Shown here: positions 1-64,000 of the stretch, one piece after another | How the letters are laid out: every line of letters begins with the position of its first letter | Numbering within the stretch: position 1 is the stretch's first letter | Origin: an uncultured Bacteroidia bacterium | Lineage (GTDB): Bacteria; Bacteroidota; Bacteroidia; Bacteroidales; F082 | Length of the DNA: 64,000 nucleotides | Direction of reading: 5' to 3' | Assembly (NCBI GenBank): GCA_902801465.1 | Contig: CADCIH010000008.1 | Coordinates: 4,772 to 68,771, forward strand | Made by a program: the position numbers and the translations under genes | The notes under the pieces: model-generated | Database searches by the model: none | Told to the model about the DNA's origin: nothing | What the model saw: the letters and a program-made list of their open reading frames with translations, nothing else

Positions 1-251
1 GTTTCAACCTCACCGATTTCGCCCACGACTATGCCATCAACCCCTGCGAGTTGCAGTTGGATTGGCTTATTGACGCTTATCATCAGCTGAAGGACAAAGG
101 CTTCTTCAACAATTATTTTGTGAAGCTCTCCGGCGACAGCCAGTTCCAACGCGACATGGAAAACGAAAGAAGCGCAGATGAAATCCGCGCTTCTTGGTCT
201 GATGATATTGAAGAGTTCAAAGAAATCAGAAAAAAATATCTAATCTATTAG
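1..251 (+). CDS. 3' end of a CDS that starts upstream of the window (function not recognised)
   Basis: The frame is open from base 3 (FNLTDFAHDYAINPCELQLDW...) to TAG at 249-251. Codon usage is GC3-rich like the core genes. Confidence 0.4.
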   Translation, partial: FNLTDFAHDYAINPCELQLDWLIDAYHQLKDKGFFNNYFVKLSGDSQFQRDMENERSADEIRASWSDDIEEFKEIRKKYLIY

Positions 252-252
252 A

Positions 253-298
253 ACTTTTATCTTTTATCTCTTATCTCTTAACTTTTATCTCTTAATCT
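253..298. repeat. Heptamer array (CTTTTAT/CTCTTAT/CTCTTAA units) between convergent genes
   Basis: Direct read: cttttat cttttat ctcttat ctcttaa cttttat ctcttaa. It overlaps the stop codon of the aminotransferase gene at 285. Confidence 0.8.
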
Positions 299-1505
299 TC
301 CCCGGATACTCCTTCAGCGCCTCTTCCAGGCACTTGATGGCAGCTTTCAGGTCGTCGATGCAGAGGCAGTAGGTGATACGGGCTTGATGGCGTCCCTTCT
401 CTGGGTCGGCATAGAAGCCTGTGGCAGGAGCCAGCATGACGGTAGCGCCGTTGTAACTGAAGTCGGTGAGCAGCCATTGGCAGAACTTGTCGCTATCGTC
501 GATGGGCAGGTCGATCACAGTATAGAAGGCGCCTTTCGGCATCGGGCAGAAGCAGCCTGGAATCTTGTTGATGCCGTTGACGATGACGTTGCGGCGGGTG
601 ATGTATTCATTGTAGACGCTATCAAAATACTCCTGAGGGGTGTTGACGGCGGCTTCGGCGAAGATCTGGCCAAATGACGGCGGTGACAGACGGGCTTGGG
701 CGAGACGCATCGCGATGGCATAGACCTCGCTGTTACGGGTCACCATGCAACCCACACGAGCGCCGCATGCGCTGTAGCGCTTCGAGACGGAGTCGAACAG
801 GATGGTGTTGCGTTCCAGTCCCTCGAGCTGCATCACGCTGAAGTGTTTGTGGCCGTCGTAGCAGAACTCACGGTACACCTCATCGGCGAAGAGGTACAGG
901 TCGTACTTCTTGACCAGACCCGCGACCTTCAGCAGTTCCTCATGGGTATAGAGATAACCGGTGGGGTTGTTGGGGTTACAGATCATGATGGCCTTGGTGC
1001 GCGGGGTGATGGCCTTTTCAAAGTCCTCAATCGGAGGCAAGGCGAATCCCGTCTTGATGTCGCTGGGGATGGTGACGATCTTGGCGTCGCACAGTTTGGC
1101 GAAGGTGTTATAGTTGGTATAGTAGGGTTCCGGGATGATGATTTCGTCGCCAGGGTTCAGACACACGGTGAAAGCCATCTGAAGGGCCTCGCTGCCGCCG
1201 TTGGTGACCAGCACCTGATTCGGTGTGACATCGATGCCATGACGGTGGTAGTAATTGCAGAGTGCGCGGCGATAGGTCTGGATACCTGCCGAGTGGCTGT
1301 ATTCCAACACACCGTGGCTTTCTGCCATCTTGTTGGCGGTATCGGCCAAAGCCTTCAAGGCACCGCTGGGGGTCTCGATGTCGGGCTGGCCGATGTTCAG
1401 ATGATACACATGGATACCGCGTTCCTTGGCGGCATCAGCAAACGGAACAAGCTTCCGAATCGCTGATTGCGGAAGCTCTAAACCTTTGTTGGAAATCTGT
1501 GGCAT
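285..1505 (-). CDS. PLP-dependent class I/II aminotransferase (aspartate aminotransferase-like)
   Basis: 406 aa. The PLP-lysine motif SVSKRYSACGARVG is present, with an N-terminal LPQSAIRKL...LNIGQPD signature typical of AspC-family enzymes. Confidence 0.85.
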   Translation of the reverse strand: MPQISNKGLELPQSAIRKLVPFADAAKERGIHVYHLNIGQPDIETPSGALKALADTANKMAESHGVLEYSHSAGIQTYRRALCNYYHRHGIDVTPNQVLVTNGGSEALQMAFTVCLNPGDEIIIPEPYYTNYNTFAKLCDAKIVTIPSDIKTGFALPPIEDFEKAITPRTKAIMICNPNNPTGYLYTHEELLKVAGLVKKYDLYLFADEVYREFCYDGHKHFSVMQLEGLERNTILFDSVSKRYSACGARVGCMVTRNSEVYAIAMRLAQARLSPPSFGQIFAEAAVNTPQEYFDSVYNEYITRRNVIVNGINKIPGCFCPMPKGAFYTVIDLPIDDSDKFCQWLLTDFSYNGATVMLAPATGFYADPEKGRHQARITYCLCIDDLKAAIKCLEEALKEYPGKIKR

Positions 1506-1522
1506 AAAGGAATATGATTCAA

Positions 1523-1987
1523 TTAGTTGTTGTTAAGTGGAGAGCCGATGCCCATGTCTTTTTCAGGAAGGGTCTCGTTGACTTGTTCCAGCACTTTGCC
1601 TGAGATGTGGAGAATCACGGTGCCGTTTTCCTTGGCGTTGGAGTTGACGGTGATGGACTTGTCGATCTTACCCACCTTGGTGGAGCGGTAGGTCACCTTG
1701 ATGACGTCGGAATTGCCGGGAAGGATGGGTTCCTTGGGCCATGAAGGCACGGTGCAGCCGCAGGAGGATCTGGGTTTCTGAAGGATGAGGGGCTCGTTAC
1801 CGGTGTTAGTGAAATGGAATTCGCACTCCACGAAGCCTTCGTTAGCGTTATAAGGCACTTCACCGTAGTCGTGCGTCAGTTTTTCGAATTGGATTTCGGG
1901 TCCGTTTTCAGTGGTCTTAACGTCCTGTGCCTTGGCGAGGCCCATGGCCATCACCAGAACACCAATAAACAATACAAGCTTTTTCAT
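1523..1987 (-). CDS. DUF1573 domain-containing secreted protein
   Basis: Signal peptide MKKLVLFIGVLVMAMGLAKA. The motifs HDYGEV...F.FTNTGNEPL...SSCGCTVP are characteristic of DUF1573. Confidence 0.75.
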   Translation of the reverse strand: MKKLVLFIGVLVMAMGLAKAQDVKTTENGPEIQFEKLTHDYGEVPYNANEGFVECEFHFTNTGNEPLILQKPRSSCGCTVPSWPKEPILPGNSDVIKVTYRSTKVGKIDKSITVNSNAKENGTVILHISGKVLEQVNETLPEKDMGIGSPLNNN

Positions 1988-2113
1988 TGTTATTTAAATT
2001 ATAAGATGTGCAAAAGTATAAATATTTCTTTTAATGAGGAACAAAAAATGAAAAAGTTCAAAAACCATACCAAAATTTTTTCCAAAAAGTGTTGCAGGTA
2101 ACAAAAAATGTAG

Positions 2114-2121
2114 TACTTTTG
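2114..2121 (+). promoter_or_regulatory. Bacteroidota -7 promoter box (TACTTTTG) for the tRNA
   Basis: Matches TAnnTTTG 13 nt upstream of the tRNA 5' end. Confidence 0.5.
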
Positions 2122-2134
2122 CCGCTCGAAACAT

Positions 2135-2208
2135 GGCGGGATAGCTCAGTAGGTTAGAGCGTCGGATTCATAACCCGGAGGTCATGAGTTCAATTCTCAT
2201 TCCCGCTA
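2135..2208 (+). tRNA. tRNA-Met(CAT): tRNA with CAT anticodon (Met; Ile2/lysidine not excluded)
   Basis: Hand-folded 74-nt cloverleaf. Acceptor GGCGGGA/TCCCGCT, D arm GCTC-AGTAGGTTA-GAGC, anticodon loop TTCATAA, variable loop AGGTC, T arm ATGAG-TTCAATT-CTCAT, discriminator A. One A31-C39 mismatch. Confidence 0.85.
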
Positions 2209-3835
2209 CTGAATGAGAGCAAGGCGAAAAATCAGTCTTGCTCTCTTTTTTTTCATCATTACAATCGCTTGATTTACAGTGGTTTTTAATAAAAAATGGA
2301 TTGATTTCAGGAGTTAGAACCTCCCTGTTTTCGGGATTGATGAGAATACCCCGTGGAAACACCAATTCCTGCACCCTCTTCTTTGTTTCAAGGTCTTCTA
2401 ACTTCCAATAAATGTGAGCCTTACAAATTGTATCAATCGCATTTTCAACATCTGAAAAAGTGTTAGAACTCTTTTCGACCAAATCCTCCCTTTCCACCTG
2501 TAAACGCATCTTTTCATCGTTTAACTGAGCCGCCCTTGCCTCGTACTTATCTAATGGAAAGTGTTCAAATAAATACTTATCTTCCAAGGCTTTTTCCTTT
2601 GCTTCTATTTCAGCAATTTGCTTGTCTAACGCCTTAATGCACTGCTCAACATTGTTACCGCCACACAAGATTTCTTTCACCATATCCATCATAGGTACTT
2701 TGAAACGCTCATCAAGTGAATAATCGCTGAGCATTTCAGCAAAGACATCATTTAGCCCCTTGTTTCGGGAATGCCCCAATGTGTCTGCATTGAAATTCTT
2801 TGTGCAAGTCTTGCACTTGTAATAACTGATTCCCCTTTTCTTGTTTGTATAACCCACCATAATGTGCCCACACTTGGAACACACGGCAAAATGCGCCAAT
2901 GGGTACTCAGCATTACCTTCGGTGTTGTATGCCCTTGCTTTAAACGGGTCATCCTTGTAGTTCACTTTGAAGAAATCTTCCTCGCTGACAATGGCTTCCC
3001 ACTTACCCTTAACGGGATGGTCAAGCAAACCATTACGATTCACACCCGCATAGAACGGATTAGACCATATATATCCCAAACGGCAAATTGAAATCTTCAT
3101 TCCATACCTATCCTTCAACTCCTTTTGGATTTGAGCATCCGACCAACCCAACACCTTCCATTTCCAAGCCTCTCTTAAGTGTTCACCCTTCTCGTTCAAC
3201 ACTATCTGTTGCGTCCCCCGCAACTTGTCACCATCTATGACACGTTTACCATAGGTGTCATACCCAAACGGGGCTTTCCCAAGCCAATTACCCGCCTCCA
3301 CGAATGACTTCATCCCCGGTAGCGTGCGTTCTAAACGTTCCTTGTTTTCTTTCTCCGCCTCCAACAACTTCTCATATATCCTTATCCTACCTTCTTCGTT
3401 ATCAGTACAGAGACCCGTTGAAGTCTCTAACAGATGAACACCTTTGTTGTAAATCAAGTTATCCACCAATCCTATTGCCCTACCCCCTGTTCGTGAAAAA
3501 CGGGAAATGAACTTGATAGCAATGGCATAGGGCTTAGGCTTCACCTTAGTAGCCGTTTCAATAAGAGCCTTAAACTCTTTACGGGTGAAATCGCCTTTGG
3601 CACTCTCATATTGACCGCCTTTAATATCAATCAACTCATAATTGTGAACCTTCGCAAATTCTCTAATGCTTCTATCCTGCTCTTCTATGCTATAACCCTT
3701 AAGTTGCTGTTTGGAACTAACTCGGGTATAGCCCAAAAGACGCTTTTTCTCAGGCTGTCTAAGTTTCTGCTCAGCCTCTTTCGGCTTCATAAAGCCACTA
3801 AATCTGTCTAAGTTTATCTCTTTCATATTCTTCAA
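2168..3835 (-). CDS. Large serine recombinase (resolvase/invertase N-domain, recombinase domain, zinc ribbon, coiled coil)
   Basis: Catalytic YTRVSSKQQ motif, zinc ribbon CSKCGH...YYKCKTC and a C-terminal coiled coil. The last 13 codons (VAGMRIELMTSGL) are antisense to the tRNA. Alternative starts lie at 3826 and 3790. Confidence 0.85.
   Translation of the reverse strand: MKNMKEINLDRFSGFMKPKEAEQKLRQPEKKRLLGYTRVSSKQQLKGYSIEEQDRSIREFAKVHNYELIDIKGGQYESAKGDFTRKEFKALIETATKVKPKPYAIAIKFISRFSRTGGRAIGLVDNLIYNKGVHLLETSTGLCTDNEEGRIRIYEKLLEAEKENKERLERTLPGMKSFVEAGNWLGKAPFGYDTYGKRVIDGDKLRGTQQIVLNEKGEHLREAWKWKVLGWSDAQIQKELKDRYGMKISICRLGYIWSNPFYAGVNRNGLLDHPVKGKWEAIVSEEDFFKVNYKDDPFKARAYNTEGNAEYPLAHFAVCSKCGHIMVGYTNKKRGISYYKCKTCTKNFNADTLGHSRNKGLNDVFAEMLSDYSLDERFKVPMMDMVKEILCGGNNVEQCIKALDKQIAEIEAKEKALEDKYLFEHFPLDKYEARAAQLNDEKMRLQVEREDLVEKSSNTFSDVENAIDTICKAHIYWKLEDLETKKRVQELVFPRGILINPENREVLTPEINPFFIKNHCKSSDCNDEKKESKTDFSPCSHSVAGMRIELMTSGL
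2215..2253 (+). terminator. Rho-independent terminator of the tRNA
   Basis: Stem gagagcaag (2215-2223) pairs with cttgctctc (2237-2245), followed by T8. Confidence 0.7.
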
Positions 3836-3980
3836 TTTTAATTCTATTCGTCAAATAAGCACCTGAAATGGTGTACATCAGCATCAACGCCTTTTCAAGT
3901 TCTTCATCGGTCATATCGCCGAAACCATCATACTTCCTTAGTCGGTCTTTCGTGAAGACACATTCATCATACGGATTCAT
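3798..3980 (-). CDS. Small hypothetical protein upstream of or overlapping the recombinase start
   Basis: 60-aa ORF only. Its position suggests a possible directionality or accessory factor, but no motif was recognised. Confidence 0.25.
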   Translation of the reverse strand: MNPYDECVFTKDRLRKYDGFGDMTDEELEKALMLMYTISGAYLTNRIKIEEYERDKLRQI

Positions 3981-4340
3981 TCATACGGCATTGATACCCT
4001 TTATTCTTCAAGGTGTTCACACCGCACATTGTTCTACTTTTGTTGAAACTCATTCCTTCAATTTTATTCTAAATTATTATTCGTCAGTATATTGTGAAGC
4101 ATTATCGACATAATGCATCATCTAACTAAGAGCTAATGTACAAAAAAACCCTGAGACAAACAAAAAAATGATGCCAAACCCTTCATTATTTGGTTTTTCC
4201 GTTTTTTGTTTGTATATTAGTAGAAACGACCTGAGATTTAGAATTATCATTTTTCACCTCGATGAGCAAGTAACACAGGTTCTCAGGTCGCCGTGTTATT
4301 CATTGAGGCATATAAGAATAAAGGGTAAAAATTTAGTAAA

Positions 4341-5153
4341 ATGACCCACAAACAACCTGACAAACTATCGTTTGTCGTTTATAATTCATTCTTTGAGGCA
4401 GCGGAAAACTTGAACGGGGACGACTTCAAGAAATGTTTTCTTAACCTCAGGGATTACGCCCTATTCGGCATTGACGAAGATACCGATAATTGGGCAATCA
4501 ACATTATCTTATCAATGGCAAAGCCCTTGGTGGCTTCGGCTCGTAAACGCTATGAGAACTGCGTTGAGAATGGCAATAAAGGTAGAGACTACGGGAAGAA
4601 CGGGGGAAGGCCCAAGAAAACATTAGAAGAAAAACCCCAAGAAAAGCCCCAAACGAACCCCCAAAACCAACCCCTTAATGATAATGCTTATGTAAATAAA
4701 TATGATTATACGAAGGCTAATACTGATAGCAATGCTGAAAATACAAATCATTTACATAATACATTAAACAATCCTTCAGATAATATAGTTGATAGTTTAC
4801 TAATCAACGATGAAGCGGAAACAGAACAACCTTCAAGCCGTAAACCTTCAGAACCTCACTACGAATGTCTAAGGTTTATGTTTAAGAAAGCCCCCAACGA
4901 AATGGATGAAGTGGAGTATTATGAGTTTTGGCTTTGCCAAACATTTTACAAGTTGGTAAGAATGGATGAAGGAGCATTGACCAAGGATGAAAAACTCTTC
5001 TTTCAGGCTGTCAAGTATTACAAATTAGTGTATAAGGTCAATGATGAGAACCAAGCAATCAGGGACATCAACCAAATAAAAAGGAAGGCTAAGTCAATGA
5101 TTGAGGCGTATGAGAATGAAATAAAAGGGAAGTATAATGATGGCTCCAAATAA
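4341..5153 (+). CDS. Hypothetical protein with a DUF6291-like N-terminus and a low-complexity middle
   Basis: The N-terminal FYNSFFEAAENL...ALFGIDED...KRYENCVENGNKGRDYGKNGGRPKK resembles phage or element DUF6291 proteins. This rests on memory only. Confidence 0.4.
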   Translation: MTHKQPDKLSFVVYNSFFEAAENLNGDDFKKCFLNLRDYALFGIDEDTDNWAINIILSMAKPLVASARKRYENCVENGNKGRDYGKNGGRPKKTLEEKPQEKPQTNPQNQPLNDNAYVNKYDYTKANTDSNAENTNHLHNTLNNPSDNIVDSLLINDEAETEQPSSRKPSEPHYECLRFMFKKAPNEMDEVEYYEFWLCQTFYKLVRMDEGALTKDEKLFFQAVKYYKLVYKVNDENQAIRDINQIKRKAKSMIEAYENEIKGKYNDGSK

Positions 5154-5269
5154 AAAAGCCTAATATTTGCATCCACTTTTACGTTCGCAGTAAAGCCTAA
5201 GGAAAGGAAGGCGGCTCATTTGATTGGGTCGCCTCTCTCATTTGGCTTCTACATTAAGCCAAGTTGTGA

Positions 5270-6811
5270 TTAGTATATTTTAATAAGACAAATGTAGTCT
5301 TTTAGGATGGCTATTTGCTCCTCCATATTCTTGTCTGCAATGGATGATTTTGAGGGCAAATCTTCCATTTGTGGCACCATATTGATGGCATTCAAAAGAT
5401 ATAATGATTTAACTGCGTAATTGACATTCTCAACCTTTGTTCCAATGGCTTTTTCATTTAAAGCAGAAGAAGTAATCCCTACAACATTGCCGTTTTTATT
5501 GATTAAAGGCCCTCCGCTATTTCCGGGTTGAATTGGGACTGTGATTTGATACTTTCTAATATCGTCATCAATTCCTGTTTTAGCACTGATTATACCATTC
5601 GTAACTTTATAACTACTTCCCATCACATCGTTGAGCGGGAAACCAATGGTATATACATCGGCACCGATGTTTATATTGGATTCAATAGTGTAGGGTAATT
5701 TATCGAATGGGGTAAACGTTTCATCTTCAATTTTAATTATTGCCACATCATTTGCCGCATCTGTCACAATCACTTCGGCATTATATTGAACAACCTTGTC
5801 ATTTTTCAACATATCAACAGTTATTCTGTTATTTCCTGCTATAACGTGATTGTTAGTTGCGATATATCCATCCCGTGAAATAATGAAACCTGTTCCCGAA
5901 GCAACAACAGTATTAGAAGGTCTCGTGGGAGTTGTTTGGGGAGGGGCTGATTGTATTATTGGATAAAGTTTTATAAATGATATAGTTTTGTCTTTTTCAA
6001 CTTGGCTTAAGTCAATTGATAACACCCCCCTGGATTCGTATGTTGCAAATGTTTCAACAGACTGCTTGTTTCCCATATAAAATCTGGCAGAATAAAGAGA
6101 CATATTTGCCTTTTCAAATACTGCTTTAACTTCTCCAGGCTCCCACGGGTATTGCTCCGTTTCGATAACAATTGCTTTAAATACATCACCGTCTTTAACA
6201 ATTCCAATTTTATAATATCTTGTTCTCTCACCTGTCACAATTTTATAGACCCCTTCGATTTCCGACAAATATGTGCAAGTATCAAGATAATGCTTAATAG
6301 ATTGTTCTGTCCAATCAGTTTTTTCGACCTTTGGATATTTAATTTGCGGCGTTTTTTCCGAATCGAACGTATATGACATTTTTTCCAAATCGCTTAAAGC
6401 ATTTCTTGTGGCATTATTCAGGTCGCCTTGCAAAGTAAGCCCCATTCCTCTCCCACTTAAAACGAGCACCGTTTCTTTCAAGACATTTGTAAGTGTAATT
6501 GTTACATTGTTGTAACACATATCACAATAATCTGCTGAATGTTGGATTGTACAGATAAGGATTGTGAAGAACTCTTTCGATTCATTATCAGGCAATTGGT
6601 TATTATAATTTACAACGATAAACCCTTTTTTTTCAAAACATCTCGAAACCTTATCCGCAATTCCCCATTTATCGACGCTTCCGTCCGTGTAAGTAAGTGG
6701 CGGTAAATACAGATATTTATATCCATCAAGTGTTTGAGAGATACACGATAAAGTAGTTGTGAATATTATTACGATGCCAACAATATACTTTTTTAAATTA
6801 CAATTATTCAT
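5270..6811 (-). CDS. Secreted trypsin-like (S1C/DegP-like) serine protease with a large N-terminal domain
   Basis: Signal or TM segment at the N-terminus. Catalytic triad context GTGFIISRDGYIATNNHVI, NDVAIIKI and QPGNSGGPLINKNGNVVGI. Confidence 0.8.
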   Translation of the reverse strand: MNNCNLKKYIVGIVIIFTTTLSCISQTLDGYKYLYLPPLTYTDGSVDKWGIADKVSRCFEKKGFIVVNYNNQLPDNESKEFFTILICTIQHSADYCDMCYNNVTITLTNVLKETVLVLSGRGMGLTLQGDLNNATRNALSDLEKMSYTFDSEKTPQIKYPKVEKTDWTEQSIKHYLDTCTYLSEIEGVYKIVTGERTRYYKIGIVKDGDVFKAIVIETEQYPWEPGEVKAVFEKANMSLYSARFYMGNKQSVETFATYESRGVLSIDLSQVEKDKTISFIKLYPIIQSAPPQTTPTRPSNTVVASGTGFIISRDGYIATNNHVIAGNNRITVDMLKNDKVVQYNAEVIVTDAANDVAIIKIEDETFTPFDKLPYTIESNINIGADVYTIGFPLNDVMGSSYKVTNGIISAKTGIDDDIRKYQITVPIQPGNSGGPLINKNGNVVGITSSALNEKAIGTKVENVNYAVKSLYLLNAINMVPQMEDLPSKSSIADKNMEEQIAILKDYICLIKIY

Positions 6812-6892
6812 ACTCTTTATTTTTTAAGATGTAGGTGCAAAAATACTAAATTTCTATCAGTTATAATGCTTTGTCTTCGATTCGGAAAAAAA

Positions 6893-7678
6893 TTATGGCT
6901 TAAACTTACGCAATTGAACACATTTATTTGTCCAATGGTTAGTTTTCATAAGAGTTTTGAATTTTTTATACCATTCTATTTGTTCGTCAGTTTTTTCTTT
7001 CTCATAAAACACGGTGATTCCCGTCAATGTGCTCTGAGGATAATATACCCTCATACGTTCTTTGCCATCAACATTTGTAAAAACTCGGTTATCTTGTTTT
7101 TGCTTGTGAAAAATATGTCGCCATTCTTCTTCATCTTCCCATTCTTGCTCAGACTTTATTGTTGCAATTTTAGATATAATATCCTGTTCTCGCTCAATGC
7201 GAGTATATAATGCATTAATACTATGGTCTCCTTGAACGGACTTGAAATCTGAAATATACTGTTGAATCAATTCTTCAAGGTCTTTGTCTGTCAAGTATTG
7301 GCATTTTTCTATATCATCTTGTGTTTTATAATGTCTAAAATCAAATTCTAATCTGACATTTCCGTATTCTCTTAGCATATATTGGTTCACTTTTCCTTCG
7401 CTAAATGAATTGGTAAATATCAGTTCTTCTTTTACGTGGATTTGTTCTAACATTGACCTCATTCCTTCTTCAAGCATAAAAGTCTTGACACTTTCAGCAA
7501 GTTTCTGCCCTAAAACAGTCTCTTTGTCATCATTCTTCTCTTTGCAATTCTTTAACCAAAAACAAATCTCTTTATCAGTTCCAACGCCGCCTGTCAAAAT
7601 GCTCATTGCAAAAGGAGCCTTGGTATAATGAAAAAGTCTTGACGGAATTGGAGGATTAAGGGCAAGAACGAAACTCAT
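6893..7678 (-). CDS. DUF2971-like protein
   Basis: Motifs LFHYTKAPFAMSIL, FTNSFSEG...REYGNVRLEFDF and EWEDEEEWR match the layout recalled for DUF2971. Confidence 0.45.
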   Translation of the reverse strand: MSFVLALNPPIPSRLFHYTKAPFAMSILTGGVGTDKEICFWLKNCKEKNDDKETVLGQKLAESVKTFMLEEGMRSMLEQIHVKEELIFTNSFSEGKVNQYMLREYGNVRLEFDFRHYKTQDDIEKCQYLTDKDLEELIQQYISDFKSVQGDHSINALYTRIEREQDIISKIATIKSEQEWEDEEEWRHIFHKQKQDNRVFTNVDGKERMRVYYPQSTLTGITVFYEKEKTDEQIEWYKKFKTLMKTNHWTNKCVQLRKFKP

Positions 7679-7695
7679 AGTAGTGTTTTTTTAGG

Positions 7696-7965
7696 TTACT
7701 GATTCTTTTTCGACCCAAGATGATTGCCTGATTTGGTTGCTGTTGGTTTCAGGATAATCTCACCTTTGCGGAAAATAAAGCCCGTGGGCGACACAAATTC
7801 TAAGGGCTTCCCTTCCTTGCGTAACTTGCAATAGACATTGTTCAAGTATTGGATAGTTACGCCGATTTCATCCGTTCCATATCGGTCATAAACAGCCGAT
7901 GGAGAACCATAGAACTCAAATCGACCATCTTTTTCTAAATAGATAACGTTTCGTGCCATAAACAT
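7696..7965 (-). CDS. Hypothetical protein
   Basis: 89-aa ORF co-oriented with and closely spaced to the upstream gene. No motif recognised. Confidence 0.35.
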   Translation of the reverse strand: MFMARNVIYLEKDGRFEFYGSPSAVYDRYGTDEIGVTIQYLNNVYCKLRKEGKPLEFVSPTGFIFRKGEIILKPTATKSGNHLGSKKNQ

Positions 7966-8097
7966 TCAGTCTTAAAAAGTCCAAAATTATGAAAAATGCT
8001 ATTTGTATCAAAATAAATCAATTTTTTTTGAAAAAAAGACGCCTAAAATGTTATTTGATACAAATAATATCGTATATTTGCAGAGAAAACAAAGGAA

Positions 8098-8502
8098 ATG
8101 ATAGATAAACAGAGAATTAACAATAAAAACACTACTACAATGAACACTGCAATTTCAACCAACTGTCAAGTAATGAGTAACATCGCCATCGTGAACAATA
8201 TGACCGCTCAGCGTGCAAAGGTCATTGCCGCACGTACCAACAGCATCGACAATGGCATTGTCAAGGCTGCTATGATAAATGAATTGAAGGCTAAAATGGC
8301 TAATGGCATCGCCCATTTTATCTTTGTAAAGAAAAACGGGGAACTGCGAGAGGCTTGGGGTACTACAATGAGCAACATCGCCAAAGCAAAGACTAATGGC
8401 AGAGGTGTTAGCCGTGAAAACTATCACACCACCCCATTTTTCTGCGTGGAAAGTGGAGAATGGAGGTCGTTCAGATGGGAAACTCTTATCAAGGTCTTTT
8501 AA
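8098..8502 (+). CDS. SH3 beta-barrel (DUF2693-like) protein
   Basis: The C-terminal FIFVKKNGELREAWGT...FFCVESGEWRSFRWETLIKVF resembles DUF2693 proteins of Bacteroides elements. A TAnnTTTG box (tatatttg) lies just upstream. Confidence 0.45.
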   Translation: MIDKQRINNKNTTTMNTAISTNCQVMSNIAIVNNMTAQRAKVIAARTNSIDNGIVKAAMINELKAKMANGIAHFIFVKKNGELREAWGTTMSNIAKAKTNGRGVSRENYHTTPFFCVESGEWRSFRWETLIKVF

Positions 8503-8555
8503 TTGAATGTATAACACGGGAGGGGCGTAACAGCCTCTCCCACAACAAATTTAAT

Positions 8556-8897
8556 ATGGAATTAGCGCAATATATACTTGGTATTCTTAGAACAGATTTA
8601 ATGGCTGTTTACTCATGGCGTTTCTGTAAACCTGTCGCCATCAAGAACGGACTAAGATTCCACGTCAATGGCTTCAAACATCAAGGTTGGGTCGAAGTGG
8701 TCTATGATGAGGGTTGGGACTTGTTCACCATCCGTTTAATCAAAGGCGGGAAAATGATTAGGGAAATAGAACAGGTCTATGTGGATATGTTGGTGAACAC
8801 CATCGACAACGCCGTTGAGCGTACCGCCGACTATGCCAAAGATGTTGAGCATTGGTTGGAACAGGTCGGCATAACTTGGTTCAACAAATGGCAATAG
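8556..8897 (+). CDS. Hypothetical protein
   Basis: The ORF is taken from the ATG at 8556 (MELAQYILG...), because the longer ORF-track start overlaps the previous gene. No motif recognised. Confidence 0.4.
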   Translation: MELAQYILGILRTDLMAVYSWRFCKPVAIKNGLRFHVNGFKHQGWVEVVYDEGWDLFTIRLIKGGKMIREIEQVYVDMLVNTIDNAVERTADYAKDVEHWLEQVGITWFNKWQ

Positions 8898-8990
8898 TGA
8901 AACACTTATTGAAAATCAACAAGTTAAATATCAAATAGAGTAAATCGGTTTCAGTTTTATATCAATCAAAATCAAAATCAAACCACTACT

Positions 8991-9575
8991 ATGGCACTCA
9001 AAGGACAATACACCACCGCCGACTACCTCCCTTGGAATGAGGCAATGCAACTCGTTAAGAAACTCTATCGGGATGGTCGTTATAGGGATAGCCTCCTGCT
9101 TGCAACGGGCTTTATGACGGGTCTTAGAATTTCGGATATTCTCAGATTGACCTTCGCTGACATCCTGAACGGAGATATGCTCATCATCAACGAAAAGAAA
9201 ACGAGCAAAAGGCGTGAAATACCGCTGAGCAAAGACTACAAGAAACACGTTGAAGAATGCTTTAAGGCGTTAGGGCTGAGCGATACCTCCAAGCCGATGT
9301 TCCAATCTTACCAAGGTTCGGTCATTACAATCCAAATGGTCAATAAGATTCTTCACGGGTTGAAAGACCGCTACCACCTGAGCATTGAACACTTTACAAG
9401 TCATTCGCTCCGAAAGACCTTTGCCCGCCGAATTTATGACACGGCAAAAGACAGAGAATATGCGCTTATCAAGTTGAGTTCTGTGCTTGGACATAGTAAT
9501 TCCGCCATCACCCGCCGATATTTATCTATCAAGCGTGAAGAGATTTTAAATTGCTATTCGGTGTTGGAATGGTAA
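8991..9575 (+). CDS. Short tyrosine recombinase (catalytic domain only)
   Basis: Motifs MTGLRISDIL (Arg), HSLRKTFA (HxxR) and LGHSNSAITRRYL (His...Tyr). At 194 aa it lacks a recognisable N-terminal core-binding domain. Confidence 0.75.
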   Translation: MALKGQYTTADYLPWNEAMQLVKKLYRDGRYRDSLLLATGFMTGLRISDILRLTFADILNGDMLIINEKKTSKRREIPLSKDYKKHVEECFKALGLSDTSKPMFQSYQGSVITIQMVNKILHGLKDRYHLSIEHFTSHSLRKTFARRIYDTAKDREYALIKLSSVLGHSNSAITRRYLSIKREEILNCYSVLEW

Positions 9576-9580
9576 AACAA

Positions 9581-9610
9581 AAAGGGAGGTTGTTTAGCCT
9601 CCCTTTATTC
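9581..9610. terminator. Bidirectional hairpin terminator between convergent genes
   Basis: aaagggagg (9581-9589) pairs with cctcccttt (9598-9606), flanked by A and T runs. Confidence 0.6.
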
Positions 9611-9629
9611 AAGTATCTTTATGCAAATG

Positions 9630-10022
9630 TTAAGCATTAAATTCATAAGCGGCTTCAACAGCAAGCCTATAGCCACATAAATACTTTAGAGCCTTTGGTA
9701 TCATTTCATCATGTTCATCAAAGTAATAAGCACCATAAGAACATCCTAATGTGTCAATCACGAATTGAAATATAATCCAATACTCAGCGTCTTCCATTAC
9801 CTCCTGTTCATACAATGGCAGAAAGTTGTTTATTGCGTGCTTTGCCACTATTTGCGATTCTTCAATAGAATATTCTGACAAATCCCATTCAAGGGCTTCT
9901 TTTGCCATTTTAATGTCATCTTCTGTGGCAATCTTTAAGGTTGCCTCTTTGAATTGTTTGAAAATCGGGTAATAGCCCAATACCTCTTTTTCCTTGCTCT
10001 CAAATTTAGTTTTCTTTTTCAT
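9630..10022 (-). CDS. Hypothetical protein
   Basis: 130-aa acidic ORF. No motif recognised. Confidence 0.4.
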   Translation of the reverse strand: MKKKTKFESKEKEVLGYYPIFKQFKEATLKIATEDDIKMAKEALEWDLSEYSIEESQIVAKHAINNFLPLYEQEVMEDAEYWIIFQFVIDTLGCSYGAYYFDEHDEMIPKALKYLCGYRLAVEAAYEFNA

Positions 10023-10542
10023 AGGTTTACTATTTGATTATAGGCTGCAAATTTAATCTTTTCTTTCTCATCCCTGATTGGTGGAAAATTCAGGTAAAAT
10101 TTTATCGCTCAACAATGGGGGTATAGGGGGAAATTAGCCCCCCCCTGAATGAAAAAAGTCGGATAACGCCAAAATGAAAATGAAAAAAAAACACCCCCAC
10201 CCCCTACACCCTACTGATAGATGGGGCATTTTACTGCTCTACCTGAGCGGAAAAAATCAAACTAAAATCGAATTATTGAAATCTTTGCAATCAATTGTAT
10301 TTCTTGAAACGTCGAGGTCTTTAGGGCTCATCACAAAACTATGACCAAAATAACAATTAAAACAAAAATAAAAACATGTATAAAAAGCGGATATGATTAG
10401 TATTAAAATTATCAAAATCAACCATTTAAATCAATCATCCTCAAACAATTCAGGATGGCGACTTTTGATAAACTCATAGAAATCCACAATCGCCCGAAAA
10501 GACTTATAAATGTTAGACTTTTGAAGCAATTCCGCTACCAAC

Positions 10543-10572
10543 AAAAAAGACGGCTTAAGGCCGTCTTTTTTT
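10543..10572. terminator. Hairpin terminator downstream of the nucleoside kinase gene
   Basis: aaaaaa-gacggc-ttaag-gccgtc-ttttttt. Confidence 0.6.
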
Positions 10573-10652
10573 AATGCGGAATTCGGAATGCGGAATTCGG
10601 AATTATTACCTCCGGAGGCTAATTCCGAATTCCGCATTCCGAATTCCGCATT
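10573..10652. repeat. 80-bp palindrome built of CGGAATK heptamers
   Basis: Perfect 32-bp arms: aatgcggaattcggaatgcggaattcggaatt at 10573-10604 and its reverse complement at 10621-10652. The 16-nt spacer contains the mini-palindrome cctccggagg. It overlaps the TAA of the adjacent gene. Confidence 0.9.
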
Positions 10653-12297
10653 AAATAAACTCTCTAATCATCGAAGTTTGCGGTATCTCCTTGTCGGGTA
10701 CCGGCGTGAAGTAATGGATGAAGTGAAGGAGTCGATGGGCCTCGGTGTAGGCCGAGCAGTTTTTCGGCACGCTGGTGAGGATGGGTTCGGCATGGTTACG
10801 CATGACGGCGAACTCCAGAAGATACGAGGAGTTGAACATCATGTCGGCATTTTCCTGAAAAGGATAGATCCACTGTTCCTCAGCGGCGATGACGTTGGGC
10901 CACTGTTCGATGGTCTGACGGGCAGTAAATGCACCTTTATTATAGTCACGTACGATACGGCGCAACAGACGGTTGTCGCTGGTCGGGATGATGTTGTGGT
11001 CGTCCAAGGAAGTGCTGGTAAGGGTGTTGATGAAGATACGGAACTTCACCGTGTCATCGATATGGTCGGTGAGTCTCGGATTAAGGGCATGGATGCCTTC
11101 AAGCAGCACCACGGTATTCGCGTCGAGATGGAGTTTCTTGCCGTTGTATTCCTGCCGTCCCGTTACGAAGTTGAACTCCGGTATGTCGACCGTCTCCCCT
11201 GCCAGCAGCTTCTTCAAGTCGTGTTGCAGCTGCTCATGCTTCACTGTCTCGAAGTTGTCGAAGTCATAGTCGCCATTGGGCAGTTTTGGTGTATCCTCAC
11301 GGTTGACGAAATAGTCGTCGGTCGAGAACGACTGCGGTTTCAGTCCGCAGGCCAGCAGCTGGACGCTGAGGCGTTTGCAGAAGGTGGTCTTACCGCTACT
11401 GCTGGGACCCGTGATGAGAACCAGACGCACCCCGTTTTCCTTGTAGCGTTTGTATATTTCCTCCGCAATCTGGACAATCTTCTTTTCCTGAAGGGCTTCC
11501 GACACCTTAATCAACACATTGGCAAGGCCATTGAGACAGGCTTGGTTGACATCTCCCACGTTGTTGAGACCCATGATGATGTTCCACTTCAGGTTCTCGT
11601 TGAACATCTCGAAAGTCTTGGGTTGTGGGAAGAACGGCGCCAGCCGGCTCGGGTCGTGCCTGTCGGGAACCCGCAACAGCAATCCATGATAGTAGCGTTC
11701 CAATCCCCATAACTTAAGATATCCCGCAGAGGGCACCAGTCGGCCGTAATAATAATCGGCCGTGTCGCCCAAAGTGTAGTAGTCCATATAAACCTGGCCA
11801 CTGGTCTCGATGAGTTTAACCTTGTCTTCATAGCCCCTCTCGCGGAAGATGCGCACCGCCTCCTCCGTCTGAACTTCATAACGGTGGAACGGTATGTCTT
11901 TGTTGACAATTTCCTGCATCCTTCGGCGAATAAGCTCAATGTCGTCGTCGGTCACCGCAGAGCCGTCGGCTTTGTGGAAGTTACAGAAATAGCCGTTGGA
12001 GATGGCATTCTCCATGTAGATCTTAGAGCCAGGGAACACGTCGCGAGCGGCCTTGCTCAGCAGAAAACAGAGCGAACGGAAATAGATGCGTGCTCCTGAA
12101 GGGTCGCGGCCATCAACATATTCCACATCACGGTTGTTGTACACCTTGAAACGGAGTCCCTGCGGCACGTTGTTCACACGGGCGGAGACGATTTCATACG
12201 GTTTGTCGAATTCAAATTCAGGGAGCATCTCCTGAAGCGTCGTGCCTTCTGGAAAGCTCTTGGTGGTACCGGTGTTGCGGCAATAGATCTGTAACAT
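10651..12297 (-). CDS. TGS-domain/uridine-kinase-like nucleoside kinase
   Basis: 548 aa. P-loop ITGPSSSGKTTF and a PRK/Udk-like C-terminal half. The N-terminal TGS-like region is typical of Bacteroidales nucleoside kinase annotations. Confidence 0.7.
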   Translation of the reverse strand: MLQIYCRNTGTTKSFPEGTTLQEMLPEFEFDKPYEIVSARVNNVPQGLRFKVYNNRDVEYVDGRDPSGARIYFRSLCFLLSKAARDVFPGSKIYMENAISNGYFCNFHKADGSAVTDDDIELIRRRMQEIVNKDIPFHRYEVQTEEAVRIFRERGYEDKVKLIETSGQVYMDYYTLGDTADYYYGRLVPSAGYLKLWGLERYYHGLLLRVPDRHDPSRLAPFFPQPKTFEMFNENLKWNIIMGLNNVGDVNQACLNGLANVLIKVSEALQEKKIVQIAEEIYKRYKENGVRLVLITGPSSSGKTTFCKRLSVQLLACGLKPQSFSTDDYFVNREDTPKLPNGDYDFDNFETVKHEQLQHDLKKLLAGETVDIPEFNFVTGRQEYNGKKLHLDANTVVLLEGIHALNPRLTDHIDDTVKFRIFINTLTSTSLDDHNIIPTSDNRLLRRIVRDYNKGAFTARQTIEQWPNVIAAEEQWIYPFQENADMMFNSSYLLEFAVMRNHAEPILTSVPKNCSAYTEAHRLLHFIHYFTPVPDKEIPQTSMIREFI

Positions 12298-12402
12298 AAC
12301 TAGGATTCGTTTTTAAACCGCAAAGATAGCACAAATAACTTGCATTTTCAAAAAGTTTTGTATTTTTGTCTATTGAATAAATTTCAAAAATTTAGAATAA
12401 TT

Positions 12403-13260
12403 ATGGTTAAAAAATTACTAAACTTCAAGAAAGTCACCATTCTGGCCGTTGCCTTATTAGCGGTTTCGTTTGGCGCAAAAGCACAATCGTGGTACATCAT
12501 GGGCGAATATATATGGAGTCCACCCAACCCACAAGGCACTTTCAATGAACTCCATTATCAAGCTGAAGATGTGGAGATTAATGGCATGGATTACCACACC
12601 ATCTACGCAGCAGGAGAGCGCAGCCTCCTTGGGGCCTATCGCAAAGAGGACAACCAGGTGTATTACTGCAAATGGAACGGAAGCGACTACGACGAGGAAG
12701 TGCTTCTTTACGACTACGACCTCGAAGAAGGCGATTTCTTCAACGACATGGATGACCATCCGATGCTGGTGACCTCCGTCACGACCATCACCGACTTCAA
12801 CGGTATCGAGCGCAAGAAATACGACTTCATGTTCATCGGCCTTGAAGATGAGACCGAGTATTGGATTGAAGGCGTCGGAAGCAACAAAGGCTTTGTCAAC
12901 CGTGGCGTCTATACCCCCACCAACCAAGGTGCCATTTTCCACTTGCTTTGCTATCATGTAGGCAACGAGCTCATCTACGTCAACCCTGAATACAATGCCT
13001 GCGATATCGACGATATCAATGAAACGCCCGACAACGTCGTCAGCATCTATCCGAATCCGGCGAACAATGTCGTAAGGGTCTTAAGCGAAAGCAACACTCC
13101 CATCCGCAAGATCGAGGTCATCGACCTGCTTGGACGCATCGTGGCAACCGCCAACAACAGCGAATTCATTGACGTTTCAAGTCTTCCCGAAGGTCAATAT
13201 CTCATGAAGGTTTACGGTGAGACGACCATCATGAGGAAACTCACCATCGCAAAACAATAA
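12403..13260 (+). CDS. Secreted protein with a T9SS type A C-terminal sorting domain
   Basis: Start moved to the ATG at 12403 (MVKKLLNFKK, signal peptide), downstream of the tatttttg box at 12361. The C-terminus reads SIYPNPANNVVRV...GQYLMKVYGE...KLTIAKQ. Confidence 0.75.
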   Translation: MVKKLLNFKKVTILAVALLAVSFGAKAQSWYIMGEYIWSPPNPQGTFNELHYQAEDVEINGMDYHTIYAAGERSLLGAYRKEDNQVYYCKWNGSDYDEEVLLYDYDLEEGDFFNDMDDHPMLVTSVTTITDFNGIERKKYDFMFIGLEDETEYWIEGVGSNKGFVNRGVYTPTNQGAIFHLLCYHVGNELIYVNPEYNACDIDDINETPDNVVSIYPNPANNVVRVLSESNTPIRKIEVIDLLGRIVATANNSEFIDVSSLPEGQYLMKVYGETTIMRKLTIAKQ

Positions 13261-13272
13261 AAAAATCCCAAT

Positions 13273-15372
13273 ATGAAAAAAAGCATTCCATTTCTGTTAG
13301 CCATGATCGCTTGCATTCTTGTATCGTGCAACAACCAGAAGCCTGAGACTGAGCCGAAGGGCAAAGCCAAGATCGGTCCCCAGGAACTCAACTTAACGTC
13401 GGACATCATGACCCCCGAGGTCCTTTGGGCCATGGGTCGCATCGGCGAATACAGCCTCTCGCCCGACCACTCGCAGATTGTCTATAATGTGACTTATTAC
13501 AGCGTGGAGGAAAACCGCAGCGGTTCCACCTTATATATTATGAACGCCGACGGGGCAGGCAACCGTGTACTGTCCGACTCCGACAAGAGCGAATACAGTC
13601 CCCAGTGGCGCCCTGACGGCAAGAAGATCGGCTTCCTCAGTCCCAACGACGACGGCGTGATGCAGATCTGGGAGATCAACCCTGACGGCACCGGCCGCGA
13701 ATGCATCTCCAACGAGGCCGACGACATCAACGGATTCCTCTACTCTCCCGACTGCAGCCAAGTGCTCTTCACCAAGGAGGTGAAGCTGAAAGAGACCGTG
13801 GCCGACATCTATCCCGACCTGCCACTCTCCTCTGGCCGCATCAACAACGACTTGATGTACCGCCATTGGGACCAGTGGGTTGACACCTACGGTCACATCT
13901 TCGTAGGCAACATCAGCAGCGGCAAGCTTGAGGCCTCGTTCGACGCCATGGCAGGTGAGCAATGGGAAGCCCCTGTGCGTCCCTTCGGCGGCATGGAACA
14001 GGTGCAATGGCTGCCCGACGGACAAAGCTTCGTCTACTGCTGCCGCAAGAAGGTCGGCAAGGACTATGCCCTCTCCACCAATACCGACATCTACCAGTAT
14101 TTCATCCAGAGTGGTGAATGCAAGAACCTCACCATCGGCATGATGGGCTACGACCTCAACCCCGTCATCTCGCCCGACGGCAAATACATGGCTTGGGAGA
14201 GCATGGAACGTGACGGCTACGAGAGCGACAAGCAACGCCTCTTCGTGATGGACCTCGAGACCGGTGAGATGACCGACTACTCGGCCAAGTTCGACCAGTG
14301 CTGCACAGGCTTCAGCTGGGCCGACGACAGCCGCACGCTCTACTTCATCAGCGACGCCTACGCCACCGACCAGCTCTATTCGTTGAGCCTCGACAACGGC
14401 GAGATCAAGAAACTCACCACGGGCAAGCACAACTACGTCTCGGTGCAGTTCAACGGTGACAAGCTGATCGCCGGTCGCCAGTCAATGAGCCACCCCACCG
14501 AGCTCTTCGCCGTGAGCCCCACCACGGGCGAGTCCGCACAGATCACCCATGTCAACGACAACATCTTCGACCAGCTCACCATGGGCGAGGTTGAAGAACG
14601 TTGGATCAAGACCACCGACGGCAAGCAGATGCTCACTTGGGTCATCTACCCGCCTCATTTCGACCGCAGCAAGAAGTACCCTGCCCTGCTCTACTGCGAA
14701 GGCGGTCCTCAAAGCACCGTGAGCCAGTTCTGGAGCTACCGTTGGAACTTCCAGATGATGGCTGCCAACGACTATATCGTGGTCGCCCCCAACCGTCGCG
14801 GCTTGCCGGGCTTCGGCCAGGAGTGGCTTGAAGAGATCAGCGGCGACTACGGCGGACAGTGCATGAAGGACTATCTGAGCGCTATCGACGAAGTCAGCAA
14901 GGAGCCTTATATCGACGAGAACCGCCTCGGTGCCGTGGGTGCCAGCTTTGGCGGCTTCAGCGTGTATTGGCTTGCCGGCCATCACAACGGACGCTTCAAG
15001 GCCCTCATCGCCCACGACGGCATGTTCAACCTCGACGCACAATACCTCGAGACCGAGGAGATGTGGTTCGTAAACTGGGACCTCGGAGGTCCTTACTGGG
15101 ATTGGAACAACAAGACCGTCCGCAGGACTTACGCCAACTCTCCCCACCTCTTTGTCGACAAATGGACGGCTCCCATCCTGGTCATCCATGGTGGCCTCGA
15201 CTATCGCATCTGCTTCACCCAGGGCATGCAGGCTTACAACGCCGCCATCCTGCGCGGTTTGGACGCCGAGTTCCTCTACTTCCCCGACGAGAACCACTGG
15301 GTGCTGAAGCCCCAGAACGGCGTGCTCTGGCAGAGACGGTTCTACAACTGGCTTGACAAGTATTTGAAATAA
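13273..15372 (+). CDS. S9 family serine peptidase (beta-propeller plus alpha/beta hydrolase)
   Basis: Lipoprotein-type signal. PD40-like propeller repeats in the N-terminal half. Nucleophile elbow GASFGGFS, with later HGGLDYR and DENH. Confidence 0.85.
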   Translation: MKKSIPFLLAMIACILVSCNNQKPETEPKGKAKIGPQELNLTSDIMTPEVLWAMGRIGEYSLSPDHSQIVYNVTYYSVEENRSGSTLYIMNADGAGNRVLSDSDKSEYSPQWRPDGKKIGFLSPNDDGVMQIWEINPDGTGRECISNEADDINGFLYSPDCSQVLFTKEVKLKETVADIYPDLPLSSGRINNDLMYRHWDQWVDTYGHIFVGNISSGKLEASFDAMAGEQWEAPVRPFGGMEQVQWLPDGQSFVYCCRKKVGKDYALSTNTDIYQYFIQSGECKNLTIGMMGYDLNPVISPDGKYMAWESMERDGYESDKQRLFVMDLETGEMTDYSAKFDQCCTGFSWADDSRTLYFISDAYATDQLYSLSLDNGEIKKLTTGKHNYVSVQFNGDKLIAGRQSMSHPTELFAVSPTTGESAQITHVNDNIFDQLTMGEVEERWIKTTDGKQMLTWVIYPPHFDRSKKYPALLYCEGGPQSTVSQFWSYRWNFQMMAANDYIVVAPNRRGLPGFGQEWLEEISGDYGGQCMKDYLSAIDEVSKEPYIDENRLGAVGASFGGFSVYWLAGHHNGRFKALIAHDGMFNLDAQYLETEEMWFVNWDLGGPYWDWNNKTVRRTYANSPHLFVDKWTAPILVIHGGLDYRICFTQGMQAYNAAILRGLDAEFLYFPDENHWVLKPQNGVLWQRRFYNWLDKYLK

Positions 15373-15451
15373 TGCGGAATTCGGAATTCGGAATGCGGAA
15401 TTAACCTCCGGAAGTAATAATTCCGAATTCCGCATTCCTCATTCCGAATTC
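15371..15451. repeat. Second CGGAATK-heptamer palindrome
   Basis: aatgcggaattcggaattcggaatgcggaatt, then a spacer with acctccggaag, then aattccgaattccgcattcctcattccgaatt. It lies between convergent genes and overlaps the TAA at 15370-15372. Confidence 0.85.
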
Positions 15452-15453
15452 AA

Positions 15454-16200
15454 TCATCCCATCCTCTGCCGCACCACCTCAAAACAGACGATGCCTGTTG
15501 CCACGGAGACATTCAATGAATCGATGTCGCCGGGCATGGGAATCATGAGATGCTGGTCGAGGCGTTTGAGGTAGGCGGGACTGATGCCGTCCTCTTCGGA
15601 GCCCATCATCACACAAAGAGGGCCTGTGAGATCCGATTTCCACAGGCTCTCTTTGGCTTTCTCAGTGAAGCCCACCACACGCAAGCCACTGGCCTGGAGG
15701 AAGTCGATGGCATCCTTCATGTTCTCGACACGGCACACATTTATTAATGATAAGGCTCCCGCCGAGGTCTTCATGGCATCACCGTTGATTAAAGCCGAGC
15801 CCTTGGCTGGGATGACGATGGCATCCACGCCGGCGGCGTATGCCGTACGGGCGATGGCGCCAAAGTTGCGCACGTCAGTCACCCGGTCAAGCATCAACAC
15901 GAAAGGATCCCTGCCCTCCTCAAAAACAGCGGGAACGACCTTCTCCAGAGGTTGGTATTCGATCGGGCAGATGAAGGCGATGACACCCTGATGGTTCTTC
16001 CTCGTCAGTCGGTTCATCTTCTCCATCGGCACATACTGCACCGGAATGCCATTGGCACGGCAGTGGTTGGCGATCTCGGTAATCTCAGGCGAACGCACCC
16101 CCGCCTGGATGAACACCTTTTCGATTTCCTTCTGCGAACGGATCAGTTCCAGCACGGGATGCACCCCGAATATCATGTTGTTTTTCTCGCTTGTTTCCAT
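15454..16200 (-). CDS. rlmB: 23S rRNA (Gm2251) 2'-O-methyltransferase, SpoU/TrmH family
   Basis: Start set at METSEKNN (16200), downstream of a tatttttg box. Includes IFGVHPVLELI (the SpoU substrate-binding region), and the motifs MGSEEDGIS and IPMPGDIDSLNVSVATGI. Confidence 0.8.
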   Translation of the reverse strand: METSEKNNMIFGVHPVLELIRSQKEIEKVFIQAGVRSPEITEIANHCRANGIPVQYVPMEKMNRLTRKNHQGVIAFICPIEYQPLEKVVPAVFEEGRDPFVLMLDRVTDVRNFGAIARTAYAAGVDAIVIPAKGSALINGDAMKTSAGALSLINVCRVENMKDAIDFLQASGLRVVGFTEKAKESLWKSDLTGPLCVMMGSEEDGISPAYLKRLDQHLMIPMPGDIDSLNVSVATGIVCFEVVRQRMG

Positions 16201-16285
16201 GGTAAGCAAATTTTCTTGCAAAAATAAAAATAAAACCACTATATTAGCAACGGAAAAACAAGAATCTATCAAAAACTATAATTAA

Positions 16286-17080
16286 TTGATTATGAATAAG
16301 TTAAATATTAGTCGTTTTTTATTGGTTTTGCTGTTTTTCGGCTTTGTGACAATGGGTTTAGCGCAAGTGAACCATGCCACGCCCAAGGCGGGAAATGAAT
16401 TGACCGAAGATTTCATCCAGCAAAACCTGGTATATCCCGAAGCCGACTTCGAGGCTGGCAACAAGGGCAAGGTGGTGGTGGCCTTCCATCTCGACGAGAA
16501 GGGCCATGGCAGCGACTACCGGGTCACGGAGACCTTCAGCGAGGCCGCCAATGCCAATGCTTTGGACATGGTGAGAAGAATTATCTGGAACCCCGCCACC
16601 AAGAACATGCTGGCCGTTGAGAGCGACATGGAATACACCGTGGAATACAGTGCCAAGGCTTACAAACGTTATTGGAAGAAGCACGAGCGTGTGGATATTC
16701 CCCTGACTCTGGAATCGGACACCACCTATCAAGTTTTTGAGACCCGTCAGTTGGAAGAGCTGGCCAAGCCTTATTTTCCCGACGGGAGCAGCATGGCTCA
16801 GTACATCCTCTCGAACCTCAAGTATCCCGAATCCGCCAAGATGTCGGAGGTAAGCGGCACGGTTCGGCTGAACTTCGTGGTGGAGACCAACGGCAACGTG
16901 TCGAACATCACCATCGACAAGTCGGTGGGCGCTGGCTGCGACAACGAGGCCATCCGCCTGTTGCAAGGCACGCACTGGATCCCGGCAGTCAAGAACGGGA
17001 AATACGTCAGAAGCCACAACTATCAGGATATCACGTTTACCATTGGGGCGAGGAACTATCAGGATGGAAACTCGTATTAA
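16286..17080 (+). CDS. TonB C-terminal-domain protein (two TonB_C-like modules)
   Basis: Signal or anchor segment. YPEADFEAGNKGKVVVAFHLDEKG and YPESAKMSEVSGTVRLNFVVETNGNVSNI resemble the TonB_C fold signature. Confidence 0.65.
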   Translation: MIMNKLNISRFLLVLLFFGFVTMGLAQVNHATPKAGNELTEDFIQQNLVYPEADFEAGNKGKVVVAFHLDEKGHGSDYRVTETFSEAANANALDMVRRIIWNPATKNMLAVESDMEYTVEYSAKAYKRYWKKHERVDIPLTLESDTTYQVFETRQLEELAKPYFPDGSSMAQYILSNLKYPESAKMSEVSGTVRLNFVVETNGNVSNITIDKSVGAGCDNEAIRLLQGTHWIPAVKNGKYVRSHNYQDITFTIGARNYQDGNSY

Positions 17081-17108
17081 CGGAAAACGGAGAACGGAAA
17101 ACGGAAAA
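17081..17108. repeat. CGGARAA heptamer array (x4)
   Basis: cggaaaa cggagaa cggaaaa cggaaaa, immediately after the TAA at 17078-17080. Confidence 0.8.
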
Positions 17109-17131
17109 TTATTAATCAATTATTTTATATT

Positions 17132-18097
17132 ATGAAGAAACAATTATTAATGGCACTGGTGCTCCTGATGGGAGTGGCAGCAATGGCACAGGAGGAGGCT
17201 GCGAAAAGCAGCAACTGGACTTTCAAAGGTAATGTCGGACTGAATTTCGCTCAGAGTTCCTACACCAACTGGGCGGCTGGCGGCCAGAACGCCTTGAACT
17301 GGCTCGGGACCTTCAATTACTCCGCCAACTATGCCAAAGGCAACTTCAAGTGGGACAACACTCTAAACACGGCATTAGGTTACAGCTACTTTAACTTCAA
17401 GCAGAAGCCCATCAAGACCGACGACAAGTTGGAAATCACCTCCCTGGCAGGTTTGAAAGCCACGGAGCATCTGAACTACAGTATGGAGTTGGCTTTCCGT
17501 TCGCAGTTCACCAAAGGCTACGACTACAAGGTCGACTCGACGGTTTACACCTCCAAATGGCTCGCCCCCGCCTATATCACCCTCGGTCTTGGTGTTGAAT
17601 GGGTGCCCAACGAGCATTTCTCGGTGAACTTCGCTCCGCTGACAGGCCGTGTCACCATCGTCAACGACTCGATGCTGGCCTCCTACGGTGCTTTCGGCGT
17701 GAATGAGCTCGACAAGACCGACCCAGTGACACACCAACTTATCCATGATAGCGAGAAGACCGTCCGTTACGAATTCGGTGCCCGGCTGGCCGCCAAAATG
17801 AAATACACCCTCTTCACCAATGTTGACTATGAGTCAAAACTCGAGCTCTTCTCCAACTACCTCAATCATCCTCAATATATTGACGTGGACTGGCAGAACC
17901 TCCTCGTGATGAAGGTGAACAGCTGGCTCAACTGCAACATCGGGACTCATCTGATCTATGACTACGACATCAAGTTCCCTGTTATGGACGCTGCCGGCGA
18001 GCCCATGCTCGGACCCGATGGTAACCCACTTATGACTACAGGGTCGAAGATACAGTTCAAGGAAGTGTTGAGCGTGGGATTCCTGATTAATTTATAA
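17132..18097 (+). CDS. DUF3078 outer-membrane beta-barrel protein
   Basis: Signal peptide. WTFKGNVGLNFAQSSYTNWAAGGQNAL is the characteristic DUF3078 opening, and the sequence has an alternating beta-strand pattern. Confidence 0.75.
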   Translation: MKKQLLMALVLLMGVAAMAQEEAAKSSNWTFKGNVGLNFAQSSYTNWAAGGQNALNWLGTFNYSANYAKGNFKWDNTLNTALGYSYFNFKQKPIKTDDKLEITSLAGLKATEHLNYSMELAFRSQFTKGYDYKVDSTVYTSKWLAPAYITLGLGVEWVPNEHFSVNFAPLTGRVTIVNDSMLASYGAFGVNELDKTDPVTHQLIHDSEKTVRYEFGARLAAKMKYTLFTNVDYESKLELFSNYLNHPQYIDVDWQNLLVMKVNSWLNCNIGTHLIYDYDIKFPVMDAAGEPMLGPDGNPLMTTGSKIQFKEVLSVGFLINL

Positions 18098-18105
18098 TTA
18101 AGAAA

Positions 18106-18600
18106 ATGAAGAGAATTGGCGTGTTGTCCGACACCCATGGGACCATCATCCCGCAAGTCTTTGACTTCTTCAAGGATGTGGATGAGATCTGGCATGCCGG
18201 CGACATTGGAAACATTGAGACCGCGGAGCAGCTTGAGGCCTTCAAGCCGCTCCGCGCGGTTCATGGCAACATCGACGACCACATCGTACGCCTTCAATAT
18301 CCTGAAGATTTGTTTTTTCAGGTGGAAGACGTGCATGTGTATATGACCCATATCGGAGGCTATCCCGGTCATTACATGCCCGAAGTGAGACACATCCTCC
18401 AAGAAAAAAGGCCGGAACTCTACGTTTGCGGCCATTCACATATACTAAAGGTCATCTACGACAAACAACTCAACCTGCTCCACGTCAACCCTGGCGCCGC
18501 AGGACAATCGGGCTTCCACAAACAAATCACGATGATACGATTTGCCATCAACGGCAAAGAACTCAAGGAGATGGAGATCTTTGAGAAAGACAGAAGATAA
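18106..18600 (+). CDS. YfcE/MJ0936-type metallophosphoesterase
   Basis: Motifs LSDTHG, HAGDIG, VHGNID and GHSH. Confidence 0.85.
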   Translation: MKRIGVLSDTHGTIIPQVFDFFKDVDEIWHAGDIGNIETAEQLEAFKPLRAVHGNIDDHIVRLQYPEDLFFQVEDVHVYMTHIGGYPGHYMPEVRHILQEKRPELYVCGHSHILKVIYDKQLNLLHVNPGAAGQSGFHKQITMIRFAINGKELKEMEIFEKDRR

Positions 18601-18776
18601 GAGATAAAAGATAAAAGATAAAAGATAAAAGTTAAAAGTTAAGGGTTAAAGGTGAGGAAGATGAATATCAACCTTAACCTTTAACCCTTAATGTTAGTTT
18701 TCCGTTTTACCTCCCGTTCGGTCGGTGAGCCCTTCGGGGTTCCGTTCTCCGTTCTCCGTTTTCCGTTTATCTTATT
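18594..18776. repeat. Composite heptamer element: (AGATAAA)n, GGTTAAAGG palindrome, (TTYTCCG)n
   Basis: Perfect 15-bp arms ttaagggttaaaggt (18639-18653) and acctttaacccttaa (18677-18691) with a 23-nt spacer. It is flanked by heptamer arrays and covers the stop codons of both convergent genes. Confidence 0.9.
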
Positions 18777-19273
18777 CTATCAATGGACTGCACCTTCTTG
18801 ATGTCTTTACGCAGGCCTGAGGAGGCCAAAAGGGTCATCACCAGAGCCACAAGCGGCAGGAAGGCGCCCAATGCTGGCCATTGGAACGAAGGTATCGCGG
18901 CAATCGGGGCACCAGTCTTCATCAGATAATAGACGAAGAAAGTGGCGATGAACACCGCCAAGACAGCCAAGTTGATACGTGATAGCTTGAAGAGCTTCAC
19001 AAACTGCTGCAACTTCACCGCACGGAAAATCGACATGGAAATATAGAAGCTGATGAGGATGACGGCCACAGCCAATATCAATAAGGGCAGCGTATAGATT
19101 GAGCTGAACGGCAACTCCACTCCTTGGGCGAGCGACACGGTGTTGACGCCGTAGACAAACAGTTTGTAATAAGAACCATATTCGTCAAGATAAGCCGCCA
19201 TGGGCATGAAAAACAAAAGCCCCATTACAAGGGCGGAAAGGAAAAACAAGATGGATTGTACTCTTTGTTTCAT
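18767..19273 (-). CDS. DUF4293 membrane protein
   Basis: MKQRVQSILFFLSAL opening and about 5 TM helices. A tatctttg promoter box lies upstream. Confidence 0.65.
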   Translation of the reverse strand: MKQRVQSILFFLSALVMGLLFFMPMAAYLDEYGSYYKLFVYGVNTVSLAQGVELPFSSIYTLPLLILAVAVILISFYISMSIFRAVKLQQFVKLFKLSRINLAVLAVFIATFFVYYLMKTGAPIAAIPSFQWPALGAFLPLVALVMTLLASSGLRKDIKKVQSIDRIR

Positions 19274-19426
19274 GGTTAAACCGTTTTAAATTTGCCTGCA
19301 AAGATAGTAAAATCGCAAAAAAACGAGAAAAAAACTTGACAGGTTAAAGAAATTCACTAATTTTGCCGCATCATTTACTGAAAAGAATCACTTCTTTTTA
19401 TTTCCCCAAAAATTTTAATTCCCTTT

Positions 19427-21307
19427 ATGTACAACATTTATGAACTGAGCGATAAATCTTTTGAAGATTTAAAGATTATTGCCATTGAACTTGGAATCGA
19501 CGACGAAGGTCGCGACAAGCAACAGCTCATCTACGACATCCTCGACCACCAAGTGGAACACCCCGAGTCGGTAAAGAAAAAACCCGCCGACGGCGAGCAA
19601 AAGAAACGCGGACGCAAACCCAAGACCCAAAAGCCCGAGAACACAGAGCCTGCACAAGCCCCATCACAAGCTCCTTCACAACCCGAAGCCAGTGAGCCAA
19701 AGGCCAAGGAGGAAGAGCAACAGCAGCCCAAGAAGAAGCGCAACCGCATCAACAGAAACGAGGAAGGCCCCAAGGCACAAGAAATACCATTCCCGGCCGG
19801 AGAAACGCCCCAGGAACAACCTAAGGACGAGGCCGAACAAGGCAAACGCAGTCGCCGTCCGAGGATAGCCCAGAATGGAGCACCCAAAGACGCACAAGGA
19901 AAGCCCGAGGCCCCGAAAGCCCCTGAAGCGCCTGAAACCAGACAGCCTGAACAAACCAAAGAGCAAAGAGAGCCTCGTGAGCCAAAGGAGCCTCGTGAAC
20001 AGAGAGAACCTCGTGAACAGAGAGAGCCCAAGGGACCGAAAGAGCCCAAAGAGCATAGAGAACAGCGTGAACAGAGAGAACCTCGTGAGCCAAAGGAGCC
20101 TCAGCAACAGAAAGAGCCTCAGCAGCCCAAGGAGCCTCAACAGCCCAAGGACAATGAAAGAAACCGCCGTGACGAGTTCCTGAACGAATTCGACGGTGTG
20201 GTGGAAGCCGAAGGCGTGTTGGAGATTGCTCCCGAGGGATTCGGATTCCTTCGTTCGTCGGACTACAACTACCTTCCCTCCCCTGACGACATCTACGTCT
20301 CCACCTCGCAGATCAAGCTGTTCGGCTTGAAGACCGGCGACACGGTGCAAGGCACCATCCGCCCGCCGAAGAGCCAAGAGAAATACTTCCCCCTGGTGAA
20401 GGTCGACTTCATCAACGGACGTCGTCCCGAAGAGGTGCGCGACCGCATCCCGTTCGACTTCCTGACCCCCTTGTTCCCCAATGAGAAATTCACCATCACC
20501 GGACACCAGGGCGGCACCTTGTCGACCCGTATCATGGACATGTTCGCACCTATCGGCAAGGGACAGCGCGGTTTGATCGTGGCTCAGCCCAAGACCGGTA
20601 AGACCGTCCTATTAAAAGAGGTGGCCAACGCCATCGCCGCCAACCATCCCGAGGTGTACCTGATCATTCTGCTTATCGACGAGCGTCCCGAGGAGGTCAC
20701 CGACATGCAGCGCAGCGTCAACGCCGAGGTCATCGCCTCCACGTTCGATGAGCCCGCCTCAAAGCACGTGCAGATAGCCAACATCGTCTTGGAGAAGGCC
20801 AAGCGCCTCACCGAATGCGGCCACGACGTGGTCATCCTTCTCGACTCCATCACCCGTCTGGCTCGCGCCTACAACACCGTGTCGCCCGCCTCTGGCAAGG
20901 TGCTCACCGGTGGTGTCGAGGCCAACGCCCTCCAGAAGCCGAAACGCTTCTTCGGCGCCGCCCGTAAGATCGAGAACGGCGGATCGCTCACCATCTTGGC
21001 CACTGCCTTGATCGACACTGGATCCAAGATGGACGAGGTCATCTTCGAAGAATTCAAGGGCACCGGCAACATGGAGCTACAACTCGACCGTCGTCTGTCG
21101 AACAAACGTATCTTCCCCGCCATCGACATTGTGGCTTCAGGTACCCGTCGCGACGACCTGTTGGTCGACGAGGTCACCCTTGCCCGTGTGTGGGCGTTAC
21201 GCACCCATTTCGCCGACATGAACCCCGTGGAGGCCATGGAATTCCTGAAAGACAAAGTAGCCAAAACCGTCAGCAACGAAGAGTTCCTGATGAGCCTCGA
21301 CAAATAA
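19427..21307 (+). CDS. rho: Transcription termination factor Rho with a long low-complexity N-terminal insertion
   Basis: CSD-like [14 protein letters not shown], Walker [31 protein letters not shown] and [12 protein letters not shown]. Residues about 45-250 are K/E/P/Q/R-rich repeats. Confidence 0.95.
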
Positions 21308-21310
21308 GCC

Positions 21311-21913
21311 ATGAAGAAAGTACTCGCAATAATGGCCTTCATACTGATCGCCATTCAGCTTCAAGCCCAAGACCTTGACTTGCTGAACCGCATCAAAGCC
21401 ATCAACGGACAGGTCAAGACGTTCGAGGCCTCTTTGACGAACACCTTGATCAAGTCGAAGAAGACCACCTCACAGCAGGGCAAGCTTTATTTCGTTGCTC
21501 CCAATGAATTCGCTGCGACGTTCGATAACGAATACATGATAGTCAACGAAAATAAGATCAACATGGACATGGGCATGTTTGATGGCACCTACCGTCTCAG
21601 AGACGGCGGCATCTTGCAGTCGCTTTCCCATGTCTTTCTATATGGTTTCCAAGGTCGCCTTCAAGATCTTGCCGACGAGAACGGCTATAGCCTTTCCACC
21701 AAGACCGAGAACGGCTATCATATCGTCACCGGCACTATCATCAGGAAGAAGCTGATCGGCATAGGCTATAAGCAGGTGGTTTTCAAGTACCACGCCGACA
21801 GTTTGTTATTGAAAGAGATCGTGTTATGCGACTATAGCGGCAATTTGGACATCTATAGCATCAACAGCGTCAAATATGACGTAGCCGTGGACAAGGAGAA
21901 ATTCCGGTTTTAG
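21311..21913 (+). CDS. LolA-like outer-membrane lipoprotein carrier/sorting protein
   Basis: Signal peptide. The size (200 aa) and the pattern ...TFEASL...GKLYFVAPNEFAATFDN resemble the LolA-like family. Confidence 0.55.
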   Translation: MKKVLAIMAFILIAIQLQAQDLDLLNRIKAINGQVKTFEASLTNTLIKSKKTTSQQGKLYFVAPNEFAATFDNEYMIVNENKINMDMGMFDGTYRLRDGGILQSLSHVFLYGFQGRLQDLADENGYSLSTKTENGYHIVTGTIIRKKLIGIGYKQVVFKYHADSLLLKEIVLCDYSGNLDIYSINSVKYDVAVDKEKFRF

Positions 21914-21928
21914 TTCGGACCAGATTCC

Positions 21929-23281
21929 TTAATAAAGCTGCTTCAAGTCATCGGTGGTAAGACCATTGAAGTCGCCTGAACTCATGAAAGCGCCAACGAC
22001 ATTCTGCCGTTGGCCTTTTTGTAACAGGTCGATGAGTTCCACCTTGTTGTGGACCACCTTCAGGTCGGGACGGCCAAAGCCTTCGACGATGCGGCTGTCG
22101 GGCATCAGCTCCAGCTTCTTTATGGCCACGGCATGCGGGTCGTAGAAAACGATGGCTGTATCCGCCAGCTTCAGGGCATCACGATAATGGTCGATGAACA
22201 CCTCACTGAGGCTGCTATAGGTATGCAGCTCAAACACCGCGATGAGGTGTTTCTCTGGGAATTGTTCACGCAAGGCCTTCACGCTGGCATTCACCTTCGA
22301 GGGGGCATGGGCGAAGTCGCGGAATACCAGATTATCACCGTTCTCGAACAAGAGCTCCAGCCGGCGGGCAGCGCCTTTGAACGAAGCTATGGCATCGTAG
22401 AACTGCTCGTCGGTGACCCCCAGTTGGCGGCACACCAGACGCGCGGCATTAATGTTCTTCATGTTATGGCTGCCAAACACGCCCACTTCTCTCCTACTGC
22501 CATCAGGCAACAGCAAGGTGGTCTTGAGTCCGTCGCTCTCGAAAGGATGCACCCCATAGCCGTATGTCTTGCAACTGGCGCCTTGGGCGATCTTCTCCGC
22601 CTCCACATCCGTCTGGTCGTAGACGAGGCAGCCGCCAGACTCAATGGTGCGGACGAAGATGCGGAACTGCTCCAGGTAGTTGTCGAAGGTCGGGAACACG
22701 TTCACATGGTCCCATCCGATGCCGCTAATGACGGCGATATGCGGATGATAATGATGGAACTTCGGCACGCGGTCGATGGGCGAAGTGAGGTATTCATCCC
22801 CTTCCATCACCATATAACGCGCCGTCTCGCTGAGGCGTACCATCACGTCGAAGCCTTCCAATTGGGCACCCACCATGAAATCCGTCTCGATGCCGACCTT
22901 TTGCAACACATGAAGAATCATCGAGGTAATGGTGGTCTTGCCGTGACTGCCGCCGATGACGATACGTGTCTTGTCCTTGCTCTGCTCATAGAGGTACTCC
23001 GGATAGGAATACACCTTCAGTCCCAGCTCCTGTGCCCTGACCAGCTCGGGGTTGTCGATGCGGGCATGCATGCCCAGGATGACGGCATCGTACGATTTGT
23101 CGAGTTTCTCGGGATACCAGCCCCATTGAGGCGGCAAGATGCCCTCATTGGCGAGGCGTGACTTGGAAGGCTCGAATATCTCATCATCCGAACCTGTGAC
23201 TTCGTAGCCCTTGCGATGCAAGGCGATGGCGAGGTTGTGCATGGCACTGCCTCCTATGGCGATAAAATGTACCTTTTTCAT
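21929..23281 (-). CDS. mpl: UDP-N-acetylmuramate:L-Ala-D-Glu-meso-DAP ligase (murein peptide ligase)
   Basis: Start set at MKKVHFIAIGGSAMHNLA (23281). Mur-ligase P-loop GGSHGKTTITSM, with overall Mpl-like length and N-terminus. Confidence 0.8.
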   Translation of the reverse strand: MKKVHFIAIGGSAMHNLAIALHRKGYEVTGSDDEIFEPSKSRLANEGILPPQWGWYPEKLDKSYDAVILGMHARIDNPELVRAQELGLKVYSYPEYLYEQSKDKTRIVIGGSHGKTTITSMILHVLQKVGIETDFMVGAQLEGFDVMVRLSETARYMVMEGDEYLTSPIDRVPKFHHYHPHIAVISGIGWDHVNVFPTFDNYLEQFRIFVRTIESGGCLVYDQTDVEAEKIAQGASCKTYGYGVHPFESDGLKTTLLLPDGSRREVGVFGSHNMKNINAARLVCRQLGVTDEQFYDAIASFKGAARRLELLFENGDNLVFRDFAHAPSKVNASVKALREQFPEKHLIAVFELHTYSSLSEVFIDHYRDALKLADTAIVFYDPHAVAIKKLELMPDSRIVEGFGRPDLKVVHNKVELIDLLQKGQRQNVVGAFMSSGDFNGLTTDDLKQLY

Positions 23282-23333
23282 AGCGATTTTGTTTGAAGCC
23301 GTAAAGGTAAGCAAATTTGTGTAATTTTGCGGC

Positions 23334-23789
23334 ATGGAAGAAAAAGAAAAACAGTATCAGCTTCTTTTGAAGCAGGCGCAGGCTTTGGTGAAGGACGAGA
23401 CCAACCTGATCGCCAACTTGAGTAACCTCTCCTCTTTGATTCATTTCACCTTTAATTTCTGGTGGACCGGCTTCTATTTCGTTGACGGCCAGCAGTTGGT
23501 GTTGGGGCCCTTCCAAGGACCTCTGGCCTGCACCCGCATCCCTTACGGGAAGGGCGTTTGCGGCACAGCCTGGAAGGAAGGTCGTACCATTGTGGTTCCC
23601 GATGTGGAACAGTTTCCCGGCCATATCGCTTGCAGCAGCGAGTCGCGGAGCGAGATAGTAGTTCCCATCTTTAAGGACGGGAAAGTCTGGGCAGAATTGG
23701 ATATCGACAGCAAGGAGCTCAACACTTTTGATGAGATTGATAAACAGTGGTTGGAGTTATTAATTAAAAATTTAGAATTTATAATTTAG
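23334..23789 (+). CDS. GAF-domain protein (free methionine-R-sulfoxide reductase-like)
   Basis: GFYFVDGQQLVLGPFQGPLACTRIPYGKGVCGTAW...FPGHIACSSESRSEIVVPI matches the YebR/MsrC GAF signature. A taattttg box lies just upstream. Confidence 0.75.
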   Translation: MEEKEKQYQLLLKQAQALVKDETNLIANLSNLSSLIHFTFNFWWTGFYFVDGQQLVLGPFQGPLACTRIPYGKGVCGTAWKEGRTIVVPDVEQFPGHIACSSESRSEIVVPIFKDGKVWAELDIDSKELNTFDEIDKQWLELLIKNLEFII

Positions 23790-23792
23790 AGG

Positions 23793-25097
23793 GTGAAGGG
23801 GCTGAATCATGAGATATTGAAGCTGGCGATTCCGAACATCATCAGCAACATCACCGTTCCTTTGTTGGGGCTGGTTGACATGATGCTGATGGGGCATTTG
23901 GAGTCGGTGGCGTATATTGGCGCCATCGGGTTGGGCGGCACCATCTTCAGCGTGATGTATTCCATCTTCAGCTTCATGCGTGCTGGCACGACGGGCTTCA
24001 CGGCACAGGCATACGGCGGTCAGGACCGGCAGGAGATTTCATACGCTTTCTACCGTTCCATCTGCATCGCTTTCATCGCCACCGTGTTGGTTTTGTCGTT
24101 GCAGCGGCCCATTGAGTGGATTGCCATGCAGCTACTCAACGGCAGTCCCGAGGTCCTTGGATATACTTCCGATTATTTCCGTGTGAGGATTTGGGCGGCG
24201 CCTGCGGTATTGTGTCTCTACACTTTCAACGGTTGGTATATCGGCATGCAGAACACCACCATCCCCATGGTGATTGCCATTTTGATCAATGTGGTCAACA
24301 TCGGGTTAAGCGTGTTGTTTGTCAACGTATTCAAGATGGGTGTGGTTGGCGTGGCTTTGGGCACGGTGATAGCGCAATACACAGGCTTGCTTACTGCCTT
24401 TATCTTCATGCTTGTCAGATACCGCCAGTACCTCGTCCCTGTCAGAAGGGCCATCCTTTTGCAGGCCGACAAGTTGAGGCGGTTTTTCAAGGTGAACACC
24501 GACTTCATGATTCGCAGTATCTTGTTGGTGTTGACCATTGCTTTCTTCACCAACCAGAGTGCCAAGTTAGGCGACGATATCTTGGCGGTGAACATGATTT
24601 TGATGCAGTTCTTTTACATCTTCAGCTATTTTACTGACGGCTTCGCTTACGCCGGCGAGGCCTTGGTGGGGCGTTTCACTGGCGCTCACGACCTGAGCAA
24701 TTTAAAGAAAACCATCAAACACCTTCTCATCTGGGGTGTGGCCTTGAGTGTGCCTTTCACCCTACTCTACTGGGCTTTCCCCGAGGCTTTCATCCGTTTG
24801 GTTTCCGACCAGCCTGGGGTGGCAGAGCAGGCTCGACCTTATTACATCTATATGGTATTGATTCCCGTGATTACCTTTGCCGCTTTCTTATGGGACGGCA
24901 TTTACATTGGTGCCACGGCTGCGAGGGAGATTCGTAACACGATGATCATTGCTTCGTTGCTGGTCTTTCTGCCAGCTTGGTATTTCCTGATGCCCGTTTA
25001 CGGCAATCACGGCTTATGGATTGCCTTTTTGCTCTTCATGGTCGCCCGTGGCGTCAGCATGACGGTGATGGCGAGACGTATTTGGAGGATTCACTAG
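23793..25097 (+). CDS. MATE family efflux transporter
   Basis: 434 aa with about 12 TM helices. The N-terminal LKLAIPNIISNITVPLLGLVD is typical of MATE/DinF-like proteins. GTG start as in the ORF track. Confidence 0.8.
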   Translation: MKGLNHEILKLAIPNIISNITVPLLGLVDMMLMGHLESVAYIGAIGLGGTIFSVMYSIFSFMRAGTTGFTAQAYGGQDRQEISYAFYRSICIAFIATVLVLSLQRPIEWIAMQLLNGSPEVLGYTSDYFRVRIWAAPAVLCLYTFNGWYIGMQNTTIPMVIAILINVVNIGLSVLFVNVFKMGVVGVALGTVIAQYTGLLTAFIFMLVRYRQYLVPVRRAILLQADKLRRFFKVNTDFMIRSILLVLTIAFFTNQSAKLGDDILAVNMILMQFFYIFSYFTDGFAYAGEALVGRFTGAHDLSNLKKTIKHLLIWGVALSVPFTLLYWAFPEAFIRLVSDQPGVAEQARPYYIYMVLIPVITFAAFLWDGIYIGATAAREIRNTMIIASLLVFLPAWYFLMPVYGNHGLWIAFLLFMVARGVSMTVMARRIWRIH

Positions 25098-25351
25098 AGG
25101 TTTTTAGCCATTTCTTTCCCTTTTTCGGTGGCCATTCGGTTGGGGTCGGGTGTGATGCCCACTCTACCCAGGTCGAGGCGGTCGGCGTCGAAGCATGCGT
25201 CGATGGTGGGGTTGCCTGTTCGGTGCGTCGTTGTATGAAGGCGGCAGGCGGTTTGGAGCATCTCGAATTGTTGGTCAAGAATCACAAAAACTTTGGCGAA
25301 GTGGTTTATGTCATTGAGCACGAAAAACCAATAGACCTCATCACAGGACAT
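25094..25351 (-). pseudogene. Possible 3' remnant of a GC-rich host gene truncated at the island junction
   Basis: Only the part from about 25100 to 25285 is GC-rich (…DACFDADRLDLGRVGITPDP…, reminiscent of HD-domain C-termini). The first 25 or so codons lie in AT-rich DNA. Confidence 0.25.
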
Positions 25352-25704
25352 AAAAAAAGTGACATTGAAAACGTCTACTCCTTCCTCCCTTGGGACTGGC
25401 GCGATTTAAATCAATATCACTTTGCAAAAATACGCATTATTTTCGAAAAGTCAAGACTTTTGGAAAGAATTTTATAAAAATATTGTTTGAAATATCATGC
25501 AAGCCAAAAGACAAAGAACCAGACGAGGAAACCTATCCATGCTGCTGCTATGATAGCGATAACCCACATTCCGATTTTGTCGCTTATGGTGGGTTTGGGC
25601 TGATATGACGGTCGATATGGTTGCTCATATACCGGTTCTTGCCAAAAGTCCTCCCATCGAGGCGGATCTTCAGTGATCCAGTACGTCTTCCATACAGTTT
25701 TATT

Positions 25705-27174
25705 TTAGCGGACCTCTTTTATTTCCACATAAGTTTGCGGAAGACCAGATAGTTTTTCCAATAGTTTTAACCTTTGGGTAATGATGCTTATATTATATCC
25801 TTGACTATTGATTTTAAATGACACCAGCCATCTTGATATAGTTTCCATATCGAACAGCTTAAAGCCAACGGTTAGTTTATCATTTTCATACAGGTACACG
25901 ACCTTTTGTTTTTTGTTTCTCAAAAAAGTGCTATATCCCACAAAGTAACACAGCAGGGTAATAGCCATTAGACAATGGAAAAGATTACTTTCTTCAGAAT
26001 TCGAAGACAACTTTTCTGGAGCTAATAATTGCTCCATTGAATCAACAAATTCTTGCAATGACAAATCAAAAGATGCAATCCTCTCGAATTCACTAGACTC
26101 ACATATTTTCAAATATGACAGAAAGAAAAACAGTTGAGGCAGTATTTCGCTATTAAACGGCATCCCACACAACCCTATTCTTGCGGTTGAAAACACCCTT
26201 TCGACCTGACGCAGACTAGGATGATTCTGCTTAACCAGGACCTTCGCCATGGTCAAGAACTCTTCTTTATCAAATTCGGCTTTGGCTTTATTCTGTCCAG
26301 AATAATCTATTCCAATTCGATATTCGTTTCTTAAGAACTCATCAAAACCATAATAATCATACAAGTATTCACAAAACTGATCAGCATTCGGTTCTGGCAA
26401 AAAATACTCAAAGTCTATAAAACGCCTTAAATACTCCTCTGCATCGATTTCATTGCTTCCATAAAAGCCTTTTACCGAGCAAGCTAGTTGTCGTTTGTCA
26501 ACAGCGAGGATGAAAACAATGTTCGGAACATCAAATAGATGCTTGATTCTTTCAAGCACTTTCACTGCAAAAGCAGGATTACAACGGTCCAATTCATCCA
26601 CCATAAAAATTAATGGTTTGCCTTTGTCACATACCTTCGTCATATAATCCTTAAGACTATCCTTAAACGAATGCATTATCTCTGCCCGGTCGTCTTCTTT
26701 TTTCAAAGAATCGTAAATTGTGGCTTCCAATTGCTTTGCTCCTCCTTCAATGGCACCTTTTGCAACCTCACCCAAGGAACCTGTTGCAGCGGTTAAAGCA
26801 CCCATCAACGCGCCCAAACAAACTTTTGCTCCCGTTTTTAACACATCGTCTAGGCCTTCCTCTTTTTGCAGTACCTTCATTCCACGAAGCATCGAAACCA
26901 AAGGCTCGTCGCTAATATCATCCTCCCAGGCGTTGTAGTAAACAACAGGGAAGTCTTGGTTTTTCAAGTGTTGCGACCACATCTTCAGAAAGGCGGTTTT
27001 ACCCGTTCCCCACGATCCGTTTAATGCGATAACTGCTCCACTAACAAATGTTTCCACAATGCCCGTTAATATCTCAGCATAGTCTTTTCTACCCAGCTTG
27101 TCATCTTTAAACGGCTGGGCGGGGTCTTCTATGACAAACTCCTTGGCTTTTGCTTTGATAAATTGTTTTTCCAT
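25705..27174 (-). CDS. KAP family P-loop NTPase
   Basis: Walker A LNGSWGTGKTAF and Walker B FMVDELDRC. Start set at MEKQFIK (27174) so it does not overlap the upstream gene. Confidence 0.8.
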   Translation of the reverse strand: MEKQFIKAKAKEFVIEDPAQPFKDDKLGRKDYAEILTGIVETFVSGAVIALNGSWGTGKTAFLKMWSQHLKNQDFPVVYYNAWEDDISDEPLVSMLRGMKVLQKEEGLDDVLKTGAKVCLGALMGALTAATGSLGEVAKGAIEGGAKQLEATIYDSLKKEDDRAEIMHSFKDSLKDYMTKVCDKGKPLIFMVDELDRCNPAFAVKVLERIKHLFDVPNIVFILAVDKRQLACSVKGFYGSNEIDAEEYLRRFIDFEYFLPEPNADQFCEYLYDYYGFDEFLRNEYRIGIDYSGQNKAKAEFDKEEFLTMAKVLVKQNHPSLRQVERVFSTARIGLCGMPFNSEILPQLFFFLSYLKICESSEFERIASFDLSLQEFVDSMEQLLAPEKLSSNSEESNLFHCLMAITLLCYFVGYSTFLRNKKQKVVYLYENDKLTVGFKLFDMETISRWLVSFKINSQGYNISIITQRLKLLEKLSGLPQTYVEIKEVR

Positions 27175-27193
27175 TTCTCGGGTAGGTGACGGT

Positions 27194-27634
27194 TTAATTA
27201 ATCGGAATAACTCCCCTATTATTTGGCTCCGTACTCCATTGCACCTGCCAACAGCGACCATCAATTTGATCAAGCAACAGGAAGTTATACATGTTTTCGG
27301 TAGGATAAAGAGTAAAACGGCAACAAATCTGATCTTTCGGGGTTAATATCCGAATGTTTAAGTCAAGGGCAGTTTCAAATCGGTATTCATTCCCCTTTAC
27401 ACTGTATTGCACTTGCCATATTTGACCAGTCATCGTGTCCAGTTTCAAAAACGTCCACATGTTTTGTGTCTTGAACAATTGATATCTCGGCTCTCTCAAT
27501 TGGTTCAGATACGCTTCCATGTATTGAAACATTTTGATGTCTCTTTCCGAAAGACCTTCTTGTTGAACTTCTTGCTTGCAACCAGTGATAAACAACAATG
27601 CTGTGAGACTGAATAGTAACAATGTTTTTCTCAT
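27194..27634 (-). CDS. Lipoprotein of unknown function (internal duplicated WQVQ[YW]S motif)
   Basis: Lipobox LLFITGC. Two repeats: GQIWQVQYS and GRCWQVQWS. Confidence 0.55.
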   Translation of the reverse strand: MRKTLLLFSLTALLFITGCKQEVQQEGLSERDIKMFQYMEAYLNQLREPRYQLFKTQNMWTFLKLDTMTGQIWQVQYSVKGNEYRFETALDLNIRILTPKDQICCRFTLYPTENMYNFLLLDQIDGRCWQVQWSTEPNNRGVIPIN

Positions 27635-27666
27635 ACCATTAAATTTATTGGGGGTAACGCCATATA

Positions 27667-28245
27667 TTAAAGGTCATCCATTGCGGAGTCAAGTACCTTT
27701 TCAGAGTTGATTTTGTCATAATATGAGAGCCGCACCATACCAGAACCAAACGAAGAACCTTCAAGCAGCGACAACTCAATATTGCCCAAATCAGTTGAAA
27801 ACACGGTGTACCATTCGTATTCTCCAGAATGCAAGGCCAACATTTTCAAATCATCACTGTCGCCCACGTACCCGGTAAACCTCTCGGAACGCATTTCTGG
27901 TCTGCCATATTTCTTTGTCAACATAGACTTAAGTTGTTCATAATCATTCAGCAGCGAAGACCATGTTTCTCTTTCGGGGAACAAAACGGCAATATGACTG
28001 ACGACATCGCAATTGCTCAAAGTAGACACACCAATAAGACAATCTTTGAAGCCAGCAAAATCACCAGACAAAACAGAAAGACCGTCTTCAGTCCCTTCAA
28101 ATTGAAAACCCGCCTTAATCATCGCGTTGGTATATTGCTTAAGAGTGCCATCAATTGGCACTCCCTTAAACGACAAATGCTCTTCCTGAGCCATCACACT
28201 GCCCATTATAATAAGGCAAACTAAAGTTGTTACTAGTTTTTTCAT
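27667..28245 (-). CDS. Secreted protein of unknown function
   Basis: Signal peptide MKKLVTTLVCLIIMGSVMAQ. 192 aa. Confidence 0.5.
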   Translation of the reverse strand: MKKLVTTLVCLIIMGSVMAQEEHLSFKGVPIDGTLKQYTNAMIKAGFQFEGTEDGLSVLSGDFAGFKDCLIGVSTLSNCDVVSHIAVLFPERETWSSLLNDYEQLKSMLTKKYGRPEMRSERFTGYVGDSDDLKMLALHSGEYEWYTVFSTDLGNIELSLLEGSSFGSGMVRLSYYDKINSEKVLDSAMDDL

Positions 28246-28284
28246 AATTGAATTATTTTATATGAGTATATCCCTATTTTACAA

Positions 28285-31200
28285 TCAGTCTATCTCGTGC
28301 CCATTGCACTCCATATCAGTGATGCACCATCCGGTGGCATAGCAATACATCGTCAGAATGATGCTGTTTGCAGCATCAATCTCTTTTTCCGTCGCCGTCG
28401 GCGATAGATGCGACTCTTCATTGCGCCACTCCTTCATGATTAGCAGCCACTGATAGAGTCGTTGCTTGGCTTCGTCCTGGCTGTATTTCAGTTGCCACAA
28501 CGGTTGAATACCGTGAATCACATTCGCCCAAGTAACATCTTCCCCTGGATTGCGCGGGGGCACTTCCTCATTGTTCATCATGTAATAAAGCTTCCTGAGA
28601 AAAGCTTCGTATTTGGTTGAAAGCAAATTATAGGCAACAAACTTGTCAACAACGCTTGCGCCTTCCTTATACAAACTATTGAAAGCACTATGGAGGAGCA
28701 TCCCTATTCCATCAAGTTTCGGAATGGTCGTGGCATCAATCACATAAAACAAGGCTGCAACAATCTGCTTCATTGGACGCATGTATTGTTTTACACCTAA
28801 CAAAGTGGTATTCGCCAAATCTTCAACCTTGGATTTGATGATGTCGATATCAACCTGTCCGCCCTGCTGTTGCTGGTTTTCAAGCTCCTTAAATCCTTCC
28901 TCCACCGAAGTCTGCTCCACCACGGCGGTCGCCATCGTGATGTCTTCGTTCAGGTAAGCCGCCAACATCTTCTCTCGCTTCTCGGCATCCAAAATGAAAT
29001 CCTTCAGATACATGGCTCCCTTGGCAATCACCATGCGCGACTTGGGTTCTTCGCCTTCCACCTTGGTGATAAACGCCTTGGTCTTCCCGTTGTCGAGGGT
29101 CAGGCGCAAATCGTTAAACCTTCCGAAGTCGTCCAGGTTCTCTTCCGTGGGGTTAGCCAGTATCAGCTGCTCCAATCCACTGATGCTCGCTCCAGTCGCC
29201 TCGGCAAACAACAACGCCTGCTTGTGCAGCTCCTTCAGCTGGTATTCGTTGATGTAGTCCTGGATGGTCTTGCCGGCCTCTGGCCTCAAATCGCCGCTCT
29301 GGATGTCGTGCAGTATCAGGATGGCGGTGCGCTGGTCTTTCTGGGGCAGCGACGCAAAGGTCTTGTGCAGCTCCCTCAGGGCTTCCTTGGTGGGCTCGCT
29401 TCCGGGACCGTCGGTATAGAGTTTCTTGATGAACCTCACAAACTTCGAGTTGATGTACTCGGCATCGATGGTGCCAGTACCTGTCTCGGTTATGTAGGTA
29501 TCCACTGGGTAGTCGAAGTCGTAGTCCGTGGGATCGCCACCTTCGCCGCCTCCAAACAGCTCGCGGTAACGCTGTAGCAGGATGAGGTAGGTGTTCTCGT
29601 CAAACTCCATCTTCACATAAGTAAAAGTATCGTCGTGCCTGAACTCATATTCGGCCTGCTCCCAAGTGAATCCTTGCAGCTTGGCAGCTTCAAGCAAACG
29701 GGTCATACTGCTGAAGTCCTTGGCAAACATGTTCTTGTCTTCCCTGGTGTCAGGCAACCTCTCAAAATTGAACAGCTCGTGCGAGAAGAAGATGTCCCTG
29801 ATGTGCAGGAACTTCCGGTTGATGTTCATCAGGTTGTCTTCAAGCTTGTCCACAAACACACCTAACGGCCTGTCCACATACACCTCCAGGGCATCGTTGA
29901 TGTTCTGCTCCATCGTGTAGGGGAACGTATAGTAATAGATGGTGCCAAACGGTTTGTCGGGACCGAACACACGGTTGGTTCTTGAGAACGATTGAATCAC
30001 GTCCACATAACGCATCACCTTGTCCACATAGAGGGTGTTCACCCATTTCGAGTCGTAGCCGGTCAGCATCTGGGTCACCACAATGAGCAGGTCTATCTGC
30101 TTCGTGTGGTCGTGGTCGATGTCCTTGTAGGGTTTCTTGTGGGCCAGTCGCTTGGCCACGTCTTTCTTGTATTGCAGGTAGTTGGGCAGTCCAAACTGGG
30201 TCTGGTACTTGCTGTTGTAGTCGTCAAGCATCTCCAGTATGGCATCCTCTCGGGCAATGCCCTCGTCGCTGTTGTCGATGTTGTTGTCAAAAACGGCCAC
30301 CACGTTCATCGATGAGTATTGCGTCTTGAACAGCTCATAGTAGGCAATGGCCTCGGGGATGTTCTTCGTGGCCAGTATCGCATGGAACTTCCTGTTTTTG
30401 CTCAGACGTTCAAACTTGCCCATGATGTCGGCAGCTACGGCCTGATGGTGGATGTCCTGCTGGTAGAGCTGCTTGGGTAGGTAGTGCTCCACGCCGTGTT
30501 TGGTCTCACCGTTCTCGGTGTAGGTGTCCACCATCTTCATCTCGTGCATGAACTGGTCATACACCTTCATGGCTTCCTCGTTGTCTTCGATCTCTTCCAG
30601 GCTGTGCACCTTCAGCTGGGCAAAGGCGGCCTTCTCTCTCAGCTCGTCATCGTCGTATGTGTTCACGCGGTACGGGTCAAAGCCCAGCACGTTACCGTCG
30701 GGAATGCCGTTGGCGATGGTGTATTTGTGGAGCATGTCGCCAAAGATGGTGGCTGTGGTGATTTCGTTGTGGGCATTCTCCTCAAACACGGGAGTTCCCG
30801 TAAAGCCGAAGAGCAGTGCCCTCGGGAAGGTGTGCTTGATGGTCATCAGCATCTCGCCGAATACCGACCGGTGGCATTCGTCAATGATGAACACCAGCCG
30901 TTTCTTTCCAATGCGCTCGATGGTCTCGGGGGTGATCAAAGCGCCCGGCACCACGTTCGACATCTTTTGGAGCGAAGTCACAATCAGTCGGTTGTCGGGG
31001 TCGTTGCTTTCCAGCTTGCTCACCAGTATCTGGGTGTTCTGGGTGTCTTGTATGGTATCGTCTTCTCCGGCAAAGCCCCGGTATTCGTCGAGCGACTGTA
31101 TGCCCAGCTCTATCCTGTCCATCAGGAACACCACTTTCTCGGCATCGTTGCTGGTGGCAATGAGCTGTGCCGACTTGAACGAGGTCATCGTCTTGCCCGA

Positions 31201-32118
31201 TCCCGTCGTGTGCCAAATGTAGCCGCCTCTATGCTCATGGTCGTCCCAGTTGGTCTTGTGGGTGATGTCGCATATCTTGCTGGTGGCGTAGTATTGGTAC
31301 GAGCGCAGCACCTTCAGGGTCTGGTCTTTGTCGTCGGCAATGGTGTAGTAGCCTATCAGCTGGTGGGCCATCGGTATGTTGAGCAGCTCGGCCACAACGC
31401 GGTTCCATTCAAAGATCTCGTTGTTGTTGAAATCGGCCCAGTGGAACTGGAACTCTTTCTGGAACCGGTCTTCACTCCCGGGGTTGGCAAAGTAAAGGGT
31501 CTTTTCGGGGGTCATGGCCACAAATATCTGCACCATGCTGAAGATGCCGCTGCTAAACACGCCTTCGTGCATGTAGCGCTTCAGCTGGAACACGGCTTGC
31601 GACACATCCACCCTGCTCCGCTTCAGCTCCACATGGATCACGGGCATACCGTTGATGAGCAACAGCACATCGCCTCTTCTATCACCGGCCAGTGGGTTGC
31701 TGGCCTTGAATCGGGGCTGGCGCACAATCTGGTAGCGGCTTTGCCCCGAGCTGATCTCAGCGGGGTCGAATATCTTCAGATACACTTCCTTGCCGTAGTT
31801 CATCGTGTCGGCAGGGTTGTCGCGCTTGATGCAAACAAACTTGCCATTGATGAACTTGTTCACCTTGTAGGGACTGCCGGCCATGTTCACCTGGTCAACA
31901 ATCTGCTGCATCTCCGTCGGGGTAAGCGGATAGTTGCCCAGCCGCTCGTTCTCGCGGTTCATGTCGTAGATGATGTTGGCCCAGTTGTCAATCAAGTCCT
32001 GCTCCGTCGGGTGGTGCATTATCTCAGTACTCCACCCGTGGTTGGGCAGCAATTCGCACAAGGCGTTCTCAAACTCCAGCTCCTTCTCAAAAGGACGAAT
32101 GTTTAATGTGTTGCTCAT
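28285..32118 (-). CDS. hsdR: Type I restriction enzyme R subunit with a C-terminal HEPN-like extension
   Basis: PD-(D/E)xK region GDVLLLINGMPVIHVELKRS. Helicase motifs HTTGSGKTMTSF, FIIDECHRS and TGTPVF. 1277 aa, with a C-terminal tail containing RNEESH (Rx4H). Confidence 0.9.
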   Translation of the reverse strand: MSNTLNIRPFEKELEFENALCELLPNHGWSTEIMHHPTEQDLIDNWANIIYDMNRENERLGNYPLTPTEMQQIVDQVNMAGSPYKVNKFINGKFVCIKRDNPADTMNYGKEVYLKIFDPAEISSGQSRYQIVRQPRFKASNPLAGDRRGDVLLLINGMPVIHVELKRSRVDVSQAVFQLKRYMHEGVFSSGIFSMVQIFVAMTPEKTLYFANPGSEDRFQKEFQFHWADFNNNEIFEWNRVVAELLNIPMAHQLIGYYTIADDKDQTLKVLRSYQYYATSKICDITHKTNWDDHEHRGGYIWHTTGSGKTMTSFKSAQLIATSNDAEKVVFLMDRIELGIQSLDEYRGFAGEDDTIQDTQNTQILVSKLESNDPDNRLIVTSLQKMSNVVPGALITPETIERIGKKRLVFIIDECHRSVFGEMLMTIKHTFPRALLFGFTGTPVFEENAHNEITTATIFGDMLHKYTIANGIPDGNVLGFDPYRVNTYDDDELREKAAFAQLKVHSLEEIEDNEEAMKVYDQFMHEMKMVDTYTENGETKHGVEHYLPKQLYQQDIHHQAVAADIMGKFERLSKNRKFHAILATKNIPEAIAYYELFKTQYSSMNVVAVFDNNIDNSDEGIAREDAILEMLDDYNSKYQTQFGLPNYLQYKKDVAKRLAHKKPYKDIDHDHTKQIDLLIVVTQMLTGYDSKWVNTLYVDKVMRYVDVIQSFSRTNRVFGPDKPFGTIYYYTFPYTMEQNINDALEVYVDRPLGVFVDKLEDNLMNINRKFLHIRDIFFSHELFNFERLPDTREDKNMFAKDFSSMTRLLEAAKLQGFTWEQAEYEFRHDDTFTYVKMEFDENTYLILLQRYRELFGGGEGGDPTDYDFDYPVDTYITETGTGTIDAEYINSKFVRFIKKLYTDGPGSEPTKEALRELHKTFASLPQKDQRTAILILHDIQSGDLRPEAGKTIQDYINEYQLKELHKQALLFAEATGASISGLEQLILANPTEENLDDFGRFNDLRLTLDNGKTKAFITKVEGEEPKSRMVIAKGAMYLKDFILDAEKREKMLAAYLNEDITMATAVVEQTSVEEGFKELENQQQQGGQVDIDIIKSKVEDLANTTLLGVKQYMRPMKQIVAALFYVIDATTIPKLDGIGMLLHSAFNSLYKEGASVVDKFVAYNLLSTKYEAFLRKLYYMMNNEEVPPRNPGEDVTWANVIHGIQPLWQLKYSQDEAKQRLYQWLLIMKEWRNEESHLSPTATEKEIDAANSIILTMYCYATGWCITDMECNGHEID

Positions 32119-32132
32119 ATTGATTGGTTGTT

Positions 32133-34115
32133 TTATGCTATGAATTGATTAAGGCAAGCCTTCTTCATTTGGTTCAGTTTCTCCAACTGCTGCGTCTCCA
32201 ATGAAATCCGCTTGTCAAGACAGGTAAAGAAAGACGCAATGCGATTACGTTCTTCTTTCTCCTTGGGAATATAGAACTGGCATTTTTCAAGTTCATCCTT
32301 ACTCAGATTTCCAATCGTTCCATTTCCACCTGACACACCAGTTACAAGAAACTCTTTATACCAACTGGCTCCCATGCAAGCATTTAAGAACTCTGCTTCG
32401 TCTGACGACACAAGATACATAAAGCCTCCAGGAACCATTTTATCATTTTCGCACGACACCAGGCAATGTTTGCCAACCAACCTTGGCGACCCATTTGCTG
32501 CTGTCACAAGAATATCTTTGTTTTTTGCCAATGGTATATTAACGCATTGGGCATCGACAAACACGTCCGAAAATGATACAGTGAACGCATCCTCATCTAT
32601 ATTAGATGAACGCAAGACACGAACGCCTCTGTCACAAACATCCTCTGGACTATAAGTAAGTCCTCGCCTAATCGTTGCTATATCACTGAATCTAATCATA
32701 ATCCATTCTCCGTTAAATCCTCTGAATCTGAGGGGGGGGGTAATTGATTGATTATCAGTGAATAACAATCTTAGACAAGATTGCTTCATCTCTTTAAGTC
32801 GCTCTAATTGTTCATGTTGAGCAGAAATCTTCGAATCAAGTTGATTGAAAAACTCCGCTATTAGTTTTTGTTCTGAAGAATCCTTTGGATGACGAATGGG
32901 CATTTGTCCAAAGATTTCATCAGATATAGACAACCTGTCAAATCTTGCACCTGTATTGCCATTGTCAAACATGAATTTATGCCATCTATTTGTTTTGAAA
33001 AAACAACTCAGATAATCTTTGTCAATGCCATCAACTTTGAAAACATAATAGAGTGGCGACATTACACCCGCATAGCCTAATTGGTTTCTATTTATTGGAC
33101 CAACAGGAGCTGCGGTAGAAATACGAGGATTATACACAAAATCATCGTTTTCAACTACATAATACCCTCTAATGTTATCGCCATTGGATATATCATGGTC
33201 AAAAAAGTCTAACTGATTGATAATTCCAAATTCAGCTGAATTAGTCAAAGTTATTCTTACTGCCAAGTCAGTATTCTTCTTCGTCACTTTCTTGCTAATT
33301 TCACTTAGTTTAGTGACAACCCAGTCATCATCAAAACCTTTAAAACGAAGAGCTGGCACACTTTCGTTTTGCAGCGGAAACATCGTTTCTAAACAAGCCG
33401 ATTTGAGTTGTTTCAACTCTTCAAACTGTTTTTGATAAACCGTCACCTGTTCGTCGAGCCTCTGCAAGAAAGATGCGATTTTTCTCTGCTCATCAATATC
33501 CTTCGGAATCATGATATAGCCAGTAAGCGCAGTTTCATCGCTGATATTCATGGTGTTTTTGGCTCCTTTGTTCACCAACGGCCTCATGTAAGCATTCAGC
33601 CGCCATGCAGGATCAAAGTAGTAGTGAATATACTCAGGAGCAACACCCTCTTTGGTGTTATATACAGCATAGAGTACGGACACTATACCGGCTTTGCCTC
33701 TATTCATTTTCACGATGCCGTATGGCTTCGCCCTAAGTGGTGATTTCGTATAAACAATCTGCCCAGGGCGCAAAATCTTATAGCCACTCACTGACTTTCC
33801 TGCATAGCTCCTGCCAAGATGCTCTATCTGATTAACCACGCCGTAGTCATCAGAAACCGACAAAACATCTTCAACGCCAAAAGCGTTGTCGATGTTTTTC
33901 TCATCCGATATTTCAAGGCAGTCGCTAAGCAACTTCTTTTCCCACGCTCCTTCAAATCCTTTGAAGCGCAGTCTTGGGGCACTCTCCCCTTCTTGCGGGA
34001 ACAGCATATGGACACAATCCTCCAAACTGCTGCAGGAGGTCTCTTCAGGCGTGGTCAGCACCAGCTCGTCCACCTGCCCGTCATCGCCTTGTAATATGAT
34101 CTCTTTCTCAGCCAT
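32133..34115 (-). CDS. hsdS: Type I R-M specificity subunit with three TRD-CR modules
   Basis: Three module starts: RLRFKGFEGAW (aa 48), ALRFKGFDDDW (aa 255) and PLRFRGFNGEW (aa 461). Three coiled-coil conserved regions: EQRKIASFLQRLDEQ..., EQKLIAEFFNQLDSK... and ERNRIASFFTCLDKR.... Confidence 0.85.
   Translation of the reverse strand: MAEKEIILQGDDGQVDELVLTTPEETSCSSLEDCVHMLFPQEGESAPRLRFKGFEGAWEKKLLSDCLEISDEKNIDNAFGVEDVLSVSDDYGVVNQIEHLGRSYAGKSVSGYKILRPGQIVYTKSPLRAKPYGIVKMNRGKAGIVSVLYAVYNTKEGVAPEYIHYYFDPAWRLNAYMRPLVNKGAKNTMNISDETALTGYIMIPKDIDEQRKIASFLQRLDEQVTVYQKQFEELKQLKSACLETMFPLQNESVPALRFKGFDDDWVVTKLSEISKKVTKKNTDLAVRITLTNSAEFGIINQLDFFDHDISNGDNIRGYYVVENDDFVYNPRISTAAPVGPINRNQLGYAGVMSPLYYVFKVDGIDKDYLSCFFKTNRWHKFMFDNGNTGARFDRLSISDEIFGQMPIRHPKDSSEQKLIAEFFNQLDSKISAQHEQLERLKEMKQSCLRLLFTDNQSITPPLRFRGFNGEWIMIRFSDIATIRRGLTYSPEDVCDRGVRVLRSSNIDEDAFTVSFSDVFVDAQCVNIPLAKNKDILVTAANGSPRLVGKHCLVSCENDKMVPGGFMYLVSSDEAEFLNACMGASWYKEFLVTGVSGGNGTIGNLSKDELEKCQFYIPKEKEERNRIASFFTCLDKRISLETQQLEKLNQMKKACLNQFIA
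32732..32740. repeat. G9/C9 homopolymer inside hsdS at the CR2/TRD3 junction
   Basis: The plus strand reads a-ggggggggg-t. On the coding strand this is ACC CCC CCC CTC (T-P-P-L, aa 458-461). Confidence 0.95.
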
Positions 34116-34127
34116 ATCTCATCCCCC

Positions 34128-36698
34128 TTATAAGTTCAGCTTACGCAAGCCTTCCAAGGCGTACTCGTCACCATTGAGGTCAGCCACCAAATCAGCCATT
34201 TGTTGCTTGGCCTCAGCCAGCTTCTTATCAAGGTCTTGGTACGAGACAGAATACTTGTGTACGAGTATCGTCACGCGGTTTTCTATCTCCCTAAGCACCT
34301 CGGTCAGTGTCCTATTGACACCTGCCACAACCGGGTCAATCCATTTCTTGTGCAGGAACATTTCCACCTCCTCGTCGGTCAGGTGCTCTATGGCCTCCTT
34401 GGTCTTGTCTATCAATTCGGCCTTGGCCTCTTTGATTTCCTTTTTCACCTTGGTTTGCTCTTCCCATAGCTTCACCAGTCTCACCAGCTTCGCCTTCGTC
34501 TCAGGCTCTATTTCGTCGCCCTTGGCCTTGGCATCCTTCTTTATCTTCGCTTTGTCCAACTTCGGGTCGTCGTCGCCGTCCAGATACTCCTGTGCCTCCT
34601 CTTCCGTGAAGCTGTCCCGCAGCTCGTCAACCTCAGTGTCTATCTCCTCATTTCGCGCTTCCTTCTCGCTTATGGCTTGCAGTTCCGCTTGGAACAAGGT
34701 TTCCTGCACCATCGGGAACGGGATGATACGGCCTTTCAATCCATCGGCCACTTCTATTTCCTCGTCACCCTTTTTCACCAGCTTATAAGCCGTCTCAACC
34801 TTTCTTGCCGCATCCATCCCTTCGGTCTGCAAAGTCTCTATATCGTTGGCAATCGTCGTCCATTCGTTGCTTAAAGCTTGGTAGGCAGCATAGCGGTCTA
34901 CCAATGGAATACCCTTATTTCTCAGGAAAATGTCATCCGCTATTTCATAGCGTTCCTTCATTTCCCTCACAGTGGCCACGTTGGTGATCAACCTACGGTG
35001 TAGTTCCTCGTCAAAGCCTTCAAACGCCTGCTCAAACTGCTGACGCAGCTTGGCAGTGTCGCGGTCGTGGGCAATAACGCTGGCCACGTCATCGGACGTA
35101 ATGGCCGAATAGGGTTTGTCCTCCGCTGGCTGGAACAACTCCACCCGCAACGAGGGCAACGCCTCCCAGTACTCCTTCAATCGGTCTATCTCGCTGTTAG
35201 GGATGCCGCCAAACATGGTAGCATAGATGTCATAAAGCTCAGGAGCCTCCGACGAATCCACATACCGAGGGATATTCAGGTTGTAATTGTTCTGTCTAAT
35301 GATATCACGGCTTACCTTGCGCGAATAGCCTGGCTCGTCGCTGCGCAGGCGCACCGTGTCGGCAATGCGCTTGATATCGCAATCACGCAGCCTGTTGTTC
35401 TTACCATCCTTCACGAAGCCCTTCGAGGCATCGATGATCAGCACATCGTCATTCTGACGGTGCTGCTTCAGTACCATGATGAGCGTAGGAATACCCGTGC
35501 CAAAGAAGATGTTGGCAGGTAAACCGATGATGCAATCAATCTGGTTTTTCTCAATCAGCCTCTTACGGATTTTGCCTTCTCCCTCATCCTCTGGGTCACC
35601 TCTGAACAATACGCCGTGAGGCAACACGATAGTCAGGATGCCGTCTGGCTTCAGGTGGTGTAGCTCATGCAGCAGGAAGGCGTAGTCTGCCTTGCTCTTC
35701 GGTGCAACACCATAGTCCTTGAAGCGGGCATCCAGTTCAGCGTCCGTGGGGTCCCAGTGCTGCGAGTAAGGCGGATTTGATACCACGGCATCCACATACA
35801 GCGGTCGCCCTGCATTGGGGCCAGTCTTTTCGATTGGCCAGTCCTCATCTAATGAGTCGGCGCAGCGCGTGTCGATGTTGCCTGGTCTGATACCACGCAT
35901 CACAAGGTTCATGCGCGTCAGGTTGTAGGTGTTTTCCTTCAGCTCCTGCGCGTAGTATTTCACGCGGTTGCGGTCTTCTATGTGACGGCCAACACTCTTA
36001 CCGATAGTGATGAGCAGCGAACCCGAACCGCTCGTGGGGTCGTAGATTTCAATCTGCTTTTTGTCCTTATGGTGCTCGGCCACGATTTCCGACATCAGCA
36101 TGGCCACCTCATGCGGAGTGTAGAACTCTCCAGCCTTCTTTCCCGCGCTTGCGGCAAAGTTGCTGATAAGATACTCGTACACATAGCCCAGCACGTCATA
36201 GTCCTGTGAGCCGTCCGTGGGAATATCCTTGATGAGCTTGATCAAGTCTTTCAAAGCCTTGGTCTGCGAAGCTGGATTTTCGCCAAGCTTGCTCAATCCG
36301 GCTTGCAGGGTGATGAAGATTTTCTCATACACATGCTTATAGTTGGGGCTAATCATGCGATCAAACGTGTTGAGCGCAACGCTCAGGTCGGCCACGTTGA
36401 ACGTGCTATGAGGCAGCAGCCATGTCGAGAAAAGGTTTTTATATTCGATGAAATAGCCGATGCTGTTTTTGCAGTCCTCAATGGTCACGGCCATATCTTC
36501 GTCGTCATAGTTTTCAACCAGGTCTGGCAAATCCTCTTCCGTCCATCCGCTCTTCTTCAGATGGGCAACCTCGTTATCCGAAAGGAACTTATAGAAGATA
36601 AGGCCAAGAATATAGTCCTTATACTCACTGGCATCAATCTTCGACCTCATCTTATTGGCCGAAGCCCAAATCCTGTTTGCTAGTTGTTGTTTGTTCAT
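34128..36698 (-). CDS. hsdM: Type I R-M N6-adenine DNA methyltransferase subunit (long form)
   Basis: HsdM_N-type N-terminus (LANRIWASANKMRSKIDASEYKDYILGLIFYKFLSD), SAM motif YDPTSGSGSLL and catalytic VVSNPPYS. The C-terminal extension of about 350 aa is coiled-coil-rich. Confidence 0.9.
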   Translation of the reverse strand: MNKQQLANRIWASANKMRSKIDASEYKDYILGLIFYKFLSDNEVAHLKKSGWTEEDLPDLVENYDDEDMAVTIEDCKNSIGYFIEYKNLFSTWLLPHSTFNVADLSVALNTFDRMISPNYKHVYEKIFITLQAGLSKLGENPASQTKALKDLIKLIKDIPTDGSQDYDVLGYVYEYLISNFAASAGKKAGEFYTPHEVAMLMSEIVAEHHKDKKQIEIYDPTSGSGSLLITIGKSVGRHIEDRNRVKYYAQELKENTYNLTRMNLVMRGIRPGNIDTRCADSLDEDWPIEKTGPNAGRPLYVDAVVSNPPYSQHWDPTDAELDARFKDYGVAPKSKADYAFLLHELHHLKPDGILTIVLPHGVLFRGDPEDEGEGKIRKRLIEKNQIDCIIGLPANIFFGTGIPTLIMVLKQHRQNDDVLIIDASKGFVKDGKNNRLRDCDIKRIADTVRLRSDEPGYSRKVSRDIIRQNNYNLNIPRYVDSSEAPELYDIYATMFGGIPNSEIDRLKEYWEALPSLRVELFQPAEDKPYSAITSDDVASVIAHDRDTAKLRQQFEQAFEGFDEELHRRLITNVATVREMKERYEIADDIFLRNKGIPLVDRYAAYQALSNEWTTIANDIETLQTEGMDAARKVETAYKLVKKGDEEIEVADGLKGRIIPFPMVQETLFQAELQAISEKEARNEEIDTEVDELRDSFTEEEAQEYLDGDDDPKLDKAKIKKDAKAKGDEIEPETKAKLVRLVKLWEEQTKVKKEIKEAKAELIDKTKEAIEHLTDEEVEMFLHKKWIDPVVAGVNRTLTEVLREIENRVTILVHKYSVSYQDLDKKLAEAKQQMADLVADLNGDEYALEGLRKLNL

Positions 36699-36724
36699 AA
36701 ATTGTATCTCGTTGTATCTTGTTG

Positions 36725-36732
36725 CAAAAATA
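36725..36732 (-). promoter_or_regulatory. -7 promoter box (TATTTTTG) in front of hsdM
   Basis: Reverse complement of caaaaata. It ends 27 nt upstream of the hsdM ATG, inside the 68-nt gap after the Hsp70-fold gene. Confidence 0.5.
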
Positions 36733-36766
36733 ATCCGTATTGGTTCAACCTTATTGAAGGTATTGT

Positions 36767-38335
36767 TTAATCGTCAGTTATTCCATGTTCATACGTCGTT
36801 GACTCTTCCAACGACACTCCCCTATATGCCTCTTCAACGATGGCAAAAAGCGTCCTGTAGGAAATCAGCGGGATTCTCCTGTCGTCACTTCCGCACAGCG
36901 CCAATCCAAGTGCGGTTGATAACATGGGGATCTTGTTTGACACTTCCAAAGCATCATCTATAGAGTAACTATTCAACAATGCAGAGCCCATATGTATTAC
37001 ATCGGTAAAGCCCATATACGGCTTGCGTAACTCAGGTATCATTGAACCGCCCCCAGTGAAAACGACAGGTCTTTTTGTGACAATATCGGTTGCTTCGCTT
37101 TGTTTGACTCCAATACTTTGTGCATGGTGTTTTATCTTCATCGAAAAGTAATCCATCCTGTTTTCAACCGCTTTGAAGTGTGCGTCTAGCCCATCTTTTT
37201 CAATGGCATTTACGCCATAGGGTATCGATACGTAGTCAAAGATCTTCACTTCATCGCCAAGTGGAGCCACAAAGATACTTATATCCGTAGTACCACCGCC
37301 AATATCCACCACAGCGTTTACTCCCGTTCCAAATCGTTTCTGCATCGCTAATGGATTAAGGTTGGCGTAGGCTTCCGGGAACACAAATATTTGGTTATCC
37401 TCTTTGGCTGTCTCAGTAAACTCTTTGATGCGAGTTACGCTCTTTAGTTCATCAAGGGTAGCCGCCAAAAACAGTTCCTTATCGTGCTCAAAAACATTCT
37501 CAATCAAGTCATACACCGTCAGGATAATCTGGGTCGCCCTCCGCTTGTTTGTATCCCAATTCTTTTGTCCGCTCGATGTGCCCATGCTGACAATAAGGTT
37601 TTGGGTTCCATATTCCGCATCCAAGTCAAAAAACACAAAACACAGATACCAGATTGACACCAACATTGGATCCAAGTCAAACCGCCATTCAAAACCATCC
37701 GAAAACACCATTTGCTTAAAACTTCTGAATGTCGCCGGAATCATTTCTTGTTCCCTATGCTCATATTCCTCCCATATCCGCATCCTGCGTTCATAATCAT
37801 TCCGAAGCCTCTCATTAAACGCATCCACTTCTTGTTTGTCCTGGGCGATATCTTTGTCCCGTTGAATGCATTTTCTTTCATACTCTGCTTTGGCTTCCTC
37901 ATATAGTTCCATCTCTATCTTGCGACGCCATGCTTCTTTCTCAAGCTGTTTTTTGTTCTCAAGTGCTTGTCTCAAATCTGAGAAGGCTGAAATCGTATTC
38001 TTCTTTTTCTTTTGATTGCCATCAGCAGGAGCTTCCGGCCTTTTAGGTTCTGGAAACTGTTTGTATTTGCGATATACCGGCATCTCCGGCCTTTCCGGTG
38101 CTTTGTCTTTTGCTACCGCCACAACCATAGCCGCATCGTCTATATCGACAAAACCATACGAAAGAGTGTTGTCTTTATTAATCTGAACTACTGACGGAAA
38201 AACAAAACCTGGATCGCCGTTCTGGTCCCGAAATCTATGGAACAAATATCTCCTATTCCTTTTGTCCGAACTATCCTCAATACATATCTTGGTATAGTGA
38301 GTTCCAAAATCCAAACCAACTTTTACAGCAGCCAT
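36767..38335 (-). CDS. Hsp70/actin-fold (ASKHA) ATPase with a large charged coiled-coil insertion
   Basis: Phosphate-1 motif VGLDFGTHYTKICI, phosphate-2 motif VVDIGGGTTDISIF and adenosine motif VFTGGGSMIPELRK. An insertion of about 110 aa is K/E/R-rich (aa ~95-205). Confidence 0.75.
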   Translation of the reverse strand: MAAVKVGLDFGTHYTKICIEDSSDKRNRRYLFHRFRDQNGDPGFVFPSVVQINKDNTLSYGFVDIDDAAMVVAVAKDKAPERPEMPVYRKYKQFPEPKRPEAPADGNQKKKKNTISAFSDLRQALENKKQLEKEAWRRKIEMELYEEAKAEYERKCIQRDKDIAQDKQEVDAFNERLRNDYERRMRIWEEYEHREQEMIPATFRSFKQMVFSDGFEWRFDLDPMLVSIWYLCFVFFDLDAEYGTQNLIVSMGTSSGQKNWDTNKRRATQIILTVYDLIENVFEHDKELFLAATLDELKSVTRIKEFTETAKEDNQIFVFPEAYANLNPLAMQKRFGTGVNAVVDIGGGTTDISIFVAPLGDEVKIFDYVSIPYGVNAIEKDGLDAHFKAVENRMDYFSMKIKHHAQSIGVKQSEATDIVTKRPVVFTGGGSMIPELRKPYMGFTDVIHMGSALLNSYSIDDALEVSNKIPMLSTALGLALCGSDDRRIPLISYRTLFAIVEEAYRGVSLEESTTYEHGITDD

Positions 38336-38336
38336 A

Positions 38337-41300
38337 TCAGATTATTTTTATCAAGTTCAACATCATTAGTTTATCGGAAACGGTTGGTTCGCTAACCGAA
38401 TCCAATTCCTGTAACCTCAGCACAAGGTCATCTTTAAGTTTTCTCAGCTGACCCCTACGGGCAGGCAACACTCTTTCAAGGTTTGCCTTCTTTTCCAACA
38501 GAGTCCCCTCGCTCCCATCTTCAAAGAAATCATATGTTGAATCACCCCTTCCTTCGCCAATTAAAATGTCACAAACCCTGATGTTGGTTTCAAACCTTTC
38601 GATGGTCTCCTCTTCATCTTTAATCTGCTTTTTATACCTCGCTTCAATTCCGTTCCGTTGATGCTCAATGTCGTTCCTTTGCTTCCTCGAAACGATTTCC
38701 TTATAATCATTTCTGTAGTCCCTTATCGAATCCGCGAAACAAGACCTCATATCATCTACAGCCTTCTCGTCGGGACGATAGACATCCTTCGAATCCCATG
38801 GCAATCCCGAAGTTTGGACGGATCTGTAAACGGCATCCACAAACTCCTGGTCTGCCACTATGTCCATTCTTCCAACATCATACAAAACGGGATGCACCTC
38901 TTGCGTTTTCCTTGATTGTCCATACCTGAATGATTCCGTGACAACATTATAAATAGCTAAAACGTAATAGCCTTTGTTTATCGCCATCCCTTCTTCAGTA
39001 TTCATATCAGAGCATTTAAGTTGATAGCGAAATACGCCAGCTTCTTTTTCAACCTGTTCTTTAATTTTTTCTTTGGCTACAATCACGAAAGGATGGTAAA
39101 TACTTAGATATGGTATGGCTCGATTGGTTTCGGCTACTTCCTGGCTAAAAGTCACCTTGAACGACGATTTGTCCCGAATGGTATTGACAAAGCCCTTGAT
39201 CATGTCACCATTTTCACCTCGGAGTGTGGTGTAGGTATTCAACAGGTTTACAATTACCTTCGGCTGGCTCTGGGGAACGGAAATTGAAACCAATCCATCT
39301 TTGTTGGCCTCACTTATGGTACACGTAGGAAGTGTCTGCTTGAAAAGCATCCTAACATAGTTCTCAAGTTCCTGTTCTGTGACGTATGCTTTATTGTTGA
39401 TGATGGCATTCAAATGGTCGCGCAAATAGGAGTCGCTGGTGAAAGTGGTTGATAACTCCCTTTCTATTTTTTTCGAATCTTCCATATTGCGTTGCAGCGC
39501 CCTGTCAATTCGCGTCAGCTTTTCTTCCCGTTCCTGCTCCGTTAGTTCTATACGATACAGGTTGCTCTCTAACTCATCGGCTATAGTGGTATTTTCATCT
39601 AGCCTTTGGCTCAAAATAGGTTCCAGGTCACCTATGGTCCTTCTAAATTCTTCTATTCTTTCCTGTAACCTGCTGTGTATCCTTTCCTGAACCGTACCTT
39701 TCACAAGCATGTTATAGATGTGGATAATCTTCGATTGTTGACCGATTCTGTCAATTCTACCGATTCGTTGTTCAACAACCATGGGATTCCATGGCAGGTC
39801 ATAGTTTACAATGGTATCGCAGAATTGCATGTCAAGACCTTCGCCACCAACCTCTGTCGATAGCAAAACCGTAACAGATTTGTCTTTCTTAAACTCGTCC
39901 ACTGCATTGATACGGCTTAACCTGTCGAGCATTTTACCGCTGATAACACGGTAACCGATTTTATTCATGGCAAACCTTGCAGCCAAATAGTTGATCGTAC
40001 TATGGAAATGGGCGAATACTATGACTTTCCCGTTACCCTTAGTCTGGTTCTCATGTATAATCCGCATCAGTGCATCATACTTGGAATCAACCAAGCCTTC
40101 ATAGTTATAGGTATCGCTATCGTTGGCATAAAGACTACTGGCTATCATCTGTTGGTGCGTGGAACTCGCTAGTGGCGACAGACCTTTAAGGTCATCCATA
40201 AACATATCAAACAGCTCTTGTTCGTCCTTGTTCAATTCAACCTTGACGGTTATCGTGTCTCGCTTCGCTTGTGAAAGATCGGTCGTAACGTCCACCTTTC
40301 GTGTTCTTGACATAATGGAACTCAACGGATTGATGTCATACAAATCGCTTTGAATCAAAGTCCTTTGTTTTGGTGTGTCCTCCCCTTTTAGTTTTTCCAT
40401 CAGAGGCTCAAACAGCGGCAATCTCCTTACATAATCATCCTCGTCAATCATATCATCCAACCCCTTCCTTATCTCCTCAAACGAAGCATTCCCGTTAAGG
40501 CTATTAAGCGCCCACACAAAAGGTTCGTTATGCCTTGACTCATCTTCAAAGACGGATTCACTATCATAGCGTTGACTGTTTAGTAGGTTGAGCAGATGAT
40601 AAAGATTCGTCCGTCCAAGCATAATGGGTGTTGCCGTAAGGAACACTGCCGACTGGGCGTGACGCAACAACCGCTCTATGGCGTCATGCTGCTTGGTATT
40701 GGCATTGCGTACCCTATGTGCCTCATCACACACTACCAAGCTGAATTGATATCCCAAGTCCTCTACCTCTTTGACCACGCTCTTTTTCTTTGTATCCCGT
40801 AACGTATCGTATGAAATAATGCCTCGGGCGTTTCCATTATGCGATCTCAATTCTTTCAATAGCTCATCTTTTTTGTCGTATATTTGAAACATCAAGCCAA
40901 ACCTATCCTCAAGTTCCCCTTGCCATTTGTTTCTTAATCCTCCAGGGCAAACCACCAATACATTCTTCAGCTCATTCCTGGCTTTCAACTCAAGCATGAT
41001 ATGGCCGGCCTCAATGGTTTTACCCAAACCCACTTCATCAGCGATAAGCAGCCTCTGAAGGTCCGAGTTTAAGAACTTCATTAATGGGATGTACTGGTAG
41101 GTCTTGAACATCGTCCTCGATGCCTTAATGGACGACAATGTGTTATTGCTCGAGTTCTCAATCTTAAATGTCGTGTTGAACACCTGAAAGTCGTTGTACC
41201 CCTTAAAATCCCCAAGAACACATCGATCGAATAAATCTTTCACTTCGACAAACCGTTCCAGGTCTCTTTCCGTTACATCTCTGATATCCTCTTGACCAAA

Positions 41301-41411
41301 AAAAACACTATATTTTTGATCGCCTCTTACATGAGGCAATACCTTGACAACTGTTCCTCTTTGGTTGGTATTGATGTCGGTTACAACATCACCTATATTA
41401 AACTCGGCCAT
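38337..41411 (-). CDS. SNF2-family helicase, RapA/HepA-like, with an SH3/Tudor-like N-terminus and an uncharacterised C-terminal domain of about 420 aa
   Basis: Motif I ADEVGLGKTIEAG, II LVVCDEAHRVRN, III FLTATPI, and V/VI LLSTEVGGEGLDMQ...NYDLPWNPMVVEQRIGRIDRIGQ. The N-terminus reads FNIGDVVTD...RGTVVKVL. Confidence 0.85.
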   Translation of the reverse strand: MAEFNIGDVVTDINTNQRGTVVKVLPHVRGDQKYSVFFGQEDIRDVTERDLERFVEVKDLFDRCVLGDFKGYNDFQVFNTTFKIENSSNNTLSSIKASRTMFKTYQYIPLMKFLNSDLQRLLIADEVGLGKTIEAGHIMLELKARNELKNVLVVCPGGLRNKWQGELEDRFGLMFQIYDKKDELLKELRSHNGNARGIISYDTLRDTKKKSVVKEVEDLGYQFSLVVCDEAHRVRNANTKQHDAIERLLRHAQSAVFLTATPIMLGRTNLYHLLNLLNSQRYDSESVFEDESRHNEPFVWALNSLNGNASFEEIRKGLDDMIDEDDYVRRLPLFEPLMEKLKGEDTPKQRTLIQSDLYDINPLSSIMSRTRKVDVTTDLSQAKRDTITVKVELNKDEQELFDMFMDDLKGLSPLASSTHQQMIASSLYANDSDTYNYEGLVDSKYDALMRIIHENQTKGNGKVIVFAHFHSTINYLAARFAMNKIGYRVISGKMLDRLSRINAVDEFKKDKSVTVLLSTEVGGEGLDMQFCDTIVNYDLPWNPMVVEQRIGRIDRIGQQSKIIHIYNMLVKGTVQERIHSRLQERIEEFRRTIGDLEPILSQRLDENTTIADELESNLYRIELTEQEREEKLTRIDRALQRNMEDSKKIERELSTTFTSDSYLRDHLNAIINNKAYVTEQELENYVRMLFKQTLPTCTISEANKDGLVSISVPQSQPKVIVNLLNTYTTLRGENGDMIKGFVNTIRDKSSFKVTFSQEVAETNRAIPYLSIYHPFVIVAKEKIKEQVEKEAGVFRYQLKCSDMNTEEGMAINKGYYVLAIYNVVTESFRYGQSRKTQEVHPVLYDVGRMDIVADQEFVDAVYRSVQTSGLPWDSKDVYRPDEKAVDDMRSCFADSIRDYRNDYKEIVSRKQRNDIEHQRNGIEARYKKQIKDEEETIERFETNIRVCDILIGEGRGDSTYDFFEDGSEGTLLEKKANLERVLPARRGQLRKLKDDLVLRLQELDSVSEPTVSDKLMMLNLIKII

Positions 41412-41471
41412 AATCTTTTCAGTTCTTATTCATTTGCAAATAAACAACAAACAGGTTCAGTCATATTAAAC

Positions 41472-42479
41472 CTATTTTCCATACAAATCAAAAGCTTTGG
41501 TTAAACGTTCTTTTATTCTGTCTTGAAGCTCTTGTGGTTCAAGCACCATAATACCTTCACCGTACGACAGCAACTGTTGCTGCAACTCGAAGTTCAAATA
41601 AACCTCAATGGTGATGATGGCACCGCTGTCGTCAACGCTAAGCACATGCTGTGACCCATGGAGAGGTTTGGTCATGATGTAAGGCCATGTTTCGGGCGAT
41701 ACCCACAGCTTTATAAGCCGGGGTTCTTTCCTGGAGTCTTTGGACACACCGATCATTTCATCGAAATAATCAAAGAAATCAACATCAGTAGGACGATATG
41801 GCTCAGAAGAGTCATCGATGGCAACAATGCGGTCGAAAGCATAGTTGGCCATAAAGTCAGCCTCGGCATTCCAGGCAATCAGGAACCAACGCTTGTTGTA
41901 CTGCTTAAGGTAATAGGGATGAACCGTGATGGTCCTTTGTTCGCTATGCCCAAAACCTTTATAGGTCAGGCGAAGAGCCCGCTTGTCAATAATGGCATTG
42001 AAAAGTGGCGTAAAGTGTTCCATTCCCTTCAGATCAAGATTCTCGTCGAATCCCACCACCTCCTCCGTCGGCACCTCATCAATCTTCAGCGATGCGCCCA
42101 ACCTATCGGCAATCTCAGTAATCCAATCGAATTGCGGCATCCCACGAAAACGCTTCAGTAGGCTAAGGGTTTGTATGAGTTGTACCGTTTCATCGGGTTT
42201 CAGCAGCGACCTATAGATGGAAAAATCAGGGTCGGCGTAATGGTAATAAATATTCCTCCCCTCACGGTAATGCTCAACCGCCGCTCCCGGATAAATCCGC
42301 TCAATCTGCTCGATATCGTTGCGGATGGTATTCATTGCAGTGATGGGCTGAAAGTCTCTCCTCTCAAGCTCTCGGTTGCACAATTCGAACATCTCCGCCG
42401 TAGAGTAATCGCGGTTGCGGTCGCTCAAGCAGCGGTCAATGACCTTGATGCGCAAATCGGAACTTTTGGAATTAGGCAT
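41472..42479 (-). CDS. HTH plus WYL-domain transcriptional regulator (BrxR/CapW-like architecture)
   Basis: N-terminal wHTH-like region. WYL region TITVHPYYLKQYNKRWFLIAW. C-terminal extension domain. Confidence 0.8.
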   Translation of the reverse strand: MPNSKSSDLRIKVIDRCLSDRNRDYSTAEMFELCNRELERRDFQPITAMNTIRNDIEQIERIYPGAAVEHYREGRNIYYHYADPDFSIYRSLLKPDETVQLIQTLSLLKRFRGMPQFDWITEIADRLGASLKIDEVPTEEVVGFDENLDLKGMEHFTPLFNAIIDKRALRLTYKGFGHSEQRTITVHPYYLKQYNKRWFLIAWNAEADFMANYAFDRIVAIDDSSEPYRPTDVDFFDYFDEMIGVSKDSRKEPRLIKLWVSPETWPYIMTKPLHGSQHVLSVDDSGAIITIEVYLNFELQQQLLSYGEGIMVLEPQELQDRIKERLTKAFDLYGK

Positions 42480-42538
42480 AGAAGCCTCCTTCCGTGAGGT
42501 AAAAATGGTTCATTTGTATCTAGGCTTTAAACAGCCTT

Positions 42539-42546
42539 CAAAGGTA
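42539..42546 (-). promoter_or_regulatory. -7 promoter box (TACCTTTG) upstream of the WYL gene
   Basis: Reverse complement of caaaggta, about 60 nt upstream of the ATG at 42479. Confidence 0.45.
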
Positions 42547-42709
42547 CAAATAATCCCCCGAAAATCCCACATTTTTTTGAAACCTCGGTTCAGGTGAGGT
42601 TGTTGCTATATTGAAAATGTTATTTATTTTATAACAAATTAATATGTAATAAACAATATCTTTGAAAAGTTTTGATTAACTTTGCAGGTGAAATTATAAT
42701 AATTAAACC

Positions 42710-43111
42710 ATGAAACAGATAGAATCTATAAAAATTGGTCGGTTAAGATTTACCATTGCCAAGAAAATAAATCGAAAGTGCGCCGATATATATTTATCCT
42801 CTAATTATCAGAAGCATATTGAGCGTCGACACAAAAAAGAATTGGAACAAATAGGCCTATCGGCGGTTGACTTCGTTAAAACAGTGGCAAAAGGTTTCAA
42901 CCAAATACGAGAAGGAACAGGCATTTCGATTCTTTTAGTGATTTTTAATGATGATTTGAACTATACTGCTGGAATAGATTTATCGTTATCTGGCGACCAT
43001 TGGGAAGTGAAAACAGCGGAACCCAGAAGAAGAGAGGATATTGAAAAAAGAAAACTCCTATGGGAGAAACAGCACACGTTTTCAGCGAATCGCCGCCGTT
43101 CGCTTCCTTAA
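42710..43111 (+). CDS. Hypothetical protein, possibly a PBECR-type (barnase/EndoU/colicin-like) nuclease fold
   Basis: It lies divergent from the WYL gene, with a taactttg box at about 42678. IYLSSNYQKHIERRHKKELEQIG resembles the H..RH core of PBECR domains. The last dozen or so codons run into GC-rich flanking DNA. Confidence 0.35.
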   Translation: MKQIESIKIGRLRFTIAKKINRKCADIYLSSNYQKHIERRHKKELEQIGLSAVDFVKTVAKGFNQIREGTGISILLVIFNDDLNYTAGIDLSLSGDHWEVKTAEPRRREDIEKRKLLWEKQHTFSANRRRSLP

Positions 43112-43306
43112 ACATCTCAGGCCATTTCGGCGGTCTGCCTGAGATTAGTGCTTGGAGCCATAGGAGTTTTCCAATGCTGCAAAAATACAAAAAAAAACAT
43201 TCACTACAATATTTTCATTAAAAATCAATAAAACAAAGCATGGAATAAAAAAGTTTTATATCTTTGCAGCGTCATTTGGAGGAATTCGCAGAAAGGACGA
43301 CAACCT

Positions 43307-44122
43307 TTATGGCCTTCGGGTCGTTTCGAGCCTCAACTTAAACGCCAAATAATTGCCCTGGTCTTTCTTGGAAGTGTAAACGGCGAACTCGATCGTACTG
43401 AAATGGCTCAGCAACTCGGGAACGACTAACTGGTAAGCCGATGCCACCACATTGGGATCGTTTCGGAACGCGCCGCAGCCAAAAGCACCCAAAATCAGCA
43501 CCTCAGCGCCATTCTGGGCCGCCACAGCCATAATCCTTCGGGCACGCCGCTCGTGGATGGCAAACAACGCCTCAGAGCTAATCTCATACTCAAACAGATT
43601 GGGTGCCGCACAGGTGATCACATCCACAACGAAAGGCTCCGACAACAGGTTGTAATCGTCGTCCTTGATCACCACCACACCAGGGGTGTAGATGATGTCG
43701 TCGTTGTGAAGCGGATTGCGAGCGGCACGGTGCGGCGCATAAAACCGCTCCCACATCGCCTTGTCCTTCAAGCATGGATACAGCGTCGAAACCCTGCAGA
43801 GACACTCCTCCTGGGCCGAAGCGCCCGTTTCGACACCACCGCCAGGCGAGGTGGACGAAGCGAAGTTCAACACCGCCACCTTCTTTCCACGGTAGTTTGC
43901 CGCGGCCTCGAACGAACGGTTATGGGTCACCAGCACCTTGGCAGGCTCCACATAACGAGGCACACCGGCATCGATCTGCTCCCCCTCGGGAACGAATACT
44001 TGTTTGGTGATGCTGTCCTTTACCGCCATCTGCAGCTCCGGATTGCTCTTGACACGCGACATGGTATCCCTAAACACCGATACCAGCTGTTTCTTTCTTT
44101 CAAAATAGGATGAGTAGCTCAT
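43307..44122 (-). CDS. TIGR02452-family macrodomain (microbial PARG-like) protein
   Basis: Motifs VAVLNFASSTSPGGGVETGASAQEECLCR, VITCAAPN and LILGAFGCGAFRNDP. Confidence 0.75.
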   Translation of the reverse strand: MSYSSYFERKKQLVSVFRDTMSRVKSNPELQMAVKDSITKQVFVPEGEQIDAGVPRYVEPAKVLVTHNRSFEAAANYRGKKVAVLNFASSTSPGGGVETGASAQEECLCRVSTLYPCLKDKAMWERFYAPHRAARNPLHNDDIIYTPGVVVIKDDDYNLLSEPFVVDVITCAAPNLFEYEISSEALFAIHERRARRIMAVAAQNGAEVLILGAFGCGAFRNDPNVVASAYQLVVPELLSHFSTIEFAVYTSKKDQGNYLAFKLRLETTRRP

Positions 44123-44194
44123 ATTATTTCTTTTGATTCTATCGCTCTATACACTGACAAAGATAGGAAAAAAATGATAACTTTGCAGCCAATC

Positions 44195-45430
44195 ATGCAC
44201 ATCCTTTCGAAATCGACATACATCAAAGGCCTTCAATGCGAGAAGGCGTTGTACCTCACCAAGAAACATCCTTATCTGCGCGACAGGCTCAGCATCGAAC
44301 AACGGGCCAAGTTCCAACGCGGGACCGACGTGGGCATACTGGCACACCAGTATTTCCCGGGAGGCGTCAACATGGCACCCAACTCGCCTTCGCAGTTTCC
44401 AAAAAAGGTGGTGGAGACCATGCAAAACCTCAACAACCCCGCCGTCAACGTGATGTACGAAGCGGTGTTCCAACACAACGACACCCTCGTGATGGTCGAC
44501 CTGTTGGTGCGCGACGGTGACCAGTGGCGGGCCATCGAGGTGAAGAGCTCGCTCAGACTCAGCCAGACCTACTACAACGATGCGGCCCTGCAATACTACG
44601 TGCTCAACGGCTGCGGCGTACCCCTCTCCGACTTCATGCTGATGCACCTCGACGGCGACTACGTCAAAGAAGGACCCATCGACGTGAAGAGGCTGTTCAA
44701 GTTGGTGTCGGTCATCGACTTCGCCAAGGAGCAGGAGCCCATCATCGCCGCCAACGTGGATCGTCTGAAAAATGTGGTCGCCCTCCCCCACGCCCCTCAA
44801 GTGGCAGTGGGTCCGCACTGCCGTGAGCCATACCCTTGTGATTTCTTCGGCCACTGTTGGAAGAACATCCCGCAGGAAAACCCCGATATCCCTTTCACCA
44901 TCGACTACAAGGCGCTGTTTGCCCAAGCCCCTCAACCCCGACCTCGCAACATCGCTGTTCTGAGCCTCTTGCACCACTACCCCGCCGTTCCCGAACTCGA
45001 CGGCACCCGACCCTACCAGGAGATGCTCCTCGCCTTCGTCCTCAGCGGCGACCAAGAACCCGACGGCCACACCTTTTGGAATTGCATCGACGACCATAGC
45101 CGATGGCACGAAGGACCCGAACTACTTGAAACACTGATGTCAAGGTATGATCTGGTGGTCACTTTCTCTCCTTCTCCGGTCCATGGTTTAAAAATTTTTA
45201 ACCTATACGAAGTACTCCAAAACGCCCAGATGTTTCATCCCCTCCTGAAAAAAGGAATGAGTTTACAACACACCTTCGAGGCAGTGTTTCACGGGGCTAA
45301 ACTCTTTGAACACAGCAGGATAATTGTTGAAGCCCTTGCACAGGATTTGACAAGTTATGAACAAGTGAAAGAAGATTTAATTGCTGAAAACGAAGCGATT
45401 AAGGATATTTATCAACATTTTTTCAAATAA
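44195..45430 (+). CDS. DUF2779 (RecB/Cas4-like PD-(D/E)xK) domain protein
   Basis: LSKSTYIKGLQCEKALYL opening and the Cys cluster CREPYPCDFFGHCW. Start moved to the ATG at 44195 because a taactttg box lies at 44178-44185. Confidence 0.65.
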   Translation: MHILSKSTYIKGLQCEKALYLTKKHPYLRDRLSIEQRAKFQRGTDVGILAHQYFPGGVNMAPNSPSQFPKKVVETMQNLNNPAVNVMYEAVFQHNDTLVMVDLLVRDGDQWRAIEVKSSLRLSQTYYNDAALQYYVLNGCGVPLSDFMLMHLDGDYVKEGPIDVKRLFKLVSVIDFAKEQEPIIAANVDRLKNVVALPHAPQVAVGPHCREPYPCDFFGHCWKNIPQENPDIPFTIDYKALFAQAPQPRPRNIAVLSLLHHYPAVPELDGTRPYQEMLLAFVLSGDQEPDGHTFWNCIDDHSRWHEGPELLETLMSRYDLVVTFSPSPVHGLKIFNLYEVLQNAQMFHPLLKKGMSLQHTFEAVFHGAKLFEHSRIIVEALAQDLTSYEQVKEDLIAENEAIKDIYQHFFK

Positions 45431-45541
45431 ACCCCTGTTCATAACTTCCGACATTTTTCCCCTTTCGGAACAGGGATTATGTTGTACTTTTGTAATGCGA
45501 AAAGCAAACGAGTTTTTCACCTTTTTTACGAGATACATACC

Positions 45542-47104
45542 ATGCCTAACGATACCACTGTCACTAGACCGTTCTCCAATAATATGCAACGGAGAAGCCA
45601 ATCCACTCCCGAACAGCTTTTGGCCAGCCAGGGCCGGATACCACCCCAAGCCGTCGACCTTGAGGAGGTGGTTTTGGGCGCCTTGATGCTTGAGAAGGAA
45701 GCCGTCAACGAGGTGATTGACATCCTCACTCCCGAAGCTTTTTACAAGGAGGCCCACCAAAAGATCTTCAAGGCCATCAAGGACCTGTTCGGCAAGTCGG
45801 AGCCCATCGATATCCTCACCGTCACCAACGAGCTGAAGCAGAACGGCGAGCTGGAGGAAGTAGGTGGTGCCTATTACATCTCGAAGCTCACCAACCGAGT
45901 GGTCTCCGCAGCCAACATCGAGTATCACGCGCGTATCATCATGCAGAAGCATATCCAGCGCGAACTCATCGTGATCTCGTCACAGACCATCAGCAAGGCC
46001 TTTGAGGACACCACCGATGTGTTTGACCTGCTCGACGAGGCTGAGAACAGCCTCTTCCAGGTGAGCGAGAACAACCTGCGCCGCAGCTACAGCTCCATGC
46101 AGGACTTGGTGGGCAAGGCCATCACCGAGATCCAGAACGCCAAGAACAGCGACCAGAAGCTGCGCGGCGTGCCCTCGGGCTACACCGAGCTCGACCGCAT
46201 CACGCAAGGCTGGCAGAAGTCGGACCTCATCATCCTGGCCGCACGTCCCTCGATGGGTAAAACCGCTTTCGCCCTCAACTTGGCGCGCAACGCCGCCGTC
46301 GACTTCCATCGTCCGATAGCCTTCTTCTCCCTTGAGATGTCGTCGGTGCAGCTGGTCACCCGTCTGATCTCCACCGAGACCTCGCTCACTGCCGACAAGC
46401 TCCGTTCGGGCGATCTGGCCGAGCACGAGTGGCAGCAGCTCAACACCAAGGTGACACCCCTCGTCGACGCCCCGATCTATATCGACGACACCCCGCAGCT
46501 CTCCGTGTTCGAGCTCCGCGCCAAATGCCGTCGTCTGAAACAGCAACACGACATCCAAATGGTGTTCATCGACTACCTGCAGCTGATGACCGCCAAGACC
46601 GAACGTGGCGGCAACCGTGAGCAGGAGATCTCTACGATCTCCCGTTCGCTGAAAGCCCTCGCCAAGGAGCTGGAGATCCCCGTCCTGGCGCTGTCACAGC
46701 TGAGCCGTAACGTGGAGACCCGCCCCGGATCGAAGAAGCCCATCCTCTCCGACCTTCGTGAGTCGGGCGCCATCGAGCAAGACGCCGATATGGTGATGTT
46801 CATCTACCGTCCCGAATATTACAAAAACGAACAGGAGAACCCCGACCTGCCGCAAGGCTTCACCGTGATCGACATCGCCAAGCACCGTAACGGCAAGCTG
46901 GGTGAGGTCAACCTGAAGTTCGTGGGCCAGTACGCCCGCTTCGAGGAGTTCGGCCAAGAGCGCCTCGTCTCCGCCGAGGACATCACCCTGGGACCCAACC
47001 CCAACTTCAACAGCACACGCATCGTGAGTTCACGCATGAACGAGGATGAAGACACCTTCGGAGCTCGGCCAGGAGGGATAAGTGATGATTATCAACCATT
47101 TTAA
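45542..47104 (+). CDS. dnaB: Replicative DNA helicase
   Basis: IPPQAVDLEEVVLGALML (DnaB N-domain), Walker A AARPSMGKTAFALN, FIDYLQLM and ALSQLSR. Start set after the tacttttg box at about 45483. Confidence 0.95.
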   Translation: MPNDTTVTRPFSNNMQRRSQSTPEQLLASQGRIPPQAVDLEEVVLGALMLEKEAVNEVIDILTPEAFYKEAHQKIFKAIKDLFGKSEPIDILTVTNELKQNGELEEVGGAYYISKLTNRVVSAANIEYHARIIMQKHIQRELIVISSQTISKAFEDTTDVFDLLDEAENSLFQVSENNLRRSYSSMQDLVGKAITEIQNAKNSDQKLRGVPSGYTELDRITQGWQKSDLIILAARPSMGKTAFALNLARNAAVDFHRPIAFFSLEMSSVQLVTRLISTETSLTADKLRSGDLAEHEWQQLNTKVTPLVDAPIYIDDTPQLSVFELRAKCRRLKQQHDIQMVFIDYLQLMTAKTERGGNREQEISTISRSLKALAKELEIPVLALSQLSRNVETRPGSKKPILSDLRESGAIEQDADMVMFIYRPEYYKNEQENPDLPQGFTVIDIAKHRNGKLGEVNLKFVGQYARFEEFGQERLVSAEDITLGPNPNFNSTRIVSSRMNEDEDTFGARPGGISDDYQPF

Positions 47105-47134
47105 AGATAAAAGATAAGAGATAAAAGATAAAAG
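47103..47134. repeat. AGATAAA-type heptamer array
   Basis: aaagataaaagataagagataaaagataaaag, directly following or overlapping the dnaB TAA (47102-47104). Confidence 0.8.
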
Positions 47135-47216
47135 TTCGGGGTTTCCGAAAAAATTCCTATCTTTGCAGCCCCTAAGATAGGAATTTTATATTTATTTAAT
47201 TGAAATACAATCTTTT

Positions 47217-48155
47217 ATGAAGAAATTAGCTGTTATCGCTTTCGGTGGAAACGCCCTTTTAAGAGGCGGACAGAGAGGAACTTACCGCGAACAGATGGAA
47301 AATGTGACAGAGACCTGCAAGTCGCTGCTCCCCTTCCTGAAAAATGATTACAACCTGGTCATCGGCCACGGCAACGGTCCCCAAGTGGGCAACGTGATGC
47401 TTCAGAACGAGGCTGGCAACCAGGTGTTCAACGTGCCGGACATGCCCATCGACTTCTGCGTCGCCGAGACTCAGGGATTGATTGGCTTCATGATCGAGAT
47501 GGGTCTTGACAAGGTGTTTGCCAAGGAAGGCATGCGCCGCAACGTGGTTACCCTGGTGACCCAGGTCGTTGTCGACAAGGACGACCCGATGTTCCAGAAC
47601 CCCACCAAGCCCGTGGGTCCCTACTACACCAAAGAGCAGGCTGAGAAATACGCTGCCGAGACTGGCGCCGTGTACAAGGAAGACCCGAAAGGTCGCGGCT
47701 GGCGCAAGGTGGTGGCTTCACCCAAGCCCATCGGCATCCAGAACATCGACATCGTCAAGCGTCTCGCCGACGAGGGCAACATCGTGATCACCGTGGGTGG
47801 TGGCGGTATCCCCGTCATCGAGAAGAAAGGCTGCCTCTGTGGCGTCGAAGCCGTCATCGACAAGGACCTCGCTTCGGCCATGACCGCCATCCAGATCCAT
47901 GCCGACGAGTTCTACATCCTCACCGACGTGCCGAAGGTGTTCATCAACTTCCGCAAGGAGAACGAACAAGCCCTGAACACCATCACCGTGGCTGAAGCCA
48001 AGAAACACCTCGCCGACGGTCAGTTCACCGAAGGCAGCATGGCTCCGAAGGTCCGCGCCGCCATCCTCTTCGTGGAGGCTACCGGCCATCAGGCCATCAT
48101 CACCGAGGCCACCAGCCTCACCGACCCCGAATGCGGCACCCGTATCATCCCGTAA
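47217..48155 (+). CDS. arcC: Carbamate kinase
   Basis: AFGGNALL, GHGNGPQVG and C-terminal amino-acid-kinase fold motifs. A tatctttg box lies upstream. Confidence 0.9.
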   Translation: MKKLAVIAFGGNALLRGGQRGTYREQMENVTETCKSLLPFLKNDYNLVIGHGNGPQVGNVMLQNEAGNQVFNVPDMPIDFCVAETQGLIGFMIEMGLDKVFAKEGMRRNVVTLVTQVVVDKDDPMFQNPTKPVGPYYTKEQAEKYAAETGAVYKEDPKGRGWRKVVASPKPIGIQNIDIVKRLADEGNIVITVGGGGIPVIEKKGCLCGVEAVIDKDLASAMTAIQIHADEFYILTDVPKVFINFRKENEQALNTITVAEAKKHLADGQFTEGSMAPKVRAAILFVEATGHQAIITEATSLTDPECGTRIIP

Positions 48156-48168
48156 AACAATGTAAGCC

Positions 48169-48531
48169 ATGAAAAAAGGTTTGTTAATCACCGCCCTGAG
48201 CCTCATGATAGGCCTGGGCTTCACCGCCTGCAACGGCAAAGTCACGCTCACCGGAACCTGGATCGACCCCGGTGATGAAAACAGCGTGTATGGCGACACC
48301 GGCTTCTCCTTGGAGAAAGACGGCACCGCCACCTCCATCAACACCGGTTACGTGGAATACACCTCCTGGGAACACATCGGCGACCAGCTGATCCTCCATG
48401 GAAACTACAACGGCACCAACCCCCACACCTTCGCCGACACCATGTGGATCGACGAACTCACCGAAGACCATCTGGTGCTGAAAGACATGGGAAACTATTC
48501 AGTTACCTACCAGAGGAAAACGGAAAACTAG
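48169..48531 (+). CDS. Small lipoprotein (lipocalin-like domain)
   Basis: Lipobox GLGFTAC. GTWIDPG...SLEKDGTA... resembles lipocalin-like DUF proteins of Bacteroidales. Confidence 0.5.
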   Translation: MKKGLLITALSLMIGLGFTACNGKVTLTGTWIDPGDENSVYGDTGFSLEKDGTATSINTGYVEYTSWEHIGDQLILHGNYNGTNPHTFADTMWIDELTEDHLVLKDMGNYSVTYQRKTEN

Positions 48532-48682
48532 GAAACGGAGAACGGAAAACGGAAAAACGGAGAACTAACTTTAAGGGTTAAAGGTTAAGGCTGATATTCA
48601 TCTTCCCTACCTTTAACCCTTAACTTTTATCTTTTATCTTTTATCTTTTAACTTTTAACTTTTATCTCTTATCTTTTAACTT
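48514..48682. repeat. Composite heptamer element, an inverted copy of the one at 18594-18776
   Basis: (CGGARAA)n, then ttaagggttaaaggt (48571-48585), a 23-nt spacer, acctttaacccttaa (48609-48623), then (CTTTTAT)n. The spacer is about 20/23 identical to the reverse complement of the 18.6-kb copy. Confidence 0.9.
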
Positions 48683-51418
48683 CACTCTCCCAACTTCCCC
48701 TGCCCACAGTATGACCGAGGTGCCAAGGATGATTCGGAGCCAGTCGACGATGGGCAACGGCGTCACCTCGAACATCTCGCCGCCGAAGGTGACGATGAGG
48801 ATCTGGCCGATGAAGATGATGGCCAAGGTCAAGATGAAGCCCTGGGCGGAGCCTTTGGTGAACAGCCCCTTCAAGGCCGACTGACCGGTCATGAAGGCCT
48901 TGGCGTTAAAGATGTTCCAGAACTGCATGAACACGAAGATGGTAAAGAAGACCGTCAGCTCATAAGGGGTGATGCCAGTGGCATGGTCGAACATGAAGTA
49001 ATACCTAAAGAAATCCCCCAGCGAGAACTCCGAAAGCGACTGGAGGTCGACGTGCTTGAAGTATTGGAAGAAGCCGAACAGCACCACCACGAAGGTCAGA
49101 CCCACGCCCATGATGCGATTGAGCATAGGCTTGTTGATGATATAAGCCTTGCGGTTACGGGGCTTCTCGTACATCACGTTCTTGTCGGGTGGCAGTGAGG
49201 CCAAGGCCAGTGCCGCGAGGGTGTCCATGATGAGGTTCACCCACAGCATCTGGGTGACGGTCAGGGGCGACTCGGTGCCCAGGATGGAGCCGATCAGCAC
49301 GATGAGGCATGCTGCCACGTTGATGGTCATCTGGAACAAGATGAAACGCTGGATGTTATGGTACAGCGAGCGCCCCCAGGTGACGGCGCGGGCGATGCTT
49401 TGGAACGAGTTGTCGAGGATGGTGATGTCGCTGGCTTCCTTGGCCACGCTGGTGCCGTCGCCCATCGAGAGGCCTATCTGGGCTGCATTCAAGGCAGGCG
49501 CGTCGTTGGTGCCGTCGCCGGTCACCGCCACCACCTCGCCTTTCTGTTGCAAGAGCTTCACAAGGCGTTCCTTGTCCATGGGCCGTGCCCGTGACATGAT
49601 CTTGATGTCACCCACACGTCCGAGCAGCTCCTCGTCGCTCATGTGGCCGAACTCCTTTCCCGTGATCATGTTTACCTCTTCGGTGTCTTCTTCGGTCCAC
49701 AGACCTATCTGACGACCAATCTCCTTGGCGGTGGCCGAGGTGTCGCCTGTGACGATCTTCACCTTGATGCCGGCTGAGAGACAGTCTTGGATGGCGGCGG
49801 GCACGTCCTCGCGCACCGGATCGGCGATGGCCACGGTACCCAGATAGCAGAGGTCGAAGACAGCAAGTTTCTCACCGTCGAACATGGCTTCAACCTCGTT
49901 CTTTTTAAGATAGCGATAGGCAAAGCCCAGGGTGCGCATTGCCTGGCTCTGGCATTTGAGCAGATGTTGCTCCACTGACTCCAGATGCGATTCCATGGAG
50001 GTCTCCCCTTCTTCCATTCGGATCTTGGAGCAGTGTTTCAGTACTATCTCAGGGGCGCCTTTCACGTAGAGCAGCACGACCTCCAGGTCATCGGTGCCGA
50101 CCACGGTAGCCATGAACTTGTATTTCGTGGAGAAGGGCATCTGCTTGACGATGCGGGTATGGTCGCGGTAGCTGATGTAGTCGATGTTTTGTTTGAAGAG
50201 CCACGACAGCAAGGCGGCTTCGGTGGGGTTGCCCACGGCCTTGGCTTCTTTCTTGTCGGTGAAGTCGAGGAATGCCGTCGAGTTCATGGCGATACCCTCT
50301 TTTATTAATAATGAAGTCTGCGACTCGTCGAGGTGACTGTCGTGCAGTCCGTATATCTTGAACTCGTTCACGCTCATGCGGTTTTGCGTGAGGGTGCCTG
50401 TCTTGTCGGTACAGATCACCGTGGAGGCGCCCATGGTCTCGCAGGCGTGCATCTTACGCACCAGGTTGTTGGTTTCCAGCATGCGGTGCATGCTTAGTGC
50501 GAGGCTGAGGGTGATGCTCATCGGGAGGCCTTCGGGGACGGCGACCACGATCAAGGTGATGGCGATCATGATGGTGTTGAGCACATATCGCAGGAAGTCG
50601 AGCCATTCGAAGGGTGTCCCGTCGCCTGTGACGAAGTACATCAGGACACGGAACCCGATGATGAGTCCCGCGATGATGTAGCTCGCCACTGTAATGGTAT
50701 GACCGAGACGGTCGAGTTGTTCGTTAAGCGGCGTCTTCACCTTATTGTCGATCTGCGCTCCGCTATATACTTTACCCCATTCGGTGGCGTCGCCGACGCG
50801 TTCCGCCACGAAGATGCCGTTGCCGTCGATGACGGTGCAGCCACGGCAGACGTAGTTGGAGGGATAGGTGGCCTCATGGTCGAACTCCTCTTCCCTCACC
50901 GTCTTACGCGCCATCGGCTCGCCTGTCAGGGTTGATTCATTAATCTGCAGTGATATCGCCTCGAACAAGGTGCCGTCGGCAGGGATCTCGTCGCCGGGGT
51001 TGATGAACACCACGTCGCCCACCACCACGTCCTTGCGTTCGATCTGGGTGATGAGTCCGTCGCGGAGCACGGTCACCTTCTCCTCGTCCTTGGCTTGGTT
51101 GAGGATGTCGAATTTTTTGTTGGCGCTGAGTTCAAAGAGGAATCCCACTGTGGTAGCCAGCATGACGGCGATGAAGATTCCGAGAGGTTCCAGCAGCACG
51201 CTCCGGCCTGCCATGCCCATGAAATACTGGTACAGCGACACCGCCACCGACAGGGCCAGGGCGATGAGCAGGATGCGTATGATGGGGTCTTTGAATTTTT
51301 CAAGAAACTGTTTCCAAACCGGCTCCTTCTCAGGAGGTGTGAGGGTGTTGGAACCGTGTTCCGCACGACTTTTTTCAACTTGCTCGGCGGTGAGGCCTTT
51401 CCGATATTCCCTTTCCAT
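48662..51418 (-). CDS. P-type Ca2+-transporting ATPase (type II)
   Basis: Phosphorylation site ICTDKTGTLT, VAVPEGLP, hinge VTGDGTNDAPAL, and about 10 TM helices. Confidence 0.9.
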   Translation of the reverse strand: MEREYRKGLTAEQVEKSRAEHGSNTLTPPEKEPVWKQFLEKFKDPIIRILLIALALSVAVSLYQYFMGMAGRSVLLEPLGIFIAVMLATTVGFLFELSANKKFDILNQAKDEEKVTVLRDGLITQIERKDVVVGDVVFINPGDEIPADGTLFEAISLQINESTLTGEPMARKTVREEEFDHEATYPSNYVCRGCTVIDGNGIFVAERVGDATEWGKVYSGAQIDNKVKTPLNEQLDRLGHTITVASYIIAGLIIGFRVLMYFVTGDGTPFEWLDFLRYVLNTIMIAITLIVVAVPEGLPMSITLSLALSMHRMLETNNLVRKMHACETMGASTVICTDKTGTLTQNRMSVNEFKIYGLHDSHLDESQTSLLIKEGIAMNSTAFLDFTDKKEAKAVGNPTEAALLSWLFKQNIDYISYRDHTRIVKQMPFSTKYKFMATVVGTDDLEVVLLYVKGAPEIVLKHCSKIRMEEGETSMESHLESVEQHLLKCQSQAMRTLGFAYRYLKKNEVEAMFDGEKLAVFDLCYLGTVAIADPVREDVPAAIQDCLSAGIKVKIVTGDTSATAKEIGRQIGLWTEEDTEEVNMITGKEFGHMSDEELLGRVGDIKIMSRARPMDKERLVKLLQQKGEVVAVTGDGTNDAPALNAAQIGLSMGDGTSVAKEASDITILDNSFQSIARAVTWGRSLYHNIQRFILFQMTINVAACLIVLIGSILGTESPLTVTQMLWVNLIMDTLAALALASLPPDKNVMYEKPRNRKAYIINKPMLNRIMGVGLTFVVVLFGFFQYFKHVDLQSLSEFSLGDFFRYYFMFDHATGITPYELTVFFTIFVFMQFWNIFNAKAFMTGQSALKGLFTKGSAQGFILTLAIIFIGQILIVTFGGEMFEVTPLPIVDWLRIILGTSVILWAGEVGRVKLKDKR

Positions 51419-51442
51419 GGTTGCTTGTTTTTATCATTTTTT

Positions 51443-51458
51443 TAACTTTGCAAAATTA
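51443..51458. promoter_or_regulatory. Abutting back-to-back -7 boxes of divergent promoters
   Basis: TAACTTTG (plus strand, 51443-51450) is directly joined to CAAAATTA (TAATTTTG on the minus strand, 51451-51458). Confidence 0.5.
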
Positions 51459-51484
51459 TAAAGACAACCATTACGAGTTCGAGA

Positions 51485-51500
51485 GTTGCAACGTTGCAAC
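51485..51500. promoter_or_regulatory. Perfect 16-nt palindrome GTTGCAACGTTGCAAC in the 5' leader of the TerB-like gene
   Basis: Direct read. Each 8-mer and the whole 16-mer are self-complementary. Confidence 0.5.
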
Positions 51501-51518
51501 CCTATTTTTTCGACTGTT

Positions 51519-52829
51519 ATGACCTTCAAGGAAAACGCTAAAACCGCCATTGCCAAGGTGTTATCCGACCTCATCCAGAGCGACGGCATCGTCAATCAGG
51601 GTGAGATCCGATATCTTCGCGAGGCTTTTGCGTCGATGAGGATCGAGGACAGCCACCTGAAGAAGTCGGTCGGCATGACCCTCGCCGAGGCGGTCACGAT
51701 TCTCAAGGCCTGCGGTCCTGCCGAGAAGCAGGCCATCCGCAAGCATATCGAGCGTCTCTCGGGTGCTGACGGCAACGTGAACCCCAGTGAGACGCTTCTC
51801 ATTGCAGCCTTGACCTTATCCATTGGAGCGGTGAGTGAGGAAGTCCCTTCGTTGAAGGCCGACCTCATCTCCATACCCGGGCTGAGTTTCGACACGCGCG
51901 ACACCGTATTATATGTGGAGTCGGAGGTCGACCGCAAGACCAACCGCTCCATCGTTAAGGAATACGACGGGCTCTGCCAACTCCTCGAGCAGCGAGGCTT
52001 GAAGTTCTTTTACCTTCCTGCCTTCATGAAGTCGTTGAAGGGCAACACACGCACCTTGAAGCAGACCTTGCGTTATCTGGAGCCTTTGCTCTCCGACGAG
52101 CAGATGCAGCTCATCGTACACGACATGAGGCGCATCGACACCCCGATGTTGTCGAAGGAGATCTTTCTCAACTATTTGAATTCGAGAGGTTTCAACTTAG
52201 ACCACCCGTCTTTTTTGTTCAAGATCGAGAACCAGAAGGCCAGTCACTGCCAGGATTTCCTGCTCTTGCATGTCGATGCTGTGAGTCCGTTAAAGACATT
52301 GCAGGAGTTCTTCGCTTACAACGACAAGTTGTTGCTTTTGCCAGAGGCCGAGCCTGTTGAGGACCAGTTGGAATACACCGGCTTGCACAAGATTGTGATC
52401 GACACCATCCTCAAGTACCACAGCGCCGATGGGTTGAGTCGGTTGCTCATCGACGAGAGGGGGCGTTTGTTCTTGCTTGACAGGAACCGTGCTGAGGTCA
52501 AGATGCAGTCGCTGGCACGGGCGTTATACATACTCTATCTCCGCCACGAGGAGGGCATTGCCCTCACTGAGTTGTGCGACCATCGCGACGAGTTGTTAGC
52601 CATTTATTCCACGGTGTCCGACTTCACCAACGCCGAGCGTTTGGCTGGCACCGTCGACAATCTCGTCAATTTTGTGGGGAGCACGATTAATCCTCTGCTG
52701 TCGCGTATCAGGCGGGCTTTCACCGCTTTGTTGGGCGATCAGGCCAAGGACTATCTCATTGAAGGGGATGTCCGTGACCGGAAGAAGATCAACCTGTCAC
52801 GGACTTTGGTGATTGACAACCTGCGTTAA
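51519..52829 (+). CDS. Protein with an N-terminal TerB-like domain
   Basis: Start set at the ATG at 51519 (MTFKENAK), because the ORF-track start is a TTG inside the palindrome. The N-terminal IAKVLSDLIQSDGIVNQGEIRYLRE...LSGADGNVNPSETLLIAAL matches the TerB/DjlA-type helical repeat. The remaining 330 or so aa are unassigned. Confidence 0.55.
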   Translation: MTFKENAKTAIAKVLSDLIQSDGIVNQGEIRYLREAFASMRIEDSHLKKSVGMTLAEAVTILKACGPAEKQAIRKHIERLSGADGNVNPSETLLIAALTLSIGAVSEEVPSLKADLISIPGLSFDTRDTVLYVESEVDRKTNRSIVKEYDGLCQLLEQRGLKFFYLPAFMKSLKGNTRTLKQTLRYLEPLLSDEQMQLIVHDMRRIDTPMLSKEIFLNYLNSRGFNLDHPSFLFKIENQKASHCQDFLLLHVDAVSPLKTLQEFFAYNDKLLLLPEAEPVEDQLEYTGLHKIVIDTILKYHSADGLSRLLIDERGRLFLLDRNRAEVKMQSLARALYILYLRHEEGIALTELCDHRDELLAIYSTVSDFTNAERLAGTVDNLVNFVGSTINPLLSRIRRAFTALLGDQAKDYLIEGDVRDRKKINLSRTLVIDNLR

Positions 52830-53599
52830 GCCTGTTGATTGCCGAGGAGGAAGGTGACGTCGGTGTTCGGTTCGATTTCGACGGCTTCCTTGCCATATTG
52901 CATCACGATCATCTTCTTACCGCCTTTGAGCATCATCTTGCCGTCGGTGATCCACAGTGAGGTAGCCTCACGGAGTCCGACCACCACCATCTGTTGGTTG
53001 ACGGCGAGGTATTCGTTGATACGGTCTTGGCGTGTCTCTCCCCCGTGTTTGATCATCTTGTCGATTTCCGGATGCGGGTCGAGGTAATGCGGGTTGATTT
53101 GGAACGGCACCAGGTTGAGGGTTTTGAACGAGGCCGGTTGCACGATAGGCATGTCGTTGGTGGTGCAGAGTGTCGGGCAGGCCACGTTGCTTCCGGCGCT
53201 CCATCCGATGTAGGGTGTGCCTGCGAGGGCGCGTTCGCGGATGGCGTCCATGAGGCCGTATTTATGCATCTCGGCGACCAGGTGGAAGGTGTTGCCTCCG
53301 CCCACCACGATGAGGTCGGCTTCACGGACGGCTTTCACTTTGTCGTCGTAGTGGTGTACTGAGGTGAAGTTATTGAATCCGAATTTCTCGAAGAACACTT
53401 TCTGGACGCGGGCTTCGTAGGCGTCGTAGCTGTCGGGATAGGCTTTTCCAGCGATGTTGACGCCGGCGAAGGGCACGAAGATGATGCGGCTGTCTTTGTT
53501 AAGGTTGTTTTGCAGGCAGAAGAATTCTATTTGGTTGCATGCCCAGGCGAGGTAGGTTTCCCCGAAGTTGGTGGAGTTGCTGATCAATAAGAGTCTCAT
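52826..53599 (-). CDS. pepE: Dipeptidase E (S51 peptidase)
   Basis: MRLLLISNST, VGGGNTFHL and GWSAGSNV (nucleophile context). Confidence 0.8.
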   Translation of the reverse strand: MRLLLISNSTNFGETYLAWACNQIEFFCLQNNLNKDSRIIFVPFAGVNIAGKAYPDSYDAYEARVQKVFFEKFGFNNFTSVHHYDDKVKAVREADLIVVGGGNTFHLVAEMHKYGLMDAIRERALAGTPYIGWSAGSNVACPTLCTTNDMPIVQPASFKTLNLVPFQINPHYLDPHPEIDKMIKHGGETRQDRINEYLAVNQQMVVVGLREATSLWITDGKMMLKGGKKMIVMQYGKEAVEIEPNTDVTFLLGNQQA

Positions 53600-53611
53600 A
53601 ACAATATTTTT

Positions 53612-54412
53612 TTATTCATTAATCTTGTAATAGGTAGTCGTTTCGGTGTCATCGATACGTTCGATGCGTTTGTTATCGACGTAGGTATAGGTGGTGATGG
53701 TGTTCGGCCAGTCTTCACCGAAGCTCAGTATTTTCTTGGCGAGGCGTCCTTCGGTGTCGTATTCATACGATTCCTTGTAGCTGAATTGGATATCGATGTC
53801 TTCCGGGTCGATCAGGTCGGTGGCGTATGACACTATTTCGACGAGTCGGTATCCTGTCGGGGTAGCTTCATAGCGTTTACGGGTGTATGATGTCATGGGT
53901 ATTTCCGATTCCTCTTCATACTGTTCCATTTGGTCTTCTTCGATGTCTTCCCAGAATATTTCTTCGACAAATTCTTGGGTGAGGGTGTCGTAGCGGCATT
54001 CGTCGTCGAGGAAATAGGTGATTTGTTTGATATAGTAGAAGCTTGGGGCTCCGTCGATGGTTTCGTTGCCTTCGCCTATTCTCACTTTACCGTTGTATTC
54101 AAAGGTAAGTCCATGGTAGTGGTCGGAGCCTGAGTTGATCCATGTCTCGGTAGCTGCCAGGCGGTCATCGAGGTCATAGTAATCAGTGGTGGAGCCTTCG
54201 AGGTTGTCTTCGCTAGGCAGGTCTTCTTTGATGATGTTCCTACCCTCTTCCCATTCTTGGTAGGTCCATTTCGAGATGGTGTCGCCATCTTGGTCGACCT
54301 CATAGAGGGGGCTATCCCAGTCGACGTTCAGTTTGTTTTCTTTAGGATTGTTGTTGCAGGCGGTCAGCATGAGTGCGAAGGCTGCGAGGAAAAGTGGAAA
54401 AGAGTGTTTCAT
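53612..54412 (-). CDS. Lipoprotein of unknown function
   Basis: Start set at MKHSFPLFLAAFALMLTAC (lipobox). A tatctttg box at about 54431-54443 lies within the longer ORF-track extension. Confidence 0.55.
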   Translation of the reverse strand: MKHSFPLFLAAFALMLTACNNNPKENKLNVDWDSPLYEVDQDGDTISKWTYQEWEEGRNIIKEDLPSEDNLEGSTTDYYDLDDRLAATETWINSGSDHYHGLTFEYNGKVRIGEGNETIDGAPSFYYIKQITYFLDDECRYDTLTQEFVEEIFWEDIEEDQMEQYEEESEIPMTSYTRKRYEATPTGYRLVEIVSYATDLIDPEDIDIQFSYKESYEYDTEGRLAKKILSFGEDWPNTITTYTYVDNKRIERIDDTETTTYYKINE

Positions 54413-54470
54413 GGCTTTGCTATTCTTGTTGGAATGCAAAGATATGAAAAAAACGAGAAAAGAAAGAAAA

Positions 54471-54914
54471 TCATGCTGCTGGCATCATGGTTTCGCAGCG
54501 GTCGATAATCTTATTGGCGACTTCGAAGCCTGAATCGCATAGGGCTTTGGTAGGAATTCCGTCGTAATTCATATAGAGGAGGATGGTTTCATAGCCCATG
54601 TTAAGCCAATAAAGCAGTTTTTTGTCGCGTTTTGCTACGGCTTCCTGATAAGCTTCGATATGGACTCTGGTGCGGCGGTCTTCTCTGACGTGAAACACTC
54701 CATCCAGTGCCATAAGGACACCGAGCCACAGGTAGTTTCCGGCGGCGCGGACATATTTTTCATCTTCATATTGGAAACCCTCGTCATCGAGTTTTCCCCG
54801 TTCTTCAAGAATCTCCCGGGCATTGTCAACATACCGTCTAGCCTCTTTGATAGGTTCTCTTTTTTTCATTGGGGTAAGTGGTTTGGTCCGGCTAAGGTAA
54901 GTCTTTTTTTTCAT
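54471..54914 (-). CDS. DUF5618-like protein
   Basis: PIKEARRYVDNAREILEERG...KYVRAAGNYLWLGVLMALDG resembles the DUF5618 family (from memory). A tatctttg box lies at about 54972. Confidence 0.4.
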   Translation of the reverse strand: MKKKTYLSRTKPLTPMKKREPIKEARRYVDNAREILEERGKLDDEGFQYEDEKYVRAAGNYLWLGVLMALDGVFHVREDRRTRVHIEAYQEAVAKRDKKLLYWLNMGYETILLYMNYDGIPTKALCDSGFEVANKIIDRCETMMPAA

Positions 54915-55162
54915 CGTTAGAGTGTTTTCATTGTTTTCGCCGTTTTGAATGGCTGGGGCATGTCCGTGTTTTACAAATTACGCTGCAAAGATATGGAAAT
55001 CTTTTTTAATCCCGCAAGTGTTTTTTGATTTATTTTTAATATTTTATTAAATTTAAATCTATATTACAAATAATGAATTAGTTATAATTCTAATTAATTC
55101 AAATATTCAGAATATTTCAATAATGACATATCCCGAAAAAGGTTGACTTGTACCCTTCCATA

Positions 55163-55309
55163 AAAATCATGCTGCTGGCATCATGGTTTCGCAGCGGTCG
55201 ATAATCTTATTGGCGACTTCGAAACCTGAATCGCATAGAGCTTTGGTAGGAATTCCGTCGTACTTCATATAGAGGTGGATGGTTTCATAGCCCATGTTAA
55301 GCCAATAAA
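55163..55309 (-). pseudogene. Orphan 3' fragment of a second DUF5618-like gene copy
   Basis: About 146 bp are near-identical to 54467-54612 (offset 696 bp, a few mismatches). The 5' part of the gene is absent. Confidence 0.7.
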
Positions 55310-55475
55310 ACATAACCGACTCTCCTTTGCCATTTTCTCATTTTTCGTTTCCAGTATTGCTCCCCAAAGTGTCAACTTTTTCTAGGTTAAGACAGTCTGT
55401 AAAGTTTAAGCCTTGACCGCCAGTTTTGATCTGTCGGTCAAGGCTATAAATTAAGTTATTTCTTCTCAGAAACCC

Positions 55476-56525
55476 TTACTTTAGAATGGCTTCTAAAGCC
55501 TCTTTATTGATGACCTGACATCCACCTAAGGATTCTCCAATAAAAGATTCCTCGGAATAGTGCATATTATCTTTTTTAGTTCCTGCATACACTCCACAAT
55601 CACCTCCAATAGTTGTCTTCCCGTTAGCAGTAAGGTCTTTCAGGGTCCATTCTAGGTTAGGCCAATCAAAGAAAAACTCATATACATTCGATTCCTTGAT
55701 ATTGGCTTGATAGGTATCATTGTGAGCCATCTCGTCAACTCCACCTTCATCGTTATTGACAAGCATCCTCCATTGGAAAGCTGTATTGCCGAAAGGCTGG
55801 ATAAAATGATATTCCCAATAAATAAAATTAGGTTGCATCCATTCAGGATAATTATAATGGATTCTATAGTTAAAAGTGAGATTTTCATCTGAATTGGGGA
55901 CATAAGAACCGTTGTCATTGAAAGTATAAGCATGGTTCAACTTTGTTGAATAAAGATATGAACGTGATACAACGCCTTCCCAATATTTCATATTACTATC
56001 CTTGACAATGACAAGGGCACCAGCAGGCCTCATCTCCACATGATGGGAGGAATGATCGGCATCAACCATGATTTTGGCATTACCAATGCCTACAATCGCT
56101 TCTTCGCCATTAATAACACTCGAAATTTTTTCTATCATTAAGGTAGATAACCTTTCTGTCCCTTTGATAGTCCAGCACAAGTCATTGCCATTTTCTATCA
56201 CATCGGAAATGGCTACAACAGTGTATTCACCATGGCTAAGTTCCAAAGTTGTAATCATATTCTCGTTATAATCTTTAAGCTTTTTGGTGTCAGAAGCTAT
56301 TAAGCCACCATTCCGATCGTAAACCAGCAGGTTAATCCGAAGCTGATTATTTGAAGATAAATCTGTTAAGCTTGATTCATTAAGAACATAAGGAATCCAC
56401 TTATTGATGACCTCATAGGGTGTTACTTCAAAACTCACCTCTCTTGAGATTGAGATATCTTCATTTTTGCATGATGACATTATTAGGGCCATCATTGCCA
56501 AGCACATAACAATATATTTTTTCAT
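55476..56525 (-). CDS. Lipoprotein of unknown function
   Basis: Lipobox ALIMSSC. 349 aa. Confidence 0.55.
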   Translation of the reverse strand: MKKYIVMCLAMMALIMSSCKNEDISISREVSFEVTPYEVINKWIPYVLNESSLTDLSSNNQLRINLLVYDRNGGLIASDTKKLKDYNENMITTLELSHGEYTVVAISDVIENGNDLCWTIKGTERLSTLMIEKISSVINGEEAIVGIGNAKIMVDADHSSHHVEMRPAGALVIVKDSNMKYWEGVVSRSYLYSTKLNHAYTFNDNGSYVPNSDENLTFNYRIHYNYPEWMQPNFIYWEYHFIQPFGNTAFQWRMLVNNDEGGVDEMAHNDTYQANIKESNVYEFFFDWPNLEWTLKDLTANGKTTIGGDCGVYAGTKKDNMHYSEESFIGESLGGCQVINKEALEAILK

Positions 56526-56542
56526 AACATTTTAGTTTTAAG

Positions 56543-57184
56543 TTATTTCACAATATTAAATAAGTAAGCAAACGAGAGCATCATCGAGCTGATTTTGGTG
56601 TCAAAATTACCAGCCAGGGGGCTCATACCTAAGTTATAACGGGCATCAATCATCAATGACGAACTTTCGTTGATACTGGTTTTATAGGCCAATCCAGCGG
56701 TAATCATTACATCGCCTCCTTTGATTACCCCTGTGCCATAAGTGGCTCCTTGATAGTGCAGCTGTGAAGGAGTGGTCCCAACAATCTTCACTGCGGTCAC
56801 GCCGGCTAGCATAGCAACGTTTGGCGTGAAATAGAGCTGAGCCAACATAGGCACTTCAATGCAATTGGTTGTTAAAGTTGCATCATCGAGTTTGACACTA
56901 CGTCCACCATACATGGCTTCAATTTGCACTCCAAGTAAACCAGTTCCGCCACAACTCAGTTCGGAACGACGTCCGAAGTGGGCATGAAAAACACCTCCGA
57001 ATTGATAGCCGAGGCCCATTTGGAAATCAAGGTTTTCGAGTTTGGAATGGCTACCCATGTCCATTCCGAGTCCGACTTTCGGTCCAATCGCAATGCGATA
57101 AGGTCTGTCATCCTCACAATCCTGTGCGAACAGACCGTTGCAGCAAAGAGCTGTCAACAGAAGAAACAATAAATGTTTACGCAT
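56543..57184 (-). CDS. Outer-membrane beta-barrel protein (small porin/OmpW-PorT-like)
   Basis: Signal peptide, alternating hydrophobic beta-strand pattern, and an aromatic-rich C-terminus (SFAYLFNIVK). Confidence 0.6.
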   Translation of the reverse strand: MRKHLLFLLLTALCCNGLFAQDCEDDRPYRIAIGPKVGLGMDMGSHSKLENLDFQMGLGYQFGGVFHAHFGRRSELSCGGTGLLGVQIEAMYGGRSVKLDDATLTTNCIEVPMLAQLYFTPNVAMLAGVTAVKIVGTTPSQLHYQGATYGTGVIKGGDVMITAGLAYKTSINESSSLMIDARYNLGMSPLAGNFDTKISSMMLSFAYLFNIVK

Positions 57185-57220
57185 AAATTTAATGTTTAAA
57201 ATTAATATATTAATAAGTAG

Positions 57221-58774
57221 TTAGATTTTCTTCAAATTAATTTGGGCTTGCTTGCTTCCGCAGTTTTTCCCGTCAACTTTGGCAGAAGCGGTAGCCTGCA
57301 CTTTTTTACTCTCATCCACTTTGACTGTTGTCATTATGGTTTTCGACTTATCAGGTTCAAGTTTTCCGTTAAACGGCGTATTCTTTCCTGCAACATTGAG
57401 CGATGCCGAAACCGATACTTCCTCATCAGAAGTGTTTGTGATTACAACTTTCACTGTTTGGTTATCGTGCTCATCCGCATATTCCGCAGTTACAGTTGGA
57501 GTTCCGATAATCAAACTAATACAGCTAATTTCCATTTCCCATGAATCTTCCCAAAGCAACACAGATTGACCGTCACCAACATAAGTGGCTTTGCCTCTCA
57601 AGGTACAAATACGTTTTTTTTGCTCAAAGATTTGTGGAGCAACTTTGAAACCAAATGCTAGGCCTTCTTTGCAAACTACATAATTGCCATCGCCGCAATC
57701 GAATTCAAGCTTTATTTTATCACTATCAAATACAGAGGGAACGGACAATGAAAATTCAAGTTGCTCCGTATCTTTGGAATAAACATAATAGCGGCATTTG
57801 TTATCTGGCCAGACGGGATCGAAATCTCCTTCAAGCAGTTCGACAACACCATATTTCCCTTCCACCAAAACAATGGACCGAGCGTTACAAATAGATTCGG
57901 CGTTATCAAATTGGGCGGGCGCCACAACGTCACCGGCTGATGTCTTATAGCCCATTTTCCCGTTCTGTTCAAAGGTGGTGTAATTGGCGTCAGCAACAGG
58001 TTCGGCGTTGGCAGGAGGAACTATCAGACCATTTCCATTAGGTCTGAAAGAATAGTCATAAGGATCCACCGACTCCTTGTTTTCCTTTTTCACATCGTTT
58101 TTTACAACATGAAATTTTGTATCAAAAATAACGAACTTGCCACCTCTCACTTTTGCCAAGGCCAATCCTTCAGAGTTGAATGAAGTGGCCCAAACGAATT
58201 TTTCCCCGTTTGGAAGACAATCCATTCCTTTTCCTGTAAAATCATTCGATCTTTTGTATCTCCGTGGATGAGTGGAGTCCTTCGAATTCTCCTCCATTAC
58301 AGCCCATCCTTGGCGCACTGGCATTGTTTCCAAATATGAGCATTCTAAAACGATTTGTCCTGCACTATCCATGTATCCCTGTTTCCCGTTCTCACTTCCT
58401 TGAGCAACGGTGAGGTAGCCTTCGGAGAAATAAGGATATTTTGTGATGTAATAGTCGCCGTTTACATGCTGGAAGTGGTGAGGGGCAACTTCAGAAAGAA
58501 AACCAAGAATCTTTTTTTCTTGCAATACAATGGCAAATCCATCGGAAAACATCGTGATTGCATCGGCATTGATATTGGGGGGAAGAAGTTCCTTTCCATC
58601 CCAGTCGATGAGGTGGATTCCTCCTTGGGAGCCTATACATCTAAAGATATCGGTGCTATAATGCGTGATGCTTTCATAGTTAGGTTGGACCATCCACCTA
58701 ACTGTTTCTGCTTTGAGTGTTGCAACTCCTAATGTTAATGATAAAAGAAGTAAAATCTTTGTTCTCATGATCAT
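57221..58774 (-). CDS. Secreted WG-repeat (KWG-like) protein with a C-terminal beta-sandwich-like region
   Basis: Signal peptide. Repeated motifs of the form F.EG.A.V...GK.G.ID..G..V (e.g. GKQGYMDSAGQIVLE, GKMGYKTSAGDVVAP, GKYGVVE). Confidence 0.6.
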   Translation of the reverse strand: MIMRTKILLLLSLTLGVATLKAETVRWMVQPNYESITHYSTDIFRCIGSQGGIHLIDWDGKELLPPNINADAITMFSDGFAIVLQEKKILGFLSEVAPHHFQHVNGDYYITKYPYFSEGYLTVAQGSENGKQGYMDSAGQIVLECSYLETMPVRQGWAVMEENSKDSTHPRRYKRSNDFTGKGMDCLPNGEKFVWATSFNSEGLALAKVRGGKFVIFDTKFHVVKNDVKKENKESVDPYDYSFRPNGNGLIVPPANAEPVADANYTTFEQNGKMGYKTSAGDVVAPAQFDNAESICNARSIVLVEGKYGVVELLEGDFDPVWPDNKCRYYVYSKDTEQLEFSLSVPSVFDSDKIKLEFDCGDGNYVVCKEGLAFGFKVAPQIFEQKKRICTLRGKATYVGDGQSVLLWEDSWEMEISCISLIIGTPTVTAEYADEHDNQTVKVVITNTSDEEVSVSASLNVAGKNTPFNGKLEPDKSKTIMTTVKVDESKKVQATASAKVDGKNCGSKQAQINLKKI

Positions 58775-58793
58775 ATAATTAAATTATTTTACA

Positions 58794-60734
58794 TTATGGT
58801 TTTACTGGAGTTGAAGATGCGGTAGCCTTGAGTTTTTCTCTCACCGCTTCCGTATAGTCTTTAAACTCGGGATTATCACCAGCGGATTCCCTTACCTTTT
58901 CAAAACACCAACGGGCTTTCCCCCAGTCCTTTTCAGCGCCACGATTATATAAAAAGTCGCACCCCAATTCATAAAACACGGATAGATTGTGGCTATCCTC
59001 GCCATATAACTCGTATGCTTCCATCAGCAAGGCATGCGCTTTGAAATTGTCTGCCTTAAGATTGACATTCTCCCGCATCAGTTTCCACTCATTTTGATAA
59101 AACTCTAGCCCTTTCGTTCCAGCGGCAGAAGAATCAAAATAGATTCGGCTCATTAAGAATATCGCTTCGGGATTACCTGTGTCAGCTAGCGACTGAAGCA
59201 TCAATAAACCTTGACTGGCTTTTTCTTTTTCAAGCAAAAGTATTGTTGCATTTTCCAGATTATTCTCTGCATCCTTTTCTGGCTCAAAAACAGCGCTGTT
59301 ATCATCAAAGAATTGAAAATATGCAAAGGTTCCTCCTCCGATAAGAATCGCAGCAATGCCAACAATAGCAACAAGTCCTTTCCATTTTTTCTTCGAAGTC
59401 TTTGTGGTTTCAGATTTTTCTGTTTCAGCCTTTTTCTTGTTTTTTTCCTCAACTTTACGTCGGGACTCTTCCTCTTTTCGCGCTTTTTCTTCCGCTTTTC
59501 TGCGGGCTACTTCCTCTGCTTTACGGCGCTCCTCTTCTTCCTTTCGGGCTTTTTCCTCCGCTTTTCTACGGGCTACTTCCTCTGCTTTACGTCGCTCCTC
59601 TTCTTCCTTTCGGGCTTTTTCCTCCGCTTTTCTACGGGCTTCTACTTCTTTCCGCGCCCTCTCCTCTGCTTTTCTGCGGGCTTCTTCCTCTGCTTTACGG
59701 CGTGCCTCTTCCTCTGCTTTTCTACGGGCTTCTTCTGCAGCTTTACGGCGGGCTTCTTCCTCCGCTTTACGGCGTGCCTCTTCCTCTGCTTTTTTGCGTG
59801 CTTCTTCAGCAGCTTTACGGCTGGCTTCTTCCTCTGCTTTTCTGCGTGCCTCCTTTGCAGCTCTTTTTTGGGCTAATTCCTCAGCCTTTCGCATTTCATA
59901 TCCTTTGATGCTTTCCACATTTAGAATTTCGCCATCCAATACCGATTGGGCCACCCGAACAAGCAACTTTGCCATTGGCCGATCCCAGGGATTTAGGGAC
60001 ATACACCATTTAATTATAGCCTTCAAGTTATCTGAGTGATTACTTTGCCATTCAGGAATCAATGCTCCATTACGCTGCAACACGCCACCTTGACCAAAAA
60101 ACGGAAGGTCCTTATTGATGAGTTCGTACATAGTTACACCAAGAGCCCAAATATCTGAGGCGTTCACGGCTTCAACATCCTCGCCGAACATTTCGGGAGC
60201 CATATAAGGAATGGATCCGCCCATTGTTTTTGCTTTAGATCCGATTGCAGAATTGTTTCGTAAAGTACTTCGAAACTTTACGCTGATACCAAAGTCAGTA
60301 ATCAAGAAATTACCTTCCTCGTCAATGAGGATATTGTCAGGCTTTATGTCGTGATGAACGATTCCCTGTTGATGCAGGTATTCAAGACCCGAAGCCACAT
60401 CGCGAATGAAACGCCACATGGTCTTTTCGTCGATATTGCCCATAAAGTCAACACACGAACCGGGACAATATGGCATCACCAAATAAGGACGATCGTCGCA
60501 AATATCATAATAGTAGGCATGGAGCAGATGCGGGTGCGACAAGCCAAAGGTAGTCACAAACTCCTCCTTAAACTCTTGAACGCCTCTCGAATCCAAGGCG
60601 ATATACACTTTGACCGCGACATTAATACCCAACTGCCTATCTTGGGCAAGCCAGACCTCGCCATACGACCCCCGACCTTTCATTTCTAAAAGGAAGTACC
60701 GATCGTCGAATAATGTATTCTTTGATAAAACCAT
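58794..60734 (-). CDS. Membrane Hanks-type Ser/Thr kinase: kinase, ER/K helix, TM, Sel1/TPR-like domain
   Basis: GRGSYGEVWLA, VAVKV, HHDIKPDNILI, DFGIS and PYMAPE. About 150 aa of (A/E/R/K) repeats. TM GLVAIVGIAAILIGGGTFAYF. C-terminal Sel1-like repeats. Confidence 0.9.
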   Translation of the reverse strand: MVLSKNTLFDDRYFLLEMKGRGSYGEVWLAQDRQLGINVAVKVYIALDSRGVQEFKEEFVTTFGLSHPHLLHAYYYDICDDRPYLVMPYCPGSCVDFMGNIDEKTMWRFIRDVASGLEYLHQQGIVHHDIKPDNILIDEEGNFLITDFGISVKFRSTLRNNSAIGSKAKTMGGSIPYMAPEMFGEDVEAVNASDIWALGVTMYELINKDLPFFGQGGVLQRNGALIPEWQSNHSDNLKAIIKWCMSLNPWDRPMAKLLVRVAQSVLDGEILNVESIKGYEMRKAEELAQKRAAKEARRKAEEEASRKAAEEARKKAEEEARRKAEEEARRKAAEEARRKAEEEARRKAEEEARRKAEERARKEVEARRKAEEKARKEEEERRKAEEVARRKAEEKARKEEEERRKAEEVARRKAEEKARKEEESRRKVEEKNKKKAETEKSETTKTSKKKWKGLVAIVGIAAILIGGGTFAYFQFFDDNSAVFEPEKDAENNLENATILLLEKEKASQGLLMLQSLADTGNPEAIFLMSRIYFDSSAAGTKGLEFYQNEWKLMRENVNLKADNFKAHALLMEAYELYGEDSHNLSVFYELGCDFLYNRGAEKDWGKARWCFEKVRESAGDNPEFKDYTEAVREKLKATASSTPVKP

Positions 60735-60738
60735 ACCT

Positions 60739-62484
60739 CTATCCTAACTTTTTTTTCATATCTCTTATCTGAGCATCCATTGAGTATTTGTCGATTTTGA
60801 ATCCCTTTTGTATTTCGGCTGGAATTCTGCTCACAATTTGCTCAAACTCCAACTCAATCTCACTTAATTCATTTAGTGTCTTGCATTTCCTTATTCTTTT
60901 GGCAAAATACCCCTTTAACCAATCTACTGTATTCTTTGTATGATCATAGTTTTGTCCGCCGAATCGAATCAAGTACTCTACACACTTCTCTTTGTTAGGA
61001 TCGCGATTGAATTCGCTCATCGCTTCCTGTTCATTATCAGCTGTTAATGCAGTTACAGGGTTATTCTGTTTTTCTTGAAGCTCATTGGGCGCATTATTTT
61101 TCTCTGGTTCAGGCACCGGGGTTAATGTGGAACTAAGGGACAATTGACCTTTTACTTCTGGAACACTGTCGGTTACCTTGTCTGTCGTTCCCTTTTGACT
61201 ATTCTTGTCTTTTGGGTCTAGTGTGCTTTTTAGATTCTTTGAATCGGAACCGCTTTCGTCTTTTTTTTCGAGATCGTTCTCTATTCTTTGTTTATTTATA
61301 AATTCAATACTGTCTTTGACAAATTGTTCAATAAATAATTCAGCCTGACTTTTGTATTGCCCATTTTTAAACTGTCTCAAATAGGAACGATAGCCATTAA
61401 CGTCGTAGCACTGTTCAAAGAAATCACGATCCTTCTGTTCGTTTTTCAAACGACAATAATCTTTTACGAAAAAGCCCCCACCAACTAAGATCAAAAGAGA
61501 AGCTACCATCAGGATGTATTTTAATCTTCTACTTTTCTTACCATTCCCAACTGAGTCATTAGGGAGGTATTCATTTTGTAATTCAACATCACCATCAGGA
61601 GCGGTTTCCCCTCTGATTATCTCACATAAAACAACTGTGACATTGTCGTACCATTCGTTGCGTTGGGCTGCATCGAAAAGAGCGTCACGGCATTCCACCA
61701 TTGATTGACGGTTTTCGCTTATGATATCTTCAATGTTTTCCGTATCAATACGACGACCATCCTTATATGTCTTACGGTCGCGCAAGACTCCACTTAACCC
61801 ATCGCTACAAAGAAGGAAAATGTCATCTTTATAAACCTTGAAATGATTACTTTCTGGTTTCGCTTTTTTGTCAGGATCGCCTAGACTTCGAGTTACGATA
61901 TTTCCATAAGGATGGTCAAAGGCCTGGTCTATGCTTATCTTGCCTTCGTCAACAAGTCCTTGAACGTATGAGTGGTCTTTGGAAACTTGCCGCAAGCCAA
62001 CGCCCGGACGGAACAAATAGGCACGACTATCCCCGCACCATGTTAGGCAAATCTCTCCATCTAGCAACCATGCCAAAATAATGGTGCTACCCATGCCTTC
62101 ATGTTCAGGATTGTTCCGCGAATCAGCTTTTATAGCTGCATCAGCCGCCACTACAACCTCCTCCAAATAACTGATTCGAGATTTGGTGTTATGACAGATG
62201 CTTTCTGTTATTTTGCCAGGAGCGAAATATCTCTCCACTGTTTTGATGGCAATGTCAGATGCGACCTCACCCGCATTCATTCCTCCCATACCGTCAGCAA
62301 CCACCATGAGGCATCCTGTTTTCGAAAGCTCCACCACATCGTCTCCCATAAATGCCCCCTTCTTTTCATCATTGAGAAGACAATCCACAAACATATTGTC
62401 TTCATTACCTTCCAAAGGAGCGTCGGGTTTAAACTTTCCTGCCGCATCTGTACGGGCTGCAAGCCTGAACTGTATTGATTTCAT
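60739..62484 (-). CDS. Membrane-anchored PP2C-family Ser/Thr phosphatase
   Basis: MVVADGMGGMNAGEVAS, LLCSDGLSG and DNVTVVLCEI. TM LKYILMVASLLILVGGGFFV. C-terminal domain of about 240 aa with no recognised function. Confidence 0.9.
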   Translation of the reverse strand: MKSIQFRLAARTDAAGKFKPDAPLEGNEDNMFVDCLLNDEKKGAFMGDDVVELSKTGCLMVVADGMGGMNAGEVASDIAIKTVERYFAPGKITESICHNTKSRISYLEEVVVAADAAIKADSRNNPEHEGMGSTIILAWLLDGEICLTWCGDSRAYLFRPGVGLRQVSKDHSYVQGLVDEGKISIDQAFDHPYGNIVTRSLGDPDKKAKPESNHFKVYKDDIFLLCSDGLSGVLRDRKTYKDGRRIDTENIEDIISENRQSMVECRDALFDAAQRNEWYDNVTVVLCEIIRGETAPDGDVELQNEYLPNDSVGNGKKSRRLKYILMVASLLILVGGGFFVKDYCRLKNEQKDRDFFEQCYDVNGYRSYLRQFKNGQYKSQAELFIEQFVKDSIEFINKQRIENDLEKKDESGSDSKNLKSTLDPKDKNSQKGTTDKVTDSVPEVKGQLSLSSTLTPVPEPEKNNAPNELQEKQNNPVTALTADNEQEAMSEFNRDPNKEKCVEYLIRFGGQNYDHTKNTVDWLKGYFAKRIRKCKTLNELSEIELEFEQIVSRIPAEIQKGFKIDKYSMDAQIRDMKKKLG

Positions 62485-63344
62485 TTTACATTTCCTTTCT
62501 TGCTGTTTTCGACAGGTGTCAATTTTCCGCCAGAAACCACTTTTGGTTTTTTGTCATCATTCTCTTCTTTACCTTTTTCGGGTTTCGTTTCATTTTCGGA
62601 GGTTTTATCCTGAATGATGGAATATAGTTTCCAAGCAGAACTGTCATTATAGGCAAAACTGCATAATTCAAAGGTGACTGTACCGACTAATGTAATATGA
62701 GGCACAATGAAAAAGCCTGCAATGACCTTTTGGGTGTTTTGTGGAGGAAGCACTTCAAATCCTGAGGCTTTCACATCAACTTCTTGTACAAATGACAAAT
62801 AGACATTGTATTCGGTGTCTTTGGTTATTTCACTCTCCGTTGGTTGCATGACCCAAACCATCCAGCCATTCACTTTACCCGTTGTATCTGCCAAATTCAA
62901 GCCTTGGCTTTGGCATGATAATTTGAAACAATTATCGCGCAATTCCTTAAATGAGTTTTCATCTCTTTGTAGCTTTATAAACTCCTTTTCACCATAGGGC
63001 TTTATGGAAGTTTCAAATAAAGTTGGAGTGTATTCCCTATTCTCTTTATACGAATCATAATTGGAATCATAATTCCACGGATGTGTAACTCTATCATCAA
63101 CAATCAAACCATTTTCAATCAAAATACCAAATGAATACATTTTGCCGAATTCGGGTTTGTTGTCCAATCCATAGGCGTTGCCCTTACTGTCTTTAAGCTG
63201 ATAAGACTGTTCTACGAGGACAACCGCTTTGTAGTTGGTCTCTTTAATGAGATTGTCACTGGCAAAAACGCCTAAGAAGTTTTGTGCGTTGAGTACACCT
63301 ATTTCTATTAGGGCAAAAAACAGAAGAAATAATGTCTTTTTCAT
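62481..63344 (-). CDS. Secreted protein of unknown function
   Basis: Signal peptide MKKTLFLLFFALIEIGVLNA. Its stop overlaps the PP2C start (ATGA at 62481-62484). Confidence 0.5.
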   Translation of the reverse strand: MKKTLFLLFFALIEIGVLNAQNFLGVFASDNLIKETNYKAVVLVEQSYQLKDSKGNAYGLDNKPEFGKMYSFGILIENGLIVDDRVTHPWNYDSNYDSYKENREYTPTLFETSIKPYGEKEFIKLQRDENSFKELRDNCFKLSCQSQGLNLADTTGKVNGWMVWVMQPTESEITKDTEYNVYLSFVQEVDVKASGFEVLPPQNTQKVIAGFFIVPHITLVGTVTFELCSFAYNDSSAWKLYSIIQDKTSENETKPEKGKEENDDKKPKVVSGGKLTPVENSKKGNVK

Positions 63345-63376
63345 CTTTATACTATTATTATGATTTGACTTATTGG

Positions 63377-64000
63377 TTATTTATTAATCATTGAAATGGG
63401 AACCACACGATCCTTCCATTTTCCATCTCTTGACCCACTCAAAGCGCCCAGTCTAGTTGCGCCGGAAAGGATACCTACACAAACCGGCTTTCCATCATGA
63501 ACGGTGAAGACAGGTCCTCCTGAATTTCCATGGTCGGTTTCACTGTTGTCAAGTTGAATACAGCCAAAGTCATTCAACCCATTCACAGCCACAGTTGACT
63601 CGACGAACAGCGGATCGACTTTCCCTCTATTGCCTTCACCCATAGGATATCCCAGAATGTTAAGTTTAGTTCCAATAGGCATTTTAGTAGAGTATTCAGG
63701 GTCAATCCGTATGGACCCTTTTTTGTTAGTTTGACACCATGCATAGTCACGATAGTCGGTTATATCAACACGTTCACGAGCAGGAAGGAAAACGCCTCCT
63801 ATCTCAACCGGCTGGGAAGTCTGATAATTGTATTTACCCCAATGGAATGGATTGTCATTTAATGAATACTTCATCTCAAAACTGTCATTTGGCGAAGTAG
63901 CCATAAGCTTAAAGGATATATCGTTGGGAAAAGCATCCATGAGTGCAGTGATTTCTCTCGAGTCAAAATTGACACAATGTTGAGCAGTCACAAAACGCCC
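63377..64000 (-). CDS. Trypsin-like serine protease, 5' end outside the window
   Basis: TAQHC (His motif) and GNSGGPVF (Ser motif). The frame is open to the window edge. Confidence 0.75.
   Translation of the reverse strand, partial: GRFVTAQHCVNFDSREITALMDAFPNDISFKLMATSPNDSFEMKYSLNDNPFHWGKYNYQTSQPVEIGGVFLPARERVDITDYRDYAWCQTNKKGSIRIDPEYSTKMPIGTKLNILGYPMGEGNRGKVDPLFVESTVAVNGLNDFGCIQLDNSETDHGNSGGPVFTVHDGKPVCVGILSGATRLGALSGSRDGKWKDRVVPISMINK

Follow-up and report, generated by a model that had tools for sequence, protein, structure and literature searches.

A three-module HsdS of Bacteroidales with a homopolymeric tract at its last junction, a probable phase switch of the extended hsdS kind

A complete type I restriction-modification operon

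The window, i.e. the whole stretch of 64,000 nucleotides that was analysed, from an uncultured Bacteroidia bacterium, carries on its minus strand three genes in the order hsdM-hsdS-hsdR, with the hsdM stop codon located 12 nt upstream of hsdS and the hsdR start codon 14 nt downstream of the hsdS stop. The middle gene, hsdS (32133..34115), starts with an ATG and encodes 660 aa in the C9 phase described below; the plus-strand frame of the same interval is riddled with stops. Its product is matched by the Pfam profile PF01420 (Methylase_S) in three separate stretches (E 6.9e-19), and it also matches PADLOC Specificity_I (E 2e-114). The intact upstream gene, hsdM (34128..36698), encodes an 856-aa protein recognized by the Pfam profiles HsdM_N and N6_Mtase and, over its full length, by the PADLOC MTase_I profile PDLC03022; it joins an N6-adenine methyltransferase core with NPPY and DPTSGSGS motifs to a helical C-terminal extension of ~370 aa, in which a Pfam scan detected no domain. 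The downstream gene, hsdR (28285..32118), is likewise intact and specifies 1277 aa with HSDR_N, SWI2_SNF2, T1R_D3-like and EcoR124_C domains.

The EcoR124_C match at the C-terminus of HsdR (PF12008, E 8e-16) is shared with the type IC (EcoR124I) family, to which HsdM also points: its closest solved structures are 3lkd (E 5e-102) and then the EcoR124II M protein (7bst_D, E 1.4e-72), the match to EcoKI M being much weaker (E 4.5e-9). Judged by these similarities, the operon is a complete type IC-like restriction-modification system, albeit one set apart from that family by the 856-aa HsdM with its helical tail, by the 1277-aa HsdR and by the three-module HsdS. Could the long HsdM be an adaptation to the three modules of its partner? 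This idea was discarded, because in a related locus (L014) an HsdM of 858 aa goes with a canonical HsdS of 403 aa; in addition, PADLOC already includes an MTase_I profile that covers the full length in 857 positions. A putative regulator with a WYL/WCX domain (41472..42479, minus strand; Pfam) stands at the head of the gene cluster, and two relatives (L002 and L004) have an ORF of ~340 aa immediately upstream of hsdM that, by its position, is a putative WYL homologue.

Three TRD-CR modules in one polypeptide

The sequence-only reading had described the 660-aa ORF as three units, each composed of a TRD and a coiled-coil conserved region (CR), and this anatomy holds. Besides the three Pfam stretches, self-alignment, TRD typing and an AlphaFold2 (AF2) model delimit module 1 (TRD1 of type A plus the CR1 helix; aa 47-247, 33375..33977), module 2 (TRD2 of type C plus the CR2 helix; aa 248-453, 32757..33374) and module 3 (TRD3 of type H plus the CR3 helix; aa 454-660, 32136..32756), all on the minus strand. 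These units of ~205 aa align with each other end to end, modules 1 and 2 at 33% identity (E 5e-34), modules 1 and 3 at 24% (E 4e-13) and modules 2 and 3 at 24% (E 3e-15). The start motif P-x-LRF[KR]GF..W recurs at aa 47-58, 254-265 and 460-471, and the EQ/ER..IA.F...LD signature of the CRs at aa 209, 415 and 622, both as that reading had noted; the longer form EQ..IA.F...LD...L..K..CL is conserved in all three CR helices. After each TRD, AF2 places a single long helix of 39 residues (aa 207-245, 413-451 and 620-658).

Ahead of the modules lies an N-terminal extension (aa 1-46; 33978..34115, minus strand), which consists of a predicted beta-hairpin followed by a CR-tail-like segment, 'LEDCxxMLFPQEGE', resembling the inter-module junctions; AF2 places strands at residues 2-9 and 15-22 and a helix at 31-37. 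Every one of the 64 proteins of the tract-bearing lineage introduced below has the extension, and canonical relatives of ~409 aa lack it.

PADLOC profiles see any two consecutive modules as a canonical two-TRD HsdS (hsdS residues 251-657, for example, match positions 6-408 of the 411-position Specificity_I profile), but the canonical rule of exactly two TRDs per polypeptide fails in the C9 frame, which contains three modules. That the third unit is a complete TRD-CR module, as had been proposed, is borne out by the alignment of the three modules with each other and by its dN/dS of ~0.04 (versus L004 and L017, with dS saturated), a value that indicates functional coding sequence under strong purifying selection. 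The AF2 monomer, built from an alignment of 24 sequences, is of modest quality (pLDDT 72.9, pTM 0.47, TRD3 mostly below 50), and a Foldseek search with it retrieved the HsdS structures 1yf2, 7vs4, 2y7c and 1ydx, aligned over approximately two modules; both were set aside as guides to CR helix pairing, since neither tells which helices pair.

A C9 tract decides whether module 3 is fused

Past the end of CR2 and ahead of the LRF.GF motif that opens TRD3 lies an uninterrupted run of nine C residues (32732..32740, minus strand, i.e. G9 on the plus strand; gene nt 1376-1384), read as ACC CCC CCC CTC and encoding T459-P-P-L462. This homopolymer was not mentioned in the sequence-only reading. By codon usage alone, an unbroken C9 has a probability of 0.0095; runs of at least eight C residues are, however, not rare in the window (three matches versus 1.5 expected), and the argument therefore rests on the position of the tract, its conservation and its length polymorphism rather than on the run itself.

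Frame outcomes were computed in silico for C7 to C11 variants. At 3n lengths, represented by C9, the ribosome reads through to give the 660-aa form with three TRDs, and only at such lengths is module 3 fused. Lengths of 3n+2 (C8 or C11) yield a two-TRD HsdS (TRD1+TRD2) of 472/473 aa, whose TGA stop overlaps the ATG of M473 in an ATGA arrangement (32696..32699, minus strand) that opens a 188-aa ORF for TRD3-CR3. Lengths of 3n+1 (C7 or C10) give a two-TRD HsdS of 466/467 aa that ends at a TAA (32713..32715, minus strand), 18 nt before the ATG of the 188-aa ORF. The three-module structure proposed earlier is thus right in its anatomy, but its third module is conditional.

Is the 188-aa ORF a separate product in its own right? 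A Met codon shortly after the module start is found in 7 of 16 distinct module-3 contexts, the corresponding figures being 4 of 19 (module 2) and 1 of 12 (module 1); this enrichment is too weak to be more than suggestive, and a conserved internal start for a TRD3 half-subunit was accordingly not adopted. Because the ATG past the tract is not kept in all TRD3 types, separate expression of TRD3 is uncertain.

Relatives differ in tract length

The lineage was represented by 64 cluster representatives from Bacteroidales. Forty-three are in-frame three-module proteins, 41 of them with a junction 2 of the poly-G or poly-C type; apart from the window protein, the 42 others in this class share 33-93% identity with it. 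The remaining 21 end just past a poly-C or poly-G tract at junction 2, in both alternative frames, and their tails are frameshifted translations of the start of TRD3 ('...TPP(P)QIQGI', of the C7/C10-frame type, in P0023, P0036, P0065, P0109 and P0120). A single cluster at 90% (P0004) holds products of 673/674, 462/465, 390, 275/276 and 219 aa.

At the nucleotide level, the tract is C8 in L001, L004, L006, L007 (the same as L019) and L021, C9 in L016 (the window locus) and L017, and C10 in L018 and L020, such that the commonest state among poly-C loci, C8, is out of frame. Two overlapping genes in the ATGA arrangement have been called in L001, L004 and L021, all of them C8. Across 7,718 nt, L017 (C9) and L018 (C10) differ by one mismatch and a 1-nt gap in the tract; across 2,447 nt, L003 (G8) and L002 (G6) differ by three mismatches and the tract. 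Some alleles have poly-C and others poly-G at junction 2, the tract is uninterrupted in all loci despite substitutions in its flanks, and some sister alleles bear a second tract at junction 1, with correspondingly shortened products.

Perhaps, then, the gene simply encodes a constitutive three-TRD subunit of fixed, non-canonical stoichiometry, in which C9 does nothing but specify Pro-Pro and the shortened relatives are sequencing errors or dead alleles. Indeed, most representatives (43 of 64) are in-frame three-module forms, independent assemblies contain precisely the same 660-aa protein, and all three modules are intact and conserved. Against this speak most of the observations just listed, namely the unbroken poly-C or poly-G at one junction between diverged flanks, the recurrence of both alternative frames, the near-identical contig pairs that differ essentially only in tract length, the prevalence of out-of-frame C8 among poly-C loci and the second tract at junction 1 with its matching shortened products, and they render a constitutive subunit improbable.

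Homopolymers of 8-10 nt concentrate sequencing and assembly errors, and some of the differences in length may be technical. Taken to its extreme, this would make the fused ORF itself an artefact in which a C8 or C10 was miscalled as C9, the true locus being a two-TRD hsdS next to a half-size hsdS, as in the close relatives with C8 and two overlapping genes (L001, L004 and L021). The identical 660-aa protein has been recorded from three sources (NCBI, ENA and Logan) on three contigs of up to 97 kb, however, and the C9 sequence recurs in the independent Logan assembly with 100% identity over 2,084 nt; furthermore, the reading frame stays open through the junction in dozens of divergent alleles. 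Because the same protein occurs on three contigs and 42 further representatives are in frame, the three-module structure is not a one-off assembly error, and a miscalled tract is a very improbable account of it. The possible undoing named by the earlier reading, an artefact of two adjacent genes, is biologically half right, in that the two-gene state exists as an alternative phase of this locus and is no artefact.

A further possibility is that module 3 serves as a silent donor cassette for recombinational shuffling and became fused by chance read-through. TRD types do recombine combinatorially at all three positions, with position 3 drawing on a TRD pool of its own, and some Firmicutes ORFs with three matched stretches, encountered in the census described below, look like read-through into adjacent cassettes. 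Yet a tblastn search for other hsdS cassettes returned only the three modules of this gene, no significant inverted repeats were found in the 25-44 kb part of the window, and a Pfam scan of eight ORFs of the cluster revealed no recombinase domain, on which grounds an inverton or cassette mechanism was rejected. Module 3 is moreover co-oriented with modules 1 and 2, has a complete junction motif and carries a full-length CR that ends like a canonical C-terminus, all of which make a donor cassette scarcely credible.

A scan of genome collections found only 14 loci, eight of which come from metagenome genomes of Bacteroidales/Bacteroidia or Prevotella. A census with a one-module profile over 1.84 billion representatives gave, among its best 150 matches, ~18 of at least 560 aa with at least three matched stretches. 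The ranking favours multi-module proteins, and the census yields no true frequency; several of the long matches are exact internal duplications or read-through junctions.

A probable phase switch like that of extended hsdS genes

The most satisfactory explanation, held here with good confidence, is that hsdS, part of a complete type IC-like operon, is switched between phases by a simple-sequence repeat, in the manner of 'extended hsdS' genes. Slipped-strand changes in the length of poly-C, which the length polymorphism among relatives suggests, would set the reading frame. Cells with a 3n tract (C9) would make a single 660-aa subunit carrying three TRDs; those with 3n+2 (C8, C11) would make a two-TRD HsdS and possibly, by translational coupling via ATGA, a separate 188-aa TRD3-CR3 half-subunit; and those with 3n+1 (C7, C10) would make the two-TRD HsdS by itself.

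Three-TRD HsdS proteins placed under a repeat between TRD2a and TRD2b have been described for Mannheimia haemolytica (G[n]) and Fusobacterium nucleatum (AAGAC[n]) (Atack et al., FASEB J 2019/2020, PMC7383803). At other repeat lengths these genes encode a full two-TRD HsdS and a downstream out-of-frame TRD, a pair labelled S1 + S2 in REBASE (PMC7383803). The notion that a three-module form is an outlier to known HsdS must therefore be given up, and the present gene appears from its architecture to be a further example of the published class (Atack et al. 2019). It shares with the published genes an ORF that spans three TRDs when the repeat length permits, a repeat between the second and third TRDs, complete two-TRD products at other lengths and several allelic TRD variants per position; tract length also varies among conserved alleles here, a variation to which technical homopolymer error may contribute. 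The differences are that this locus belongs to another phylum and comes from gut and rumen metagenome genomes of Bacteroidales, that its tract is poly-C (poly-G in sister alleles), that it has a lineage-specific N-terminal extension of 46 aa, that the first junction, too, bears a tract in some sister alleles, that the ATGA stop-start overlap could couple translation of module 3, and that the methylated motifs of the two forms are known for M. haemolytica only.

What would fusion of module 3 achieve? By analogy with M. haemolytica, the fused form is expected to alter methylation and restriction specificity, with TRD3 replacing TRD2 as the partner of TRD1, because there CAACN4GT is the motif methylated by the two-TRD form and CAACN5TC that of the extended form (PMC7383803). 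In this organism, too, the tract would then act as a specificity switch.

Two other kinds of phase-variable type I system invite comparison. Simple-sequence-repeat switching between full-length and truncated hsdS is exemplified by NgoAV of Neisseria gonorrhoeae, whose subunit changes its length, and with it its specificity, through a homopolymer that separates TRDs. The position of the homopolymer is similar here, and one relative, L007, has precisely that two-module layout, with C8 after module 1; NgoAV-type genes toggle between two-TRD and one-TRD products, however, and the window locus between three and two. Inversion shufflons (SpnD39III; type I R-M of Bacteroides fragilis, PMC7641763) likewise provide phase-variable type I specificity in host-associated bacteria, including Bacteroidales, whereas here a frameshifting homopolymer takes their place, the searches described above having turned up neither inverted repeats nor silent cassettes nor a recombinase domain.

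How might three modules pair?

Each CR helix of a canonical HsdS ends next to the beginning of the partner TRD. Because of this geometry, pairing of TRD1 with TRD3 would be easiest in a domain-swapped S2 dimer with the units 1A-3B, 2A-2B and 3A-1B. It is conceivable, though rather unlikely, that the tract works through such pairing: out of frame, the locus would provide S(TRD1+TRD2) together with, by ATGA coupling, a half-subunit forming a TRD3+TRD3 homodimer, and in frame the domain-swapped S2, the in-frame chain being unable to close on itself with TRD1+TRD3. The homopolymer would then re-pair TRD modules and be neither an on/off nor a two-state specificity switch. Were this true, one polypeptide would specify two sites, a bipartite one that is new (TRD1+TRD3) and a palindromic one (TRD2+TRD2), and the type I methyltransferase would form a higher-order assembly of a sort still undescribed. 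Such an arrangement would also account for the TRD1+TRD2b specificity published for the extended form of M. haemolytica.

Implications for Bacteroidales

Phase-variable type I methyltransferases reshape methylation genome-wide, altering barriers to phages and plasmids as well as gene expression. Phase variation known so far in Bacteroidales is mostly by DNA inversion, and repeat slippage, if the phase switch favoured here is correct, would be a second route. The three-TRD design of extended hsdS, apparently reported so far from no more than two pathogens, is common and has diversified among Bacteroidales of the gut and rumen. Since the lineage presents TRDs in dozens of natural combinations, tracts of two chemistries and either one or two tracts per allele, it is good material for learning how a subunit with three TRDs and three coiled-coil helices assembles with HsdM and picks its DNA target. 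As this locus shows, an 'hsdS plus truncated hsdS' pair in an annotation may be one phase of a gene whose other phase is a 660-aa hsdS.

Three TRD-CR modules in a minus-strand hsdS

The minus-strand hsdS gene encodes 660 aa between a start ATG at 34115 and a TAA stop at 32135-32133, as read from the ORF list and translation, the plus strand over 32133-34115 being closed by stops; the sequence-only reading had the coordinates and motifs right and left the strand unstated. Its proposal of three tandem modules, each comprising a recognition domain (TRD) and a conserved helix (CR), was borne out in every detail. Pfam placed Methylase_S, the specificity domain of type I systems, on three distinct stretches, AlphaFold2 predicted three 39-residue helices (aa 207-245, 413-451 and 620-658), and cutting the protein at its start motifs yielded three ~205-aa units that align along their full length (modules 1 and 2, 33% identical, E 5e-34; 1 and 3, 24%, E 4e-13; 2 and 3, 24%, E 3e-15). 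Every unit begins with P-x-LRF[KR]GF..W and ends with an EQ..IA.F...LD...L..K..CL helix. The third unit, aligning end to end with the others, is a TRD-CR module, and the reader's sense that the protein departs from two-TRD HsdS symmetry was valid. Residues 1-46 (33978-34115, minus strand) form an N-terminal extension kept across the tract-bearing lineage, a predicted beta-hairpin followed by sequence that mimics a CR-helix tail and an inter-module junction.

A homopolymer between modules 2 and 3

Junction 2, from the CR2 end to the LRF.GF motif that opens module 3, holds a feature absent from that first reading, an uninterrupted run of nine cytosines (C9; gene nt 1376-1384, window 32740..32732) within the codons ACC CCC CCC CTC (T459-P-P-L462). 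When the gene was rebuilt in silico with altered tract lengths, C9 gave the 660-aa fusion, C8 or C11 a 472/473-aa protein ending ...TPP(P)SDSEDLTENGL at a TGA stop, and C7 or C10 a 466/467-aa protein ending ...TPP(P)QIQRI, with its stop 18 nt before the ATG of M473. This ATG opens a 188-aa ORF spanning TRD3 and CR3, and the C8/C11 TGA overlaps it as ATGA at 32699-32696. Given the codon usage of this genome, an unbroken C9 encoding T-P-P-L has a probability of 0.0095; runs of at least eight C's are not in themselves unusual within 64 kb, so the weight rests on position, conservation and polymorphism. The sole other such run in the window (10138-10145, plus strand) is intergenic, ~0.5 kb downstream of an integrase-like ORF (8991-9575), and nothing at that run points to function.

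On any single contig, C9 could be a homopolymer miscall, and the sequence-only reading had allowed that the ORF might be an artefact of two adjacent genes. The identical 660-aa protein is, however, present on three contigs of up to 97 kb from NCBI, ENA and Logan assemblies, and an independent Logan contig is 100% identical across the 2,084 nt compared, C9 included. The three-module reading frame is real and common in its lineage. A search of 5.8 billion clustered proteins gave HsdS matches in the thousands; of the top 120 plus the window protein, 64 begin with an N-terminal extension particular to the lineage (MAKQEI...LEDCxRMLFPQEGE). Of these 64, 43 are three-module proteins in frame (636-673 aa), with junction 2 reading ...FPQNGGG... 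in 32 and ...DNQSITPP... in nine; the other 21 (450-476 aa) end just past junction 2, their tails being what the TRD3 start encodes when frameshifted, with both alternative frames represented. The extension is absent from canonical relatives (~409 aa), which have a normal C-terminus, ...ACLDKMFV.

Among related DNA loci the tract is C8 in L001, L004, L006, L007 (= L019) and L021, C9 in the window, L016 and L017, and C10 in L018 and L020; it is unbroken in all loci compared, despite flank substitutions. L017 and L018, from two metagenome assemblies, differ by one mismatch and a single-base tract gap over 7,718 nt, and L003 differs from L002 by three mismatches and G8 versus G6 over 2,447 nt. 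The protein cluster of P0004 (90% identity) unites 673- and 674-aa forms (GGG versus GGGG), 462/465-aa forms cut at junction 2, 390- and 219-aa downstream ORFs, and 275/276-aa forms cut at a second C-tract at junction 1, the module 1/2 border; the cluster of the window allele includes a 188-aa TRD3 ORF called as a gene of its own on a C8 contig. Whether TRD3-CR3 is fused depends on the junction-2 homopolymer, every state of which occurs naturally. L002 (7758) and L003 (1184) are sister alleles that, besides poly-G at junction 2, have a C8 homopolymer between TRD1 and TRD2; with two tracts, their expression states could number more than three. At junction 1 the window allele is free of any tract.

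An inversion shufflon was excluded: neither other hsdS fragments nor significant inverted repeats were found at the locus, and no recombinase was detectable by Pfam among the eight cluster ORFs scanned.

Is module 3 merely a remnant? The window TRD3-CR3 is 87-88% identical in amino acids to those of L004 and L017, with pS 0.68 per site (dS about 1.8, saturated), dN 0.08 and dN/dS ~0.04. TRD typing revealed combinatorial shuffling (the window is A-C-H), with types A, B, C and I at positions 1 and 2 and mostly a separate pool at position 3 (D, F, H, J and others). Together, the low dN/dS and the shuffling argue that module 3 is no remnant but a recognition module that is maintained and can be exchanged.

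Proposed switching and its precedent

Slipped-strand mispairing at replication would alter tract length and thereby switch the gene heritably and reversibly. In Mannheimia haemolytica, a G[n] tract lies between 'TRD2a' and 'TRD2b' of hsdS; the two-TRD HsdS methylates CAACN4GT and the extended three-TRD form CAACN5TC, and in the extended form TRD1 has the third TRD, not the second, as its partner (PMC7383803). By this precedent, a TRD1+TRD3 site is what we expect of C9, the phase found here, and a TRD1+TRD2 site of C8 and C10. With C8, the ATGA overlap may additionally allow translation of a TRD3 half-subunit. Half-size HsdS proteins are known to function as homodimers at palindromes. Canonical HsdS brings the end of each CR next to where the partner TRD begins, an arrangement that, were CR2 rigid, TRD1 and TRD3 of a single chain could not adopt. 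Two chains could do so, as units 1A-3B, 2A-2B and 3A-1B, and this swapped geometry, our own argument, leads us to speculate that the fused phase has an extra, palindromic TRD2 specificity.

The window locus shows every sequence-level feature of the class called extended phase-variable hsdS (Atack et al. 2019, PMC7383803); it is a conditional fusion, switched by a repeat, and such fusions have been described before. It differs in its hosts (Bacteroidales/Bacteroidia genomes from gut and rumen metagenomes), N-terminal extension, putative ATGA coupling and sister alleles with tracts at both junctions, and in being known from sequence. In the literature searched, the term 'extended HsdS' was found only in Atack et al.; three-TRD HsdS is invoked in a later paper in support of non-canonical assemblies, with no mechanism given (PMC12429846). 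What remains of interest is how three-TRD subunits assemble and choose their targets, and simple-sequence-repeat-type phase variation in Bacteroidales; the diversity of this lineage makes it well suited to the study of both.

In a census with a one-module profile against 1.84 billion representatives, ~18 of the best 150 matches were at least 560 aa long with at least three matched stretches, several of these being exact duplications or junctions created by read-through. ORFs with three modules recur but make up a small minority, and the ranking is biased towards them. Outside the lineage, P0022, P0117, P0134, P0205, P0238 and P0250 are HsdS-like ORFs with three or four modules, some with exact internal duplication of a whole TRD-CR module, others continuing into the next TRD by way of short linkers that are not CRs; rather than genuine multi-TRD subunits, they may reflect collapsed assemblies or cassette-array read-through.

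The operon and its surroundings

hsdS is the middle gene of a compact minus-strand operon hsdM-hsdS-hsdR: hsdM (36698-34128, 856 aa) stops 12 nt upstream of it and hsdR (32118-28285, 1277 aa) starts 14 nt downstream. HsdM carries NPPY and DPTSGSGS motifs and has 3lkd and the EcoR124II M protein as its closest solved structures, while HsdR comprises HSDR_N, SWI2/SNF2, T1R_D3 and EcoR124_C domains, making this a complete, type IC-like restriction-modification system. HsdR continues for ~270 aa past EcoR124_C (28285-29100). HsdM has a ~370-aa charged C-terminal extension (aa 490-856, 34128-35228), seemingly largely helical and without a Pfam or PDB match; that the long HsdM is specific to the three-module form was ruled out by L014, which pairs it with a canonical two-TRD HsdS.

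Upstream of hsdM, a 1024-aa SNF2/DrmD-like helicase and a 522-aa protein (36767-41411, minus strand; the latter with no convincing family match, FtsA/MreB-type matches being faint only) separate it from a WYL/WCX regulator. In L002 and L004 a ~340-aa ORF directly precedes hsdM and the pair is missing; the pair may be an inserted or accessory defence module. Directly downstream of hsdR, 25705-28245 (minus strand) holds a P-loop NTPase of the KAP family (PADLOC candidate system PDC-S20, E 5e-127) and small unannotated ORFs (192 and 146 aa). The NTPase, the small ORFs and the PARG-like gene at 43307-44122 mark 25.7-44 kb as a defence island in housekeeping, chromosomal surroundings, the wider window encoding Rho, DnaB, a Mur ligase and MatE.

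Follow-up and report, generated by a model that had tools for sequence, protein, structure and literature searches.

The closest described counterparts of the locus reported here are the extended hsdS genes of Atack et al. (FASEB J 2020), in which three target recognition domains (TRDs) are combined with a G[n] tract in Mannheimia haemolytica and with an AAGAC[n] repeat in Fusobacterium nucleatum (PMC7383803). For M. haemolytica the reported targets are CAACN4GT for the two-TRD form and CAACN5TC for the three-TRD form (PMC7383803). In NgoAV of Neisseria gonorrhoeae, a poly-G tract in hsdS1/hsdS2, with lengths of 6-9 across strains, underlies the alternative specificities GCAN8TGC and GCAN7STCA (PMC9577141). 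A three-TRD S subunit with experimentally shown dual specificity is known from Helicobacter pylori J99, where JHP1422 (M.Hpy99XV) derives its two specificities from different TRD pairs and its TRD3 is active alone, presumably as a homodimer (Krebes et al., NAR 2014; PMC3936762). Type I specificity is also varied by inversion, as in the hsdS shufflons of Streptococcus pneumoniae SpnD39III (PMC4948785) and of Bacteroides fragilis, the latter a demonstration that phase variation of Type I systems occurs in Bacteroidales (PMC7641763). Here we examine a run of nine cytosines in an hsdS gene of an uncultured Bacteroidales bacterium, which very probably is a hypermutable simple-sequence tract that switches an extended three-module hsdS between a three-TRD and a two-TRD form.

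The locus is a Type I restriction-modification operon with the order hsdM-hsdS-hsdR, located on the minus strand of the window (the whole stretch of 64,000 nt of DNA that was analysed). The first gene of the operon, hsdM (34128..36698, minus strand; 856 aa), matches the Pfam families N6_Mtase (PF02384, 8.4e-99) and HsdM_N (PF12161) and reaches 328.7 bits against TIGR00497 (cutoff 242.75). A gap of 12 nt separates its end from hsdS, and hsdR (28285..32118, minus strand; 1277 aa) begins 14 nt past the hsdS stop. The Pfam matches of HsdR (HSDR_N, SWI2_SNF2 and T1R_D3-like; PF04313, PF18766, PF22679) comprise the HSDR_N nuclease region and the SF2 motor, and its score against TIGR00348 is 319.1 bits (cutoff 284.55). 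The operon displays the hallmarks of Type I systems, i.e., an HsdM with an N6-adenine MTase domain encoded beside hsdS, an HsdR, and an HsdS in which TRDs and helices alternate. A canonical two-TRD HsdS, however, is encoded only in the slipped states of the tract, as the C9 frame specifies three TRDs. Neither the C-terminal extension of HsdR nor that of HsdM has a match in Pfam, and a consensus promoter/terminator scan of the operon, conducted without Bacteroidales promoter models, yielded nothing interpretable.

At C9, hsdS (32133..34115, minus strand) forms a single frame of 660 aa with three TRD-CR modules, an architecture already recognised in the initial annotation and confirmed here by translation of the ORF, by three Methylase_S stretches in the Pfam search and by an AF2 model in which each of three TRDs is followed by a helix of 39 residues (207-245, 413-451 and 620-658). 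All of its parts lie on the minus strand. An N-terminal extension of ~46 aa (MAEKEIILQGDDGQVDELVLTT...LFPQEGE; 33978..34115) is conserved in the family, as shown by the columns of alignment A1 (17 three-TRD homologues). It precedes the TRD of module 1 (residues ~47-206; 33498..33977) and the CR1 helix (33381..33497). The TRD of module 2 (residues ~254-412; 32880..33356), delimited like the other TRDs by the secondary structure of the AF2 model, is followed by the CR2 helix (32763..32879), whose end, CLRLLF, is where the C-terminal region of a two-TRD HsdS normally lies; P0107, a canonical homologue of 409 aa, terminates in ...ACLDKMFV. Module 3 consists of a TRD (residues ~461-619; 32259..32735), with the best Methylase_S stretch at 470-649, and the CR3 helix (32142..32258), which homologues support in addition to the model and which closes with the family-conserved ...KKACLNQFIA. 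The best fold matches of Foldseek in the PDB are the HsdS structures 1yf2, 2y7c and 7vs4. For the 660-aa form, AF2 confidence is only moderate (pLDDT 72, pTM 0.47) and module 3 is poorly modelled, so that the pairing of helices and TRDs is not readable from it. The three TRDs differ in sequence, TRD1 being 30.6% identical to TRD2 and 18.7% to TRD3, and TRD2 being 20.7% identical to TRD3.

The plus strand at the tract reads GAGGGGGGGGGTAA, in which G9 corresponds to C9 of the coding (minus) strand at 32732..32740. This frame-setting run forms the codons ACC CCC CCC CTC, i.e., T458-P-P-L461 of the 660-aa ORF, and both its position and its T-P-P-L reading at the junction of modules 2 and 3 agree with the initial annotation when re-read from sequence and translation. 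The positions of the three Methylase_S stretches and of the helices show that the tract occupies the linker from the second helix to the third TRD; the corresponding junction 1 of the window gene reads ESVPALRF and has no homopolymer. No other run of more than six G's or C's is found in coding regions of the window, which for G/C runs bears out the earlier remark that no coding homopolymer of this length exists elsewhere. The other long G/C run, C8 at 10138..10145, is intergenic, and an Rfam and tRNA scan around this second G/C-rich homopolymer region returned no match. The GC content of hsdS is 41.6%, and CCC is used in only two of the 23 Pro codons outside the tract. Runs of either Pro or Gly occupy the module 2/3 junction in 17/17 three-TRD homologues of alignment A1, and the uninterrupted run is kept at this junction in diverged relatives. 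The tract is non-trivial, being the sole coding G/C run of more than 6, contrary to the codon usage of its gene, and uninterrupted in diverged relatives.

Loss or gain of one C converts the gene into one for a shorter but complete protein. The C8 (-1) translation ends in ...TPPSDSEDLTENGL* after 472 aa at a TGA (32696..32698, minus strand), and the C10 (+1) translation in ...TPPPQIQRI* after 467 aa at a TAA (32713..32715, minus strand), in agreement with the canonical two-TRD HsdS of about 470 aa that had been predicted for both slips. Both products are complete two-TRD subunits and terminate just past CR2, as canonical HsdS does. Tracts of C6, C9 and C12 keep the three TRDs in frame and all other lengths give two. 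The +1 stop (C10 or C7) occurs naturally in the protein P0023 and the loci L003, L014 and L016, the -1 stop (C8 or C11) in the proteins P0002 and P0003 and the loci L001, L002 and L008.

The first start codon in the frame of module 3 in any slipped state is the ATG of M473 (32697..32699, minus strand), 12 codons beyond L461, which corrects the earlier assignment to M472 at 11 codons; a search of the slipped states for a module-3 start codon upstream of M473 found none. This ATG may start a half-HsdS of 188 aa, which would be devoid of LRFRGFNGEWI, the segment that opens every TRD of this hsdS family. In slipped relatives, gene callers place an ORF of 164-190 aa at the equivalent site. In the C8 state the TGA stop and the M473 ATG are merged in the sequence ATGA. 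Such an arrangement favours translational coupling, and we speculate that in the C8 state this overlap couples the translation of a separate module-3 half-subunit.

The homologous tract, defined by its flanks as GATAATCAATCAATTA[Cn]TCAGATTCA, was surveyed in a census of 16 independent metagenomic loci, in which it measures C7 (L003), C8 (L001, L002, L008, L009, L010), C9 (the window, L004, L005, L013, L015), C10 (L014, L016) or C11 (L011), lengths to be read with the caveat that homopolymers are error-prone in sequencing. In particular, L013 (C9) and L014 (C10) differ by one mismatch over 7,718 aligned nt, and the tract is their sole indel; L008 (C8) shares 98.8-99% identity with both across 600 nt on either side of the tract. 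The initial annotation had regarded a length that is always nine as evidence against a switch, whereas the relatives range from C7 to C11, and near-clonal pairs among them are set apart by the tract alone. An open module-3 frame of 177-203 codons with the conserved CR3 terminus persists in every slipped locus that has a third module (8/8). At the protein level, the 474-aa P0002 matches the window protein with 99% identity over the covered part (70% of the query) and ends in ...TPPSDSEDLTEIGQER, and the protein database contains many further homologues of 460-476 aa that stop at the tract, while homologues of 640-673 aa read through it. We gave no weight to three loci (L023, L027, L030) in which further short homopolymers contain indels as well.

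Within the strain itself, the window, L018 (operon 100% identical) and L019 (99.98%) are all C9; the latter two were reached through their identical HsdR and are consensus assemblies, possibly built from the same reads as the window, and such assemblies cannot reveal length heterogeneity within a population. L018 stems from the Logan assembly of run ERR3201403. An exact, non-exhaustive look-up of the 660-aa protein returned no record, and L018 encodes an identical protein. A scan of a genome collection with alignment A1 recovered five loci, all from MAGs and too few for a census at species level. One of these five MAG loci is labelled Aeriscardovia, lies on a contig of 1.5 kb and is probably mis-binned.

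A sister clade carries homopolymers at both junctions, namely poly-C (C6-C9) at junction 1 and poly-G (G6-G11) at junction 2, so that junction 2 bears poly-G or poly-C depending on the clade. Relatives with a C6-C9 tract at junction 1 are L006, L007 and L020-L030. Three loci of the sister clade (L024, L026, L028) show 0 mismatches over about 6.45 kb, and their differences are confined to the two tracts. In the +1 state, an ATG fused to the poly-G run of this clade (AATGGGGGG) enters the module-3 frame.

As the homologous tract of close relatives ranges from 7 to 11 C's, we consider a heritable on/off switch very probable, and the interpretation as a phase switch in the initial annotation is supported by this polymorphism together with the intact module 3 of the slipped loci. 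Slipped-strand mispairing during replication would gain or lose a C. With 6, 9 or 12 C's all three modules would be joined in one chain of 660 aa, and other lengths would lead to a stop 9-14 codons past the tract and to a two-TRD HsdS of modules 1 and 2. One half-site is read per TRD, and the bipartite targets to which HsdM (and HsdR) are directed should therefore differ between the two protein forms; a difference in specificity between these forms is likewise what analogy with described systems suggests. The lineage would in this way flip reversibly between methylation and restriction specificities. Mismatch repair is presumably present in Bacteroidales and would lower the rate of switching.

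It is quite unlikely that hsdS is a stable three-TRD gene in which C9 merely codes for TPPL and the differences among relatives represent rare frameshifts or assembly errors. All three assemblies of the strain are C9, and G/C 9-mers are not unusual by chance: 26 of 100 dinucleotide-preserving shuffles of the window contain at least one, so that the run is not significant by itself. ACC and CCC are moreover the preferred Thr and Pro codons of the window genes overall, which results in a chance of ~4% of encoding the tract given TPPL, and some long-read-like loci display generic homopolymer noise. Stability is nevertheless difficult to reconcile with five lengths at one site in 16 loci whose flanks are identical or nearly so, with tracts as the sole indels in clean near-clonal comparisons (L013/L014; L024/L026/L028), with the intact module 3 in each of the eight slipped loci, with the use of poly-G or poly-C at the same junction in different clades, and with the avoidance of CCC elsewhere in hsdS. 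One genotype might instead produce both proteins, either by RNA polymerase slippage or by +1 ribosomal slippage of tRNA-Pro at CCC-C, which we regard as unlikely. The run allows perfect re-pairing of tRNA-Pro in all three frames, stops follow close downstream in both alternative frames, and enterobacteria are known to frameshift by +1 at CCC-C. Transcriptional slippage, however, is documented mainly for A/T runs, and the length differences are fixed in the DNA consensus sequences of the relatives, so that change at the DNA level certainly occurs. Slippage of RNA polymerase or ribosome at the tract could operate together with slippage of the DNA.

That the two-TRD forms are decaying pseudogenes of an ancestral and functional three-TRD fusion, or the reverse, appears highly improbable. 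Frameshifted copies are indeed common, and many NgoAV strains possess extra inactivating mutations (PMC9577141), but here the shortened product is a complete canonical HsdS, stop codons are absent from module 3 in 8/8 slipped loci, and +1 and -1 states both occur on near-identical backgrounds. We attach an equally slight probability to the view that hsdS cassettes recombine or invert to vary specificity, with the homopolymer as an incidental feature. Across the family, TRDs have clearly moved between positions and alleles; L001 and L018 (which is the window allele) share 97.7% nucleotide identity in modules 1-2 and have different third modules, and phase variation of Type I systems by inversion is known from Bacteroidales (PMC7641763). 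A second hsdS copy, a recombinase and a meaningful inverted repeat are, however, all absent from 26000..43000, where the search for inverted repeats detected three weak pairs only and nothing that would qualify as an inversion shufflon. Cassette exchange at this locus looks like slow recombination between strains and not like an on-locus switch.

Slippage at the tract may have more than two outcomes, and we tentatively raise the possibility, itself rather doubtful, that in this hsdS family the homopolymers between TRDs act as a combinatorial switch with several states instead of a simple two-state one. In the window allele, C9 would specify the three-TRD fusion, C10 the two-TRD HsdS alone, and C8 the two-TRD HsdS plus an ATGA-coupled module-3 half-subunit. 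In the sister clade, independent poly-C and poly-G tracts would split one gene into 1, 2 or 3 pieces. One hsdS locus could then specify several sets of methyltransferase specificities, and simple-sequence phase variation would be added to an order in which the switching otherwise known proceeds by DNA inversion.

If the switch works as proposed, a gut/rumen Bacteroidales lineage can flip its Type I methylation and restriction specificity by a single-base slip, which would change the exclusion of phages and plasmids and possibly, as a phasevarion, the epigenetic regulation of genes. The public metagenomes already contain natural ON and OFF alleles whose methylomes could be compared. For annotation it follows that an hsdS of this family that appears "split" at the poly-C or poly-G junction should be taken as a switch state and not as a pseudogene or an assembly error. 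With the extended hsdS of M. haemolytica and F. nucleatum as precedents (PMC7383803), the mechanism is already known; no new principle is revealed, and a Bacteroidales member is added to a described type of switch. The class of extended hsdS is widened from two pathogens to abundant uncultured commensals.

Among the known systems, the inversion shufflons share with this locus the outcome, a stochastic switching of Type I specificity in a lineage; they achieve it by site-specific inversion between hsdS copies, whereas meaningful inverted repeats, silent cassettes and a recombinase are lacking at this locus. Like JHP1422, the window protein is one S polypeptide with three TRDs flanked by helical connectors, and by analogy JHP1422 could serve as the best available model for the 660-aa form and for a free module 3. 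In JHP1422, however, TRD3 is an identical duplicate of TRD2, a palindromic and a non-palindromic site are recognised, and no junction repeat is described, whereas the three TRDs here are all different (19-31% identity) and the third is gated by the homopolymer. NgoAV has in common with this locus a homopolymer in the hsdS linker past a conserved helix, where a change of one base fuses or separates ORFs. In contrast to NgoAV, which toggles between a dimerising half-subunit with one TRD and a two-TRD form, the toggle here is between two and three TRDs, so that the truncated form needs no dimerisation; the tract follows TRD2-CR2 and does not lie between TRD1 and TRD2 as in NgoAV-type genes. The NgoAV hsdS1/hsdS2 poly-G system was reported by Adamczyk-Poplawska et al. 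in 2011.

The initial annotation had invoked NgoAV (PMC9577141) as precedent, but the closest precedent is the extended hsdS of Atack et al. (PMC7383803). The likeness to the latter is one of architecture and mechanism. Both have three TRDs (1, 2a and 2b in their terms) in a single ORF when the repeat is in frame, a repeat between the second and third TRD (2a and 2b), and several allelic TRDs per position, and M. haemolytica also shares the mononucleotide G/C tract (PMC7383803). In both, an out-of-frame repeat leaves a full two-TRD HsdS, their third TRD then being annotated as S2, and repeat length varies among otherwise conserved gene copies. The differences concern the host, an uncultured gut/rumen Bacteroidales as opposed to Pasteurellaceae or Fusobacteria, and the tract, which is shorter than in M. 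haemolytica and in frame at C9 instead of G12. Relatives of the window allele furthermore include two-tract alleles with one tract per TRD junction, and the stop of the -1 state overlaps a start codon as ATGA, both of which set this family apart from the extended hsdS of M. haemolytica and F. nucleatum.

The middle gene of an hsdM-hsdS-hsdR operon in the window, all on the minus strand, carries a run of nine cytosines on its coding strand, read as G9 on the forward strand (32732..32740; GAGGGGGGGGGTAA). hsdS (32133..34115, 660 aa) lies 12 nt after hsdM (34128..36698, 856 aa) and is followed after 14 nt by hsdR (28285..32118, 1277 aa). HsdM and HsdR exceed the curated NCBIfam cutoffs for hsdM and hsdR and contain the expected Pfam domains. 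The tract codons, ACC CCC CCC CTC, encode T458-P-P-L461, and sequence and ORF translation bear out the position and codons reported in the initial annotation. Its length alone does not set the run apart: shuffling the window 100 times with dinucleotides preserved gave one or more G/C 9-mers in 26 shuffles. It stands out because it is the window's sole within-gene G or C run longer than 6, in a gene of 41.6% GC where only 2 of the 23 prolines outside the tract are CCC-encoded, and because of its position and its behaviour in relatives. An intergenic stretch (10110..10220) holds the window's other G or C run above that length, C8 (10138..10145), together with A9 (10183..10191) and several G5/C5 runs (GGGGGTATAGGGGGAAATTAGCCCCCCCC ... 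CACCCCCACCCCCTACACCC), and has neither an Rfam nor a tRNA match.

Pfam recognises three Methylase_S stretches in HsdS. The AF2 model (pLDDT 72, pTM 0.47), whose closest PDB folds are the HsdS structures 1yf2, 2y7c and 7vs4, predicts three alpha/beta domains resembling TRDs, with a 39-residue helix after each (residues 207-245, 413-451 and 620-658). The three TRDs are distinct (pairwise identity 19-31%), and the two-TRD profiles of PADLOC align equally to modules 1+2 and modules 2+3, a module being a TRD with its conserved helix. The tract occupies the short linker from the end of helix 2 (…SCLRLLFTDNQSITPP) to the LRFRGFNGEW motif, which begins every TRD in this hsdS family. Tract length sets the frame: C6 and C12 keep that of hsdS, and both alternative frames hit a stop within 9-14 codons. 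Re-translation reproduced exactly the slipped products given earlier, a C8 product of 472 aa ending in ...TPPSDSEDLTENGL and a C10 product of 467 aa ending in ...TPPPQIQRI; the downstream in-frame methionine, previously numbered M472, is M473 (ATG at 32697..32699). A canonical 409-aa homologue (P0107) terminates in …ACLDKMFV directly after the equivalent helix, and the slipped products are therefore complete two-TRD HsdS proteins rather than fragments, as had been proposed.

Protein homologues drawn from a collection of 5.8 billion proteins reflect both outcomes. Close homologues fall into two groups, many with three TRDs and 640-673 aa and many of 450-476 aa that terminate precisely at the tract. 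P0002 (474 aa) covers 70% of the query, matches the window protein there at 99% identity and ends in ...TPPSDSEDLTEIGQER; the C-termini of P0003 and P0019 read ...TPPSDSRDL..., and that of P0023 ...TPPQIQGI. The 659-aa P0005 reads through the tract with one proline fewer, and a Pro or Gly run is present at junction 2 (CR2/TRD3) in 17 of 17 aligned three-TRD homologues. A further database protein (P0117, 835 aa) is an HsdS in which a two-TRD unit is repeated exactly in tandem, for a total of four TRDs; the duplication may be real or an assembly artefact.

Relatives' DNA was collected by four routes (homologue-encoding contigs, a GTDB genome scan, a JGI metagenome pattern scan and the strain's own HsdR), with homologous tracts flanked as GATAATCAATCAATTA[Cn]TCAGATTCA. 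A comparison of tract length across relatives, suggested in the initial annotation, reveals variation from C7 to C11: C7 in L003, C8 in L001, L002, L008, L009 and L010, C9 in the window, L004, L005, L013 and L015, C10 in L014 and L016, and C11 in L011. L013 and L014, from different metagenome records, show one mismatch and a single indel, the tract itself (C9 vs C10), across a 7,718-nt alignment. L008, a C8 locus, matches each of them at 98.8-99% identity in the 600 nt flanking the tract on either side, and one allele is therefore seen in all three frames. Module 3 remains an uninterrupted frame of 177-203 codons, ending in the conserved CR3 terminus …KKACLNQFIA, in all 8 slipped loci that have a third module, which argues against decay. 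All three frames occur in natural populations against near-identical backgrounds, and the downstream module is conserved whichever the frame.

Some loci display other features. L018, reached through HsdR, has a called gene identical to the 660-aa HsdS of the window. In L012 (569..) and L017 the poly-C tract (C10 and C8, respectively) is exactly where hsdS ends; unrelated genes (a secreted protein; FtsY) come next, and module 3 and hsdR are missing. Either a deletion ended at the tract or the assembly is chimeric at the homopolymer. Probably through a binning error, L009 (JAFYHY010000039.1), a 1.5-kb contig whose hsdS is of this Bacteroidales type, was assigned to an 'Aeriscardovia' (Actinobacteria) MAG. 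L001 shares 97.7% nucleotide identity with the window allele through the end of hsdM, module 1 and module 2, and changes to a different module 3 just past the conserved LRFxxFNGxW motif. TRD types also change position from allele to allele, and both observations point to exchange of cassettes through the conserved junctions.

A sister clade (L006, L007, L020-L030) has poly-G at junction 2 (G6 to G11) and, in the same hsdS gene, poly-C at junction 1 (CR1/TRD2; C6 to C9). L024, L026 and L028, each from a separate assembly, are free of mismatches over ~6.45 kb, the two tracts being their only differences; L023, L027 and L030 were discounted for indels in other short homopolymers as well. All four ORF patterns (3-TRD, 1+2, 2+1 and 1+1+1) are found in the clade. 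In its poly-G alleles an ATG is fused to the tract (AATGGGGGG), and the +1 state places it in frame with a complete module 3, as in P0145 (MGGYFSSIRF…). A DUF1016/YhcG gene lies between hsdM and hsdS in these loci.

In the most likely reading, lineages switch between HsdS forms with three TRDs and with two (modules 1+2) through slipped-strand mispairing at the C9 run, and each switch would give the HsdM2-HsdS methyltransferase and the restriction complex a different bipartite target. The phase switch proposed in the initial annotation gains support from the variable tract in relatives and from the retention of module 3 in slipped loci. Slippage during expression, whether of RNA polymerase or of tRNA-Pro on CCC-C, might make the switch leaky. 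With C8, the TGA stop (32696..32698) and the M473 ATG share bases as ATGA; L001 shows the same arrangement with its different module 3, and in L002 the overlap is TAATG. Such overlaps are the classical geometry of termination-reinitiation. Speculatively, the ATGA could give a separate 188-aa module-3 half-subunit and hold ribosomes on the mRNA ahead of hsdR. The module-3 frame contains no start codon upstream of L461, and the M473 product would therefore be without the LRFRGFNGEWI segment, which counts against a separate half-subunit; the C10 stop, 13 nt ahead of the M473 ATG, likewise counts against coupling. A multi-state, combinatorial switch that also expresses a free half-subunit by coupling appears rather doubtful to us.

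The surroundings of the operon resemble a defence island (25705..27273, 36767..38335, 38337..41411, 41472..42479). The candidate island includes a KAP-family NTPase matching PADLOC PDC-S20 (4.6e-127) and a DrmD-like SNF2 helicase (4.9e-113, under the NCBIfam DrmD cutoff). A WYL/WCX regulator lies before the helicase and a 522-aa protein after it; the latter has no more than faint actin-fold (FtsA/MreB) matches, and helicase and 522-aa protein as a pair match no complete known system. Long C-terminal extensions of HsdR (~900-1277; 28285..29421) and HsdM (~490-856; 34131..35231) have no Pfam match, and HsdR carries an R-N-E-E-S-H motif (Rx4H, candidate HEPN-like) at residues 1232-1237 (28408..28425).

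The mechanism has already been described; the observation is real and its interpretation supported. New are the host group, uncultured Bacteroidales of animal-gut, rumen and gut metagenomes, the direct metagenomic documentation of every frame state, the sister-clade alleles with two tracts, and the stop/start overlaps. Type I phase variation in Bacteroidales has been described through inversions (PMC7641763), and the main text of Atack et al. 2020 makes no mention of Bacteroidetes. Shufflon features are absent from the window locus, where 26000..43000 contains no second hsdS copy, no recombinase and no meaningful inverted repeat. The three-TRD subunit JHP1422 of H. pylori achieves two specificities via different TRD pairings, and its TRD3 is active alone, presumably as a homodimer (PMC3936762); the duplicated TRD2 and TRD3 specific to it are lacking in the dissimilar TRDs of the window HsdS. 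NgoAV, the precedent first invoked, is indeed a homopolymer-driven hsdS switch, but not the closest one: its tract lies after TRD1 and its two states are a dimerising subunit with a single TRD and a subunit with two, whereas the window tract follows TRD2. Closer is the 'extended' hsdS class of Atack et al. 2020 (PMC7383803), a gene with three TRDs and a repeat between TRD 2a and 2b, in-frame repeat lengths giving three TRDs and others two. The same paper reports methylation of CAACN4GT by the two-TRD form and of CAACN5TC by the three-TRD form in M. haemolytica, and the specificity change proposed here would follow by analogy with M. haemolytica and H. pylori. The window hsdS shows every defining structural feature of the class; repeat-length variation is found in its relatives, and the three assemblies of the window strain, which may not be independent, all have C9. 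The repeat of M. haemolytica is likewise a mononucleotide tract, and the likeness to its 'extended' hsdS lies in architecture and proposed mechanism.

Follow-up and report, generated by a model that had tools for sequence, protein, structure and literature searches.

A conserved SNF2 helicase and Hsp70-fold ATPase gene pair as a candidate anti-phage cassette of Bacteroidota

Introduction

The defence repertoires of Bacteroidota are poorly charted by screens centred on E. coli, and they are relevant to phage-microbiome dynamics. In this study, a stretch of 64,000 nucleotides from an uncultured Bacteroidia bacterium (contig CADCIH010000008.1; hereafter the window) was analysed. Genes for a WYL regulator, a SNF2 helicase and an Hsp70-fold ATPase lie in it upstream of a type I restriction-modification (R-M) operon. 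The original prediction had taken these three genes for an undescribed defence module. The question was whether they form such a module, which of them belong to it, and whether it stands apart from the R-M operon.

Organization of the Locus

The features of the locus are listed in Table 1. All six genes from the WYL gene to hsdR share one orientation. One nucleotide separates the SNF2 stop codon (TGA, 38339-38337) from the ATPase start codon (ATG, 38335-38333), and this junction implies translational coupling. The WYL stop codon lies 60 nt ahead of the SNF2 ATG, and hsdM keeps a TAnnTTTG box of its own. The layout read originally from the sequence was thus reproduced. The hsdM box falls inside a 49-nt junction that follows the ATPase stop and ends where the hsdM homology with another locus, L080, begins. 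No terminator-like site was found between the minus-strand genes at 36.7-42.5 kb; a sigma-70 promoter scan is uninformative for Bacteroidota.

Table 1. Features of the locus in window coordinates.
Feature	Position	Strand	Remark or basis
WYL-WCX transcription regulator	41472..42479	(-)	335 aa; Pfam and PADLOC matches
SNF2-family dsDNA translocase, DrmD/RapA-like class (core component 1)	38337..41411	(-)	1024 aa
Helicase N-terminal ~100 aa, predicted Tudor/SH3-like domain as in RapA	41112..41411	(-)	NCBIfam RapA profile
Helicase C-terminal region, aa 593-1024	38340..39635	(-)	AF2 model, pLDDT 82.8
SNF2-ATPase stop-start junction TGA-T-ATG	38333..38339	(-)	Read from sequence
Hsp70/actin-fold (ASKHA) ATPase (core component 2)	36767..38335	(-)	522 aa
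ATPase hypervariable insertion, aa 73-193	37757..38119	(-)	AF2 and alignments
TAttTTTG, Bacteroidota -7-type box	36725..36732	(-)	27 nt before hsdM ATG; read from sequence
Type I R-M operon	28285..36698	(-)	Neighbouring system outside the pair; Pfam and PADLOC
hsdM	34128..36698	(-)	856 aa
hsdS	32133..34115	(-)	660 aa
hsdR	28285..32118	(-)	1277 aa

With hsdM, hsdS and hsdR all present, the neighbouring operon is a type I R-M system, and its HsdM is canonical (PADLOC MTase_I, 1158 bits). The GC/GC3 values were 0.43/0.49 for the SNF2 gene, 0.44/0.45 for the ATPase gene, 0.51/0.66 for hsdM and 0.53/0.74 for hsdR; the GC content of the whole window was 0.47. The lower GC and GC3 of the pair had been read as a sign of separate acquisition. 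The difference itself stood, but base composition by itself does not tell which module is the foreign one, since the pair (0.43) is nearer the window mean than hsdM and hsdR (0.51-0.53). Separate acquisition relative to hsdMSR was borne out by other evidence: nucleotide homology with L080 covers window positions 41413-36769, that is, the two ORFs only, and in L080 other genes stand between the pair and hsdM.

Sequence and Domains of the SNF2 Helicase

The predicted SNF2 motifs were located at aa 128-132 (GLGKT), 229-232 (DEAH), 259-262 (TATP) and 548-558 (QRIGRIDRIGQ), and they were nearly invariant among 58 homologues. With motifs I, II (DEAH), III and VI and the Pfam domains SNF2-rel_dom (8.9e-25) and Helicase_C (3.4e-22), the protein belongs to the SNF2 family. 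The PADLOC DrmD profile PDLC02623 matched it at 4.9e-113, and profile PDLC02621 aligned aa 102-945 with model positions 122-965 of 1040. The score against NCBIfam DISARM_DrmD was 333 bits, under the curated cut-off of 610. NCBIfam RapA (NF003426) aligned with aa 4-783 at 204.6 bits and did not reach its equivalog cut-off of 576. Other PADLOC matches were BrxHI|BrxHII (5e-59), HmaA (8.9e-51) and BrxHII (1.2e-37). Among solved structures, RapA was the best homologue of the motor core (7.6e-38). Judged from these profiles, the helicase appears to be a relative of DrmD and not an equivalog.

The N-terminus had been described as RapA-like. The RapA profile aligned from residue 4, to model position 55, which supports that description; the N-terminal fragment alone had no Pfam or PADLOC match. 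A Tudor-SNF2-iREase-alpha/beta architecture is known for RapA-like defence helicases (PMC12839542).

The C-terminal region of about 420 residues had been considered to lack any recognisable domain. It has indeed no Pfam domain, but the DrmD profiles cover it and the RapA profile extends to residue 783. The PADLOC DrmD profile also matched the C-terminal fragment alone (6e-7). In the AF2 model, an alpha/beta region precedes a beta-sheet domain, into which a long pair of helices is inserted (aa 882-952 and 971-1004), and the order of secondary structures matches that of the RapA/BrxHII C-terminal domain (PMC12839542). Since the helicase is DrmD/RapA-like over its whole length, its C-terminus is a RapA/DrmD/BrxHII-type C-terminal region and not an orphan domain. 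A PDB fold search with the model gave nothing significant (best E 0.04), and a protein-database search with the fragment gave three matches, probably with low-complexity words dominating the index. A nuclease in this region was considered and rejected, as there was neither a Pfam match nor a significant PDB fold match.

Fold and Variability of the ATPase

The Hsp70 motifs expected in the ATPase were found as GLDFGTH (aa 7-13), FPEAYA (319-324), DIGGGTTD (344-351) and GGGS (428-431). These catalytic motifs were invariant or nearly so among 60 homologues. In searches with the AF2 model (pLDDT 85.7, pTM 0.74), the top Foldseek matches were nucleotide-binding domains of DnaK/Hsp70 in the PDB (E 3e-7, probability 1.0) and viral Hsp70s in BFVD. 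The sequence profile led to MreB (2.5e-5), with actin-like and ParM proteins also near. No family in Pfam, NCBIfam, PADLOC or PHROG accommodates the protein, and Pfam HSP70 did not match it. Pfam, NCBIfam and PADLOC gave only sub-threshold matches to FtsA, MreB, EutJ and PDC-M61B, at DIGGGTTD. PDC-M61 identity was rejected: the match to PDC-M61B spans 36 residues (E 0.001), and PDC-M61A was not among the best 25 of 46 PADLOC matches of the helicase. The model stops after the nucleotide-binding domain, and the C-terminal substrate-binding domain is absent. The ATPase has an Hsp70 fold, yet it is no Hsp70 chaperone. Its family comprises 163 clusters at 50% identity (E<=1e-30).

The predicted charged insertion was confirmed at about aa 73-205. 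It consists of a proline-rich linker with conserved prolines (P80, P83, P95 and P100) and one E/K/R-rich helix of 76 residues (aa 118-193). It is the most variable part of the ATPase, and its length varies strongly across the family. Compared with the homologue P0005, identity was 47-49% in the insertion vs 74-79% in the core. In 99.6% of comparisons, the helicase was the better conserved of the two proteins. Matching of coiled-coil length between the ATPase helix and the C-terminal hairpin of the helicase was also considered and rejected, as the lengths showed no positive correlation (Spearman -0.36, p 0.15; strict regex anchors, n=17).

Conservation of the Gene Pair

Adjacency of the two homologues in other genomes had been proposed as a test of the module. 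Seventy-nine species loci, mostly from metagenome bins, were sampled via two peptide patterns. The SNF2 gene lay directly upstream of the ATPase gene and co-oriented with it in 78 of 79 loci selected by the ATPase; the exception was one locus without upstream DNA. Reciprocally, an ATPase homologue followed immediately downstream of all four SNF2-selected proteins (hmmsearch 1e-111 to 1e-240). Of 77 loci, 66 had a gap of -4 to +7 nt between SNF2 stop and ATPase start, and in 76 it did not exceed 24 nt. The identity matrices of the two proteins were correlated with r=0.92, a value reached by none of 999 Mantel permutations. The strict TAnnTTTG box occurred upstream of the pair in 23/75 loci vs a background of 7.8%.

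When 875 neighbour ORFs were clustered all against all, no further gene proved conserved; the largest family among them was present in 12 of the 79 loci. Genes within 40 nt upstream of the helicase belonged to different families in different loci. The results supported a real, tightly coupled and widely conserved SNF2/Hsp70-fold module, whose functional unit is two genes and not three.

The family was found mostly within Bacteroidota, including gut and rumen Bacteroidales. Its distribution is patchy, and its location differs in every genome. No match to the ATPase was found in 72,556 plasmids, 50,697 phage records or PHROGs; IMG/VR gave one or two matches, one of them good.

Comparison with Known Systems

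As predicted, the pair made up no complete system in PADLOC-DB v2, NCBIfam, Pfam or PHROGs, although DefenseFinder and PADLOC releases after 2023 could hold a recent name for it. The wider statement that no named system is recognisable held for the pair, which is incomplete for every modelled system, but not for the helicase with its match to the DrmD family. No description of a SNF2-Hsp70-fold pair was found in the literature.

In DISARM class 1, DrmD is homologous to the helicase over nearly its full length, C-terminus included. Unlike the pair, DISARM has no Hsp70/actin-fold ATPase, which is the obligate partner of the helicase here; the 10 proteins at 25.7-45.4 kb in turn include no DrmA, DrmB, DrmC or DrmMI, and the helicase falls under the NCBIfam DrmD cut-off. 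The only DrmA profile match at the locus was a secondary match of the SNF2 protein itself, and the only methyltransferase was the type I HsdM, with no dedicated DrmMI adenine methyltransferase. Nor were DrmA, DrmB, DrmC or DrmMI conserved neighbours in the 79 loci.

BREX type 3 (BrxHII) and the DUF499-centred, BREX-related Hma systems combine a second ATPase with a RapA-like helicase, which is built from a Tudor domain, a SNF2 core and alpha/beta domains that carry a coiled-coil insert (PMC12839542). The pair has the same combination. However, the second ATPase of those systems is a P-loop protein (BrxC or DUF499) whereas that of the pair has the ASKHA fold, and their core includes a methyltransferase that most pair loci lack. 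PglZ, BrxC and PglX/BrxXI were not found at the locus, and the likeness to BrxHII is confined to the helicase. An Hma system, which sets a DUF499 P-loop ATPase (HmaC) and a methylase (HmaB) beside the helicase (PMC12839542), was rejected: the partner ATPase had no DUF499, BrxC or P-loop match. RapA shares its overall domain order with the helicase, but the latter is no equivalog (205 vs 576 bits), and its gene is an accessory one that lies in islands and always has the ATPase gene as its partner.

The validated ietHAS system adds an essential DrmD-like SNF2 helicase to IetAS (PMC13069673). There, too, such a helicase was recruited beside unrelated partner proteins; the partners in that case, a protease plus an AAA ATPase of Pseudomonadota, are unrelated to the ASKHA ATPase. 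CnuD of CoCoNuT type III is an Hsp70-like protein in a McrBC-type system (PMC11090510); in this defence setting it is likewise partnered by a nucleic-acid motor that runs on NTP. CnuD has nucleotide- and substrate-binding domains and degenerate Walker-like motifs, whereas the ATPase has the nucleotide-binding domain only, with intact motifs; the partner of CnuD is a McrB GTPase, that of the ATPase a SNF2 motor. No McrB-like GTPase or McrC/DUF2357 was found at the locus with Pfam and PADLOC. CnuD identity was rejected because of the different partner and architecture.

Defence Context and Role of the Pair

Defence genes had been expected beside the pair, and they were common. Restriction and other defence domains accounted for about 30% of 121 immediate neighbours, a raw share and a sum of Pfam counts in which multi-domain proteins may be double-counted. 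These neighbours included five HsdM, five WYL, five Schlafen-AlbA2/HATPase_c_4, four AAA_14-DUF4143 (PDC-S01), three type IIG, three PDC-S68 helicases, two YhcG (PDC-S02), two McrBC, two GmrSD and two HNH proteins. The majority were not recognisable as defence genes, and some were BspA-type LRR surface proteins.

The two genes always occur together in variable, defence-gene-rich regions of Bacteroidota, which makes the pair, on sequence evidence, a credible and unnamed candidate anti-phage system. The essential role of DrmD-like SNF2 helicases in DISARM class 1 and ietHAS (PMC13069673) is a precedent for a defence role. We consider it probable that the pair is an autonomous two-gene cassette, which the defence islands of Bacteroidota carry as mobile cargo and which most likely acts against phages or mobile elements.

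The pair could instead be an accessory of modification-dependent restriction, either as a degenerate system of the DISARM class 1, BREX-type-3 or Hma kind or as an aid to the adjacent type I R-M; the DrmD-like helicase would then act with the HsdM methylase and the HsdR nuclease. Its best helicase matches, DrmD, BrxHII and HmaA, all come from methylase-containing systems (PMC12839542). The block of pair and hsdMSR recurs in L091/L092 and L082, and the same gene order in L010. About 8-12 of 79 loci, roughly 10-15%, have a type I R-M gene no more than 10 kb from the pair, vs about 1% per random 20-kb stretch, the latter being a rough, uncomputed guess. However, such a gene is missing at that distance from about 85% of loci, and PADLOC found no DrmA, DrmB, DrmC, PglZ, BrxC or DUF499 homologue among the 10 genes at 25.7-45.4 kb. 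The pair and the R-M genes have different histories, given that identity in the conserved block is 95% for HsdM but just 67% for the ATPase. The genes that split the pair from hsdM in L080 and the promoter-like box of hsdM also speak against a restriction accessory, which we regard as unlikely.

A non-immune role is similarly improbable. The pair would then consist of a RapA-like factor for transcription or chromatin and its ATPase cofactor, or serve mobile-element maintenance, actin/ParM-like segregation or anti-restriction. Favourable to this are RapA as the closest solved homologue, the RapA-like architecture, the MreB, actin-like and ParM proteins nearest to the ATPase profile, and a small islet (L089/L090) that holds the pair with an integrase and a resolvase. 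However, the patchy distribution with a different location in each genome is unlike a housekeeping factor, and the RapA score stays far from the equivalog cut-off. The pair is also absent from the plasmid and phage records, the expected home of segregation and anti-restriction genes, and among its neighbours, restriction or defence genes outweigh those for conjugation or replication.

Proposed Mechanism

If the pair is an immune cassette, the helicase and the ATPase would form a physical complex. The ATPase, predicted to be catalytically competent, may act as a nucleotide-gated sensor or specificity subunit, a role that the proline-rich/long-helix insertion, the fastest-evolving part of the pair, could underlie. 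It would license the SNF2 motor, or tether it, on the DNA of the invader or on RNA polymerase engaged in transcribing that DNA, with the RapA-like Tudor N-terminus mediating the tethering. The motor might then strip or stall the replication or transcription machinery. No nuclease or other effector domain was recognisable in either protein with Pfam, or in the helicase C-terminus by PDB fold search, which suggests that interference is non-degradative or depends on neighbouring nucleases. A self-sufficient Bacteroidota immune system, with the Hsp70/actin-fold ATPase as its fast-evolving sensor or specificity subunit and with protection through nuclease-free remodelling, driven by ATP, of the complexes that replicate or transcribe phage DNA, is offered only tentatively. 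If the pair protects, an Hsp70/actin-fold ATPase would join the known partners of defence helicases, and the pair would be a minimal two-protein model of DrmD/RapA-like SNF2 motors in immunity.

The WYL Regulator and Interchangeable Cargo

The WYL protein matched Pfam WYL (2.2e-14), WCX (4.8e-12) and PADLOC WYL (7.6e-31); for an N-terminal winged HTH, as in WYL-type defence regulators of the BrxR/CapW kind, no HTH family exceeded the Pfam threshold. The original prediction had made it part of the module core, and this did not hold: about 10 of the 79 loci had a WYL gene no more than 10 kb from the pair, and in five it was a direct neighbour. A three-gene module with WYL as dedicated regulator is very unlikely and, as a general statement, already largely refuted: in the window, L091/L092 and L004, WYL does immediately precede the helicase on the same strand, with a spacing of 39-60 nt, and its frequency (5/121 immediate neighbours) is above random-gene expectation, but it is absent within 10 kb in about 87% of loci, downstream of the pair in five (L056, L061, L064, L048 and L080), on the opposite strand in two (L014 and L068), and less similar to L091 (68% identity) than the helicase is (81%).

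A further point against the three-gene module came from L093. There, a 91%-identical WYL heads hsdR-hsdS-AAA_13-hsdM-CD_NTase without the pair, accompanied by the same divergent 133-aa gene as in the window. The homology with L093 stops at window position 41435, within the WYL-SNF2 spacer and 24 nt before the SNF2 ATG. In related strains, the WYL regulator heads interchangeable defence cargo. Two different cargos behind one such WYL amount to slot equivalence, which counts for the reading of the pair as mobile cargo. The WYL protein is predicted to be a facultative head-of-operon regulator and not a core component. In the window, the cassette is inserted between the WYL-WCX regulator and type I hsdMSR, giving a putative WYL-controlled composite island.

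Contig ends cluster 135-600 bp upstream (13/77) and less than 900 bp downstream (12/77) of the pair. These breaks are better explained by strain-variable cassette boundaries. An invertible promoter behind the upstream breaks was rejected: the WYL-SNF2 spacer has only a weak overlapping palindrome (I2, 83%), which does not form flanking arms of an invertible segment. The swapping of cargo behind a 91%-identical WYL in different strains may offer a search handle for further systems.

Gene Layout and Composition

The six genes from the WYL regulator to hsdR were co-oriented on the minus strand. The helicase ATG was 60 nt past the WYL stop, and the junction between helicase stop and ATPase start was TGA-T-ATG, with a gap of 1 nt. 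A TAttTTTG box preceded the hsdM ATG at 27 nt. WYL and WCX domains, SNF2-rel_dom and Helicase_C domains, and a complete type I R-M system were confirmed by Pfam and PADLOC. GC and GC3 were 0.43 and 0.49 for the helicase, 0.44 and 0.45 for the ATPase, 0.51 and 0.66 for hsdM, and 0.53 and 0.74 for hsdR, with a mean GC of 0.47 for the window. The source contig is part of an uncultured Bacteroidales MAG. ORFs, Pfam, PADLOC and the sequence thus agreed with the genes, gaps, box and GC pattern of the original prediction.

Features of the island and the adjoining dnaB, with amino-acid identity to the counterparts in L091/L092, loci of other genomes
Feature	Window position	Strand	Length	Identity to L091/L092
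KAP-family P-loop NTPase	25705-27273	-		
Unannotated protein	27667-28245	-	192 aa	
hsdR	32118..28285	-	1277 aa	88%
HsdR C-terminal extension	28285-29601	-	~440 aa	
hsdS	34115..32133	-	660 aa	55%
hsdM	36698..34128	-	856 aa	95%
Hsp70/actin-fold ATPase	38335..36767	-	522 aa	67%
SNF2 helicase	41411..38337	-	1024 aa	81%
WYL regulator	42479..41472	-	335 aa	68%
ORF divergent from WYL	42710-43111	+	133 aa	
Candidate small RNA	43050-43171	-	~122 nt	
PARG/TIGR02452 macrodomain-like protein	43307-44122	-		
Protein at the dnaB-side edge	44174-45430	+	418 aa	
dnaB	45479-47104			

Helicase and ATPase as a Two-Gene Unit

One genome per GTDB species was scanned with ATPase-derived patterns. The 79 loci found were almost all from Bacteroidota (Bacteroidales, Marinilabiliales, Flavobacteriales, Sphingobacteriales, Chitinophagales, and Balneolales); a few bins carried other taxon labels. 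A same-strand SNF2 homologue was directly upstream of the ATPase gene in 78 of 79 loci, and the remaining locus was on a contig with just 318 nt upstream of the ATPase. In the reciprocal test, an ATPase homologue was directly downstream of all four helicase homologues picked irrespective of partner. The distance from helicase stop to ATPase start was −4 to +7 nt in 66/77 loci and at most 24 nt in 76/77. Pairwise identities of the two proteins were correlated (r = 0.92; none of 999 Mantel permutations was as high), and in 99.6% of comparisons conservation was lower for the ATPase than for its partner. The results showed obligate adjacency, translational coupling, and co-inheritance of the pair.

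Clustering of 875 neighbour ORFs gave no third conserved gene, the commonest family occurring in 12/79 loci. Within 10 kb of the pair, WYL genes were found in about 10/79 loci and type I R-M genes in about 8–12/79. A module of WYL regulator, SNF2 helicase, and ATPase had been proposed; the pair was real, and the triplet did not form a unit. In two loci (L005 and L006), a 1219–1226-aa protein without a Pfam or PADLOC match was 11–15 nt upstream of the SNF2 gene, and in L013/L036 large unannotated proteins of 650–790 aa were in a block beside the helicase. Such genes may be accessory to the pair in particular lineages.

Characterization of the Helicase

The SNF2 motifs of the helicase were complete (GLGKT 128–132, DEAH 229–232, TATP 259–262, and QRIGRIDRIGQ 548–558) and near-invariant across 58 homologues. 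The best profile match was DrmD (PADLOC PDLC02623, 4.9e-113), followed by BrxHI|BrxHII (5e-59) and HmaA (8.9e-51). Positions 122–965 of the 1040 in a second PADLOC DrmD profile, PDLC02621, aligned with aa 102–945. The closest solved structure was RapA (7.6e-38). The NCBIfam RapA model aligned with aa 4–783 at 205 bits, below its equivalog cut-off of 576, and identity with RapA was rejected.

The C-terminal 424 aa had been described as lacking a recognisable domain. Searched alone, this part gave no Pfam family; in fact, it still matched DrmD (6e-7). In the AF2 model of aa 590–1024 (pLDDT 82.8), an alpha/beta region preceded a beta-sheet domain, into which two very long helices (aa 882–952 and 971–1004) were inserted ahead of the last strand. 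Foldseek against the PDB gave no significant match for this model, and no nuclease was evident in the helicase by Pfam on the C-terminal part or by Foldseek against the PDB. Given the profile, structure, and C-terminal matches, the helicase is a RapA/DrmD-class defence-type SNF2 motor, and its C-terminus is not an orphan.

Characterization of the ATPase

Searches of Pfam, NCBIfam, and PADLOC with the ATPase gave only sub-threshold matches (FtsA, MreB, EutJ, and PDC-M61B) at the DIGGGTTD motif, and none of the 120 ATPase homologues listed had a precomputed Pfam domain. The AF2 model built from 60 homologues was confident (pLDDT 85.7, pTM 0.74). Its best Foldseek matches were DnaK/Hsp70 nucleotide-binding domains in the PDB (E 3e-7, probability 1.0) and viral Hsp70s in BFVD. 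The sequence profile pointed to MreB, actin-like proteins, and FtsA (2.5e-5 and weaker), and there was no substrate-binding domain. The protein therefore has an ASKHA fold with Hsp70-like geometry, and membership of the Hsp70 family proper was rejected.

The phosphate-1 (GLDFGTH), catalytic-glutamate (FPEAYA), phosphate-2 (DIGGGTTD), and adenosine (GGGS) motifs were all invariant or nearly so, and the ATPase is expected from this conservation to be active. An insertion at aa 73–205, in the position of subdomain IB, consisted of a proline-rich linker, in which prolines were conserved, and a single 76-residue E/K/R-rich helix. The predicted Hsp70 motifs and K/E/R insertion were thereby recovered. 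The insertion was the most sequence-variable part, with 47–49% identity to the homologue P0005 versus 74–79% in the core, and its length also varied. The family comprised 163 clusters at 50% identity (E<=1e-30) among 1.84 billion representatives.

Modularity of the Locus

The six-gene order in L091/L092 was identical to that of the window. In another locus, L080, the helicase and ATPase were 96% and 95% identical to those of the window. Nucleotide homology at the pair covered window 41413–36769 only, equal to the two ORFs within 2–3 nt, and restarted 21 nt ahead of the hsdM ATG; a 176-aa gene and a WYL gene separated the pair from hsdM in L080. This limit supported the suggestion that the cassette was separately acquired.

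In L093, a WYL protein 91% identical to that of the window, again accompanied by the divergent 133-aa gene (83% identical), was directly upstream of hsdR-hsdS-AAA_13-hsdM and then a CD-NTase gene, and the helicase/ATPase pair was absent there. Homology with the window ran from 43194 to 41435 and stopped 24 nt short of the helicase ATG. Since this WYL gene occurs with other cargo, the defence cargo behind the WYL unit is interchangeable. The pair fills a cargo slot as a discrete cassette, and the neighbouring type I R-M has a history of its own. Expression of the pair in the window is probably WYL-controlled.

Genomic Context

Recurrent neighbours of the pair were Schlafen-AlbA2/HATPase_c_4/HTH proteins, WYL regulators, type I R-M subunits, YhcG/DUF1016 (PDC-S02), AAA_14-DUF4143 (PDC-S01), an SF1 helicase (PDC-S68), type IIG enzymes, McrBC, GmrSD, and HNH proteins, which are defence or candidate-defence families. 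Roughly 30% of 121 immediate neighbours had defence-type domains, by summed Pfam counts in which multi-domain proteins were possibly double-counted. Contig ends clustered 135–600 bp upstream of the helicase (13/77) and within 900 bp of the ATPase on its downstream side (12/77), a pattern that a strain-variable cassette would produce. No plasmid (of 72,556) or phage genome (of 50,697) matched the ATPase, nor did any PHROG; of 2.9 million IMG/VR contigs, one gave a good match.

A minimal islet in L089/L090 (2780–11850) carried a tyrosine integrase, a resolvase, WYL_2, a small ORF, SNF2, the ATPase, and a 313-aa ORF, with housekeeping genes at both ends: an ECF sigma factor at one, OmpA-like and metK at the other. 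This arrangement suggests integrase-mediated mobility of the cassette.

Relation to Known Systems and Proposed Function

DISARM was rejected for the locus, which was without DrmA, DrmB, DrmC, and DrmMI; the helicase scored 333 bits against the NCBIfam DISARM_DrmD equivalog cut-off of 610. BREX type 3/Hma was rejected in the absence of PglZ, BrxC, the DUF499 ATPase, and a dedicated methylase (PMC12839542). CoCoNuT was also rejected as the identity of the pair (PMC11090510). In ietHAS, a DrmD-like helicase is reused as an essential module beside unrelated partners (PMC13069673), and the pair seems to be a further case of such reuse. A literature search for SNF2/DrmD plus Hsp70/ASKHA in a defence setting found nothing relevant, and an ASKHA-fold partner of an SNF2 motor looks to be previously unreported. 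The cassette had been called unnamed; this holds for the pair (PADLOC models to 2023), and the helicase itself is from a known class. Defence-island helicase-plus-ATPase cassettes are a known kind; the configuration of this pair looks new.

Both proteins of the pair are catalytically intact ATPases, and their folds differ. The faster-evolving partner, the ATPase, carries the hypervariable insertion, and the pair behaves as defence-island cargo. It is fairly likely an autonomous two-gene defence cassette. The two proteins may assemble into a complex, in which the ATPase, through its insertion, would be a nucleotide-gated sensor or a specificity subunit. It could govern the SNF2 motor acting on foreign DNA, or acting through the RapA-like Tudor N-terminus on RNA polymerase. 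Since neither protein has a recognisable nuclease, interference would proceed by remodelling or with neighbouring nucleases. This specific sensor/SNF2-motor mechanism is rather improbable, and much less likely than the two-gene defence cassette itself. Pairing of the long ATPase helix with the helicase coiled-coil was unsupported by length covariation.

Other Features of the Island

The candidate structured small RNA (MFE −51.7 kcal/mol, z −3.5) was closed by a perfect 14-bp stem and lay between a TAtttTTG box upstream and a U-run downstream; Rfam gave no match. Its homologue in L093 (7324–7445, +) was 92% identical, versus 82.5% for the surrounding region, and two base pairs differed by compensatory changes (C:G to U:A, A:U to G:C). 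The RNA was antisense to, and overlapped, the 3' end of the 133-aa ORF. This ORF was retained with WYL in L093 and matched the PBECR3 nuclease family weakly and below threshold (E 0.0054); it may be toxin-like, with the antisense small RNA as its partner. Encoded at the dnaB-side edge of the island were a microbial-type PARG/TIGR02452 macrodomain-like protein and one of 418 aa whose Cas4-like match was very weak.

HsdS had three Methylase_S (target-recognition-domain-like) stretches versus the usual two; the L091 homologue was 651 aa long and only 55% identical. The HsdR C-terminal extension, past the EcoR124_C-like region, contained the sequence WRNEESH, whose Rx4H motif recalls that of HEPN RNases, a resemblance without Pfam support. 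Downstream of hsdR, the KAP-family NTPase matched the PADLOC candidate PDC-S20 (4.6e-127), and the 192-aa protein had a signal-peptide-like N-terminus. The island therefore reaches about 25.7 kb.
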